From Geosiphon pyriformis uo1 (taxonomy: Eukaryota > Fungi > Glomeromycota): DNA of 64,000 nucleotides. The notes under the pieces were generated by a model that did no database searches, was not told where the DNA came from, and saw nothing but the letters and a program-made list of their open reading frames with translations. The translations under genes were made by a program, and so were the position numbers. Positions 1 through 64,000 of the stretch are shown here, piece after piece. The DNA lies in assembly GCA_016748015.1 (NCBI GenBank), contig JAAOMT010000283.1, forward strand, positions 562,108-626,107, in the 5' to 3' direction. Numbering within the stretch: the stretch's first letter is position 1; the number at the start of each line of letters is the position of its first letter.

Positions 1-537
1 ATGTTAGTTGGGTTTTGGGGATTTTTCAAGTACAATAATTAAAGAATTTGGTTTTTTGAATTATTTAATATTTATTTCTTTTTGTGTGTATAGAAATGGT
101 TTTTAAGAGATAAATCTAAAGTAAGATACATTTTCTCAAAGAGAGAAGCTCTTCTTTTATACAACTTGTTGTAACACTATTCTATGAACTTGAACTTTGC
201 TATTTTTTACAATTTCACTGAACTAAAGATATATTTCAGTGAACTGCAAGTTATTTCTGCAAACTATTAGATATTTTAGTGAACTATCAATTATTTTGGT
301 GAATTTCTACAAATTTTGGCGAACTTTTGAATGTTACATAGTTTAGGGTATTGCATGATTGATCATCACAATTAGGTTACATTTGTGTTGTGTACAAATT
401 GGGTTAATTAAATGATAATTTCGGACATTTTGCTAATGTAATAAGTAATAATTTGAAACGATAATATATGCTAATTAATGATAGGAATTATAAGATAATT
501 TCATGCTAAATAATATTTCTAATTTCATTTAGTAACA
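1..537 (-). mobile_element. Partial family-A LTR (A0), cut by the window edge, inserted in the gag of element B1
   Basis: Colinear with 2783-3312; ends ...AGTAACA at 537; no PPT next to it; followed by ACGT and gag-like sequence. Confidence 0.85.
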
Positions 538-1320
538 ACGTGCCAGGGTTTTCTCCTGGTGCTAATTTTGGTTGTTTCCTTTTGTTAATTTTCCCAATGG
601 GCTGGAGAATAACTGTTTCTTCAGAGGAAGTAGTTAATAATTTGGTCAAGAGTTGGATTGGTGGTGGTTCCCATGTTGATGTATTTCCATCTGTTTTATT
701 GATTATTAGAGTGAGATTTCCAAACAATGATCTGTATTTTCTTAATGATTTGGTTCAATTGTGTTAATCCCAGAGGTGTAGATTTCCAGGAGTTTATGGT
801 GTTTTCAACTGGGTTTTCAGGAGTGAGTTGAATACAATTCTACTTTGGAGTGTTTGATGATATAATGGAATTGTTAGAGAGAGGAATCTTGGTTTCTTGT
901 TGACTGTAGACTTGGCTTGAGCAGTTGTGAGGTTGTTGGATTTGTCTTTGTATTCCTCAGAGTTAGATTCCACTGGTTGTTGTACTTGAGGAAATTGTTT
1001 TGCCATATAATATTTAATGTTTGTGTTGATTATGCACAGAGTTTTAGTGATTGCTTAGGTAATCATGGCTGTTGGGTATCCTAATAAACTTTAATGGATT
1101 TGTTCCCCCAGTTTTCTTGTGTCAGTTGTATAGCCTAATAAACAGTCAATTTTTGCATTAATATAGTTACAAAAATCACTTTCTGCATAAGCAGTTTATG
1201 CTGGTATTCCTAGATTTTTTTAAAAGTATTGAAATAATGCTCTTCCATATGAAAAGTTGTCTTTTTTTACTGTTCCAATAGTCACAACTTTTGTGAATTT
1301 CTGGAGTACTCTGTCTTTGT
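538..1320 (-). pseudogene. gag: 5' part of gag of Gypsy element B1 (decayed)
   Basis: Fragments 794-1006 and 506-727 are homologous to B2 gag fragments 20566-21087 and 20182-20427 (QFPQVQQPVE; EETxILQPIG). Confidence 0.8.
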
Positions 1321-1349
1321 GGATTTATAATCTCACAGAAAACATCAAA

Positions 1350-2343
1350 TGTTATGGGTAAACTTGGTGGAGTATAGAAATGGTAACATTTGGTGCTCTC
1401 AATAATTGGTAATACATCTTTTGTGTAATTCCATTGGCTTAGTCTTAATTATCAGTCTCTAAAAGTCTTATCTACTGGTTGTGAATTTATCTGTTGAGTT
1501 CTTTGGTTATAAGACACAAAGTTTTGGTTCTCATTGATTGTAACTTCTTATAAAGATGAGCTTTTTTTTCTAAGCTAATGAGTGCAGTCATTAAGATCTG
1601 GTATTGTATTTTTGCCCTTCTGGTAAGTTATCAAGATAATGTTAATATCCAAAACCTAAAAAGAGCTTCTTTTTTTTACCAAACTATCACAAAGTCTATT
1701 CCCAAACAGTTAATTTTACTATGTTGCCACTCCACAAAAGAAAAATAAAAAAAAAAGAAAATAAAAAAAAAGATAAATTAGTATTGTCAATCATCATGAT
1801 CAAGAGCAATTGGTCCAAATCGTAAATAGTTCGAGGTAGTTATGCTAAGAGCATCTGTTCTAAAACGAAGATATAAATCAATGGTTAATTCATGTGAATT
1901 TCACAAAGTTTGAGAACATGAATTTATGATTCTGATTTCTTAATAATTGATTTATTTCAGAAGATAAACATAGAATATAATAAATAAAGAGATATGGATA
2001 TTTGATTCTTGTCTAGTGGTTTATATTTATCTGCTTGTCTGTTTTTATCTTCTATAACTACTTGTTTTTATACATTCTTTTGGTTTTATAGCATTGCTTT
2101 TGATTGTTTCATTATTGCTAACTATTGCTTTGTTATTTTTGTTATTGCTTTATTCTTCTACATTATTACTAGTTATTCTATGTTATAATATGTTATCTAG
2201 TGTTATTTTGTGTTATCCCACATTGTAATGCATTATCCTGTGCTATCCTAAGTTATAATGCATTATTCAATGTTATTGCATATCATCCTAAGTTATAATG
2301 TGTTATCCAACGTTATTGTGTACTATTCTGTATTATGTCACAT
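1350..2343 (-). mobile_element. 5' LTR of element B1, left piece; the remaining ~51 bp are at 28595-28645 beyond the A1 insertion
   Basis: Starts TGTTATGGG at 1350 beside a degenerate PBS (1332-1347); colinear with 5868-6949 and 21153-22250; broken at 2343 and resumes at 28595. Confidence 0.9.
2161..2340. repeat. 10-bp-period tandem repeat (consensus ~CGTTATnnnn) in family-B LTR; also at ~6705-6895 and ~22005-22195
   Basis: Units TGTTAT/CATTAT/CGTTAT/AGTTAT recur every 10 bp for about 18 units. Confidence 0.85.
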
Positions 2344-3312
2344 TGTCACCAGAGGTTTTTGGTCTCTTCTTAGCTCTTGTATGTTTGTTGTAATGCTGTT
2401 AATTCATGACTATGAGAAGTGTTTGAACCTCCGATAACTGAATTTATCTTCAAATTATCTTCTATAATTTGAACTGCTGGGCTTATAAGTGGAATGGCCA
2501 ATTCCTTGCCAGTTACTTTATGTAGTTATGTTGTAAGAAACATCAACTCTTTCTCAGGAATTGCTTGTCTGGAAGCTTACTAAAAATGTGTAGTTATTTT
2601 GCTGTAAAAGTCAATTCTTCTACAGAAATCTCATTTGTAGGCTACCCTAATGATTGTAATAAAAAAAGAAAAGAAAAATAAAAGAAATGTAAAAAAATAG
2701 GATTTTATCAAGAAAAATGTTTTCTATTCAGGCCTAGAGTTACTAACAGTTTACTGAAATTGGTAGCTAATCAATTTCAAAACGTTAGTTGGGTTTTGGG
2801 AATTTTCCAAGTACAATAATTAAAGAATTTGGTTTTTCAAATTATTTAATATTTATTTCTCTTTGTGTGTGTAAGAATGGTTCTAAGTGATAAATTTAAA
2901 GTAAAATACATTTTCTTGAAGAGAAAAGCTCTTCTTTTATACAACTTGTTGTAACACTATTCTATGAACTTGAACTTTGCTATTTTCTTTAATTTTGCTG
3001 AACTAGAGATACATTTTGGCAAACTATAAGTTATTTCTGCAAACTATTAGATATTTTGGTGAACTATCAATTATTTCGGCAAATTTCTACAAATTTTGGT
3101 GAACTTTTTGAATGTTACATAGTTCGGGATATTGCATGATTGATCATTGCAATTAGATTACATTTGTGTTATGTACAAATTGGGTTATTAATTAAATGAT
3201 AATTTCAGATATTTTGCTAATGTAATAAGTGATAATTTGAAATGCTAATTAATAATAAGAATTATAAGGGTAATTTCATGCTAAGCAATATCTCTAATTT
3301 TGTCTAGTAACA
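2344..3312 (-). repeat. A1 3' LTR
   Basis: TGTCACCAG...CTAGTAACA; adjacent PPT GAGGAGGAGGTTA on the - strand. Confidence 0.92.
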
Positions 3313-4000
3313 TAACCTCCTCCTCAAGACTGAGCTCTGTCGAAGTCCAAGTACCATCTGTAATTTCCAGATTGTAATCCAAAATTATTGAAGAAATTTG
3401 GTCTGAAAATTGTTGAAATTTCAGTTCTGTGAGCTTTCCAATGTATTGAATTTTCAAAGGTTGTAAAATTGGGTTTTGTAGGACGTTTTTACAGGTGTGG
3501 AATAGGTCATAAAATCTAAGAGCAGCTCTTAGTTTATAGTGATTGTTTGTAGATCCAGCTGTTGTTTTGAATTCATTGTGGAGTTGTTTCTGAATAGCTT
3601 CTTTTGTGAGGTTTGCTGCTGTAAGCTCCTGTTTTTGTTCGTGAAGTGTTTTTCCAATGTAGAAATATCTATATATTGGAGTATAGTCATGGTTTTCTTT
3701 ATTAAGACACAGTTAAAGTTTTTGTTGAATAATAGCATTTGGTAGAATACTAATAGGAGTGAACATTAAATTTTCTCTTAAAGCAAGCTTCAAAAGTTCT
3801 TGTAGATGAATTCCAGAATAACTTCTTGTGTTCTTTTTGTAAAGGTGATAATTTCGTAAATTTGGGGCTAAATTGGCAACTATTTTTGTTTGGGTATAAT
3901 TAATATGTTTTCCTGTAATAGTAATAGATAATTTGGGTATTGTCTTTAAAGCTAGCATTAATTTTTGAGATATTTGTTGAATATTTTGAGGGATAGTCAT
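3281..4000 (-). pseudogene. A1 ORF-X: extra 3' ORF of ~240 codons with one internal stop, unknown function
   Basis: MTIPQNIQQ...IYRYFYIGK...AALRFYDLFHTCKNVL...IGKLTELKFQQF; homologous to A2 36529-37236. Confidence 0.8.
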
Positions 4001-4134
4001 TATAAAAATTTGAGTGAGAAAATAGATTGAAATTATTTTTTGGTGTATGGATTTTTATGTTATTTTTGCTTTGTTTTTGTAAGATTGTTTCTAAATTATA
4101 AGGAGATAACTATAATAATAAATTTAAGTTAAGT

Positions 4135-5867
4135 GTTCAAGTTGGGAGGTTGTTCAATGACAACTATTGGTTCTAAATTTCAGGGAATATCTTCAGGATT
4201 GATTAAAGGGGAATGTGTACCAATTTGTGGAATTAATAGTTCAGGATTGTGTCTGGAATTATAGTGTTTTAAACAATCTCCATGTGCAATTTTTGCTAAG
4301 ATTTTGTCATCAAGTCTTAGCTTGTATGATTTGTTGTTTAAGACTTCATGGATAAAGAATGGTCTATCTCATTTATTTTCAAATTTTTCACTCCATTGTT
4401 TTTTAGCTTTAATACTATATAAGAAAACTTTGTTTCCGATTTTAAATTCATTAGTAATTAGAGGTAATTTGTTGTCATGTCATTCTTTTTGTTGAGCTTG
4501 GGAGTGTTTAATATGGATGGCTGCTATTTGTTATTTTCCTTCTAATGTGCTAAACAGAGTATAGGCTTTTTGTTGTAGTGTTTCCTGAAAGTTGTCTTTA
4601 TTAATTGGTTGTACTGGATATGTTTTTATTGTGAAACTAATTGGTAACATTGCTGTCCTTCCATAGGTTAAATCAAATAGTATGTGTTTTGTGATATCTT
4701 GTTTTAGTGTTCTATATGCTAGTAACACTGATGAAATAAAGATATCCCATTTCTGCTCAAAGTCTGTTGAGACTTTGGCTAATGATTCACACAATGTTTT
4801 GTTGAAATGTTCTACAAGTTCATTTGTTTGTGAATGGTAGAGCAAAGATAATGGTCTCTTGACATTAAATGGTCCACAAATTTCCTGGATTAAATTGTTC
4901 ACGAAATGTGTTCTTTGATCAGATAAAAGTTCTATTGGGCATCTATGTCTACAAATAATGTCTTCATAGATAAAGTTTGCTACTGATTTCGCATCTGCTT
5001 ATTGAATGGCTCTGGCTTCAGGTCATTTGGTAAGATAGTCTACAGCTACTGCAATATAACAGTTTCCTTGGTTTGTGATAGGTAGTAGTCTGACTAAATT
5101 GATACCAACTCGGTCAAAAGGCTGTTCAACTTTAATTGGGTTTAAAAGTTCTATAGAACAAGCTTCTTCTCTTCTTTGACAAATATTACAAGACTTAACG
5201 TATTTGTGAATGTCTTTTCTCATTTGAGACCAAAAGTAATATTCTAATGTTCTCTGGGTGGTGCTGTCTTTTCCTAGGTGTGCTGATGAAGAGTTTGAGT
5301 GCATGTTATATAAAATAATTTTTTTTTCATGTTCTTGTATTAATCTGAGCGGATTGTCTGGGTTTCTGAAGTTTTGATAATAAATAATGTTGTTGTGTAA
5401 GAAGTATTGTTTGGCTTGTTGTTGTAACTGATGTTTTTCATCTGGGAACCAATCTGTTGGGATTGTTAATGTCTTCAAATATTGTTTAAGATTGTTGTAG
5501 TTTTTGGGGTTTATTATCTGTTGTTTTGTTGCTGTTAATTCAAATGGGTGTTGGTTTTGTTTTCTAATCTTGTCTCATTCTTGAGAGACAATCAATGTTG
5601 GTGTGAAGTTTTCCTGGTTTGTGGTATACAATGTATTGGTAGTTGGCTAAAAATTCTGTCCATCGGGTTTGTTTTGCATTCAGTTGGGTGTTTTTGTTTT
5701 GAAGCCATTTGAGTCCAATATTATCAGTGATAATATCAAATTTTTTAGGTCTGAAATAAAAGTTGAAGTGGTGTAAGGCCCAAATTATGGCTGCTGTTTC
5801 TAGTTCTATGGCAGGGTAGTTTTTTTTGGCTGGTTTTAATGTTCTGTTAGCATAAGCAATTACTCAC
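4135..5867 (-). pseudogene. pol: A1 pol, 3' part: C-terminal RNase H and integrase (HHCC zinc finger, core, GPY/F-like), no chromodomain
   Basis: ORF pieces 5023-5478 (H..AHLG..YVKSCNICQ..VDYLTK) and 4531-4902 (YHSQTN..VEHFNKTL); VIAYA..ELET RNase H motif at ~5790-5865. Confidence 0.9.
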
Positions 5868-6949
5868 TGTTATGAGTAAACTTGGTGGGTATAGGAAATA
5901 GTAATGTTTGGTGCTCTCAATTATTGATGACGCATCTTCTGCGTAATTCTGTTGGCTTAGTCTTGATTATCAGTCTTTGAAGGTCTATTTTTGGATGTGA
6001 ATTTACCCATTGAGTTTTTTGGTTATAAGGCACAAAGTTTGTCTTTCATCAATTGCAACATTTTTCGTAAATGTGAGCTCTTTTCTCCGAGCTAACAAGC
6101 ATAGTCATTAGGATCTGGCATTGTCTTTTCGCCCTTCTGGTAAGCTAACAAGATAAAATTAATATCCAAAACTTAGGGAGAGTTTCCCTCTTTTACCAGG
6201 CTATCACAAAGTCTATTTTCAGACAGTCAATATTACTATGTTTCTGCTCCACAAAAATAAGACAGAAAAAGAAAGAAAAAGAAAAAGAAAAGAAAAGAAA
6301 AGAGAAAAAAGATAAATTAGTATCGTCAATTGCCATGATCAAGAGTGATTGGTCCAAATCGTTAATAGATTCAAGACAGTTATGCTAAGAGCATCTGTCT
6401 TAGAATAGAAGTACAAGACAAGGGTTAATTCATGTAAATTCCATGAAGTTTGAGAACATAAATTTGTGATTCTGATTTCTTTAATAATTGGTTTATTTTA
6501 GGAGATGAAAGAGAGAAGATAATAAAGAATGAAGGGGTATGGATATTTTAATTCTTGTTTAGAGGTTTGTATCTATCTGTCTGTCTTTTTTTACTTCTAC
6601 AACTACTTGCTTTTATACATTCTTTTGGTTTTACAGAATTGCTTTCAATTGTCTTGCTATCGCTAGCTATTGCTTTGTTGTTTCTGTTATTGCTTTGTTT
6701 TTCTACATTATCGCTAGTTATTCTATGTTATTACACATTATCTGATGTTATTACATGTTATTCTATGTTATCCTGTGTTATAACATGTTATTCTACATTA
6801 TTGCATGCTATTTTGTGTTATTCTGTGTTATAACACGTTATCCTACATTATAACGTATTATCCAATGTTATTGTGCATTATTCTGTATTATGTCACATTT
6901 TGGTCACATTTCTTTATAACTTTGGATTGGTTTTTCTACTCAGGTAACA
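5868..6949 (-). repeat. B2 3' LTR
   Basis: TGTTATGAG...CAGGTAACA, followed by a pyrimidine tract (PPT on the - strand). Confidence 0.9.
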
Positions 6950-6964
6950 TTATCCCTCTCTTTT

Positions 6965-7740
6965 TAAAATTAAGCTCCTATGAAACCATATGTATCTGTT
7001 ATCGTGGCTTCATTCATGTAATGTTCGATTGTTGCCTCAAGTATTGCCTTTTGTAGGTCTTTGAACTGTTGATTGGTTATTCGTCTTATATTGTTAACTG
7101 TTATGGTTTTCATAGATCCATTTAGTAGTACGTTTGGGCAATGTTAGAAGACAGCATATAGTTGGTATGCTGCTTTGTAATGTAGGGTCAGGTTGTTTTT
7201 CCCTATGAATTTTTCTACTTGTTGTATTGCTTCTTTGTTGAACATTTTTTGGCTGAGATCTTTATATGGTGTTTTCAAGTCAAGCTGTTCTTCAATTTTG
7301 TAGAACCAATAAGCTGGAGGAAGTCTTTCTTTCTATTTCTGGGCATTGTCAGATGTCCACTCCCCTGTTTTAGGGAGTTTGGTCCCACGAGCTAAAGCTT
7401 TTTTTATTTTTTCAAGCTTGGGGACCAAGTATTTTCTTTTGTAATCTTTTTCTTGTTCTTTGCCTCTTTCTTTTCCACCTTCTGCCCAAAGGCAATTTTT
7501 TTTCCAATATTGCCTTTCGAGTGGTGGGTAGGAGAGAGAATGTTTAGTTCTAATTGAACTCTCGTCCTCCCTCTCCTGCTCTTATCTTTGTACTATATCT
7601 CTTTTTTATCAATTGTTATTTCTATTTGAGATGTCAATTTTTGAATTGTTTCTGAAAGATCCATGTTGAAATTTCTATTGTTCTTGCTGCTTTTCGGATG
7701 CTATATATATTTGAATTCTCCAATTTAATTTGCTGTCCAT
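6965..7740 (-). pseudogene. B2 ORF-X (~258 codons, several stops), in frame with integrase
   Basis: Hand translation gives MDSKLNW...PPAYWFYKIEEQL...FIGKNNLTLHYKAAYQLYAVF*HCPNVLL...IRRITNQQFKDLQ, which aligns with C1 18027-18448. Confidence 0.75.
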
Positions 7741-7743
7741 TGT

Positions 7744-8475
7744 CTACGTTTTGATGATGATGATTGGTTCCAGATCTTGTGGTATATCTTCTGGTCTGAT
7801 TAATAAAATTTGTGTTCCTAGTTGAGGTACTGATAACAATGATTCCTGTTTTACATGATAAATTTTTAACCGATTTCCATGTGTTACTTTCTTTAAAATC
7901 CTGTCTTCCAATCATAATTTGTAAGCTCCATTTTCTAATGCTTTGTATATGTGGAATGGACCATCTCACTTTGGATCAAACTTTTCACTCCACTGTTTCT
8001 CAGCTTTTGTACAATGTAACAGTACTTGGTCTTCAATCTTGAATTCCATTGGTTGTTCTGATAGGTGTTTATCATGTCTTTCTTTTTGTCATTCTTGAGC
8101 ATGATTAATATTGTCAGCTGCTGTTCTTCGATTGTTTTCTAACGTTTTCATTAGCTGGTATGTTTTTTGGTATAAAGTAGCTTCAAAATTCTCTTCATTA
8201 ATTGTTTCTGTTGGGTATAATGATATTACTTGTTCAATCAGTAATGTAGCTTTTTTTTCATAGACTAGTTCGAATAGTGTGAACTGAGTCATATTTTGTT
8301 TCAATATTTGGTATGCAAAGAGTACAGAAGGTATGAATAAATTCCATTCTTGTCTGTTTTCATGACTTATTTTTGCTAGTGCTTTGCACAGTGTTTTGTT
8401 AAATCGTTTTACCAGTCCGTTCATTTGTGGGTGGTATGGTGACAATAAGGGTCTTTTTATTCCAAATTGTTGGCT
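7744..8475 (-). pseudogene. pol: B2 integrase, C-terminal half
   Basis: ORF 8089-8487 SPYHPQMNGLVKRFNKTL...; GPF motif near 7955; ends DLEPIIIIKT*. Confidence 0.85.
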
Positions 8476-9502
8476 TTTAACAACCAATTATTTCCTACTA
8501 GAGCTTGATATTGAGTAGCTTCCATGACGAGTACTTTGGTAGGGATTTGGATTCCATTAATCTTGAAGGAGAAGTTGTTAATTTCTCCTATCAGGGTTTT
8601 TGTGTTTCCATCTGCTGTAATAATCTGAGTGGTAGCAGCACAGTCTATTCAGTGACCTAGTTGGTCCATGAGCTGCTTCGTGATTATGCTACCAGCTGAT
8701 CCGCTATCCAGGATTAATTTAATGTCTATTTCTCTGATTCTGGCATTGGTGTATAAGGCCGTTATTGATTTATCTTGATTGATGGCTGCTCCACTAAAAA
8801 GACTATGGGTGTTCAAATTATTGATGTCAAAAAGAAATATGGCAGCTAGGGTGGTGTCTTCGGTAATAGTGGCTGGTGAGATATTGCTTTTTGTTTGCTT
8901 GGAAGGTTGGGAGATTCATTCTATATCCCACTCTTCCACAGGTGTAGATTTATCAAAACCCTGGTCTTTTATAAAACCAAGATAGGAAGCTTAATTTGGG
9001 TATCCAGTTGGTGTTGGTCGAGATTGGGCAGGACCATGAAGCATTGGTTGAGATGGTCCACTGTTGGTTTGCACCTGATTGTTGTTGAGATTTTTCCATC
9101 CCTGATTATAGTCTATAGCTCGAGGTCTGGACAGACTGTAAGGGGAAGTTTGATAGTAAGGGATTGTTTGTGTTATTGGTGGTGGTTGATAATAATTTTG
9201 GGGTAGTGGTTGAGTGTACGGGACTTGTTGTGCATATAGGGGTGGTTGATTCTGAGGTATAGAATATTGGGGTACTATGTTTTGCTGATATCTGGATTGC
9301 TGATATGAGTTTCCTTGATTTTGGTCTATGATCTTTTTTCTACAGTCATGGGCAATGTGTCCAGGTTTCTGGCAGTAGTAACAGTTATGGAAATCAGATC
9401 TCTAAGGTTGTTGCTGTTGCTAACAGTTTTGTTGCTGTGGGTATCTACTGTTGTTGTTATTTTCTCTCCGTTGGGGTGGTTGGTAAGTTCTTGTAGTTCT
9501 GG
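8469..9502 (-). pseudogene. B2 end of gag (CCHC knuckle, Q/N/P-rich spacer) and aspartic protease
   Basis: CYYCQKPGHIAHDC near 9345-9385; LILDSGSAG near 8690-8720; VLVMEATQYQALVGN. Confidence 0.85.
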
Positions 9503-10333
9503 TGTTATGGTTTAAAAATTTAGCAAAAAGAATCATAAAAATAATACAAACTATTCAATCATAATATAGCACAGTAATAATCTTAGAAAGGTAATGATTA
9601 ACATAATAGCAAACACCATCTTGTAATAGTGGCAAGCACCAGTTCACAATAGCAGCCAACACCAACTGGTGATAGCAGCAAACACCAAATTGAAATATCA
9701 AAAAGAAAGTATTTTCTCGTAGAACTACAAACATGTATATATACAGTAGTTTTAATATTGAGAAATAATCAATCAAGTAATAAAAATCATAACTTATCAA
9801 GCAACAGATCCAATTTTATCCAACAAACTCCACTTTAAATCATACTTTCAAATTAAATATCCCAAGAAACTTTTAAAAATCAAAAAGAAATGAAAAAGAA
9901 TATTTAAAANNNNNNNNNNNNNNNNNNNNNNNNNNNNNNNNNNNNNNNNNNNNNNNNNNTAATCCTTGATCAAGATTATTCACGTTGTTACTAATTGATA
10001 AAAGCTTTATTGTGAGAATTAGAAAAGCGCTAAAGACCATTAACATTCTGTGTTTCTAGATTAGAGAAACACATCAGGCAATTGCAAGAATAGCCTCAAA
10101 AAAGACCCCAAACAGTGGGTAGATTTCAGTTCAGCCTCTGAGAAGAAGTACATAAACACACACAACAATCAAGAATTAAAGAATAACTTACATTACAACA
10201 GTAAAAAAAAAGAAAGCCTTCAGTGTAACAGTGACATTATCACACAAATAGAATTGAGAAACTCACGAAAGACTGATTGCAATTAAAGCGGGATATCAGC
10301 AAGTAAATATAACAAAAAAACCATCCCATAACA
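9503..10333 (+). repeat. C1 5' LTR (contains an N gap; four GCAAACACCA-like units at 9608-9687)
   Basis: TGTTATGG...CCCATAACA; colinear with 18868-19669 and the reverse complement of 42293-43188. Confidence 0.9.
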
Positions 10334-10415
10334 TTTGGGGAACCCTATGAGGAAAGAAAATCAAAAAAGAAATAATAATTAGCAATAATTCATTGCTAAA
10401 AAGGAAAAAACAAAA

Positions 10416-12450
10416 GTGGCAACAAAAACCCCTAATCTTACTGTTCTTGAATTCTGCCGTGCTATTTACACACAAAATCAAAGTGATCTTGGATTACCAG
10501 AAGGGTGTTGTCCAGCAGAATCTGCCCTCACTTATTATATCAATGCCAGAATAAATTATCATATAGGAAAGAAAGAAGAACCACACGACGCAAAACTTGG
10601 ATTGTATAGAGAATTATCACAATACACTACAAAAGAAGTAGCAGTAATAGCCACAACTATTGTCAAAATCTATCAAGAAATTGAGCAATACGCCAACAAA
10701 AATTTTCCAATATCCACAGGAAACACTAGGGAACGCGCCAACAAAACCAAAGAAAATTTAGAAACTAATCAGAAAAGTAACCAGCAAAAATTAAGAACAC
10801 CAGCTCAAACACCAAAGAAAACTGTCACTAAATCAATAAAAAAACAACGTATTTATTCACCAGAAGATAAATCATACCATTTTTCACCAGAAAATAAGAT
10901 ACAAATTCTATTAGGAGCTGCATCATCATCAACATCAACTCCACAAATGCCAAGAACTCCTAGTTATGATAAAATTAAACAACGTAACTGGAAAGACATA
11001 CCAATTACAGGAGGATATTCATCACTATTCCAAAACCCTCTTTTTCAGCCAAAATTTAGAACAGAGTTTGAAAACCGTGAAGAGGAGTCTGAATCGGAAT
11101 CCAAAAAAGAGACCAACGAAAAAACAATCACATGACCAGTCATTGGAACAAGCAGCCAGTCCAGAAACCAAGAAACTCGTGATTAAGAAGAAGAACCAGA
11201 TATAAGGGAAGCCACCTTTAGGAATGCTCAAGGAAATATCATCCCACCTTCTCTTAGACCAATAAATCCACCAGCAGAAAATAACAATGAAATGACCACA
11301 CCATACATTGCAAGACTAACAGATTTCTCAGGAGAGGAAGAAGAAACGGACATGCACACATGGCTCAGAGAAGCACAAAAAGCCATCCAGACAAATAACT
11401 GGAATGACCAAAGAGCAATTCAAACATTACTTTTTTTCCTGAAAGGCACAGCCAACTTGTGGTATCAAAGTCTGGAAACAAAACCCACGAGCTTTGCCGA
11501 ATTTAAAAATGCACTCCTGAAGTATTTTAGTGACCCAAACGCCATAATCCAACTACAGAACGAATTCAATACTATCAAGCAAAATACTGGTGAAACTGTC
11601 ACCCAATACCTTGCTCGATTCAATCAAATTCGCCGTCAGATTGAAGCAATTGAACAAAGATACTACACTGATCCTCAGGTTTTAAATCAGTTTATTAGAG
11701 AATTAAAAAGCAGCATTTTAGGAAAAGTATGCCCTGCCCACCCTAATTCCTTACCAGAAGCTGTTATGCTCACCAGAGCCCTTGAATTGGCTGAGAAAGA
11801 AACTAACCATAGTCAAATGATTAACATGGTAATGGAGGAAAATAAGACAGAAACATTAGAGAAAAGAGTAACGTGATTAGGGGAGGAACTTTCTAAGAAA
11901 ATAGAAAGTTACCTCATCCCGGATCTGAGAAAAAAATACATACCAACCACCCCAAAGACGCAGTCAGGAAGTCAGCGACAGTCAAAATAATTGCTCGTTG
12001 CGCCAGGAATTCAGAACAGAAATGCACGCCTGCCATTTTTGCAAATGCATAGGACATTTAATTAGTCAATGTCGAATGTGAATGATGCAGGAAGCACGCG
12101 AAAATAATTACTACGCGCCACCCCAAATGCCCAGAAACCAGTATACGCCAATACCATGTCAATATCTCACCACGTATCAAAATCAAAGAGCTTACCAGCA
12201 ACAGCCCATGATAGCCAATCCGAATTGGCGTCCCGAGGCCCGAAATCAGCCCATGTGGAACCAGAACGCATTGGTCCAGAGGAATCCAAACCGCGCCAGA
12301 ACCAATCAGCAAACCAATCCAAACTACCAAAATTATCAACAAACTTACCTTAATATACCAGAAAATCTGATCATTGGAAACAATAATGGTAGAAACATAA
12401 ACAGAACCAAGAATTCCTCCAAATTGAGCCAGACAATATCACCAGCAGTT
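10416..12450 (+). pseudogene. gag: C1 gag: N-terminal domain, S/P/T linker, capsid, CCHC knuckle, Q/N-rich tail
   Basis: ORFs 10416-11135 and 11292-11876 (FSGEEEE..WL..LKGTANLWY..QNTGETVTQY..QFIRELK); CHFCKCIGHLISQC at ~12031-12072. Confidence 0.9.
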
Positions 12451-12549
12451 GCCACTAAAGATAGCAGCCTCGCAGCTATTTTTCTTTTTGAATTAGAGGA
12501 AAATAAGGCTATGTTCAGTAGAGCAGCATTGAACGAAAAATGCCCAATC

Positions 12550-12900
12550 ACTCCTATGTATATGGAAGCCATTGTAAACAATACCCCAATCAAACTTATC
12601 TTAGACAGCAGATTCGCTGGAAGCATTATAATGCTTCAACTAGTAAACCAACTAGGTTTCAAAATTAATTGTGCCACGACATCCCAAATCATAACAGCCA
12701 ATGGAAGTACAAAGCTGCCTTATGGCGAAATCGACTCATTCCCTTTCAAAATTAACGGCATATTAATACCTACAAAAGTATTAGTAATGGACGTTACACA
12801 ATATCAAGCATTAATAAGGAATGACTGACTAACAAAAGCCAATGCCACCCTAGACTGGACCACCCAAGAGCTTCTGATCAATTATAATGGCCACCAGGCC
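12550..12900 (+). pseudogene. pol: C1 aspartic protease
   Basis: IKLILDSRFAG (DSG motif decayed), IITANG, ALIRND*L. Confidence 0.85.
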
Positions 12901-13104
12901 AAAATTCCAGCCACCTGTGACCACTTCCAAAAACCCAGCGCCAACCAAAGATCTACCTTCGAATTTGAGGAAAATCCAGCACTACCAGCCATCGAAACCT
13001 ATTAGCTCTCTTGGGCTGATGACCAAAGAACAGGACTACCAGCCATACCAACGTGGACCAGCGAAGAAAAATTTGAATGGAACCACCAGCGATGCAGACC
13101 AAAG

Positions 13105-13710
13105 CTAGAATGCTCAGTTTGTAAGAAGATACTCTCGTCTATGACTGCATGCAGTGCACCGGACAAAGACCCAAAAAACCCCACCCACTACTATTGTAAC
13201 TGTTGTAACAAAGAAAAATATGGTTACCCAGAAAGACACGGAAAATGGAACGAGGAACCATGTCTCGCTTGTGGAGAACCATTACCAAGAGGGTGCGACT
13301 AGAACGACTTACCAGGCAGAGAAGGAACATGTAATGCAACTTGCCAATACATGATCCTCATCTGTGACTGGGTAAGAGGAGGAACGCTGTTCAAAGCAGC
13401 ATTCAACAGAGCGTTAAAAAGACTACAGCACTACCCACATGACGAGAATGAGTTGTACAACACCACACAAGCCAAAGTAAGAGGAGAAACCACCGAAAAA
13501 ATACGACGTTGGAAAGAGTTAGCCGAAGTAGCTGACAAAGTCACTAGCTACAACATGTTCGACCCAGTGGACGAATTCCAGGACTACTACCAATAACTAT
13601 GCGCTACTCGACAAGAGCAAGAACAATACCTTACCCAAATCAATACTTACCTCTGCGAAAACTGTCTCATCCTATGCCAAAATCAGTGCTGTGAAGAGTG
13701 TCAAGACGAA
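13105..13710 (+). pseudogene. C1 Cys-rich domain of unknown function between protease and dUTPase
   Basis: CSVC..C..YYCNCC..PCLAC..C..GTCNATCQY..LQHYPHD..LCENC..C..CCEEC; the pattern is shared with A1 (~24340-24960) and A2 (~41215-41830). Confidence 0.8.
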
Positions 13711-13875
13711 AGGGACTTAGAAAGAAAAATGGAAATTGAGAATCAGCAGTCTTAAAATCAATCAATAAATCAACAAGACTCACCTGACGGTCCTGAGTCA
13801 GAAAAATTTGTAGCCTATACTGACCTAGAACAGGTGACTGACATCCAATACTTCGACAATGGGCACTTAGGAATA

Positions 13876-14270
13876 ATACCCAAAAGAGCCCATCCAACTG
13901 ATGCTGGATTCGATCTACATTATCCGAAAGACCAATCCACAACATTACCACCCAGGAGCATCACCAAAATTGACCTAAAAATAGCGGTTGAATTCTGCCA
14001 AGAATAATAGTTCAAATGGCATCGCGATCAAGCCTTGTGAAAAAAAGAATAAGTATTCAAGGAGGAGTAATTGACTCTGGATACACTGAAAATTTGATGG
14101 TTTTACTACAGAACAATTCAGAAAAGCCTTATATCATTGAATCTAAGGAAAAGATTGCACAAGCAATTTTCCTACCATTGGTAAAAATTGGGAAATTTGT
14201 GCCAGTGGAAAATCGTGAGGAATTGTCACAAACAACAAGAGGAACTTTTGGTTTCGGATCGACAGGAAAA
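13876..14270 (+). pseudogene. dut: C1 dUTPase domain (one frameshift near 13995)
   Basis: All five motifs present: DAGFDL, ASRSS, GGVIDSGY, KIAQAIF, RGTFGFGSTG. Confidence 0.93.
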
Positions 14271-14935
14271 GGAATTGAAGCAAATTTCACTGAAACAATA
14301 GAGGAAAAAGGCGAAGTAATTAAAAATGAGCGGTCCATCATGCTCCTACCATATGGAAAATCAGAAATAAGAATAAAAAGGACAATTAAAGAAAAAAACC
14401 TAATATTTGAGCCCTACCCAGAAACTTGCCAACAGTTTCTCATAGGACTTACTAATCTTTTTATTCCAGCTGATAAAGCTCAATGGATAAAAATTCCTAT
14501 CGCAAACACCACAAAAGAACCCATCTATATTCCGGAAGATACCATCATTGGATACCTCAGAACGGAGCTAGAAAATGCGTCAACACCACAAGAAATTCTA
14601 AATTTCCCAGAAATTGCCCTCTACTGTGAACTCACTTCAATAAATTGGCAACAACTGTTAGAATACTATCAATTTACGCCAGAAAAATTGGCCAAATTAA
14701 ACATTAAAACAATGGATCCTGACCAACAGTGACAATTAAAAACATTAATTTTAAAATACTCTGATATATTTTTAAGAAATGGCGAATTTGGAAGAATCAA
14801 TTTGGTTCAACACCAAATCCCCACTGGAGACACCAGACCTGAAAAACAACGCGCTTACTGTGTCCCACCAATGGAGCATAATTTTATCAGAGAAGAAGTC
14901 CAAAGCATGTTAGAAAAGGAATAATACAACCATCA

Positions 14936-16099
14936 ATGAGCCCATGGTCCTCACCAGTTGTTTTAGTAAGGAAAAAGAATGGAAAAATTAGATTTTGTGT
15001 CAACTATCGCAAACTAAACAGCAAAACAACCAAAGACTCATACCCAATACCGTTAATTGACAAAATCTTCAATGTTTTTGGAGGAGCAAAATGGTTTTCT
15101 ACACTGGACTTAACCAGTGGGTACTGGCAAGTGGAAATGGACCCAAAGGACAGGCATAAAACAGCATTCACAACACAAAATAGCAATTATAAGTTCAATG
15201 TAATGCCATTTGGATTAACAAACACTCCCACAACATTCCAAAGACTAATGGACGTAATTTACTCCGGAATCCTGTGGCAATCCGTTGTTGTCTACTTGGA
15301 TGATACAAATGTTTTCTCGTCAAAATTCACGGATCATCTCCAACATTTACAACAAGTTTTTGAGAGATTAAGACATGCTGGACTTAAACTAAATCTAGAA
15401 AAATGTTTCTTTGGGAAAAATGAGCTAGCATTTTTAGGATACATAGTTGGAAAAGATGGAATAAAACCAGATTCATCAAAAATAGACAAAGTGAAAAATT
15501 TTCCAGTACCTCGAAACGTTTCAGAAGTTAGAAGCTTTTTAGGACTCGCATCTTACTACCACCACTTTGTAGAAAACTTTTCAAACATCGCCAAACTCCT
15601 TAATTATCTACTATCTAAAAATGTAAAGTTTGAATGGACTAAAGCACAACAAAAAGCTTTTGAGTACCTTAGACAAAAGCTCATTGAATCACCAATAATG
15701 ATCTATCCGAATTTTAACAAGAAATTCAGTTTGGCCACAGATGCCTCTGGAACTGGACTTGGAGCCATTCTGTCACAAAAAGATGATAATGGAAGAGAAC
15801 GTGTAATTGCTTATGCCAGTAGAAGTCTCAGTACGGCAGAACAAAACTACACAGCACATGAACTTGAATGCTTAGCAGTAGTTTGGAGTTGTGTTCACTT
15901 TGATACATATTTACAGTACCAACCCTTTGAAATTATGACAGATCATAGAGGTCTGGTCTGGTTAAATAACAAAAAAGTGCTAAAAGGAAAATACGCCAGA
16001 TGGTCACAAACATTAGCACCATACGATTATATTATCAAATACAAAGAAGGTACCAAAAATGCTAATGCCGACTGTTTGTCAAGAATGAGACACACATAA
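14936..16099 (+). pseudogene. pol: C1 reverse transcriptase and RNase H (open 387-aa segment)
   Basis: SPWSSPVVLV, RFCVNYRKLN, MPFGL, YLDD, SFLGLASYY, TDAS, ELECLAVV, TDH, ADCLSR. Confidence 0.95.
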
Positions 16100-16164
16100 A
16101 AATTACCAACCCACCCACCACAACAACAATAAACAACCACCTTTATAAAAACCTCAGCCAATAC

Positions 16165-17983
16165 TTGGAAACACTACAAATAGACGAAGAAATGCCAGTA
16201 AAAGAGCTAATTAAGCTCCAAAAATTAGCAAAACACTATTTCATCCAAAATCACATACTTTATTACCAGAATCGACAAAATCCAGATAATCCATTAAGAG
16301 TTATAACCACAGATGAAAAAGAAACTATCTTATTTAACATGCACTCAGATATTCATTCAGGCCACTTTGGAAAAACAGCAACCATCCAANNNNNNNNNNN
16401 NNNNNNNNNAAAAATTTGGAATCAAGCAACCACTGTCATCACCATACCACCCTTAAACAAATGGATTAGTTGAAAGATTTAATTGCACATTATGCGAATC
16501 ACTGGCGAAAATTAGTAATGAACATGAAAAAGAATGGGATTTGTTTATACTAGCAGTACTACTAGCATATAGAACAGTAAAACAAGATACTATACAATTC
16601 ACACCGTTTGAACTAGTTTATGGAAGAAAAGCCACATTACCAGTTGAACTTACTATTCCAACTTATCCAAGTGACACTATCACAGAAGCAACATTCCAGG
16701 AAACACTACTTATAAGAACATACAAATTAATAGGAACTTTAGAAAACAAAAGAAGAAAAGCAGCACAAAATATTGAACAATCACAAGAACAACAAAAAGT
16801 GAGACATGATAACCAGTTACTAGATAATATAATTAGCTACAAAATTGGAAATAAAGTATTGTTGCATCGTACAAAAATGGAAAAACAGTAGAGTAGAAAA
16901 TTTGATCACAAGTGGGATGGACCATTTTATATTCACAAAATACTTGGAAATGGAGCATACAAGTTAAGACTAGATGATAAAATATTAAGAAAAGCAGCAC
17001 ATGGTAACCGGCTGAAATTCTATTACAGTAAACCAGTAATAACAACAAAAACACCCAGAATTGGAACACAATTATCTNNNNNNNNNNNNNNNNNNNNATA
17101 CTTGGAAACACTACAAATAGACGAAGAAATGCCAGTAAAAGAGCTAATTAAGCTCCAAAAATTAGCAAAACACTATTTCATCCAAAATCACATACTTTAT
17201 TACCAGAATCGACAAAATCCAGATAATCCATTAAGAGTTATAACCACAGATGAAAAAGAAACTATCTTATTTAACATGCACTCAGATATTCATTCAGGCC
17301 ACTTTGGAAAAACAGCAACCATCCAACGTGCAACTAGCCATTACTATTGGCCAAAAATGAGTTCAAACATAATCCAATACATAAAAAATTGTGACTCATG
17401 TCAATGAAGAGAAGGAGCAAAAACAACGGAATTATTAAGACCAATAAAAGTTGGACAGCCATTTGACAGAATCAGAATTGATTTAGTTGGACCCTTACCA
17501 ATAACAACAAGAAACAACCGTTATATTGCAGTAGCCATGAACTATCTCACCAAATGGCTAGAAGCTAGAGCTATTAAAACAGCTGATGCTATTTTCATAG
17601 CTCAATTCATACATGAAGACTTAATTTGCTAACATGGATGTCCACAAGAATTGCTATCAGATCAAGGCACGCACTTCGTAAACAGCACCTTAAAAGAACT
17701 TAGCCAAAAATTTGGAATCAAGCAACCACTGTCATCACCATACCACCCTTAAACAAATGGATTAGTTGAAAGATTTAATTGCACATTATGCGAATCACTG
17801 GCGAAAATTAGTAATGAACATGAAAAAGAATGGGATTTGTTTATACTAGCAGTACTACTAGCATATAGAACAGTAAAACAAGATACTATACAATTCACAC
17901 CGTTTGAACTAGTTTATGGAAGAAAAGCCACATTACCAGTTGAACTTACTATTCCAACTTATCCAAGTGACACTATCACAGAA
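16165..17983 (+). pseudogene. pol: C1 integrase, scrambled by N gaps and assembly duplications
   Basis: HSDIHSGHFG..CDSCQ; IDLVGPLP; SDQGTHF; KWDGPF. Confidence 0.88.
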
Positions 17984-18003
17984 NNNNNNNNNNNNNNNNN
18001 NNN

Positions 18004-18448
18004 AGCATTGGGCAATACATTAATAATGGAAGAAATAGAAATAAGTGAATTAACACCAGACACATTTAGCAACTTGAAAACGAAATTTCCAATTAATTAC
18101 TGTTATTATCAACTAGGAAAGCACTTGAACATACAAACATTATACTCAAAAGACTCAACTAGAGTGTTTGACAAAACAACTATCCAACTATTAAAACCTT
18201 TCATTGGAAAAACCAACACTACATTCCATTCAAAAACAGTTTACAGAATTTTCAAAGCATTTGAAAACTGTCACAAATTATTGTTGGACCCAACCATGAA
18301 CATAATAACAACCAACAGTATTGGACGACTTACCAACTCGCAATTTCAAGAATTACAACAACAAATTAATAACACAGTATTGAACCACTATAGTAACTTA
18401 GAATTTAATGAAGAAATTAACTTCAATTTCAACGGAGCTCAATCTTAA
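18004..18448 (+). CDS. C1 ORF-X, C-terminal part (5' end hidden in an N gap); open over the visible length
   Basis: INYCYYQLGKHL...FIGKTNTTFHSKTVYRIFKAFENCHKLL...IGRLTNSQFQEL; stops at the PPT. Confidence 0.7.
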
Positions 18449-18867
18449 AAGGAGGGGATAATGTTACAGTTTAAGAATTTAGCAAAAAGAATCATAAAAA
18501 TAATACAAACTATTCAATCATAATATAGCACAATAATAATCTTAGAAAGGTAATGATTAACATAGTAGCAAACACCATTTCGTGATAGTGGCAAGCACCA
18601 GTTCACAATAGCAGCCAACACCAACTGGTGATAGCAGCAAACACCAGGTTAAAATATCAAAAAGAAAGTATTTTCTCGTAGAACTACAAACATGTATATA
18701 TACAGTAGTTTTAATATTGGGAAATANNNNNNNNNNNNNNNNNNNNNNNNNNNNNNNNNNNNNNNNNNNNNNNNNNAACACAGTATTGAACCACTATAGT
18801 AACTTAGAATTTAATGAAGAAATTAACTTCAATTTCAATGGAGCTCAATCTTGAAAGGAGGGGATAA

Positions 18868-19669
18868 TGTTATGGTTTAAGAATTTAGCAAAAAGAATCA
18901 TAAAAATAATACAAACTATTCAATCATAATATAGCACAGTAATAATCTTAGAAAGGTAATGATTAACATAGTAGCAAACACCAGATTGAAATATCAAAAA
19001 GAAAGTATTTTCTCGTAGAACTACAAATATGTATATATACAGTAGTTTTAATATTGGGAAATAATCAATCAAGTAATAAAAATCATAACTTATCAAGCAA
19101 CAGATCCAATTTTATCCAACAAACTCTACTTTAAATCATACTTTTAAATTAAATATTCCAAGAAACCTTTAAAAATCAAAAAGAAATGAAAAAGAATATT
19201 TAAAACAGAACTATCACAACCCAAAGTATTAAGAAACTTACTTGTATTATTTATTGAATGAAACTATCATTCATCAACTGAATCCCTTGGAAGAATAATT
19301 CTTGATCAAGATTATTTACGTTGTTACTAATTAATAAAAGCTTTATTGTGAGAATTAGAAAAGTGCTAAAGACCATTAATATTCTGTGTTTCTAGATTAG
19401 AGAAACACATCAGGCAATTACAAGGATAGCCTCAGAGAAGACCCCAGACAATGGGTAGATTTCAGTTCAGTCTCTGAGAAAGAGTACATAAATACACACA
19501 ACAATCAAGAATTAAAGAATAACTTACATCGCAACAGTAAAAAAAAAGAAAGCCTTCAGTGTAACAGTGACATTATCACACAAATAGAATTGAGAAACTC
19601 ACGAAAGACTGATTGCTATTAAAGTGGGATATCAGCAATTAAATATAACAAGAAAACCATCTCGTAACA
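18868..19669 (+). repeat. C1 3' LTR (lacks three of the four GCAAACACCA units); a partial extra LTR copy lies at 18462-18726
   Basis: PPT-TGTTATGG...CTCGTAACA-CCGG. Confidence 0.88.
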
Positions 19670-19673
19670 CCGG

Positions 19674-21100
19674 CTAAGAATCTCTCAATTTTCTGAGTTA
19701 GTTTCTCACTCAATTGGGTTATCTTTGCGTCAATGTTAGAGATTCCATTAATGGCTAAATTAACGGCTTGGATATAATTTGCTTCTTGTTCTGCAGATTC
19801 AAAATCGTGAGCAAGAGTAACAGCATCTTGTAAATTGGTCAGATGGCGGGATCTTATAGATCTTAGAATACTACTCCACAATTCTTTAATAAATTGATTA
19901 AAAACTTGTGCAATGATGTAGTAGTCCCTTTCGATAGCTAATATTTGACACAGGATTTGATTGAATCGTCCAAAATAAGTAGTTACTGCTTCATGATCTT
20001 TTTGTTTAATTATGCTGAATTGATTCTGCAATCGGATTAACGTATTGGGGTCACAGAAGTATTGCAGAAATGTGAGTCTAAACTCGGTGAAGGAGGTAGA
20101 CTTCTCTGCCAGGCTCTGGTACCACAAATTAGTGGTTCTGGTCAGAAAGAACAGCAGTGCCTGAATTGTGTGGTCATCATTTTAACCATTAGTGGTAATT
20201 GCTTTCTCAGTGTCCACAATCCAAGAATATGCATTATTTTTTTCACCAGAGAATTTTTTCAATTTAGCAATATCCCAGTAAGCCATGATCCGGTTAATGG
20301 GTGGGGTGTTACTAGTTATGTTTAAAGGGATTGGTGTCTGTGTATTCGAGTGTTCTTTGAGTGCTAATGCTGGTTGCTTTTCTTTGTCGCTTGAACCAAT
20401 AGGTTGTAAGATAGCTGTTTCTTCCATCAGGAAAGATGCTAATTCTGCTTGGTTTTGTGTTGGTGGCTGTTCCCAAGTTGACGGGTTTCCTTCTGTTTAA
20501 CTGGCTGCTGGGGTAAGATTTCCAAACAGCAATCCGTATTCTCCTAGTAATTTGGTCCAACTGTGTTAATTCCAAGAGTGTGGATTTTCAGGAGTTCGTG
20601 GTATTTCCAACTGGGTTTCCAGGGGTGGGTTGAATACAATTTTACTTTGGAGTGTCTGATAGTATAATGGAGTTATTGGAGAGAGAACCCTTGGTTTCTT
20701 GTTGACTATGAACTTGGCTTGGGCAGTTACAAGGTTGTTGGATTCATTTTCGTATTCCTCAGGGTTGAATTCCACTGGTTGTTGTACTTGAGGGAATTGT
20801 TGTGCCATGTAATATTTAATGTCTGTATTGATTATGCACAGAGTTTCAGCAATTGCTCGGATAGTTGTGGCTGTTGAGTACTCTAGTAAGCTTTGATGGA
20901 TTTGTTCTTTAAGTCTTCCTATATCAGTTGCATAGCCTAACAAGCAGTCAATTTTTGCATTGATATAGTTACAAAAATCACTTTCTGCATAAGTGGTTTC
21001 TGCTGGTATTCCTAGGTCTTTCCGAAAGTATTGAAATAGTGCTTTTCTATATGAGGAGTGATCCTTTCCTATTGTTCTAATAGTCACTACTTTTATGTAT
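19674..21100 (-). pseudogene. gag: B2 gag, 5' part
   Basis: ORFs 20566-21087, 20182-20427 (IAKLKKFSGE) and 19639-20127 (WYQSL..QFIKEL). Confidence 0.88.
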
Positions 21101-21152
21101 TTTTGGAGGTGCTCTGTCTCTGGGGATTTATAACCTCACAGGGAGCATCAAA

Positions 21153-21550
21153 TGTTATGGGTAAACTTGGTGGGTATGAGAAATGGTAATGTTTGGTGCT
21201 CTCAATTATTGATGACGCGTCTTCTGTGTAATTTTGTTGGTTTAGTCTTGATTATCAGTTTTTGAAGGTCTATTCTTGGATGTGAATTTACCTGTCAAGT
21301 TCTTTGGTTATAAGGCACAGAGTTTGTCTTTCATCAATTGCAACGTTTTTTGTAAATATAAGCTCTTTTCTCCAAGCTAATGAGTGCAATTGTTAGGGTT
21401 TGGCATTGTCTTTTCACTCTTCTGGTAAGCTAACAAGATAAAGTTAATATCTAAAACTTAGGGGGAGCTTCCCTCTTTTACCAGACTATTACAAAGTCTA
21501 TTCCCAGACAGTCAATTTTACTATGTTTCCACTCCACAAAAATAAGACAG

Positions 21551-21583
<33 letters not shown>

Positions 21584-22250
21584 AAAAAAAAAGAAAAGAA
21601 AAGAGAGAAAAGATAAATTAGTATTGTCAATCGCTGTGATCAAGAGCAATTGGTCCAAATCGTTAATAGATTCAAGGCAATTATGCTAAGAGCATCTGTC
21701 TTAGAACAAAGGTACAAGACAAGAGTTAATTCACGTAAATTCCACAAAGTTTAAGAACATAAATTTGTGATTCTGATTTCTTTAATAATTGGTTTATTTC
21801 AGGAGATGAAAGAGGGAAGATAATAAAAGATGAAAGAGTATAGATATTTTAATTCTTGTCTAGAGATTTGTATCTATCTGTCTGTCTTTTCTCACTTCTA
21901 CAACTACTTGTTTTTATACATTCTTTTGGTTTTACAGGATTGCTTTCAATTGTCTCGCTATTGCTAACTATTGCTTTGTTGTTTCTGTTATTACTTCATT
22001 TTTCTACGTTATCGCTAGTTATCCTATGTTATAATATGTTATCTAATGTTATTATATGTTATTCTGTGTTATCCTGCATTATAACACATTATCCTATGTT
22101 ATTGCACACTATTCTGTGTTATCCTGCATTATAACATGTTATCCTATGTTATAATGCATTATCTAACATTATTGCATGTTATTCTGTGTTATGTCACATT
22201 TTGGTCACGTTTCTTCATAACTTTGGATTGGTTTTTCTATTCAGGTAACA
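21153..22250 (-). repeat. B2 5' LTR
   Basis: Colinear with 5868-6949; PBS CCTCACAGGGAGCATCA next to it. Confidence 0.9.
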
Positions 22251-22254
22251 TTGC

Positions 22255-25200
22255 TCATTTCCATTGTCATCTAATTGTGATAAAATGGCACCAAAGACAG
22301 TGTAAGAAGTGTCTGTAGCTAGTCAAAATCGGTTACTGAAGTCTGAGTAGGCGAAAATTGGAGCTGTTGTCAGCTTTTTCTTGAAAATTTCAAAAGCTTT
22401 TTGGTGTTCTTCTGTCCATTTGTATTCAACATTTTTAGTAGTAAGCTGGTTGAGAGGTTTTGTGATTTCTGAGAATCCTTTAATAAATTTTTGGTAATAG
22501 GATGCTAATCCAATAAATCCTCTTAATTCTGTGATATTTTGTGGAGTTTTGAAGTTTTTAACAGTGCTGATTTTTCCAGAGTCTGGTTTAATTCCATCTT
22601 TGCTAACAATGTGACCAAGAAAGGCCAAACTCGTTTTTCTAAAGTAGCATTTTTTGATGTTCAGTTTCAATCCTGCTTTCTGTAATCATTGAAAAACTTC
22701 GCGTAGGTGTTTTAAGTGTAATTCAAAAGATGGTGAATAAACATCAGTATCATTGAGATAGACAACTATTGATTTCCAAAGAAGGCCTTTGTAAACAACA
22801 TTCATGAGTCTTTGGAATGTTGCTGGTGCATTGCATAATCCAAAAGGCATTATATTGAACTTGTAATTTCTTTCTTGAGTGGTAAATGCTGTTTTGGAGT
22901 GATCTTTGGGATCCATGACAACTTGCCAGTATCCACTCTCTAAATCTAATGTTGAAAAGTATTTGGACTTCCTAAGAGCATCTAGCATGTCATCAATTCA
23001 GGAAAGAGAGTAGGCATCTCCAATGATAACACTGTTGAGTTGTCAATAATCAACACAAAATTGTATCTTTCCATTTTTTTTTTAACTAAGACCACAGGTG
23101 AAGCCCATGAACTCATTGATGGTTGAATAAGCCTATTGTTGAGCATCTGTTGTACTTCTTCGCAGATAAATTGGTGACTTTCTGGAGCAACTCGGTAAGC
23201 TTGCTGTTGCCTTGGTTTGGCATCTCCTGTATAGATTTGGTGTTGAACCAAATTGGTTCTTCCTAAGTCATTGTTGTTTTTGGCAAAGATATTGGCAAAT
23301 TCTGCAATTAACTCTTTGAGCTGGCTCTATTTTTGTGGTTCAAGTTGTTCCATGTTGATTCGAGATAGTTTTTCTATGACAACATGGTAGTTTTCAGAGC
23401 TGAAGTTTGAGTTGATTTTTGGTAGTGAATGTCCAATAATTTCAGAGAAATCGGGGACTGTTTGGAGTAATTCTTGTTGAAAGATATTACTGTGAATAAC
23501 TCCAATTTCTAAGTTATTTAATAAAACTATGGAATAATTGTTGGGATTGTAAAAAGTAACTCAGACTTTTTTTGTTCCTTCTGGAATATAAATGTTTGGA
23601 ATTGAGATATTATGTTCCAAGCAGACTTGTTTATTGGACTCAAAAATTTGTTGTATGGTTGTTGGCTTTTCACAAGTGTAAATTTCAGGGTGTTCTTCAA
23701 AAGGTAAAATAGTAATTGGTTGTGGAAGTTGTAGAATCTGGTAAAATTCACTTTGTTCATTAAGAGCTATGTTTACTAGAACTGTAAATTGTCCAGTTAA
23801 ACCAAAACCATTGGTTCCTCTTCCACTTTTTCCTAATTGTTCTCTTTGACTGACTAATTGTAAACCCAAAATGTTGATTAAGAGTAAATAAATAGCTTGA
23901 GCAATTTTTTCAGTATGTTCAATCTGAAAAAGTTTATTGGTTTCATTTTGTAACATGATTGTAATGTCTCTTGTATATCTAGCATCTATGATTCCTCCTC
24001 TAACATTGATTCCTTTGCTTGCCAATGATGATTGTGAAGCAATTTGGACCATTGCTCCTGGTGGGATTTTGAGGGCAATTTTGAGGTTGATTTTGGTAAG
24101 GGAATTTGGTTGAAGAACCAAAGTGTCTTTTCCTAGATATTGTAGATCGTATTCAGCATCAATTTCATGTGCTTTTTCCAGTTTTATTTCTTGTCCATTG
24201 TTGTTGAAGTATTTGAGTTGTAAAGCAGGCTGATTTTTGATAAGATAGATGGGTGTTGTTTCAATTTTTTCTGTTGCTTCAGGTTCTTCGAATTCAATTT
24301 CGTATTCATCACTTTTACTGGGCAATGGAATGCTAAGAGCATAGCATTCAGGACACTATTGTTTGTCGCATAGCATTATACACTCCTCACATAATTTAAT
24401 GTTCATTTGCTCTAATTGTTGAATTTGAGCTTCTTGGGTCAGGTAGGTGTGACTTGTGATTTGGTGGTATACTTCTACTTCATCTTCATAATCAAATCTA
24501 GCTAACTTCATAGTGTATTCAATGTATTCTGCTTCTTTCATTTGACGAACATCTTCTTTGGTAGCTCTATTAACTAATGCCATTGCTAGGTCGAAAATCA
24601 TCTCAGCATTATGGGGATAGTGATAAAGTTTGTTGAGAGCATTGTTGTATGCTGCATTAAAAGGTGTTCCTCTTTTGACTTTTTCTGAAATTGATAAAGC
24701 ATATTGGCAGGTTTAATTGCAGACTCCTCTTCTCATTGCTACATCAATCCAATTGCATTCTTCTGGTAGCATATCTCTACAAGTCAAACAAGGAGTGTTG
24801 TTCTATTTTCCACTTCTTTTTATTAGATGATCCTATCATTCTCTGTGGCAAGCCTTGCAGTAATAACAAGTATGATTTTCATATTCTTCTTCAAGTGAAA
24901 TGCAGGCTCCCATTGAGGAGAGTTTCTTGTGGCAGTTCTTACATTTGAGTAGAATGTAAGGGTGTCATTTTTTTGGTTCTGGTTTAGAATATAAGATGTT
25001 CCATCCAGGGGTTTCTGGTTCTTCTGGATATGAGTTTGTTGCAAAATACATTTGCTCAGTTTCTTCAGCCCAGTTAGATGTTGATTCAAGTGCCATAAAT
25101 GTTTTGATTACAGGCTTTTCTTTCTCTTCTTTAAATTCGAAGACAGGGGCTTTTTCTGATCATTTGTTGAATGTACCACAAGTAGCGGGTACTCAGGCAT

Positions 25201-25560
25201 GTTGTCTTTGATAGAAGAGTTGTAATTCTTGGGTTTCTCAGTCTAATTTTGCATTGGTTTTTTGGAGCCAATCATTTCCGACAAGGGCTTGATACTGGAG
25301 CACATCTATTACAAGAACTTTGACTGGAATGGTGATTCCATCAAGAGTGAACAGAAAATTGTCAATTTCTCCTACTGGAGTCTTTTTCATGCCATCGGCA
25401 GTAATGATTACTGTTTGAGCTGATCAGTCAACATTTCTCTTTAACTGTTGCATTAACTGGTAGGTGATGATGCTTCTGGCAGATCTACTGTCTAGGATCA
25501 AGTAAATTGCCTTTCCTTTAACTTCTGTTTTAGTATACATAGCAGTAATTGCTTTTTGTT
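22255..25560 (-). pseudogene. pol: A1 pol, 5' part: protease, Cys-rich domain, dUTPase (~23790-24200), RT, start of RNase H
   Basis: LILDSRSA; ORFs 24356-24601, 23561-24325 (EIDAEYDL, ASQSS, GGIIDARY, KIAQAIY, RGTNGFG), 22686-22988 (MPFGL..YLND) and 22323-22670. Confidence 0.92.
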
Positions 25561-25599
25561 CATTGGCAGCTGCATTGCTAAGCAGAAATGGTGACTCAT

Positions 25600-27575
25600 T
25601 TGCTTCAAACTCAAAAGGGAATATATCTGAAAGATTGGCATTTTCAGCAATTTTGGCTGGTGAGATTGTGGTAGAAGTATAGGAAGAGTTTTGTTGTTGT
25701 GCTGCAGCTTTACCTTCCGAAAGTGCAGTATGGTAAAAATCCTGTTCTTCAGGTATTGTAAGATAGCTAGGTTGAGTATGATAATGGGTAGGTCTTGGCT
25801 GAGCTGGATTTTGGGGAACTAATTAGTTATTTGGGTTGATTCTGTTGTTGTTTGTTGTGAATCAGTTTTGTGGTGCAAATTGGTTTTGTTGAACCAATCT
25901 TCGAACAAATACTTGGTAATGTTGAATGGATTGTCGATACTGTTGTTGCATTGGCTGTAAAGCAGGTTGATAATAGTCAGTTTGATATTGTGGTCTTGGT
26001 GGATAATAAGCTAGTGGTAGTGGTGGTTGGTAATAAGATTGCTGTGGTGAAAGGTAACATTGATTACTCCTGTTTTGTTAGTCTTGTTGTAGCTTTCTGC
26101 AATTTTTTTTCCAGTGGCCAGGGATTCCACAGTAATAGCAATTCTGAGGCTGGTTATTAGAAGATAATACAAAGTTGTTTTGATTCTGTCTTTGGGGTGG
26201 TTGATATTTTTGGGGTTGCTGTTGTTGTTGGTTGGTGAAATAGTATTTGACTTTCTTTGTGAGTTGGTCAATTTTTTCTTCAGCTGCTGAGCTGGCCTCC
26301 AATGGCTAAGTCCACAAGTTTTGTATGATTGGCTTCTTCCATGGCCATTTCATATCTCTTTGCATGCTGAATAGTAGAGTTTAAATCTTCTGGAGCATGT
26401 GGACAAACCTTTTTAATCAGTTTATCCTTTAAACCAGCGATAAATTGATCCAAGATTTAAGCATTGGAATAATAATTATTAGTTTCAAGTTGGCAAATTC
26501 GTCTGAGAAGTTTGTTGAACTTCTCAATATAAGTCATGACAGATTTGGAGGGTTTTTGTTTGATATTGCGAAAACAATTTTGAAGTGTAATTGAGGTGTT
26601 GTTATTGGTGAATTGTTCTAAGAAAGCAGTTTTAAAAGCTGTCCAGTCATTAAAAGGGGTGGTCAAGTTTTTGAACCATTCGCCTGCTGTTCCTTTGAGA
26701 AAGTAGGGAATTGTTCTTAACATTCTGGCAGCATTTCATCCATTTGCATCTCCAGTTTTAGTAACTTGGTCAAGCCATTCTTGGGGACTGGTCTTAATGT
26801 TTTCTCTATTAAATTCAGGGATTTTTGCAATGTATGCTGTCATTTCGTCTTCTTTGTTTTCACTGTCTATTGATTTTTCTTTAGATATTTCAGAGTCATT
26901 TTCTTCGTTCACTGCTGTCTCAGAGTGTTCACTTCAATTTTCAGCTAGAAAATCAAAGAGATTGGAACTAGATTGAAGGGGTTCTTGTTGTCTGGTAGGA
27001 CTTCTGGGTGATGTAAAATCTTCTAGTCTTGCAAATCAATTTAAGGGTAAATTAGGTGTTTGTGCTTGTACAAGTAAAGCTGAAAAAAGTGTGATAGTAA
27101 GTGGAAGTTTTGAACTGGTTTCTTGTTCAGGTGTTTGTAAGTGTTTGGCAGTTGTTTTTGGTAGTATTGGAGTATTTGGGGTGGTTTTTGAGTATTGCTT
27201 CAATTTTTGTTTGCCTTTGTTGCTTGTTTCTGTCTTTGATTTAAAATCAATAGAGTATTGAGACTGCACTGGATATGTTTCTTCACAGTACTTGATAATG
27301 TTAAAATTAAGTTCTTAAAAGTAAGTGGCAAGTGTTTCACTGTTAAGGTCTTTAGTTCTCAACTGTGAATAGTGTACTAAATTATTGTAAAGGTTGCTTT
27401 TAACTTCTGAGATATTGTAATTTTCAAAAAGATAATTATTGATGCAGTTTTCAATATATTGGTATACTGATTTCTTGACAACTTCAATTCCGTCTGGAAT
27501 GTTGAATCTTTGCTTGCAGTGGATATAAATTGACTGGTAATACTCTAGAGTTGTTGGGTCTGGTGTGGTTGCCAC
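25600..27575 (-). pseudogene. gag: A1 gag
   Basis: KVATTPDP..; IPYFLKGTAGEWF; CYYCGIPGHWKKNC. Confidence 0.88.
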
Positions 27576-27600
27576 TTTGAAGTTGTTTTTGCTGTGTTGT

Positions 27601-27618
27601 TTCCATGAGAGAGCACCA
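27601..27618 (-). other. Primer-binding site of family A (TGGTGCTCTCYCATGGAA); also at 45376-45393
   Basis: TGG start 2 nt from the LTR end; complementary to a tRNA ending ...GAGAGCACCA; isoacceptor not assigned. Confidence 0.8.
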
Positions 27619-27620
27619 AA

Positions 27621-28590
27621 TGTTATCAAAAGTTTTTGGTCTCTTCTTAGTTTTTGTATGTTTGTTGTAATGCTGTTAATTCATGACTATGGGAAGTGTT
27701 TGAATCTCCGATAACTGAATTTATTTTCAAATTATCTCCTATAATTTGAACTGCTGGGCTTATAAGTAGAATGACCAATTTCTTGCCAGTTACTTTATGT
27801 AATTACATTGTAGGAAATGTCAATTCTTTTTCAGGAATTGCTTGTCTGGAAGCTTACTAAAAATGTGTAGTTACTTTGCTGTGAAAGTCAACTTTTCTAC
27901 AGAAATCTCGTCTGTAGGCTACCCTAATAATTGTAATAAGAAAAGAAAAAAAAAATAAAATAAATGTAAAAAAAATAGGATTTTATCAAGGAAAACCTTT
28001 TCTATCCAGGCCTGGAGTCACTAACAGTTTACTGAAATTAGTAGCTAATCAATTTCAAAACGTTAATTGGGTTTTGGGGATTTTCCAAGTGCAATAATTA
28101 AAGAATTTGGTTTTTCAAATTATTTGATATTTATTTCTCTTTGTGTGTATAGGAATAGTTTTAAGTGATAAATCTAAAGTAAGATACATTTTCTCGAAGA
28201 GAGAAGCTCTTTTTTTATACAACTTGTTGTAACACTATTCTATAAACTTGAACTTAGCTATTTTCTTTAATTTTACTGAACTAGAGATACATTTCGGCAA
28301 ACTATAAGTTATTTCTGCAAACTATTAGATATTTCAGTGAACTATCAATTATTTTGGCAAATTTCTACAAATTTTGGTGAACTTTTTAAATGTTACATAG
28401 TTCAGGGTATTGCATGATTGATCATCGCAATTAGGTTACATTTGTGTTATGTACAAATTGGGTTATTAATTAAATGATAATTTCGAATATTTTGCTAATG
28501 TAATAAGTGATAATTTGAAATGCTAATTAATGATAAGAATTATAAGGGTAATTTCATGCTAAGCAATATCTTTAATTTTGTCTGGTAACA
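27621..28590 (-). repeat. A1 5' LTR
   Basis: Colinear with 2344-3312; differences seen are mostly C/T and G/A. Confidence 0.92.
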
Positions 28591-28645
28591 ACATTCTGGT
28601 CACATTTCTTTATGACTTTAGATCGGTTTTTCTACTTAAATAATA

Positions 28646-31600
28646 GTGTTTATTCCAGGTTTTTAAGTAGACCATTATGTTATTTAAGTAGACCAGAACA
28701 AAGTTTTCTTTTACTAATTCAAATACTTTGTTTATTAGACATTAAAAGATGGAAGGAGCATTGGTGAAACCAAAAGGCATGATTGTGAATTCATAGGTGT
28801 CATACTTAGTAATGAAGGCAGTTTTCTTTCTGCTTTTTGGATCCATTTCTATTTGTCAGAATTTAACAGTTAAGTTAATAGTTGAGAAAAAAACAGCACT
28901 ATTGAATTTATCTAGCATTGCATCAATTTTGAAAAGGGGATACATGTCTCTTATAGTGATGGCATTTAATTAGTGGTAATTAATACAAAGTGTAGGATTC
29001 CACCTTTCTTGAATATTACTACAACTGAAAAAGCTTATTTACTCTTGGTTTTTTGTATAAATCCAAGATCTTTTATCCAGTTTATCTCTTTCTTAATAAA
29101 CTTATCATTGTGTCGATTAGAATGATAAGGCTTTAAATGGATGGAATGAGTTTCTTTTATGATAATAATGTGTTGTATTACATGGGTTTGTCTAAAAGTA
29201 TTATTTTCTTTTGAGATAACTGGGCTATTTCTAGCCAACAGATTTTTAATGTCTATTTTTCTTTCTTCAAGGAAAGATTTTTTTTGTTTTACAACTAGTG
29301 ATTAGATTTCAGGTAGTTCATTCTCAAAAAACTTCTGTACTTTTTTTAGTTTTTCTTTGAGTATCAAACTAATTGGCTCCCAATCTTTGTAATAGATTAG
29401 GCAAGACTTGTATTTATCACTAGGGAAATACAAAGGTTTATCACACCAGCACCTGGCACAAATATCATATTACCAATAACTGTATTTTGCTTTTTTGCCA
29501 GGTTTTCTATCAAAAGTTTTTCTGAGAATATCATAGTAGGGCCAGCAAATCAGCTTGTTATTTACTATGATTTCTTTTTTGTCAACTTTAATATTGTCTA
29601 GTGACTTGCTATTGCTGGTGAAAATAGTATAAGTGAGTTCAGCAGTTTTTTCTTGTTTTTTTTTGATTTTCTTTTTTATTACTTTCATCATCATTTGATT
29701 TATCTGATCGTTCTTTTTCTTGGTTTTGCTTGGATACTAGAAGAGTTGTCTAATGATAGCACTAATCCACAATGGGTTTTTCACCACATCTGATGATTTG
29801 TTTACAGAGTTTATAATCAAGGAAGACTTTTGCTTTCTTGAGCCATTCATTGCCAACTATTATGATGTATTTTTTTTACTTCAGATACTTTCATGTTAGT
29901 TTTAATGCTGATGTCATTGATTTGGACAGGAACAGCTTTGGCTATGCCCAGATTTTTCTTCTTGTCATCATGTATATTGGTTATTGGTTTTGTGAATAGT
30001 TTATTAATTTTTTTGCCAATTGCTTCTAAAAAGTGTTTGGCAATAATGCTAACAGATAACTTACTGTTCAGGATCAGATTAATGAAGTAACCAGCCACTT
30101 GGGCTTTACAAATGAGAAGAGTAACATTGCTGTTGTCAGCAAGTCCAGCTTGGCATGAGCACTTATTAATTTTTGGTGTCTTTTTCTTGGAAATTAAAGA
30201 TTTGTGAAGGTCTTTTCTGAATTGAAGATGGGTTATTAACTGGTCAAAGGTAATGTGAGCAAGTGTTTTCATGAGATCTTTGACAACACAATAGGATCCA
30301 GATTTTTGTACAATTTTTGGGAGTTCTAATCTTGAAGAATTTTTAAAAACTTTAGTTTTTGGTGGCTTATTGTTATTAGCAATTAATATGGAAGCTTTCT
30401 TTGGATCTATAATGAAATCAACCTTGGCTTTTTTTTCTTTCTTGGTGATTCAGAAATATTGATTGTTAGTTTATCTATATTATGGTCATCATCAGTTAAG
30501 TTAAAAACATAAAAAGAGTTTTCTTCTGGTTGGCTTGTACTCTCACCTTTTGGAAATGCACCTACCAATTTAAAGGCTGATAAACAGTAGCTTCAACTAG
30601 GGGATTCTCTCCAAAGAAATTGATGTTGGCATAATTGGGTTTTTGATTGAAGATATTGTTGTTAATGGTTCTGTTGTTTTAATTATCATTGTTTCTAGAA
30701 ACTGGAAATAGCAAAGGAAGATTGTTGCAATCTCTTGAGAAATGTCTAATTAATTTATAGTAGTAGCATACAAGTGGGTCACAATTTTGCTGTCTTTGGT
30801 AAAAGAACTGCTAGAATTGATTAAAACAGAGTTCAAATTTGGGTCTTTGGAGTTGTTGATTCTCTCTGACTGCTTGGACTAAAGATTCCAATAACCAGGC
30901 AAGATTAGCTGTGAGTTTATCTATTAACTGTTTATTTGGGTCTTGAGTTTGAGCAGCAAAAGAAGTAGCAGCCATTTGTAGAGCAGAAGCCATAACAAGA
31001 GCAAGAACAAAAACTGAAAATGTGAATTCTAGGTGCATTTTTTGATTGTCTTCTATTCTCTGGACAAGTTCAATGGCCATATCTATTGTGAGATTGTTTT
31101 TTAATGCCAGAAGAGGCCAAAGAGCATAGAAAAGATCAGTTTTTAATTCTTTTGTAAAGGAATGAATCTTTTGCTTTTCTGTTCAGTTCTTTTCAGAGTC
31201 TACTTGCTTGATTAATTTTCTGATTGCTTTGGCATACTCAATTACAACTTCACCAGAATCTTGAATTTTTCTTTCTAATTCTATGTACTATTTAGATATT
31301 AAGATAGGAGTTCTAAATTTCATTTCAAACCAGATAGTAAAAGAGGTATTGTCTTCTCCAGCATTTGCCAGTATCTATCTAATAATTTTTTGCTAAGCAT
31401 TGGCATTGGTTTTTTGTGAGAACTAAGTAGCAGGAGAGTTTTGGAGGTAGCCACCAACAATTTGGAACTTGTATTCATTATCATATTGGTTTGCTGTGGC
31501 AGTTCTTTCAAAGTTATCCAACTATTCAATTGGATCTTGTGCATCATTTCTAAACAAGAGTAATAAAGTGTTGTTTTTTCTTTCCAAAGCAGTTTGTATG

Positions 31601-32868
31601 CCTTGGAAAACAATCAGAATGTTCTGTTGCATAAAATCATTAGCTATTGGTTCAGAAGTTACTGTTTAAGTAAAATGATTTGATTTATTTGAGAAGAAAT
31701 CAAAAACAGGAGCAGTTTGATAGCTTTCTTTTTCTGTTTCAAGAGAAGTTTCAGTTGATTAATAAGCAGCAATCCAGATATGAATTTGATGATTCAAATA
31801 TTCGAAATCAGGGGGCTGTTGTTCAAAGGTTGTGAAATATAAAAGCTGATTAATGCTGTTGTTTTTTCTTCAAAGTTGTCTTTAAAGTAAGCTTGATTAA
31901 AGTAATAAGTTATATAAGCTGTGTAGATTTTAGCTTAATGCTCATTCAGGAACCAGTTTCAAAAATCTTGGAATTGTCTGCTAGATTGTTCTTCAATAAG
32001 AAAGCAAATTAAGCAGAAGGGCAAAGGATCGAGTTCAATAAAGTCTAGATCGTTTTTGTTGTGTGCTTTAAAGTATTCTTCTGATTATTGTAACAAATAT
32101 GAATAATCACCCATACAATGAAAAACAAAGTGGATTTTGACAACCTCACAGAAAGCACCACTTTTATGTTATGGGTTGAAATAACAAGCTAACAGATAAC
32201 AAGAGAAAACAGAATTGTAGAGTGATAAAAGGAATCAAAGGAAATTTAATTTCAAAGAGCAAATTAAATAAGTATGGATATAATGTACAAGATCAGTCTT
32301 ATAAAATATTTCAGTCACTATACTTTTCAAAAAATAACCAGGAAATTTGAAGGTAGAGAGATAGTCTGTACTGTTAACAAATGATCACACACTGGTATAA
32401 TTTTATGCTTCATGTTAGCACTTTTAGAATTCAATATCAGATATCAGATGTACTTTTTAGTCACATTTTATTCAATAATTTTTAAATGATACAATTATAT
32501 GTTTTAGAAAAAAGGTAGAAAATAACCAACAAGTAATTTTTTATCCCAAGATATTCAGATACTTGAAGGTAGAGAAAAAAAAATTAGCAATAAGAGAATG
32601 ATTGAGATGAAAGTTGTTATTTTATTTATTTTTTTCTTTGATTTTTACATATTTTTCTACAGCTAAAAGATTTATCACTTATATAGTTATCAAAAGTAGT
32701 CAATAATTAGGTCAATGACTAGGTCAATGATTAGGTCAATAATTAGGTCAATGATTAGGTTAACAGTTCTATTAATAATTATTTTCTAAAAATCAAGTGG
32801 CTAATTATATAATATCAGTGGCTAATACATGTAATAATTAATAAAAAGTATAAGTTTCAACCATAACA
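28646..32868 (-). mobile_element. 5' half of Gypsy element D (5' LTR, gag, protease, start of RT), interrupted in RT by B1; no dUTPase seen
   Basis: LTR 32167-32868 with terminal inverted repeat TGTTATGGGTTGAAA/TTTCAACCATAACA; PBS CCTCACAGAAAGCACCA 32144-32160; decayed CCHC near 30730-30770; LILNSKLSVS protease; MPFG near 28770. Confidence 0.85.
32697..32764. repeat. 12-bp tandem repeat (TAGGTCAATRAT) x ~5 in the D LTR
   Basis: Directly visible. Confidence 0.9.
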
Positions 32869-35553
32869 ATATATTAAACTTATTATAAACCACTAAAATT
32901 TGGTTAAACAAAATCTTTGAAAAAACTTTTCTAGCAGTCTTAATTAAAACAATTAGTTTAGTGGCTATTAGTATATTTTTTTATTTATAAAGCTTAAGAA
33001 TTATTAAAACTTAAACATATTTCTAAGCATTAAAAATTATCTTTTTAATAAACACATATTTAAAAAATTTAAAAACCAAACTTAAACAAACTTATTACAA
33101 TGTTTTCATATTTTATTTGAAATTTTAAAAAATTCAGCAGCTTTTTTCTTAAAAAAATTTCTAATAATCAACAAAAATTTATTCAAACAAATTTATTTTA
33201 TAATATTAGTAAATATATTGATTAAAAAATAGTTTAAAAAAGCAAATTGTTTCTGTTAATATATAAGCATCTTATTTTTAACAACATATTGTTTAATTTA
33301 GGTTTTTATTAATAAATTCATTTTGTTTTTAACTTCATCAGAATTTAATATTAGTTTTTAATTATTAACTAAATAATCTAAAGCAATTTTTCTAAAAAAT
33401 TATTTTAAAATATTACTAATTATAAAATTTTAATTATTAACAAAAGCTTTTATGTATTTGGAAATAGTATTACAAATACATAAATCTTTAATAATTTTAA
33501 ATATACATATTTTACAAGATCTGTATATTTTTTTTAAACAAACCAAAAATTATTTAACTTCATAAATACTAGTGCTAATATTTAAAAAAATCCAAAACTC
33601 TACAACCAAAACAAAATTAAGTTTTTTTTAAATACTCACAAAGTTTTTAATATTTCTTAAATTATTTATTTTAAATACTTGAAAATTTTTAAAATAAGCA
33701 ACTCTAATTTGTAAAACTTAAAAAATTTAGCATTTTAAACAAAGCTTTTATTATAAGTCTGTATTTTAAATAACACAGCATTAGCAATATTATATATACT
33801 TTTGTTTAACAAATTTTATATTTTATTAAAATTACTATCTTTTTTCCAAACACTAAAAACATCTATATTTTACAATACAGTTTTCAAAATCAAACTATTA
33901 TATTTGGTCTATATATTTCCATTAACTTTTATTATTTTATATTTTCATTTATTTTTATTAACTTATTTATATATTAAAATTAAAAATCCAAAAAACTATT
34001 TAAACTAATATTTACTAATAATACTAAATAATTTATGTCAAAAAACTTTTAAAAAAAATAGTTTGTTAAATATATATTGAATTTTGAAGGTTTTTACTAA
34101 CCAAAATAAAATCTATGCATTTTTTATTCTTTTAAAATTAGATTATGTGAACACTTTGTGCAAAATCGAATTATAAAAAAAATCCATCAAATTCAAATTC
34201 AAAAATTTTTTGAAATTAATACTATAACTATAATTATTTTTATTAAAATCTTTATTTAAAACAACAAAAATACTGATATTTAAAGCATTTGTTATTATAA
34301 AGTTAAATTTTTAAGCCTAAATTAGCTTCTTTTTTAAGATAATATTTGTATATAAACTTAAGATAACAACTAATTATTTATTTTTAAACAATAATTAGAC
34401 TAATATAAATTTGTTAAAAATTTTAAAAATTTTAAAAACATATTTAGTTAATTGGTTATTTACAATTATTCTAACATTAACATCTAAAAAACCAAAGTTT
34501 AAATCTAAAATAAATATTTATATATTATTAAATTTATTTACAATAAAAAATTTCATATTTAAATGCAATTTAATTTTTATAAATATTGAAATATTATTAT
34601 TTAACTTTTTATATTATCTAATAAAATCATTTTATTTAATAAGAACATTTATGCTTTTAATATTACAAATAGCTATTTTTTTTATTAAACTATTTATTAA
34701 AAATAGAAAAATAAAATCACATTATTACTTGAATAAAGAAATTTTATTTTTTTTAAAACTGTTTTAACAAATCTATCTAAGACTAATATATTGACTTTAA
34801 GATAATTAATTTGTAATATTAATACTTTTAATTTATTTATAAAAAATTCTAAGGAATTGTTTATTATAATAAATATAATACAGTAAATTAATGATTTGTT
34901 ATTTATAATTATGTTTAAATTTAAGCTATTTATAAACAAAAACAATCTAAGATTTTTATCTTTTAATAAATATATCTTTTTAGCAATTTTTAGTTAAAAA
35001 AATAGGAAATAAAGTTTAGTTTACATAATATATTATTAATTTAATTAACAAAAAATGCCAAAAAACATTCTAAAATATTTAAATAAAGTCTAAAACCAAA
35101 ACTATAATATTATTATTTAAAATATTTAAACCACTTATTATTATTGAAAATCATAAAAAAGAGCATAAAATAAAATAAAAAGCTTATTATTAATTACCAA
35201 AACTTAGAGCTTATTACTAAAAAAACTAGACAAAAAATTAATGTATGTTTTTTCATATATATATAATATTGTTAATTTAGAATAAACAAAATATTTTTAT
35301 TATAGACAAACAATTTGTTACCAATTATACAACTGTTTAAAACATAATTTAATTATTAATAAGCAGTATATAAAGATAATATTAGACAAGTTTAGCACAA
35401 ACTTATATTTTTAAAAACTAAAATTAAGCAAATTACAGATTATTAGCTTTTAAAGCTTTACTTATATTATCTAAATTACTGTTTATTTTGTTTTTTTAAG
35501 ACTAATATAAAATACTTTTATTATTATTTAAATATCAAAATTTATAAAACCAG
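32869..35553 (-). mobile_element. Heavily decayed LINE (end of ORF1, APE endonuclease, start of RT); host of the D and A2 insertions
   Basis: Hand translation on the - strand: KIAICNIKSIN (~TCNVRG, APE start) near 34650; KKAAEFFKISNKI*KHC (~GKAAGxxGIxNExWKH) near 33130; LIVLIKTARKVFSKIL (~RPIALxExxRKxxSKIL) near 32930. Confidence 0.7.
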
Positions 35554-36528
35554 TGTTATCAGAGGTTTCTGGTCTCTTTTCTTGAATGTTGCAAATGTCT
35601 GTTGGTTGCAAATTTACGTTTTCTAGAAGTAGTTGAACCTTTAGTAACTGAATTTATCTTCAAATTATCTCTTATAATTTGAACTGCTGGGCTTATAAGT
35701 GGAATAGCCAATTCTTTGCCAGTTACTTTATGTAGTTATGTTGTAGTAAATGTCAACTCTTTCCCAGGAATTGCTCATCTGGAAGCTCACTAAAAATGTG
35801 TAGTTACTTTGCTGTGAAAGTCAACTCTTCTACAGGAATCTCATCTGTAGACTACCCTATTGATTATAATAAGAAAATAAAAGAAAAGTAAAAGAAATAT
35901 AAAAGAAATTGAATTCTGTCAAGGAAAACGTTTTCTATTCGGCCTGGAGTTACTAACAGTTTACTGAAATTGGTAGCTAATCAATTTCAAAATGTTAATT
36001 GGGTTTTTGGGGATTTTTCAAGTGCAATAATTTAAAGAATTTTGGTTTTTTGAATTATTTGATATTTATTTCTTTTTTTTGTGTATAGGAATGGTTCTAA
36101 GTGATAAATCTAAAGTAAGATACATTTTCTTAAAGAGAAAAGCTCTTCTTTTATACAACTTGTTGTAGTACTAGTCTATGGACTTGCACTTTTTTTTTTT
36201 GCTTAAATTTCGGCAAACTAAAGATACATTTTAATGAACTACAAGTTATTTTGCTGAACTATTGATTAATTTGGATGAATTATTCATAATTTCGGCGAAT
36301 TTCTTATAAATTTTGGCGAATTTCTGTAAATTTCGGCGAATTTTAGAATGTTACAAAGTTCAGGGTATTGTGTAATTTGATCATTCTACTTTCTGTCATA
36401 CTAATTGTATTATTTAATTGAATCGTGATATGTGATAATTGAATAAATAATAAGTGATAATTTGAAATGATATTAATATACTAATTAATTTATAGAAATT
36501 ATAAGGATAATTTCATGCTAATTGATAG

Positions 36529-37236
36529 CTAAAATTCTACTGGTAACATAATCTCCTTCTCAAGACTAAACTCCATTAAAGTCCAAGCATTATCTATGAT
36601 ATTGAGATAATGATCCAAAATAATTGAAGTAATCTGGTCTGAAAATTGTTGAAATTTCAGTTCTGTGAGTTTGCCAATGTATTAAATTTTCATTGGTTGT
36701 AGTATTGGATTTTGTAGAACATTTTCACAAGTATTAAACAAATCATAAAGTCTAAAAGCTGCTCTAAATTTGTAGCAAGTGTTTGTTGGTTCAGCTGCTG
36801 TTTTAAATTCATTGTAAATTTGTTTTTGTATAGCTTCAGGAGTGAAATTTGTTGCTTCAAGTTCCAGTTTTCGTTCATAAAGTGTCTTTCCAATGTGAAA
36901 GTATTTATAGATAGGGGTGTGTTTATTGTTCTGTTTATTGAGAAGTAGTAGAAGTTTTTGTTGCATTGTAGCATTTGGTGAAATGTCAATAAGAGCAATT
37001 AAAAGATTTTCTTTCAGTGCTTGCTTTAAAAGTCTTGATAACCTATTTTCAGAGTGACTTCTTGTTTTTCTTTTATAAAGGTGATAGTTCTGTGGATGAT
37101 TTACTACTGGGACTGTGGTTTTTTTCTGAATGTAATTAATTTGACTTTCATTAATTGTTATAGATAAGTCAGAAAGTGTTTTCAAGACTAACATTAACTT
37201 TTGGGATATTTGTTGAATATTTCGAAGAATAATCAT
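36529..37236 (-). pseudogene. A2 ORF-X (~236 codons, one internal stop at 36682)
   Basis: ORF 36682-37236 MIILRNIQQ...IYKYFHIGK...RAAFRLYDLFNTCENVL, continuing YIGKLTELKFQQF. Confidence 0.82.
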
Positions 37237-37384
37237 GATAAAATTGACTAATTATGAAAAGAGAAAATAAAAAAAAATTATTTTTGGGTATGGGGTTTTT
37301 ATTTGTTTTTGGGTTTGGGTGTTTTTTTTTGTAATTATTTACTATTTTTGTCTTTGTGTTTTTATTAAAAATTATTGTAAAATT

Positions 37385-40300
37385 TAAGTGTTCAAGTTTG
37401 GTTGTTGTTCTATTATAATTATTGGTTCTAAATTTCGGAGAATATCTTCAAGATTAATTAAAGAGAAATGTGTACCAATTTGTGAAATTAATGGTTCAGG
37501 ATTGTTTCTGGAATAATAGTGTTTCAATTTATCTCCATGTGCAACTTTTGATAGTATCTTGTTATCAAGTCTTAATTTGTATGATCTATTGCCTAGAATT
37601 TCGTGAATATAAAATGGTTCATCTTATTTATGTTCAAATTTTCTACTCTATTGTTTTTCAGCCCTAGTTCTGTATAAGAGAACCTTATTTCCCACTTTAA
37701 ATTCGTTGGTTATGGGTGGTAATTTGTTGTTATGTTTTTTTTTTTGTTGAGCTTGGAAATGTTCAATATGAGTTGCTGCTATTCTTCTTTTTTCTTCCAG
37801 TGTACTAAGAAGAATGTAGGCCCTTTTTTGGAGTGTTTCTTGAAAGTTTTCTTCATTAATTGGTTGTACAGAGTATATTTCCACTGTGAAATTAATTGGT
37901 AATGTTGCTGTCCTTCCATAAGTTAAATCAAATGGTGTGTGTTTCATAGTATCTTGTTTTAGTGTTTTGTATGCTAGTAACACTAACGGAATAAAGATAT
38001 CCCATTCCTGCTCAAAGTCTGTTGAGACTTTGGTTAGAGATTCACGCAATGTTCTGTTAAAACATTCTACAAGTCCATTTGTTTGAGGGTGATAAGATAA
38101 TGATAAAGGTCTTTTGACATTGAATTGTTTACAAATTTTTTGTATTAAATTGTTTACAAAATGTGTTCTTTGATCAGATAAAAGTTTAATTGGACATCCA
38201 TGCCTACAAATAATGTCTTCATAGATGAAATTTGCTACTGATTTTGCATCTGTTCTTTGGATGGTTCTAGCTTCAGGCCATTTGGTAAGATAATCTACTG
38301 CTACTACAATATAGCGATTTCCTTGGGTTGTGATAGATAATGGTCTGACTAAATCAATTCTAACTCTGTCAAAAGATTGTCCAACTTTAATTGGATTTAA
38401 AGATTCTGTGGGGCAAGTTTCTTCTCTTCTTTGACAACTATTACAAGATTCTACATATTGTTAAATATCTTTTTGTATGTGAGGCCAAAAATAATGTTCA
38501 AGAGTTCTTTGAATTGTTCCATTTTTTCCCAAGTGTGCTAAAAACGGATCTGTGTACATGTTATATAAAATTGTTTCTTTTTCATTCTCTTGTACTAATC
38601 TGAGTGGTTGGTTTGGGTTTCTGTGATTTTTATAATAAATTTTGTTGTGGTGTATGAAATATTGCTTTGATTGGTATTGTAAACAATGTTTTTTACTTGA
38701 AGACCAATTCTCTGGCATGGTAAGAGTCTCCAAATAGTTTTTAAGATTGCTGTAGTTTCTGGAATCTATTGTTGTTTGGTTATTTTGTTGGTAGGTTGGT
38801 AAGTTATGGTGGAATTGTTGTTGGTATTAGTCTTGTCTCATTTTTGAAAGGCTATCAACATTGGTGTGTAGTTTTCCTGGTTTGTGATATACAATGTATC
38901 TGTAGTCTACTAAGAAGTTATTCCATTAAGACTGTTTGGCACTTTGTTTAGTTTTCTTTTTATTAAGTCATTTGAGGCCAATATTGTCAGTTATTATGTC
39001 AAATTCTTTTCTATTCTTTAGGTATTGTTGAAAATGTTTAAGAGCCCAGATGACTGCAGTGGCTTCCAATTCAGTTGAGCCATATTTGAGTTCTGTTGGC
39101 TTGAGTGTTCTGCTGGCATAGGTGATAACTTATTTCTGGCCATTTTCATCCAATTGTGATAAAATGGCACCAAATGCTATGTGTGAAGCATTAGTGGCTA
39201 ATTGGAACTGTTTGTTGAAGTCTGGATAAACAAGAACTGGGGCTGTTGTCAATTTTGTTTTGAGAGTTTCAAAGCTTTTTGTTGTTCTTCAGTCTATTTG
39301 AATGGCACGTTTTTGTTGGTAAGATAATTGAGTAGTTTGGCAATTTCTGAGAATCTTTTTATGAATTTTCGATAGTAAGAGGCTAATCCTACAAATCCTC
39401 ATAGTTCTGTGGTATTTCTGTAGGTTTGAAAGTTTTTGACAGCACTGATTGTTCCTGGATTTGGTTTGACTCCATCTTTACTAACTATGTGTCCAAGAAA
39501 AATCAAGCTTGTTTTTCCAAAGTGACATTTTTCAATGTTTAACTTTAATCCTGCTTTCCGTAATTGTTGAAAAACTTTTTGCAGGTGAATAAAATGGGCT
39601 TCAAAGCTTGATGAGTATATATTAGTATCATCAAGATAGACAACTACTGATTACCACAAGAGCCCTTCATATACAACATCCATAAGTCACTGAAATGTTG
39701 CTGGTGCATTACAAAGTTCAAAAAGCATAACATTGAACTCATAGTTTCCTCCTTAGATGGTAAATGCTGTTTTGGATTGGTTTTTTGGGTCCATTTTGAC
39801 TTGCCAGTATCCACTTTCCAAGTCTAAAGTTGAGAAGAACTTGGCTTTTCCTAGAGCATCTAGCATGTCATCAATTCTTGAAAGTGAGTAAGCATCTCCA
39901 ATTGTCACACTGTTTAATTGGTGATAGTCAACACAAAATCTGATTTTTCTATTTTTTTTTTTGACAAGGACTACTGGTGAGGCCCAAAGACTTCTTGATG
40001 GTAGAATCAATCCATTATTGAGCATTTTCTAAACTTCTTCTCTGATGAATTGGTGGCTGACAGGTGGCACTCTGTAAGCTTGCTGACGTTTTGGTGGAGC
40101 ATCTCCTGTATGGATCTGATGTTAAACAATATCTATTTTTCCCAAGTTATTGTTGTCTTTTGCAAATATATCTGCAAATTCAGCTATCAATTGTTTTAAT
40201 TGTCTTTGTTGTTGAAGTTCTAAGGGACCCATGTTGATTTGAGAGAGTTTTTCTTCCAAAAAGTGGTAGTTTTCAGTAGTAAGAATGATATTTGGATTTG

Positions 40301-43290
40301 GGAGTAGAGTGTGCCTTACAATTTCGATAAAATTAGAAACAATTTGAGGGTTTTCATCTTGAAAAATATTGCTGTGTATGATTCCAATCTCTAATTTGTT
40401 TAATAAGACAATAAGATAATTATTGGGATTGTAGAATGTAACTCAAAAATTTTTCATTTCTTTGAGAATATAAACATTTGGAATTGAGATTTCATGCTTC
40501 AAACAGATTTGTTCATTGAATTCAAAGATTTGTTAGGTAGTGGTGAGTTTTGAGCAAGTGTAAATTTCGTGATATTCTTCAAAAAGTGAAATAGTAATTG
40601 GTTGGGGAAGTTGAAGAATCTGGTGAGATTCATTTTGTATTTTAAGGGCTATGTTTACTGGAACTGTAAATCGTCCAGTTGAACCAAAACTTTGCATTCC
40701 TCTTTCACTTTTTTCCAATTGTTCTCTGTTGTTAACTGATTGTAACCCCAAAATGTTGATTAGGAGTAGATAAATTGCTTGAGCAATTTTTTCAGCATGT
40801 TCAATCTTGAATGGTTTGTCTGTTTCATTCTGCAACATGATAGTAATGTCTCCAGTGTATTTTGTATCTATAACTCCTTTTTTAATATTGATTCCTTTGC
40901 TTGCCAATGATGATCTGGATGCAATTTGAACCATTGCTCCAGGTGGAATTTCAAAAGCAATTTTGAGATTGATTTTTGTCAAAGACTTTGGTTGAAGAAC
41001 CAAAGTATCTTTTCTTGGGTATCTTAGATCATATCCAGCATCAATTTTGTGTGCTTTTTCTGGTCTGATTTTTTGGCCATGATTGTCGAAATATTTAAGT
41101 TGTAGAGATGGTTGCTTTTTAAGAAGATAAATAGAGGTGGTTGGTAGTTCTTCTATCAGTTCAGATACTCCAAATTCGATTTTATTTTCATTATTTTCTT
41201 TTGGCAGAAGAATGCTAAGAGCATAGCATTCTGGACACTATTTGTCATCACAAGGCATGATGTATTCTTCACACAATTGAATGTTCATTTGCTTTATTCA
41301 TTGAATTTGAGCTTTTTGAGTTGGATATGTGTAACTTGCAATTTGGTGGTAGGTTTTTACTTCATCTTCATAATCAAATCCAGCTAATTCCATGGTATAC
41401 TCAATGTATTCAGCTTCTTTCATTTGGCGGACATCTTCTTGAGTGGTTCCATTGATTAATGCCATTGCTAAGTCAAAAATCATTTCAGCATCATAAGGGT
41501 AGTGGTAAAGTTTATTGAGAGCATTGTTGTATGCTGCATTAAATGGTGTTTCTCTTCTAACTTTTTCTGAAATTGATAGAGCATATTGACAGGTTTGATC
41601 ACATACTCCTCCTCTCATTGCAACATCAATCCAGTTGCATTCTTCTGGTAACATATCTCCACATGTAAGGCAAGGTGTGTTGTTCCATTTTCCACTTTTT
41701 TTTGGAGATCCAAATCATTTTCTATGGCATGCTTTGCAAAAGTAACAGGTACAAGTTTCATATTCCTCTTCTGGAAAAATACATGTTCCCATTGATGAAA
41801 GTTTCTTGTTGCAATCTTTGCATTTGAGTAGAATATAGTGTGGTTGTTTCTGTGGTTCTGGTGTAGAATATCTAACTTTCTTCTATCTTCTTGATTCTTC
41901 AAAAATCTTCTGTTTTGTTTCTTCAGCCCAATTGGATGTTAATCCAAGAGCCATGTAGGTTTCAGTAAGTGGCATTTCTTTCTCCTCTTCAAATTCAAAT
42001 ACTGGGGCTTTTTTTAATTGTTTGTTAAAAGTACCACAAGTAGCAGATACTATGGTGTATTGTTTTTGGTATAAAATTTTTAATTCCTGAGTTTCCCAGT
42101 CCAAGTTTGCATTGGCCTTAAGAAGCCAATTATTTCCGACCAGAGCTTGGTATTGGAGTGCATTCATGACTAGAACTTTGACTGGAATGGTGATTCCATC
42201 AATGGTGAATAAAAAATTGTTAATTTCTCTTACTGGTGTCTTTTTTATACCATCTGCTGTAACAATTACAGTTTGGGCTGGTCTGTTAACAGTGTTACGA
42301 GATGGTTTTCTTGTTATATTTAATTGCTGATATCCCGCTTTAATTGCAATCAGTTTTTCGTGAGTTCCTCAATTCTATTTGTGTAATAATGTCACTGTTA
42401 CACTGAAGGCTTTCTTTTTACTGTTGCGATGTAAGTTATTCTTTAATTCTTGATTGTTGTGTGTGTTTATGTACTCCTTCTCAGAGGCTGAACTGAAATC
42501 TACCCACTGTCTGGGGTCTTCTCTGAGGATATCCTTGCAATTGCCTGATGTGTTTTTCTAATCTAGAAACACAGAATGTTAATGGTCTTTAGCGCTTTTC
42601 TAATTCTCACAATAAAGCTNNNNNNNNNNNNNNNNNNNNNNNNNNNNNNNNNNNNNNNNNNNNNNNNNNNNNNNNNNNNNNNNNNNNNNNNNNNNNNNNN
42701 NNNNNNNNNNNNNNNNNNNNNNNNNNNNNNNNNNNNNNNNNNNNNNNNNNNNNNNNNNNNNNNNNNNNNNNNNNNNNNNNNNNNNNNNNNNNNNNNNNNN
42801 NNNNNNNNNNNNNNNNNNNNGTTTCTTGGGATATTTAATTTGAAAGTATGATTTAAAGTGGAGTTTGTTGGATAAAATTGGATCTATTGCTTGATAAGTT
42901 ATGATTTTTATTACTTGATTGATTCTTTCCCAATATTAAAACTACTGTATATATACATGTTTGTAGTTCTACGAGAAAATACTTTCTTTTTGATATTTCA
43001 ACCTGGTGCTTGCTGCTATTACCAGTTGGTGTTGGCTGCTATTGTGAACTGGTGCTTGCCACTATCGCGAGATGGTGTTTGCTACTATGTTAATCATTAC
43101 CTTTCTAAGATTATTACTGTGCTATATTATGATTAAATAGTTTGTATTATTTTTATGATTCTTTTTGCTAAATTCTTAAACCGTAACAACAGTTCTTTGA
43201 AGCTGTTGCATTAACTGGTAGGTGATAATACTTTTAGCTGATCCACTGTCTAAAATTAGTCAGATGAGTTTTTCTTCTATTGTAACTTCA
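37385..43290 (-). pseudogene. pol: A2 pol: protease, Cys-rich domain, dUTPase (~40680-41100), RT, RNase H, integrase
   Basis: ORFs 41298-41654, 40533-41003 (ASRSS, GVIDTKY, KIAQ, RGMQSFGSTG), 39753-40025 (RFCVDY), YLDD near 39630, 38461-38733 and 37648-38049. Confidence 0.93.
42293..43188 (-). mobile_element. Solo family-C LTR inserted in the A2 protease
   Basis: Reverse complement of the C1 LTR; TSD ACAG at 42289-42292 and 43189-43192; the 201-bp N gap inside leaves a collapsed full element possible. Confidence 0.8.
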
Positions 43291-43399
43291 GTATACATGG
43301 CAGTGATAGCTCTTTGTTCATTAGCTGCTGCATTATTAAGCAAGAATGGTAATTCATTTGCTTCAAATTCGAATGAGAATATATCTGAAAGATTGGCAT

Positions 43400-45350
43400 T
43401 TTGGGCAATTTAAGCTGGTGGAATAGTGTTGTTGAAAGAGTTTGATCTGGGTGCTGCAACTTCACCTTCAAAAAGTGCAGATTGTTGAAAATCTGATTTC
43501 TCTGATATTGTAAGATAACTGGGTTGAGTGTGATAGTGATTGGGTCTTTGCTGACTAGAATTTTGGGGAACCAACTGGTTATTTGGATTAATTCTGTTGT
43601 TGTTACTCTGAAATTGATTTTGGGATGTGAATTGATTATGTTGAACCAATCTTCTTGCTGGTACTTGATATTGTTGAGTGGATGGTGTCTGATATAGCTG
43701 AATTGGTAAAGGTTGCTGATATTGTTGCTACATTGGTTGTGGTGTTGGTAGATAGTAACTGTTTTGATTTTGTGGTCTTGATGAATAATAGGTTGGTGGT
43801 GGAGATTGGTAATAAGATTGTTGTAGTGAAGAATAACGTTAATTACTCCTATTTTGTTGGTTTCTTTGCAATTTTCTGCAATCTCGTTTCCAATGTTTTG
43901 GAATTCTACAATAATGACAATATTGAGATTGGTTGTTGGATGATGATCCAAAATTGTTTTGGTTGCATCATTATGAGGGTTGGTATTTTTGTGGTTGTTG
44001 CTGTTGTTGTTGTTGGTTTGTAAAGTAGCTTTCAACTTTTTTTGTGAGTTGGTCTATCTTTTCTTCAGCTGTTGAGCTGGTTTCTCCAATTGCAAGATTT
44101 ACAAGCTTGGTATGATTTGCTTTTTTCATTGCCATTTCATAGCTCTTTGTATGTCTAATAGCAGTTGCTAAGTCTGTTGGAGCATGTGGGCAGACTTTCT
44201 TAATCAGTTTGTCTTTTAACTCTGCTATAAACTAGTCCAGAATCTGAGCATCAGAATAATAATCATTGGTTTCCAATTGTCGAATCCATCAAAGAAGTTT
44301 GTTGAATCTTCCAAGATAGGTCATGACAGTTTCAGATGTTTCTTGTTTGATATTGCAAAAGCAATTGTAGAGAGTAATAGAAGTGTTGTTGTTAGTAAAT
44401 TGTTGTAAGAAAGCATCTTTGAATGCTTGCCAGTTTTCAAATAGTTCTTCTAAATTTTCAAACCATTTTTCTGCTGTTCTTTGGAGAAAGTAAGGAATTG
44501 CTTTGAGCATTCTTGTTGCAATTCAACCATTTGTATCTTCTGCTTTTTGAACTTTGTTAAGCCATTCTTGAGGACTGGTATTATTGTCTTTACTAGTGAA
44601 TTCTGGAATTTTTGCAATTTAAGCAGTTGCCATTTCTTCTTTGTTTTTTGTGATTTCTTCTGGTACTGATTCAGTTTCTTTACTTTCCAAGCTTTCTGAA
44701 TAATTACTTTCGTTTTTCTGTAAGTAATCAATAATATTGGCACTTGTTGATATTAGTTCTTGTTGTTGAATAGGATTTCTAGGTGACTGAAAATCTTCTG
44801 GTCTGGAGAAATGGTTAAGTAGTAAACTTGGTGTTTGTGATTGAACAAGTGAAATTAGAAATGGTGTAATAGAAAGTGGTAATTTGACACTGGTTTCTTG
44901 TTCAGGTATTTGCAAGTGTTTGGCAGTTGTCTTTTGTAGTGTTGGAGTGTTTGGAGTGGTTTTTGAGTATTGCTTCAATCTTTGTTTGCCTTTGTTGCTT
45001 GTTTCTGTCTCTGATTCAAAATCAAAAGAGTATTTAAACTGTACTGGGTATTTTTCTTCACAATATTCAATAATGTTAAAATTAAGTTCTTGGAAGTAGG
45101 TAGCAAGTGTTTCACTGTTCAGGTCTTCTGTTTCCAATTGTGAATAGTGCACTAAATTATTGTAAAGGTTGCTTCTAATTTCTGAAATGTTGTAGTTTCC
45201 AAAAAGATAATTGTTAATGCAGTTTTCAATGTATTGGTATACTGATTTCTTGATAACTTCAATTTCGTCTGGGATGTTGAATCTTTGCCTGCAGTGAGTG
45301 TAAATTAACTGGTAATACTCTAGAGTTGTTGTGTTTGGTGTGGTTGCCAC
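43400..45350 (-). pseudogene. gag: A2 gag
   Basis: ORFs 44619-45350 and 44289-44510; decayed CCHC near 43870-43915; Q/N-rich tail. Confidence 0.88.
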
Positions 45351-46049
45351 TTTGAAGTTGTTTTTGCTGTGTTGTTTCCATGGGAGAGCACCAAATGTTA
45401 CCAGAGATTTCTAGTCTCTTTTCTTGAATGTTGCAAATGTTTATTGGTTGCAAATTCACGTTTTCTAGAAGTAGTTGAGCCTCCAGTAACTGAATTTATC
45501 TTCAAATTATCTCTTATAATTTGAACTGCTGGGCTTATAAGTGGAATGGCCAATTCCTTGCCAGTTACTTTATGTAGTTATGTTGTAGTAAATGTCAACT
45601 CTTTCCCAGGAATTGCTCATCTGGAAGCTCACTAAAAATGTGTAGTTACTTTGCTGTGAAAGTCAACTCTTCTACAGGAATCTCATCTGTAGACTACCCT
45701 ATTGATTATAATAAGAAAATAAAAGAAAAGTAAAAGAAATATAAAAGAAATTGAATTCTGTCAAGGAAAACGTTTTCTATCTAGGTCTGAAGTCACTAAC
45801 AGTTTACTGAAATTGGTAGCTAATCAATTTCAAAATGTTAATTGGGTTTTTGGGGATTTTCCAAGTGCAATAATTTAAAAAATTTTGGTTTTTTGAATTA
45901 TTTGATATTTATTTCTTTTTTTTGTGTGTAGGAATGGTTCTAAGTGATAAATCTAAAGTAAGATACATTTTCTTGAAGAGAAAAGCTCTTCATTTATACA
46001 ACTTGTTGTAGTACTAGTCTATAGACTTGCACTTTTTCTCTTTGCTCAA

Positions 46050-46205
46050 ATTTCAGCAAACTAAAGATACATTTTGATAAACTACAAGTTATTTCGCTGA
46101 ACTATTGATTAATTTGGGTGAACTATTTATAATTTCGGTGAATTTCTATAAATTTCGGCGAATTTCTTATAAATTTCGGCGAATTTCTGTAAATTTCGGC
46201 GAATT
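46050..46205. repeat. ~20-bp-period repeats of quasi-palindromic TTCGGCGAA in the family-A LTR
   Basis: 8 units here, 7 at 36207-36342; decayed copies at ~210-325, ~2990-3105 and ~28270-28385. Confidence 0.85.
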
Positions 46206-46759
46206 TTAGAATGTTACAAAGTTCAGGGTATTGTGTAATTTGATCATCCTACTTTCTGTCATACTAATTGGATTATTTAATTAAATCGTAATATGTGATA
46301 ATTGATTAAATAATAAGTGATAATTTGAAATGATATTAATATACTAATTAATTTATAGAAATTATAAGGATAATTTCATGCTAATTGATAGCTAAAATTC
46401 TACTGGTAACACCAGTAAAAGTATTAGCTATAATAATATCTATACTAAGTTTTTTGGTTTTTTTGTTAATATTTCTGTAGATAAATATGAGTAAATAATA
46501 ATTTTTTTAATATTAAAACAAAACTTTATACTAATTTTTTTATTACTAAATTTTTAACAAAAAAAACTGTTAATTTTAAAATAATAAAAAAGTTAATATT
46601 AACAAAAATACTTATTAAAATAAAGAAATAAAAGAGCATAAAATAAAAAAGTTTGTTAAAAATCTTATATTTTTACTATAGTAAAAAAAATTATAAAAAA
46701 AATTTTTTTTTCTAAGTTTAATATTTTTTTTAATTATAATATTTAATTATATTTATAAA

Positions 46760-48385
46760 TTAATATAAATTTGCAGATAAAAAAGACTGAATTTTAGAAG
46801 TTTAATTCCTATTTGATTTAGTTTGCTAGTTAAATTCATTGAAAATGATGGCTTGATTGGCAATAGTATTCTAACTTTTTATCTTTTTCTTGGTCACTGC
46901 TTTAGCAAATTTGGTTATATTAATGAATGTTTTATAAAAAATAAGTCAAATAATATAGTTGTTTATATAGATAGTTTAATCAAAAGTTTGAGATTTATTT
47001 ATGTTTATAATGGTGCTGCTGTCTACTTTTCAAATATTGACATAAGTATAAGAATTAAAATATATGATTTGCTCTTTTTGATTCTAGTAAAACTATAAGC
47101 TATTGTTTTTGCTCTGAAATGTGTTTTAATATTTAGCCTAATTGTTTTGTTTATGAATAGTCAGTTGTTATTAAATATAAGTATTTTAATTGAAAAAATT
47201 GTCAGTTCCAATTTTTGCACTAAATAATAAATAAAAAAAGAACAAATTTGCCAGATTATTAAGTCAAAGAATCTTTTAGCCAATTAAAACAAAGTCAAAA
47301 ATTATTTTGGAGTTGTTAATAATAAACATGCTGATTTTTTTGTCAATACTACCATCATGTTTAATCTTATACTGTCTGTTAAAGTGCCATACTGGTTTTT
47401 AGTTATTAAAGACAGATTTGTTTCTGAAAATACTCATCATTTCATTAAATGTTTTTTGAAATCATTAGTTTTATTGGTTGGAATTTCAAATATGCTGATA
47501 ATATTGTAGATAATATTTTATATAATATAATTAATATAAATAGAATATTTAGTGTGTGGCATTTTAATGATTGGGTTTAATCTGGTTTTACTAGCTCTGC
47601 TTTTATAGCTTTTCAGTCTTATTTCATAAAAGTTTTATATTACCAATTACCTATAGCCAAAAAAAAAAGATTATATGATTTCAGTTATCTTAACATATTG
47701 TGTATTAGATGTGAATTGGTTAAGAATTTTAACCACACATTTTTTTGTATTTATAATGTTAGCACTAAAAAAAAATTAATTTTAAAGACTATTAAAGTAT
47801 GGAATAATTTGCTGAGTATATATACTATTAACAATGTGATAATTCAATCTTTATATATGACTAAGTTTTCTAATTATTTATATATATTGCTAGCCAAAAA
47901 CTTTATAATAAAGAAGTAGATAGCTAACATAATACATTTATTGAATAATAGTTTTAAAAATACATCATTGATCATTAATTTGGTTTAAAGTTTTGTTGAA
48001 AATTACAGATTTATTATGTAATTGTCAACTACTAAATTGAGAGTATATTATAAAAATATGGTTTTTTACCATATAATAAGTTTGTGATACCAATTATATC
48101 TGATTTAATATCCTTATAGTTTTCTAAAATAATTTATAATTTTGGTATTAAATTGGGTGTTTATGTTTGTTTTGGTCTATATTTTTATTTATTTAGTGTA
48201 AATTTCGGTTTTTTGTATGATTTTCTAGTTGTAAGTAATTTAGGTACTTAATATTGTTTTAATTAGCCCAAGTGGCTAGTTATATATAGAAAAAGCATAA
48301 GCCATACTTAATATAAAAGCTTGTATGATTCTATAATTTTAGGTAGTAATTGGGTTATACTTGTTAAACACATAATAAAAAAAAT
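46760..48385 (+). mobile_element. Decayed 3' part of a LINE: RNase H, CCHC knuckle, 3' UTR, A-tail
   Basis: VVYIDSLIK (~YTDGS), LVKL*AI (~ELxAI), NKVKNYFG..NKHAD (~WxKVKGH..NExAD), CIRC..HTFFC; 3' UTR resembles the reverse complement of 63460-63575. Confidence 0.75.
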
Positions 48386-48499
48386 TAATATAAATAATTT
48401 ATATTAATTATTATATAAATTTGCAATATTTTATTAATAATAATTAAAAAAAATAAAAAAACCCAAAAAATATTTTAATATTTTTTTTAGCATACTTTT

Positions 48500-50254
48500 A
48501 TTTTAAAAACTAAAAATAATAAACTAAAAATAATAAACAGTATTTTTAAAAATATAACCAAAAAAATATTACTTTACATAATTTAAAAAGCTTAATAAAA
48601 ATATAAAATAATAAGTTTTAAACTGTAAATAAAAATAAAATAATAAAAACTAATATAATTCAAACCAAAACATATAAAATTTCTATACCAAAAATATTTT
48701 TTCTCATTATTTTATTTTTAATATTTAGTTATTTTATCATGATTATTTTTCGAAACATTTAACAGTTATTTCAAAAGTTAATAGTAGTATTAAAAATACT
48801 TCCTAACTTATCTATAACAATTAACAGAAATTAAATTAATTATATTCAGAAAGAAACTACAGCTTCAATAATAAAAAAATCACAAAGCTATTATTTTTAT
48901 TAAAAAAACACAAAAAATTATTTTGGAAGTCATCTACCAAAACTTTAAAGCAAACTTTAAAAAAACACATTTTATTTATCTTATCAATATTTTACTAAAC
49001 ATTATAATTCAACAAAAACTTTAATTGTGTTTTAATAAACAAAACAATGATTATATTTTTATTTATTAATATTTTTACATTGAAAAAACACTTTATAAAC
49101 AAAAATTGAAACTTGAAGCAATAAACTTTACTTCTAAAATAATACAAAAACAAATTTACAATGAATTCAAAACAATAGCTAAACCAACAAACATTCATTA
49201 TAAACTTAGAGCAGCTTTTAAACTTTATGAGTTATTTAATACTTGTAAAAATGTTTTACAAAATCCAATACTTTAATTATTAAAAATTCAATATATTGAA
49301 AAGCTCACAGAACTAAAATTTCAACAATTTTCAAAACAAATTACATCAATAATTTTAGACTATTATTTAGAAATTAAAGATAGTACTTAAATTATAATAA
49401 AGCTCAGTCTTAAAAAAAAGATTATATTACCAATAGAAATTTGAGATATTATTTAGCATAAAATTTTTCTTATAATTCCTATTATTAATTAATATATATT
49501 ATTATTAAATTATCTAAATTACTATTCAATTAATAACTTAATTTGTACGAATACACAAATTGTAATGATTAGATCACACAATATTTTAAACTATATAACA
49601 TTCAAAAATTTGCTAAAATTTGTAAAAATTTGTAAAAATAATTAATAGTTTATCAAAATATTTAATAATTCATAAAAATAACTTGTAATTTGCCAAAATG
49701 TATTTTTAGTTCAGTAAAATAATAGCAAAGAGAAAAAATGCAAGTTTATAGACTAGTATTACAAAAAGTTATATAAAAAAAGAGTTTTTTTTTCGAAAAA
49801 ATATATCTCAACTAGAATTATCTTTATTAAAAATATCTTCCTTAGTATCTATATAAATTACTTTAATAAAAACTATATTGAAAAACAACAAAATTATAAT
49901 CATTTCGCTTAAAATTTTCTGAATTCTAACTAATGTTTTGAAATTGATTAGCTTCTAATTTCAGTAATTTATTAATAATGTCAGATCTAAATAAAAAACA
50001 ATTTTTCTAACAAAATTTTTTTTATTTTACTTTTTTTTATTTTCGTTTTTTTTTTAAATATACATTAAGATAGCCTACAAACAAAATTCTTGTAAAAAAG
50101 TTAACTTTTACAGCAAAGTAATTACATATTTTTAGTAAGCTTTTAGACAAGCATTTTCTGAAAAAAATTTGACTTTTACTGTAAAGTAACTATACAAGTA
50201 ATTAATATAGAATTGGTTATTCTACTTATAAATTCAGTAGTTTAAATTATAAGA
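48500..50254 (+). mobile_element. Very decayed 3' fragment of a family-A element (A3): spacer, ORF-X from 48739, PPT relic, truncated LTR from ~49425
   Basis: ATGATTATTTTTCGAAACATT.. and AAGCTCACAGAACTAAAATTTCAACAA match A ORF-X; 49425-50254 is colinear with the reverse complement of the A LTR. Confidence 0.8.
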
Positions 50255-51690
50255 AATTTAAGCTTACAAAATGTTTTTTGTTAAATATATTAATTTATAC
50301 TAATAGTTTTGTTTAGAATTTTGGTTTTATTAGAGCTGTTAGCAGTACTGTTGCCTACTTTTTAAGATTAGTCTGAAATTAATATAAAAATATATAATTT
50401 GCTGTCTTTAATTCTAATTAAAATACAAATTATTGTTTTAGTTCTTGAATATATTTTAGTTTTATTTTATATTACAATTTTTTTTGATAATTAAGCCTTT
50501 TTGAATTTTTATTGTGCTAATTATTGTTATTGGTTTTTAACTTTTATAATAGTTGCTAAATTAAATATTTTTACATTAAATTTCTGGTTTAATTCAAAAA
50601 TATTTCTGTTAATTAAATGAAAGTTAAAAACCATTTTAATGTATTAAATAATAAACAAGTTAATATATTAATATATTATATTTTTAAGTATTATTTTTTT
50701 ACTATCTAATAAAATTTGATTTTTAATAGTAAAAAATCAGGTAATATTTAACAATATTTACTATTTTATTAAATTAATAAATAATACTATAAAGTGTTTT
50801 TTTTGGAAAACTGGTTTAAGACCTAAGATTGTAAATTTTTTTTTTATTAATAATATAAATTGACATTTTATTGTTTCTGTTTAACATTTTAATTTTGATA
50901 TAACTGCTAATTATATAAGCAAAAATATGATAAATTTACACATATACATGATAAAAACTCTTTATAAAAAACTGTTAATTACTATTTATAAATAGTTATA
51001 TAACAACAAATATTTTATTATTATATATATACTATAGAAAAGTTAGATTTTCAGACTATATTTTTATTTGTAAATCAAATTCTGCTGTTTGTTAAAAGTT
51101 GTTAAATAAATAATTTATTTATTAAAAATTTTTGACTAGTAAAAATTTGATATTATTAGTAATGTTTCAATAATTGGTTTTGTATTATTCTAATATTACT
51201 TTATATTTATTATTGTATAAAAAATTAATTTTTAATAATTAGATAATAGAAATTAAAATAGTTTTTGGTAATTTCAAGTATATTATGTTTAAATTAGTTG
51301 CTTTTATGTATTGCTTAATTATTAGTTATAAAAATTATATATGATTGCTAAATTCAAAATTGTAAATAAAAATAAAATATAAAAATTTTTTAGATAATAG
51401 AGATATAATTTTTTTTAGCATGATAAATTTTTTGAATATAGTGTTTTATAATATTATATATTTGCTAAAAATAACTAAAAAACATACTGTTTGTTTTAAG
51501 TTAAAAATAGGCTATATGTTTTTTACAAGTGTAATTAAAATTGTTTCTGTTAATATAATTTTATAATAGTGTCTTAACTGATTAAATAACTAATTACATA
51601 TAACAAATATATGATTTATTTTTAATTTAAAACTCTAAATAGTTGTATTATATTAGATTAAAATTAGATTTTATTAATTAAATAAAGTTT
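50255..51690 (+). mobile_element. Decayed 3' part of a LINE (RNase H, knuckle region, 3' UTR)
   Basis: Colinear with 46980-48370; NLHIYMIKTLYKKL..FSDYIFIC; 3' UTR relic at ~51565-51685. Confidence 0.65.
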
Positions 51691-52039
51691 AATTAGTTTA
51701 AAGTAACTTATAAAAAATTTATTAAAAATTTATTAAAAATACAAAAAATTTTATAAAAAAATAATTATTTTTATAAATTAGGTTTTTATTTTTTTATAAA
51801 AACCAATAATTTTAAATTATTAACTTTAAATCTGAAAATATTACAATATTATTAATAAACTTTATATATATTTATATTTTAAATATTAGAAAATATGTTT
51901 TTTATTTATATAATTATATTATTTATCTCATTATTAAAATTGCAAAATACAAATTAATTTAAAATGCTTAAAATATATATTTTAATAAAAACAAAACACA
52001 CAAATAATATTTAAACAAACAAAATATAAAAAATTAAAA

Positions 52040-52660
52040 TATTTTAATTATATTTTTTTTCTATAATTAATTTTAAATTAAAATTGTGAATTTTAAATAA
52101 ACAATTAATACAGTTTAAAAGCAAATTTGGCTAAATTTAATATGCTAAAATTTTAAATGGCTTTAAAAAATCAGTAATATTTAAAAAATTTTATTGATAA
52201 ATATGTTTTATTTTTTTTTGGCCAAGAAGTTAATATTAAAAAACTGAAATAAAAATTTTTGTTAAATTTTAGATCTGTTTTAACAAAGCTTAAAATAATA
52301 AATTTAATAATAATAACAATAATAATAATAAATAAATAAATATCATATAGTAATATAAAAATTTTTAATCAAATAAAATATTAAAATAATTATAATAAAA
52401 AATGTATAAAATTTTTGAGCATATTTAATCTTATATTTGGTTATAATTAGTTTATAGATTTAAGTATGTTTGTTTATATAATTAATTTTAAAATCTTGTT
52501 ATATTATAAAGTCTTAGGTTTGAAAGTAAGATTAAATACGTTTAATGTATGGTAATATATAGTTTCAATTTGTTTAAATAACTAGTAATGTATAGAAAAA
52601 TGTAAAATTTACATTTTTTTTAGACATTTACATGTAATATTTTAGAGATAATAAAAGATT
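52040..52660 (+). mobile_element. Extremely decayed LINE 3' end
   Basis: TGTTTAAATAACTAGTAATGTATAG resembles the 3' UTR motif GGCTCGAGTAGCTCGTCACGTGTAG after C>T and G>A changes. Confidence 0.45.
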
Positions 52661-55600
52661 TATATTCATTAAAGCCAAAAAAACATGGTTTTAGAAAAAA
52701 TATATTAAAGTGAAATTTTTTGGCAATATATTAATATTATCAATAAATATTAAGTTTTGATTATAATTAAACACAAATAAAGCATATGTGTAGTTAAATT
52801 TTTTTTAAAATTAATTAATTACATGCTTTATTATAATTTGTTCTATAACAGCTATATTATTAATGTATCATAAAAAATAAATTTAAAACTTAAGCTAAAT
52901 AAGTTTATTTTTGCTTTATAATAATTTTTTTAAAAAACATAAAGTTTTACAATTTTAATTAATTGAAATTCTTATCAAAAAAATGATTGCAACCAATTGT
53001 AACATTTTTTTACAAGATTGCAGCATTATCTTTAAATAAATATTTTGATAAGTATTTGATAACTTGAAAATTGATTTTTTTAACAGTTTTGCAAGAAAAT
53101 TGTTTTCAAAAATTAATAATAATTAACTTAATGCATTTAAATAACTTTATATATAAAATATGTTATATATATTTTTCAGCAAAAAGTAATAAAAAAGTGG
53201 GTTCATTTACCAATAGTATAAAACCCGGAATCCTACCTTGAGACTAACAACCGTAACAACATTTAATAGTTAAAGATTTTTTGATTTTTTGATTGAATAT
53301 TAGTGTTTTTCATTTAATTTATATAATAAGACAATATAAAAAGTTAATGAGTAAAATTAAATATATATTTTATATAATGAAAAAGCGGAAATCATATAAG
53401 GTGAAGTTTGTCTATTTTTTCGGTGACTCTAATTGAAAAATCCGAAATTTTATCTTTTGTTTAAAAGTGGTTGAGTTTTCTAAATTCTTTTTTATTGGAA
53501 ATTTATAATTTTTTAATAAAAAAAATAGAAAAAAAAGAGGTTTATATTCTATTTATTTATGAAAAAAAAATTGATCATTTATATTTATTGTATTATTAAA
53601 ATTGTAAAAAGCATTCTACAAACTCATTATAGAAGAATGTAGCTTTTTTCTGTTATTCAAATTAAATAGATTTAAATAAATTAAACTTGAAATATTTATT
53701 TTATCAATATCCTTACCATCTAATTTATTACTATGTCATTTAAAAATACAGAACCTTGGATATATTTTAGTCATGAATTTAAAAAACCAGGTAAATTTGA
53801 TAAATGAAAACTTTCTATTACAAGAACAACAACATTTCTAAGTGATGAGCAAAATTTATATTTATGGTAATTTTTGAGTGATGATGAACAAAATCTTACA
53901 TTTTTGCTAATTTGAATGACACATGAAAAGCCCAAATTTCGAATTAAAGTAAACAATAGCTTTCTAAAATTCTGATAAAATTCCGCCATTTGAAAGCTGA
54001 AATAACGCCATTCTACAATCTTTTTTAAATATCAAAAGCTTTCAAAGTGAAATATTTTAAATTTCACTCATCATTCAATCACTTAACCACCTTTGAGCCA
54101 TTGGGTTGAAGAGTGACTCGTATTCCATTTGTGTTGGTATACACATTTTTAACATAGCACCGAGACAGCATTTGAGAATTAAAGTTTGACCCAATCAACT
54201 TTACAGTCTTTATCATCTCAAGCCGTCGGCGTTAATTTATAGTTCAGCTTATTCCATTAACGCAAAATTTATTTGAAATTATCCATGTAATTTCAAATGT
54301 TCAGTACGATAAGAACGTGTTCAAAACCAATTGAATTTAAAATTTATAAAAAATTATTTTGAATGATGCTTAATTACTTCTTTTTTTTTTGGTTCAACGA
54401 CGGTTGATATCTCATCAAATGGGAAAAATTTAATCTTGATTAGGCTAAATTGATTAAAGAGAAAGAAATTTGATTTCTTAACTGAGTATTTTTCTCAAAT
54501 AGAAGCTTAACCTATCAAAATTATCAATGAGAGAATTTAAATCTCCAGACTTTGACATGTTATTGCAAAATATTCCCACAGAACAAAGAACCCCTAACTT
54601 CCATACTCTTTGAAACTAATTCGACTCCTATAACATGAATACTTTACAATCTTCAATTGTTGTATAATTGTGGGTTGCTAATATTGTTACAGCTAGAGAA
54701 TATATGTGTAATTATTTGGAAATCATTTTTTAAGAAATACATTCTTCCTTCTCAAATATATAATAAACCTGATAATTTTTCATGCAAGACGAATTTAAAT
54801 GTTTCAAATGTCTCAAATGTTAATCCCTTCTTGAAGACAGTTGGAACTCCCAAAAAAATCTTCATACCTATTTGAGGTTAGTTGGAGGATGCGAAGCAGC
54901 GATCCCCGATCATGCAAAACTCGGGTTAAAGAAACCAATTTGGAAAATATCTTAAGTTCATATATCTAAGTTGTAAATCACTTCAATTTGATAGATTAAA
55001 GAATCTTGGTAAAACGTGTCAATAGAGGAAATAAATTCTTTGTGTTACAAGAATGTGTGGGCTTTTGATGAAAAATGAAGTTTCTTCCGAAAGCTTTGCT
55101 ATTTCAAAACATTTTTGCAATTTTTTGAATGATAATTCGTCATTTGCCAATCAAAAGTCCCACATTTAGTATCACAAACAGAGATACTTATGCATGCATC
55201 GCAATCATTTGGATTTTGGTTGGCCATCTAGAGAGCTTGACTATCGGAAAGGAGACATAAAAGAAAATCTCGGATTTGCAAATGTAGCTTCGTATTCTGA
55301 AGCCACAAGAAACAATATTTCGACCGAACACAAAGAGAGCATCAATATTGGGTACATTTTTATACAGCTTGTACTATCCAAATCAGGCAAATTTAATTGA
55401 AAGGATATGTCATGCTGGTGGGACCATTGTAATGCAAAACACCACAGCAATCAATATAGAATGAGCAAACTCGCGAAATTTGGCGAATGTTTCTCGTCTT
55501 TCCTTTTCCCTTTCCCTTTCCCTTTCTTTGACCTTCTCTCTCGATTCTTCCTTCCACATCGCCTCGTTCTTTCACTAGAACAGCGAACTCGACTTTCCTT

Positions 55601-55879
55601 TTCGGGGATATAATCATTCTTTTTATTTTGTCTTCAAAGATATTCTGTGTGTAGGTGTTGCTTCAAAGACATTCTCATTCGCCATTGGCTACCTTTACCC
55701 AATATTAAACAAGTCAATTTGGTTTTCTCTGAAATAGATTGTATATGTTTAAAAAATTGATTTCGAATTTTGGCTTTGTTGTAAAATATTTTGGCATTTT
55801 TAAAGCTCAAAATTCAATAAGCTAAAAAGAGGAAATTTCTTGCATTTCATCATCATCATCGCATTATTATCAATTCAAA

Positions 55880-56255
55880 ATGTCTGATAAATCATCCGCT
55901 TTGTTGTCTCAGGCTCCAGAACTGGGGGCTAAAGATACTTCTGCCTCACAACCTGCAAAAGTTGCAAATCCTACTCCTACTCCAGCTTCGACTTCGGCTT
56001 CGGCTTCAGCGCCCGCTTCAACATCTACCGCAACACCTGCACCTGCACCTGCACCTGCGACTGATCTTAATAAGAATCGTAATGAAGACGATAATTCCAA
56101 CAATGAATCTAAAAATAAAAAGAATGATTCCCCACCTCCAAAAAATAATTCTTCCAGTCCGGAAGCTCAAGCTATTTCAACAGCTGTAGCAACTCCTACT
56201 ACAACTGCAAGTTCGTCACCAACTAATTCAAATAGTAATAGTAATAGTAATAGTA

Positions 56256-56291
<36 letters not shown>

Positions 56292-57112
56292 CAAGTAAAA
56301 CGGGGGTAAATAATGCAGCTTCTGTTAATTCAATTCCCACCACACTTACCTTTAAAGATAGTCCAACCACCTCTTTAATACCCACATTAACTGTTCCAAC
56401 TAATTCCAGCACTGAATTATCGGCCCAATCATCATCTACTTTAGATCCACTATCTACCAGTAATGGTAATAATAATGAAGGTGGCGCATCGGCTGGTGTA
56501 ATGATCGGTGGTATGATGGTCGCCACTTTAGTTGTTGTAGTTCTTATCACTATGATTGTACGACGAAAAATAAGGGTTATCCGGTCCAGTTCTCCAAGTC
56601 TCAAAGATTCCGGATACAATGACGCCTACATGAACGAAAAGTCTGCTTATTATAATGAAAAAGATTCGATACCTCACATTAATAAACCCGATTCTATCTT
56701 TGTGGATCCGTCAAATAATGGTGGTATCAATTACGGTAGTAGAGGGAATGGAGGAAATCTTTCTCCAATGCCTACAAACCGTCTTAGTATTTATCGTCAA
56801 AGCACTGGTGGAATGTATGACCCACCAACTTCATTAATCCCGGTGAATGGTCGATACACACCAGCGCTCAGTCGTCAGCCTAGTACGAACTCTTATATTA
56901 ACTATTATGGTGGAAATGGAACAGGTGACTTAAGTCAACCACAACAGCAATATTATTTAGAGCCGGAAACATATTATTCAGCTGATGATTACACAGCTTC
57001 AGTTGATAATTATGGAATGCAAATGCCTCCATTATATCCACAAAATCCGACATCACCATACGATGAACACCGAGGACTGACATCGCCGCCACCTCCTGGT
57101 CACGCTTATTAA
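55880..57112 (+). CDS. Single-pass membrane protein with S/T/P/N-rich ectodomain and Y/P-rich tail (Mid2/Wsc/mucin-like sensor architecture), 410 aa
   Basis: Long ORF with CpGs retained; hydrophobic GVMIGGMMVATLVVVVLITMIV followed by RRK; poly-Asn tract. Confidence 0.8.
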
Positions 57113-57587
57113 AGTTTATTGTCAATCGAAAGTAATAGTTCACAATTTACCATCAAGACCATTACTTATTCGTGATCTCCCCAACTCCTTCCTCACAACT
57201 CATCCTTGATTTACATAGTATTTTCGAGAGAAAAGTTGAAATATTGTGAATTCTAATTTTGTTAGAAACAAGATTATCCAAAAAATGAAAGAAATGGAAC
57301 CTTGGTAAAAAAAACATTGTCATTTCAATTTCTTTAAAACTATTGATTTGGAGAAATTGAAAAAAGATGATGAATCATTTGATTTTTTTTACTAGATAAC
57401 AGTTTCAGAATTGGAAAATTTTTTGAAAAAGTTTTGCCAAAAGTATCGGTTCCATTTACTTGAAAGAATTGAGTTGTTCTGGTTTAAAATTGAATTTTAG
57501 ATATTTGTACTAAATAAAGATGTAATACTTGCATGTAAACTAGTTTAAATATATATTCTAACACTAGAGTCGCTATACATAGCCTTC

Positions 57588-57636
57588 CTTTACTTTACTT
57601 TACTTTACTTTACTTTACTTTACTTTACTTTACTTT
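57588..57636. repeat. (CTTTA)n microsatellite
   Basis: About 10 units. Confidence 0.95.
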
Positions 57637-59876
57637 CCCTTACCTTGCCTACCATCACCAACTTGTATTAATATTATTTATATTTTGATTTACTTTAAAT
57701 CTGTCCCAATGAAAACTCAATCAGAGAAAGTATTTTTTTCCTATTCGGCCTCAAAGCTAAATAGGAAATTACGTTAAAGCCTTAACTTTAAAAAGAATAG
57801 TTCGGCTTTTTGGATTTTTTTCAATATCGTTGATAAAATTTGAATAAATTCTGAATTTCGATTAAAAATTTCTGGTCAAACTTCCCAAAAAAATTCATTC
57901 ATTTAATTAGAGACATTATATTCAAGAATATCTTTTCAAGCTCCATTAAAAGCGGAATCAATCTTGGAGTCATATAGACAAAATTTTCATAGGTCAAAAA
58001 TTACTTTGAACGCCCCATTAAATTTTCATCTATATCCACACTCAATTAAAATTATTGGAAAAAGGTGTAACGCCTTTAGAATTCAATAATTAAAGTCATG
58101 GATACACTTAATGAAAATAATGCATATGATAGCTACGCAGAGTGAACATAAAAGTTTGTACATGTATTACCAATTTTCCAGCGTACATGCTACTTGATAT
58201 TTGTAAAGAAAGAGATAATTAGCAGAATGATTAAGAATGACAGGAAATTTGATCGAATGAATATAGCCTGCCTCCTGAAAGTAATCTTTCATCTCTTTCA
58301 TTTTGTACTAGGAATGAAAAAAATTTAAATGAATTGGACATTAAACCATGCCCACTTCAAAACGATATATATATATGAATCAAGATCTTTGGCAAAAATT
58401 TTTTGTCCAAGAAATTTTTGATTATAATGAAAATTCAGTAATTAATGGCTTATCAAGATTGAGGTATAATAAACTATGAATAAAAAAAAATAAACGCACA
58501 GAATATGCTCGCTAGGAAATCTTGAAATCAAATTTTTTCGGTCGTTTGTTTTTCATGAAAAAGTATGACAGTCTGTTGAAAATTATTATGTATGTGCCTT
58601 CGTTTCAACAGGACTTGGTTGGGAAGTTTTCATTCATACATTCCTTCCTTTTGTTTGTTCCCTTTATTGCAAAGAAAATTATATTATTACTTTTAAGATT
58701 CGTCCTTTTCCCGAAATTTAGTTTTTATGAATCTTGAATAAAAAAAACGTTTTTAAAGTTTGCTTCAGAAATTCTCTTACTATTAAAAAATAATGATTTG
58801 GAACGTTGGCAAGAACCTTTTCATGGAAGTTATTGTCTAAATTTCTTGAGCCAAATGGCTGTCACTTTTACACAACCCAACGATAAACAAAGTAATATTT
58901 TCCAATAAAGTTTACAAGCAAAAAGTTTTTTAGCTACTCAGCTAGTATACTTTGGATTGTTACTTTTTTGGAAATGTCATTTTTTCAAGCATTTTATTAA
59001 TGTTTTCAAAATAATTCAAAGAATTTTTGATGTAATATAAGACGGAAAACAAAATAAATTAGTTTTTATTCTCACAAAAGCCATCCCATGAAAAGATTTT
59101 TTTGACATAGGACAAAACATTTAAAACAACTGAAAAGCTGTTTCATCATAAAATTGTCCTTAAAGTGAGTGAAACGTAGTCTATTTAAATATAATTTGGC
59201 TTTTGAGCTTTTGGTATAACTATAGATAGGATTTTTTTACCACCAATTAATTACAAATGTTTGTAAATTAGTTTAATGAATATTGTTTGTCAAGATAAAT
59301 CATTATCTTTGCTATAATTTTTATAGTTTAGTGTTTCTACTTTGTTTTTGAGCTTTTTGGCTATTAGAAACTATTTTAATGGTAATTTATACAAAAATAA
59401 CGAAATTACATCAAAGATATGTAAAAATAAATTCATTAAAAAAAGTTTTGTATCATACGTATTAAGCTAAAAGATGTTAAAATTTACATGTTTTAATCTG
59501 ATTAAAAAAGAAAATTAATGTTATGACTGTTAACTTTCTTTTTCAGCTTACGATTAAACCTTTCAATGAATCTGCTCCAGTGGTTTAAACAGTAACAGAT
59601 AATGTATTTTAGAAAGAATTGGATATGTTGCCATTTAAATTAAAATAACTTGTTTTACTATTAATTAACAATAAAATATGGCAATTTTTAGATATTAAAC
59701 TAGTAGTCAAATTTTTTTAAACATTTTTTAATATATTGCTTGCATTTATGCTTTTAAATTAACATAATAGGTTACAAATAATGTATTGAATTTATATTAG
59801 TTAATCTGTATGATTCATTTAAAAATCTATTAATTGGGAGTTTAATTTTTCAGCATTAATAGAATTGAAAGTTAAC

Positions 59877-59894
59877 ATAATAATAATAATAATA

Positions 59895-59976
<82 letters not shown>

Positions 59977-59998
59977 CAATAATAATAATAATAATAAT
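59877..59998. repeat. (AAT)n microsatellite
   Basis: About 40 units with few interruptions. Confidence 0.95.
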
Positions 59999-61079
59999 TA
60001 GTGTTTTTTTTAATAAAAGTCTTGAAAAATAAAAGCCCTTACTTTTTTAAACCAAAGCAAAATTGTAATATCAATTTTTGATATAAAAAAAGTCATCTTT
60101 TGTAACTGTTGTCTGGTGTACTTTGAACTTCATTATAAAATTGTAAATTTTGTAAATTATTTAATCAGACAACACAAATGCACAAATAAAATAACCTGTT
60201 TTTTTAATTGGCAAAATCAGTTAAAATTATTTCACAACTAATAATTTTTTCAATTCATAATTGCATAGATTGATCCAACAAAGAATATTCCACCTTTTGA
60301 TATGAATTATGTGATTGTATTGTATGGAAGGTGAGGAAAACATTTTAACGTTTAGTAAGCTTTTGGTAATCAATGTGGTCGAATTGCTTTAGAGAAAAAA
60401 AATTGACCTATGAATTTAGGAATAAATTCTCGATAAATATTGATTCGAGAAAATTTGAATTTGGAATGCATAATAAATATGGCTTTGACAGTTATTCTTT
60501 TCAAGTCAATTAATTCTGACTAAATGATATTCGGAACCAGCTCAATGACTTTTGCTTCCACAAAATCATTATTTGCATGCATATCTAAGAGATTTTGCAG
60601 AAGTTTTAGGGAGGAGAGAAAATTTCAAACATAATACTATTTGAGAGTATATAGAAATACTCAGGGCTAGACTAAATTTGGCACTTTAACATTAGGCGAT
60701 TAGTTTATTAAGAAATTCTTTTCCCATTTATTAGAACTATGTTCTTCCGGTCAATTCTTTATTGTTCAATATAGAGTGTGTTGTTCCTTTCGTATTATAA
60801 TGAATTAACTAATTTTTGAGGTTCAAATCAGAATCTATTCCTAATTGAATGAACTTATCGCAGAGTCTTTAGATCCTAAATTTTCTAGCTAGTGAATGGT
60901 CCTTGCAAAATTTGCCTTCAAATTTTCCTCTTTTCAATAATACAATTTTGTAGTACACATCGATTTGATAATCTGAGATCGTCACTATGACACATACAAT
61001 CCATGATACACTTTAGGAGTGACCTGGTCCTATGTTAACCGCTTCGTCTACCTCAGTCGTTAAAAAGTAAAGCCTAATA

Positions 61080-62549
61080 ATGTTGCCATTAGAAGGCTGG
61101 AGTGAGGTTTTTGAAAACTTGGACGATAAAAGTTCACTGTTTTCTTGCCTCTTGGTCAGCCGTCTTTGGTGTAGGATAATTATGCCTATTTTATGGAGAA
61201 AGCCTTTTGACCTCGTCAGTGATATTGAAAGAAGGATTCGACTCTACAGGAATTTGAAAATACCTTTCGAGAAAAAATTTGACATTTCATATATTGTCAG
61301 AGAAGATTTGGCTAAACTGATCAATACCTATATTAAATGCTTTTCACCAGCCTCTAAAAGTGTTCTCGCTCAAAAGGGGATTGATATTTCCACACCAAAT
61401 GGTCACGCTCTAAGTTTTAATTATCCCTGTTTCATTCGAAATCTTCCTTTAGATAGTCTCATTGAGGCGAGCTCAGCATGGATTTCTAAAGAGGAGAAAC
61501 ACGATGAATATTTTGAGTTTGCAAAACTTTTATTATCCCGTGAGCTCTGTAAGCTATTCTTGGCCAGTTCTTCATCAATTTATAACGTATCTCTCGTCTA
61601 TTACATCCCTTATGGCCATGAATTTCATCCGCCTAATGATCTTCTCGCAATTCATGAATTCCCTGGCGCTAAAAATTGTCTTGCTCGTGTTAAGCAATTC
61701 AAGTGTTGTTTATTTAATGAACAGTGGAAAATAATGGATGGAATGTCAAAAATTTGCCGTAACTTGGAAGAGTTTGATATTCGATGCATTAGTGAGCCAA
61801 AGATACACTTATCTGATCAAAGTGAAGAAAATCTCTCAAAATTTATTTTAGCCCAGAAAATCGGAATGCGACAGTTCACTCTGAACTGTTGCGGGAAAAA
61901 TTGTCGAATATTAAAAGTGATTTCAAATCTTGTGAACCACGTTGAGACCTTGAAACATCTTGAATTCATACATGCGAGTTTTGAAAAGGACAATTTCTTG
62001 GAAATAATTGTAGCTTGCCGAAAACTTCGCACCTTGATATTTCGTGATTGTCAAATAAACGACACAAAAGTTTTGACATCCCCTAAGGCTACTTGTTTTG
62101 CTAGCCTCACTTCCCTTTTCTTTGTTGATACCTTCATCCCCCCACGAAAAGTAATTAAGATGTTAGAATCATGTATCCGATTAGAGACCTTGCAGATCGA
62201 TTTGGGTGAGGAAGAAGAATATCTACCGCAAATGGCCCTTAACTTTCCACCCACATTGCGTCATCTTACTGTAGATGCAGTAGGAGTCAATTGGATGACA
62301 CTTGAGGAAGCATTGATTAATATAAGAGCTCCGTTAGTGAGTCTCCGTTTTCCGGCTTGGATTTGCCGTAGTTTCACTGACCACCATCTATTGGTGATTG
62401 TGAAGTATAGTAAAGGCACGTTGCAACGACTGGATTTGCATTTGTGTATGAGTGTCCAAGGTAATATTTCATTTGAGGCAATGAGAGAAGCTAGAAGAGT
62501 AATTGAATTGGTTACTACTGGAGGATATTGGGCCTATAGCAGGTGGTAA
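61080..62549 (+). CDS. F-box / leucine-rich-repeat (RNI-like) protein, 489 aa
   Basis: N-terminal LPLEGWSEVFENL..LFSCLLVSRLWCRIIMPILWRKPF F-box; FNYPCFIRNL; repeated LxxLxL motifs. Confidence 0.88.
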   Translation: MLPLEGWSEVFENLDDKSSLFSCLLVSRLWCRIIMPILWRKPFDLVSDIERRIRLYRNLKIPFEKKFDISYIVREDLAKLINTYIKCFSPASKSVLAQKGIDISTPNGHALSFNYPCFIRNLPLDSLIEASSAWISKEEKHDEYFEFAKLLLSRELCKLFLASSSSIYNVSLVYYIPYGHEFHPPNDLLAIHEFPGAKNCLARVKQFKCCLFNEQWKIMDGMSKICRNLEEFDIRCISEPKIHLSDQSEENLSKFILAQKIGMRQFTLNCCGKNCRILKVISNLVNHVETLKHLEFIHASFEKDNFLEIIVACRKLRTLIFRDCQINDTKVLTSPKATCFASLTSLFFVDTFIPPRKVIKMLESCIRLETLQIDLGEEEEYLPQMALNFPPTLRHLTVDAVGVNWMTLEEALINIRAPLVSLRFPAWICRSFTDHHLLVIVKYSKGTLQRLDLHLCMSVQGNISFEAMREARRVIELVTTGGYWAYSRW

Positions 62550-63451
62550 AAATATTGGATTGGGTAATTTCAGAATTGGATATTTTCGATGATTTACAAT
62601 TGAGTCAATTATTAATAATTCAGCAACAGATCCTCCAACAAGCGACTTGATTCCAGGAGATTTTCTGACTTGCGATAAAAAAAGAGCTATTGCAGCTTCA
62701 ATATTTGAAATTGTAATTCATAATTTGAATAAAGATTTCAGCATGTAAATGATAGGGGAAAAAGTATATTTTCAATGAGTTAAGCTCAATTTACAAATTG
62801 GTCAACAATTTAACTGGTTAAAAATCATGATAGGGTCAATATATATACATAAAAAACTCTGCCTTGACATTAACAGAAAACTTTGTTTGGGATCACAATT
62901 TGATCTTTACACTTAGCATTTTTCATTAATATGAAGCATACAAAAAATTTCAAACTTTATTTTTAGTTAATATTTTTTTAAAAAGATATTAAAGCACAAA
63001 TTGTGAGCCAAAAATAATTCATTATAAAAGATGAGAAAAAATAATTTATTAATTATCAAATCAAAGTATTAGTTTTACATTTAATTATTAATACTTGATT
63101 GCATATTGTTTATTAATTTTTATATAATTGATCTAAAATTTAAAGCAAAAAATTACATAATAGATGTGATATATATTTGGAATTTAGTTTTAATGTATAT
63201 ATAATTTGCAAATTTTATTATTAAATTTAAATTATCAAATAACTAAAATTATAATATTAATTTTATTTTTTGTTTAATTAAAATATTTTATTAAACTATT
63301 TATTAAATTAAATTAAAATTATTAAAATTATTTTATTTTGGTTAATGGCTTGAAATTCATTTGAATCAAATGTTTTTTGTTTCAATTCAAATATTGGTCT
63401 TTTTTTTTAATAATTTAATAATTTTATTAAACAACAAAACTTTTTAATAAA

Positions 63452-64000
63452 TTTTTATTTAACGAGTGCAGCCTAATCGCTACCTATTACAATACAATCA
63501 CAATAGATTCTAAAATAAGTGTGGCTCATACCCTTACTACACGTGACGAGCTACTCGAGCCGGCCAAGGCTACACTACACGCTTACAGTACCAGAAACAC
63601 CAGCAAACCTAAGAAAACTGTCAGAAAATAACCGCAGACCAATAGCGAGACCAAAGCTGACAAGCCGCCCCCGAGCAAAGCCCACACCACGAACAAATCC
63701 CCATGAGTCAGGCGCCACAATCAAACTCCTTCTCTCACATTCAGGAATTCGGCAACCAAATATTCAGCTTATGGTGCACAGCCAAATCCCGAACAAGACC
63801 CACAATCAAGAGCCAGCCTTGGACACATCCTTTAACACCGAAAGCGATTCAGAAAACCAATCCTTGAAAATGAAACCCTTGGCAATGGCTATATGCACGC
63901 GATCATTCACAGTAGCATCGTACAACAATTGGAGGACGGGCGAGCTCACAAGTGATCAACCCGATGAAGCAACCCACTTATCGCAAACAGTCGGTGATGA
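63452..64000 (-). mobile_element. 3' end of a relatively young LINE (ORF2 C-terminus with a stop and a frameshift, 3' UTR, short A-tail)
   Basis: AIAKGFIFKDWFSE matches the decayed LINE tails (e.g. LYKKLIFNN* near 51215); 3' UTR homologous to 48250-48368; CpG-rich. Confidence 0.75.

Follow-up and report, generated by a model that had tools for sequence, protein, structure and literature searches.

A third gene kept by purifying selection in Ty3/Gypsy retrotransposons of Geosiphon pyriformis

Accessory genes of LTR retrotransposons

Gag and pol are generally considered sufficient for an LTR retrotransposon. An extra sense ORF located after pol and before the 3' LTR is a known kind of gene, and ORF-X, the ORF described here, fits it: it was separate, had the same sense as pol and was conserved among copies. 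The plant aORF-3S or env-like ORFs have the same position and orientation, are likewise retained in the majority of a family's copies and have, according to their description, an unsettled function; they are often transmembrane and env-like, whereas ORF-X was a fungal, predictedly soluble protein with no Pfam match over the cut-off (PMC7264820). Some plant aORF products have been described as nuclear or DNA-binding (PMC7264820; PMC11963269). The TRP28 ORFs of the plant element Retand, in contrast, are reported to be antisense and plant-specific and to contain a Transposase_28 domain (PMC11963269), which was returned by no scan of ORF-X.

Two animal systems were also close. In bdelloid rotifers, dUTPase-bearing Gypsy-like lineages carry a non-envelope ORF3 that is common to several families, as in our case. 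The rotifer proteins are described as GDSL esterases, DEDDy exonucleases or membrane proteins (PMC5408684), whereas none of these domains was present in the Pfam scans of ORF-X and no catalytic motif was evident. CERV of the Caenorhabditis elegans element Cer1 is an accessory protein made from a spliced mRNA of this nematode LTR retrotransposon, and it is reported to act on the RNA of its own element inside the nucleus (PMC10309623). It can be considered a functional model for ORF-X only, since it was likened by its description and not by sequence or structure. No description of the ORF-X protein family was found in the literature that was covered in part, and repeat libraries or supplements may contain one. 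ORF-X was real and under selection, and as a protein family it was apparently undescribed.

Nested elements and their ORF-X copies

We analysed 64,000 nucleotides of G. pyriformis uo1 (contig JAAOMT010000283.1 of assembly GCA_016748015.1, positions 562,108 to 626,107), and this whole stretch is called the window below. Self-comparison and inspection of flanks indicated that its content was nested, decayed LTR retrotransposons, with a nesting depth of three (Table 1). A3 was a worn remnant of a family A element. The LTR termini were TGT...ACA, and the 4-bp target duplications were exact in A1 (ATGT), A2 (CTGG) and the solo LTR, had one change in C1 and were degraded in B. The carriers of ORF-X possessed a PBS-like TGG site and a PPT. 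Ty3_capsid, Retrotrans_gag, RVT_1, RT_RNaseH and rve were found by Pfam over the cut-off, the protease was slightly under it, and a dUTPase was found as well. The coordinates gave the domain order gag-PR-RT-RH-INT, and the full order in C1 was 5' LTR, pre-gag ORF, gag, protease, Cys-rich insert, dUTPase, RT-RNase H, integrase, ORF-X and 3' LTR. The carriers are Ty3/Gypsy LTR retrotransposons. A dUTPase between protease and RT has already been described for fungal Gypsy elements (PMC2864245), and the reported share of LTR sequence in the Geosiphon genome is 41% (PMC11952901).

Table 1. Features of the window (positions in the window unless another locus is named)
Feature	Position	Strand	Remarks
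Family A LTR part	1-537
Second family B piece	559-2344	-	5' LTR and pre-gag ORF; ~79% identical to 20361-22200; abuts A1
Element A1	2344-28590	-	3' LTR 2344..3312; 5' LTR 27621..28590
ORF-X of A1	3281..4000	-	239 codons; one internal stop, 3713-3715
Spacer, integrase stop to ORF-X, A1	4001..4135	-	2% G, ATG-free
Decayed A1 integrase	4136..5574	-	upstream of ORF-X
Element B	5868-22250		inserted into RNase H region of A1
LTRs of element B	5868..6951	-	3' LTR; partner 21153-22250; 11% diverged
ORF-X of B2	6964..7664	-	short deletion, frameshift near 7570, internal stops; start most likely at 7664
Element C1	9503..19669	+	nested within B
ORF-X of C1	18005..18448	+	3' two thirds, stop-free
RT fragment	28646-28987	-	fourth lineage
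Element A2	35554..46411	-	LTRs 35554-36548 and 45396-46411
ORF-X of A2	36529..37236	-	235 codons; one internal stop, 36682-36684
Family C solo LTR	42292-43188		sits inside A2
ORF-X of A3	48739..49453	+	heavily decayed: frameshift, 7 stops over two segments, 18% GC
Pre-PPT motif	3290-3340, 6950-6985	-
Pre-PPT motif	18430-18470	+
Pre-PPT motif, locus L002	3090-3125
PBS-like sites	27590-27620, 45365-45395, 21122-21152	-	after 5' LTRs
PBS-like site	10334-10360	+	after 5' LTR
Pre-gag ORF	10389-11135	+
Pre-gag ORFs	20569-21135, 44901-45410, 27126-27635	-
Cys/His-rich insert	13006-13596	+
Cys/His-rich inserts	24461-25075, 41343-41828	-
Duplications in C1	16161-17983, 18371-18983		98-100% identical, beside N runs
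Probable host gene	55826-57112	+	Ser/Thr/Asn-rich protein, likely single membrane segment
Probable host gene	61071-62549	+	F-box/LRR protein

The LTR pairs were 7% diverged in A1 and 3.7% in A2, and the differences within LTR pairs were nearly all transitions (65:3, 33:4, 119:2 and 21:2). The observed/expected ratio of CpG was 0.19 in A1, 0.53 in C1 and 0.78 in the gene-bearing flank. Both the CpG depletion and the transition decay were in line with the methylation and small-RNA silencing of TEs that have been documented in a relative, R. irregularis (PMC8647823).

Several further features of the elements were observed. The RT fragment just beyond the 5' LTR of A1 was 41-42% identical to the RTs of families A and C. 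The duplications in C1 looked like assembly artefacts and, together with the N runs, hid the 5' part of the C1 ORF-X. The PBS-like sites of families A and B presumably resemble the 3' end of elongator methionine tRNA, and the C site differs. Families A, B and C had a pre-gag ORF, placed between PBS and gag; its N-terminal parts were 27-30% identical across families (E ~1e-5) and had no Pfam match over the cut-off, and it may be an N-terminal extension of gag or a further accessory gene. A Cys/His-rich insert of ~200 codons was found between protease and dUTPase in C1, A1 and A2, where it was 33-43% identical; it had no Pfam match and was possibly a zinc-binding domain.

All five ORFs proposed in the initial annotation were present, in the sense of pol and between the end of integrase and the PPT. 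Their complete copies had been given as ~235-260 codons, which held for the lengths in A1 and A2, but no copy in the window was both complete and unbroken. The A1 copy was 92% identical to the protein P0102. The 5' part of the C1 copy was lost to an assembly gap (N at 17984-18003), and over 142 aa this copy was 94% identical to P0126. The B2 ORF was also in place, but the ATG at 7664 was its most likely start rather than the proposed 7740, because that frame matched the family B N-terminus of P0132 at 27 of 29 residues. Its first 31 codons lay in another frame and, after an apparent 11-codon deletion, had a 93% match to the family N-terminus; the frameshift followed.

At the 3' end, ORF-X of family A crossed the PPT into the 3' LTR, and those of B and C terminated just before the PPT. 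The spacer upstream of ORF-X contained 2-4% G and had no ATG in A1 and A2; in A1 it was likely a 5' leader or promoter. Immediately before the PPT lay a short DNA motif that was conserved in all families and in the metagenomic locus L002, and the two ORF-X clades translated it in different frames (both described below). This motif was likely a cis signal for plus-strand priming.

Conservation, selection and reach of the family

The families had been described as sharing a ~95-aa core in spite of unrelated LTRs. Self-blastn gave no match between LTRs of different families, and all three pairwise alignments of the cores were significant: 29% identity over 105 aa for A and C (pairwise E 3e-11), 25% over 114 aa for A and B (6e-8) and 37% over 118 aa for C and B (5e-29). 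The core was therefore homologous across the families, but the conservation was not confined to it and reached the N-terminus. The predicted loss of glycines in B2 was borne out, since relatives from family B kept G where B2 had E or R. The cores were 24-37% identical between families, in comparison to 48-61% for the C-terminal half of integrase (with four out-of-frame A1 integrase rows excluded). Faster divergence of ORF-X fits a protein in conflict with the host and fits weak constraint equally well.

Between A1 and A2, dN/dS of ORF-X was 0.22 over 233 codons (bootstrap 0.13-0.35) and 0.16 in the core, and that of integrase was 0.21 over 155 codons. The differences at codon positions 1, 2 and 3 numbered 57, 44 and 85, and the other two frames of ORF-X contained 13-25 stops. 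A transition-rich spectrum lowers dN/dS by itself; therefore, neutral evolution was simulated with the mutation spectrum of the LTRs. The simulation was approximate since it started at the present-day copies. It gave a median dN/dS of 0.51-0.52 and a minimum of 0.27, and none of the 600 runs was at or below 0.224; the median number of new stops was 8-9 versus one observed per copy. For C1 versus B2, dS was saturated. Moreover, 50 of 124 collected proteins aligned as uninterrupted full-length family A copies; these were known from gene models alone, and G. pyriformis gene models within repeats are often chimeric. ORF-X is a protein-coding third gene kept by purifying selection, as the initial annotation had supposed, with a dN/dS far from 1.

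The first protein search returned 147 matches among 222 candidates, and the 120 listed were all hypothetical proteins of G. pyriformis. The copies in the window were 84-94% identical to the best-matching G. pyriformis protein (83-84% for the B2 core). Thus, the suggested resemblance to repetitive Glomeromycotina proteins existed, but these were mostly the ORF-X family itself in the form of G. pyriformis gene models. In the ESM Atlas, P0157 had a 0.94 match to a Mucoromycota cluster with a recognition value below the reliable level, and no usable match was returned for the C1 ORF-X. This cluster may be the ORF-X family itself, and the weak single match was the sole hint of a wider fungal family.

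A profile of four cores searched against 1.84 billion representatives gave 65 matches at E <=0.001. Among the 20 that were looked up, 18 came from G. pyriformis, the only named species, and two were metagenome proteins. The profile matches added Geosiphon lineages D and E and two metagenomic lineages (P0157/P0183 and P0162/P0184), so that ORF-X was conserved over at least seven lineages. The metagenomic locus L002 contained RT, RNase H, integrase, a G-poor spacer of 316 bases, an intact ORF-X, a PPT and an LTR-type start; this layout was the same as in family A, and its pol carried two stops. Another metagenomic locus, L003, had a different ORF of 137 codons directly upstream of ORF-X (398-811, plus strand), for which no Pfam match was found. 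In a tree of 28 core rows (midpoint root, with long-branch warnings), family A and the metagenomic lineages split from B, C, D and E with support 99/98. This split agreed with the 3' ends, as the first group read through the PPT into the LTR and the second stopped just before it. No match to ORF-X was found by tblastn in plasmids or phages, and a viral-contig candidate was rejected because the single locus returned was antisense to an unrelated gene.

Protein architecture and possible function

Three conserved parts could be distinguished in ORF-X: an N-terminal module, a linker with a PY motif and a helical core. The N-terminal module of ~40 residues was recovered by leave-one-out profiles in all six lineages tested (0 of 999 shuffles in each), and it was modelled with low confidence as a helix and two strands forming a beta hairpin. 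The motif R/K/H-x(2-5)-PY was present in five of the six lineages (it was missing in D) and was kept in 26 of 50 full-length family A copies. It lay in a predicted unstructured stretch (residues 30-64, pLDDT <50) of a linker that was otherwise unalignable. The published consensus for nuclear localisation signals of the PY type is R/H/K-X2-5-PY (PMC2408616), and the motif of ORF-X appears by sequence to be such a signal in an unstructured stretch.

The core of the L002 protein was modelled with eight helices (pLDDT 92, pTM 0.86), and the family A model had the same helix pattern. N92, L103, F107 and L114 and the basic positions K78, K90, R/K98 and R102 (model numbering) were conserved over eight representative rows, and one conserved core helix read T/N-N-x5-R/K-A-x2-R-L-Y. 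The highest 19-residue Kyte-Doolittle mean was 0.53-1.18 in seven of seven proteins, which indicated no transmembrane anchor, and there was no hydrophobic N-terminal stretch. The earlier expectation of a soluble, mostly helical product agreed with these values and with the all-helical core model, and ORF-X was not a classical Env because it had no membrane segment. The proteins were not strongly basic overall (pI 7.1-9.6; P0001 had 24 basic and 24 acidic residues).

Searches for a known family or fold returned no characterised Gypsy domain in Pfam, PDB or fold comparisons. No Pfam match was over the curated cut-off, DUF3102 appeared in no Pfam scan, the best PHROGs match (E 0.0007, to a family of unknown function) was not over the cut-off, and the best E-values against PDB sequences were 0.36 and 0.63. 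Foldseek gave no match at E 0.001 or better against PDB for both models or against BFVD for the full-length model. In a VIA-align comparison with 48,161 chains, the best Z was 5.1 (full model) and 4.5 (core), values that indicate neither a known nor a new fold. Its weak rows contained several helical DNA-binding domains tied with unrelated folds; the same applied to the ParB/Spo0J type, with Spo0J 1vz0 at Z 4.4 (rmsd 5.1, 91 aligned) and SopB and ParB at Z 3.1-3.2.

A loose resemblance to DUF1016_N (PF17761) had been noticed from the sequence. This was indeed the most frequent weak Pfam match (9 of 68 alignment members, E 0.012-0.5), but its best score of 17.9 bits was below the curated cut-off of 32.8. 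Comparison by hhalign with 11 N-termini of the YhcG family gave a probability of 19-24% and E ~1e-3 over 59-61 columns, above all 60 block shuffles, with reversed and C-terminal controls at 0.2%. Since the family was picked after the fact, from a scan of 24,736 families, the similarity stays a lead. Both domains are helical, and a Y-x-x-I-G helix and the two helices after it aligned over ~60 columns; these are the same three helices that hold the conserved N92, basic and hydrophobic core residues. However, the alignment covered under half of either domain, ORF-X lacked the PD-(D/E)XK nuclease domain that follows, and scans of C, B and metagenomic proteins did not show the signal. DUF1016_N, the N-terminal domain of YhcG, is described as having no known function (PMC1189080).

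We tentatively propose, as the most likely reading but one open to much doubt, that ORF-X is a soluble, helical nuclear protein that binds the DNA or RNA of its own element and raises its expression against host silencing. It would be the third gene of a dUTPase-bearing Ty3/Gypsy clade, kept by purifying selection. Because the spacer was G-poor and ATG-free in A1 and A2, the protein might be translated by way of this spacer, from a short RNA that is either its own or spliced. The PY motif would allow nuclear import by karyopherin beta2/Kap104, and the conserved basic helix would contact nucleic acid. If the protein acted in trans, broken copies could ride along. Binding to LTR DNA, as a trans-activator or anti-silencing factor, would be favoured over RNA binding, and the pressure answered would be host silencing, of which the CpG depletion and nearly transition-only decay would be the visible trace. 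Against a nuclear regulator stand the overall charge, the loss of the PY motif in lineage D and in nearly half of the family A copies, the low DUF1016_N signal and a fast divergence that weak constraint would also explain.

The Env position, solubility and fast divergence between families could point to the cytoplasm, where ORF-X might suppress RNA silencing, or move or stabilise particles in the shared cytoplasm of many-nucleus hyphae and so do the spreading job of Env without a membrane. The small-RNA silencing of TEs in R. irregularis (PMC8647823) and the RNA-acting ORF3s described in other LTR elements (PMC5408684) are in favour of such a role. We consider it unlikely, since it leaves a conserved motif of the nuclear-import type in an otherwise unalignable linker unexplained. 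Somewhat less probable again is a helper of integration that travels with the pre-integration complex and delivers this complex into nuclei or directs it to chromatin, substituting for a chromodomain. The conserved PY motif and the three-deep nesting would suit this role. So would the end of the integrase, where an SH3-like domain is followed by a short tail; Pfam listed no chromodomain (A2 integrase ORF and P0050). However, ORF-X is separate behind a spacer and not fused to integrase, and nesting is expected anyway in a genome with the LTR share reported for Geosiphon (PMC11952901).

ORF-X might also be a captured passenger, or an ORF that arose by chance in AT-rich DNA, and have no role for the element. 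This would account for the broken or incomplete state of all copies in the window and for the chimeric gene models, but it is very improbable given a dN/dS that matched integrase and was lower than in every neutral run, conservation over the lineages listed above and an intact copy in L002. A divergent envelope or fusion protein has position and length on its side and is hardly credible in view of the low hydropathy maximum of all seven proteins, the globular helical model and the lack of a hydrophobic N-terminus.

The proposed nuclear role also has a bolder form, which we regard as doubtful. ORF-X would then counteract silencing in the nucleus in a sequence-specific manner and have a helical fold for which no structure has been solved. 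Through it, one Gypsy clade would have evaded CpG methylation and come to occupy about two fifths of the Geosiphon genome, and the fast divergence of the protein would track the LTR of each family. Plant VANC proteins and retroviral trans-activators would be its counterparts.

That at least seven lineages have kept a third gene, constrained about as strongly as integrase, indicates a need that gag and pol leave unmet. In practical terms, well over a hundred 'hypothetical proteins' of G. pyriformis are explained as retrotransposon genes, and the ORF-X core is a compact, well-modelled domain for structure determination. A helper gene common to these Gypsy families is a candidate reason for their spread in Geosiphon. 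If the counter-silencing reading is true, ORF-X would give access to epigenetic control in fungi for which hardly any genetic tools exist.
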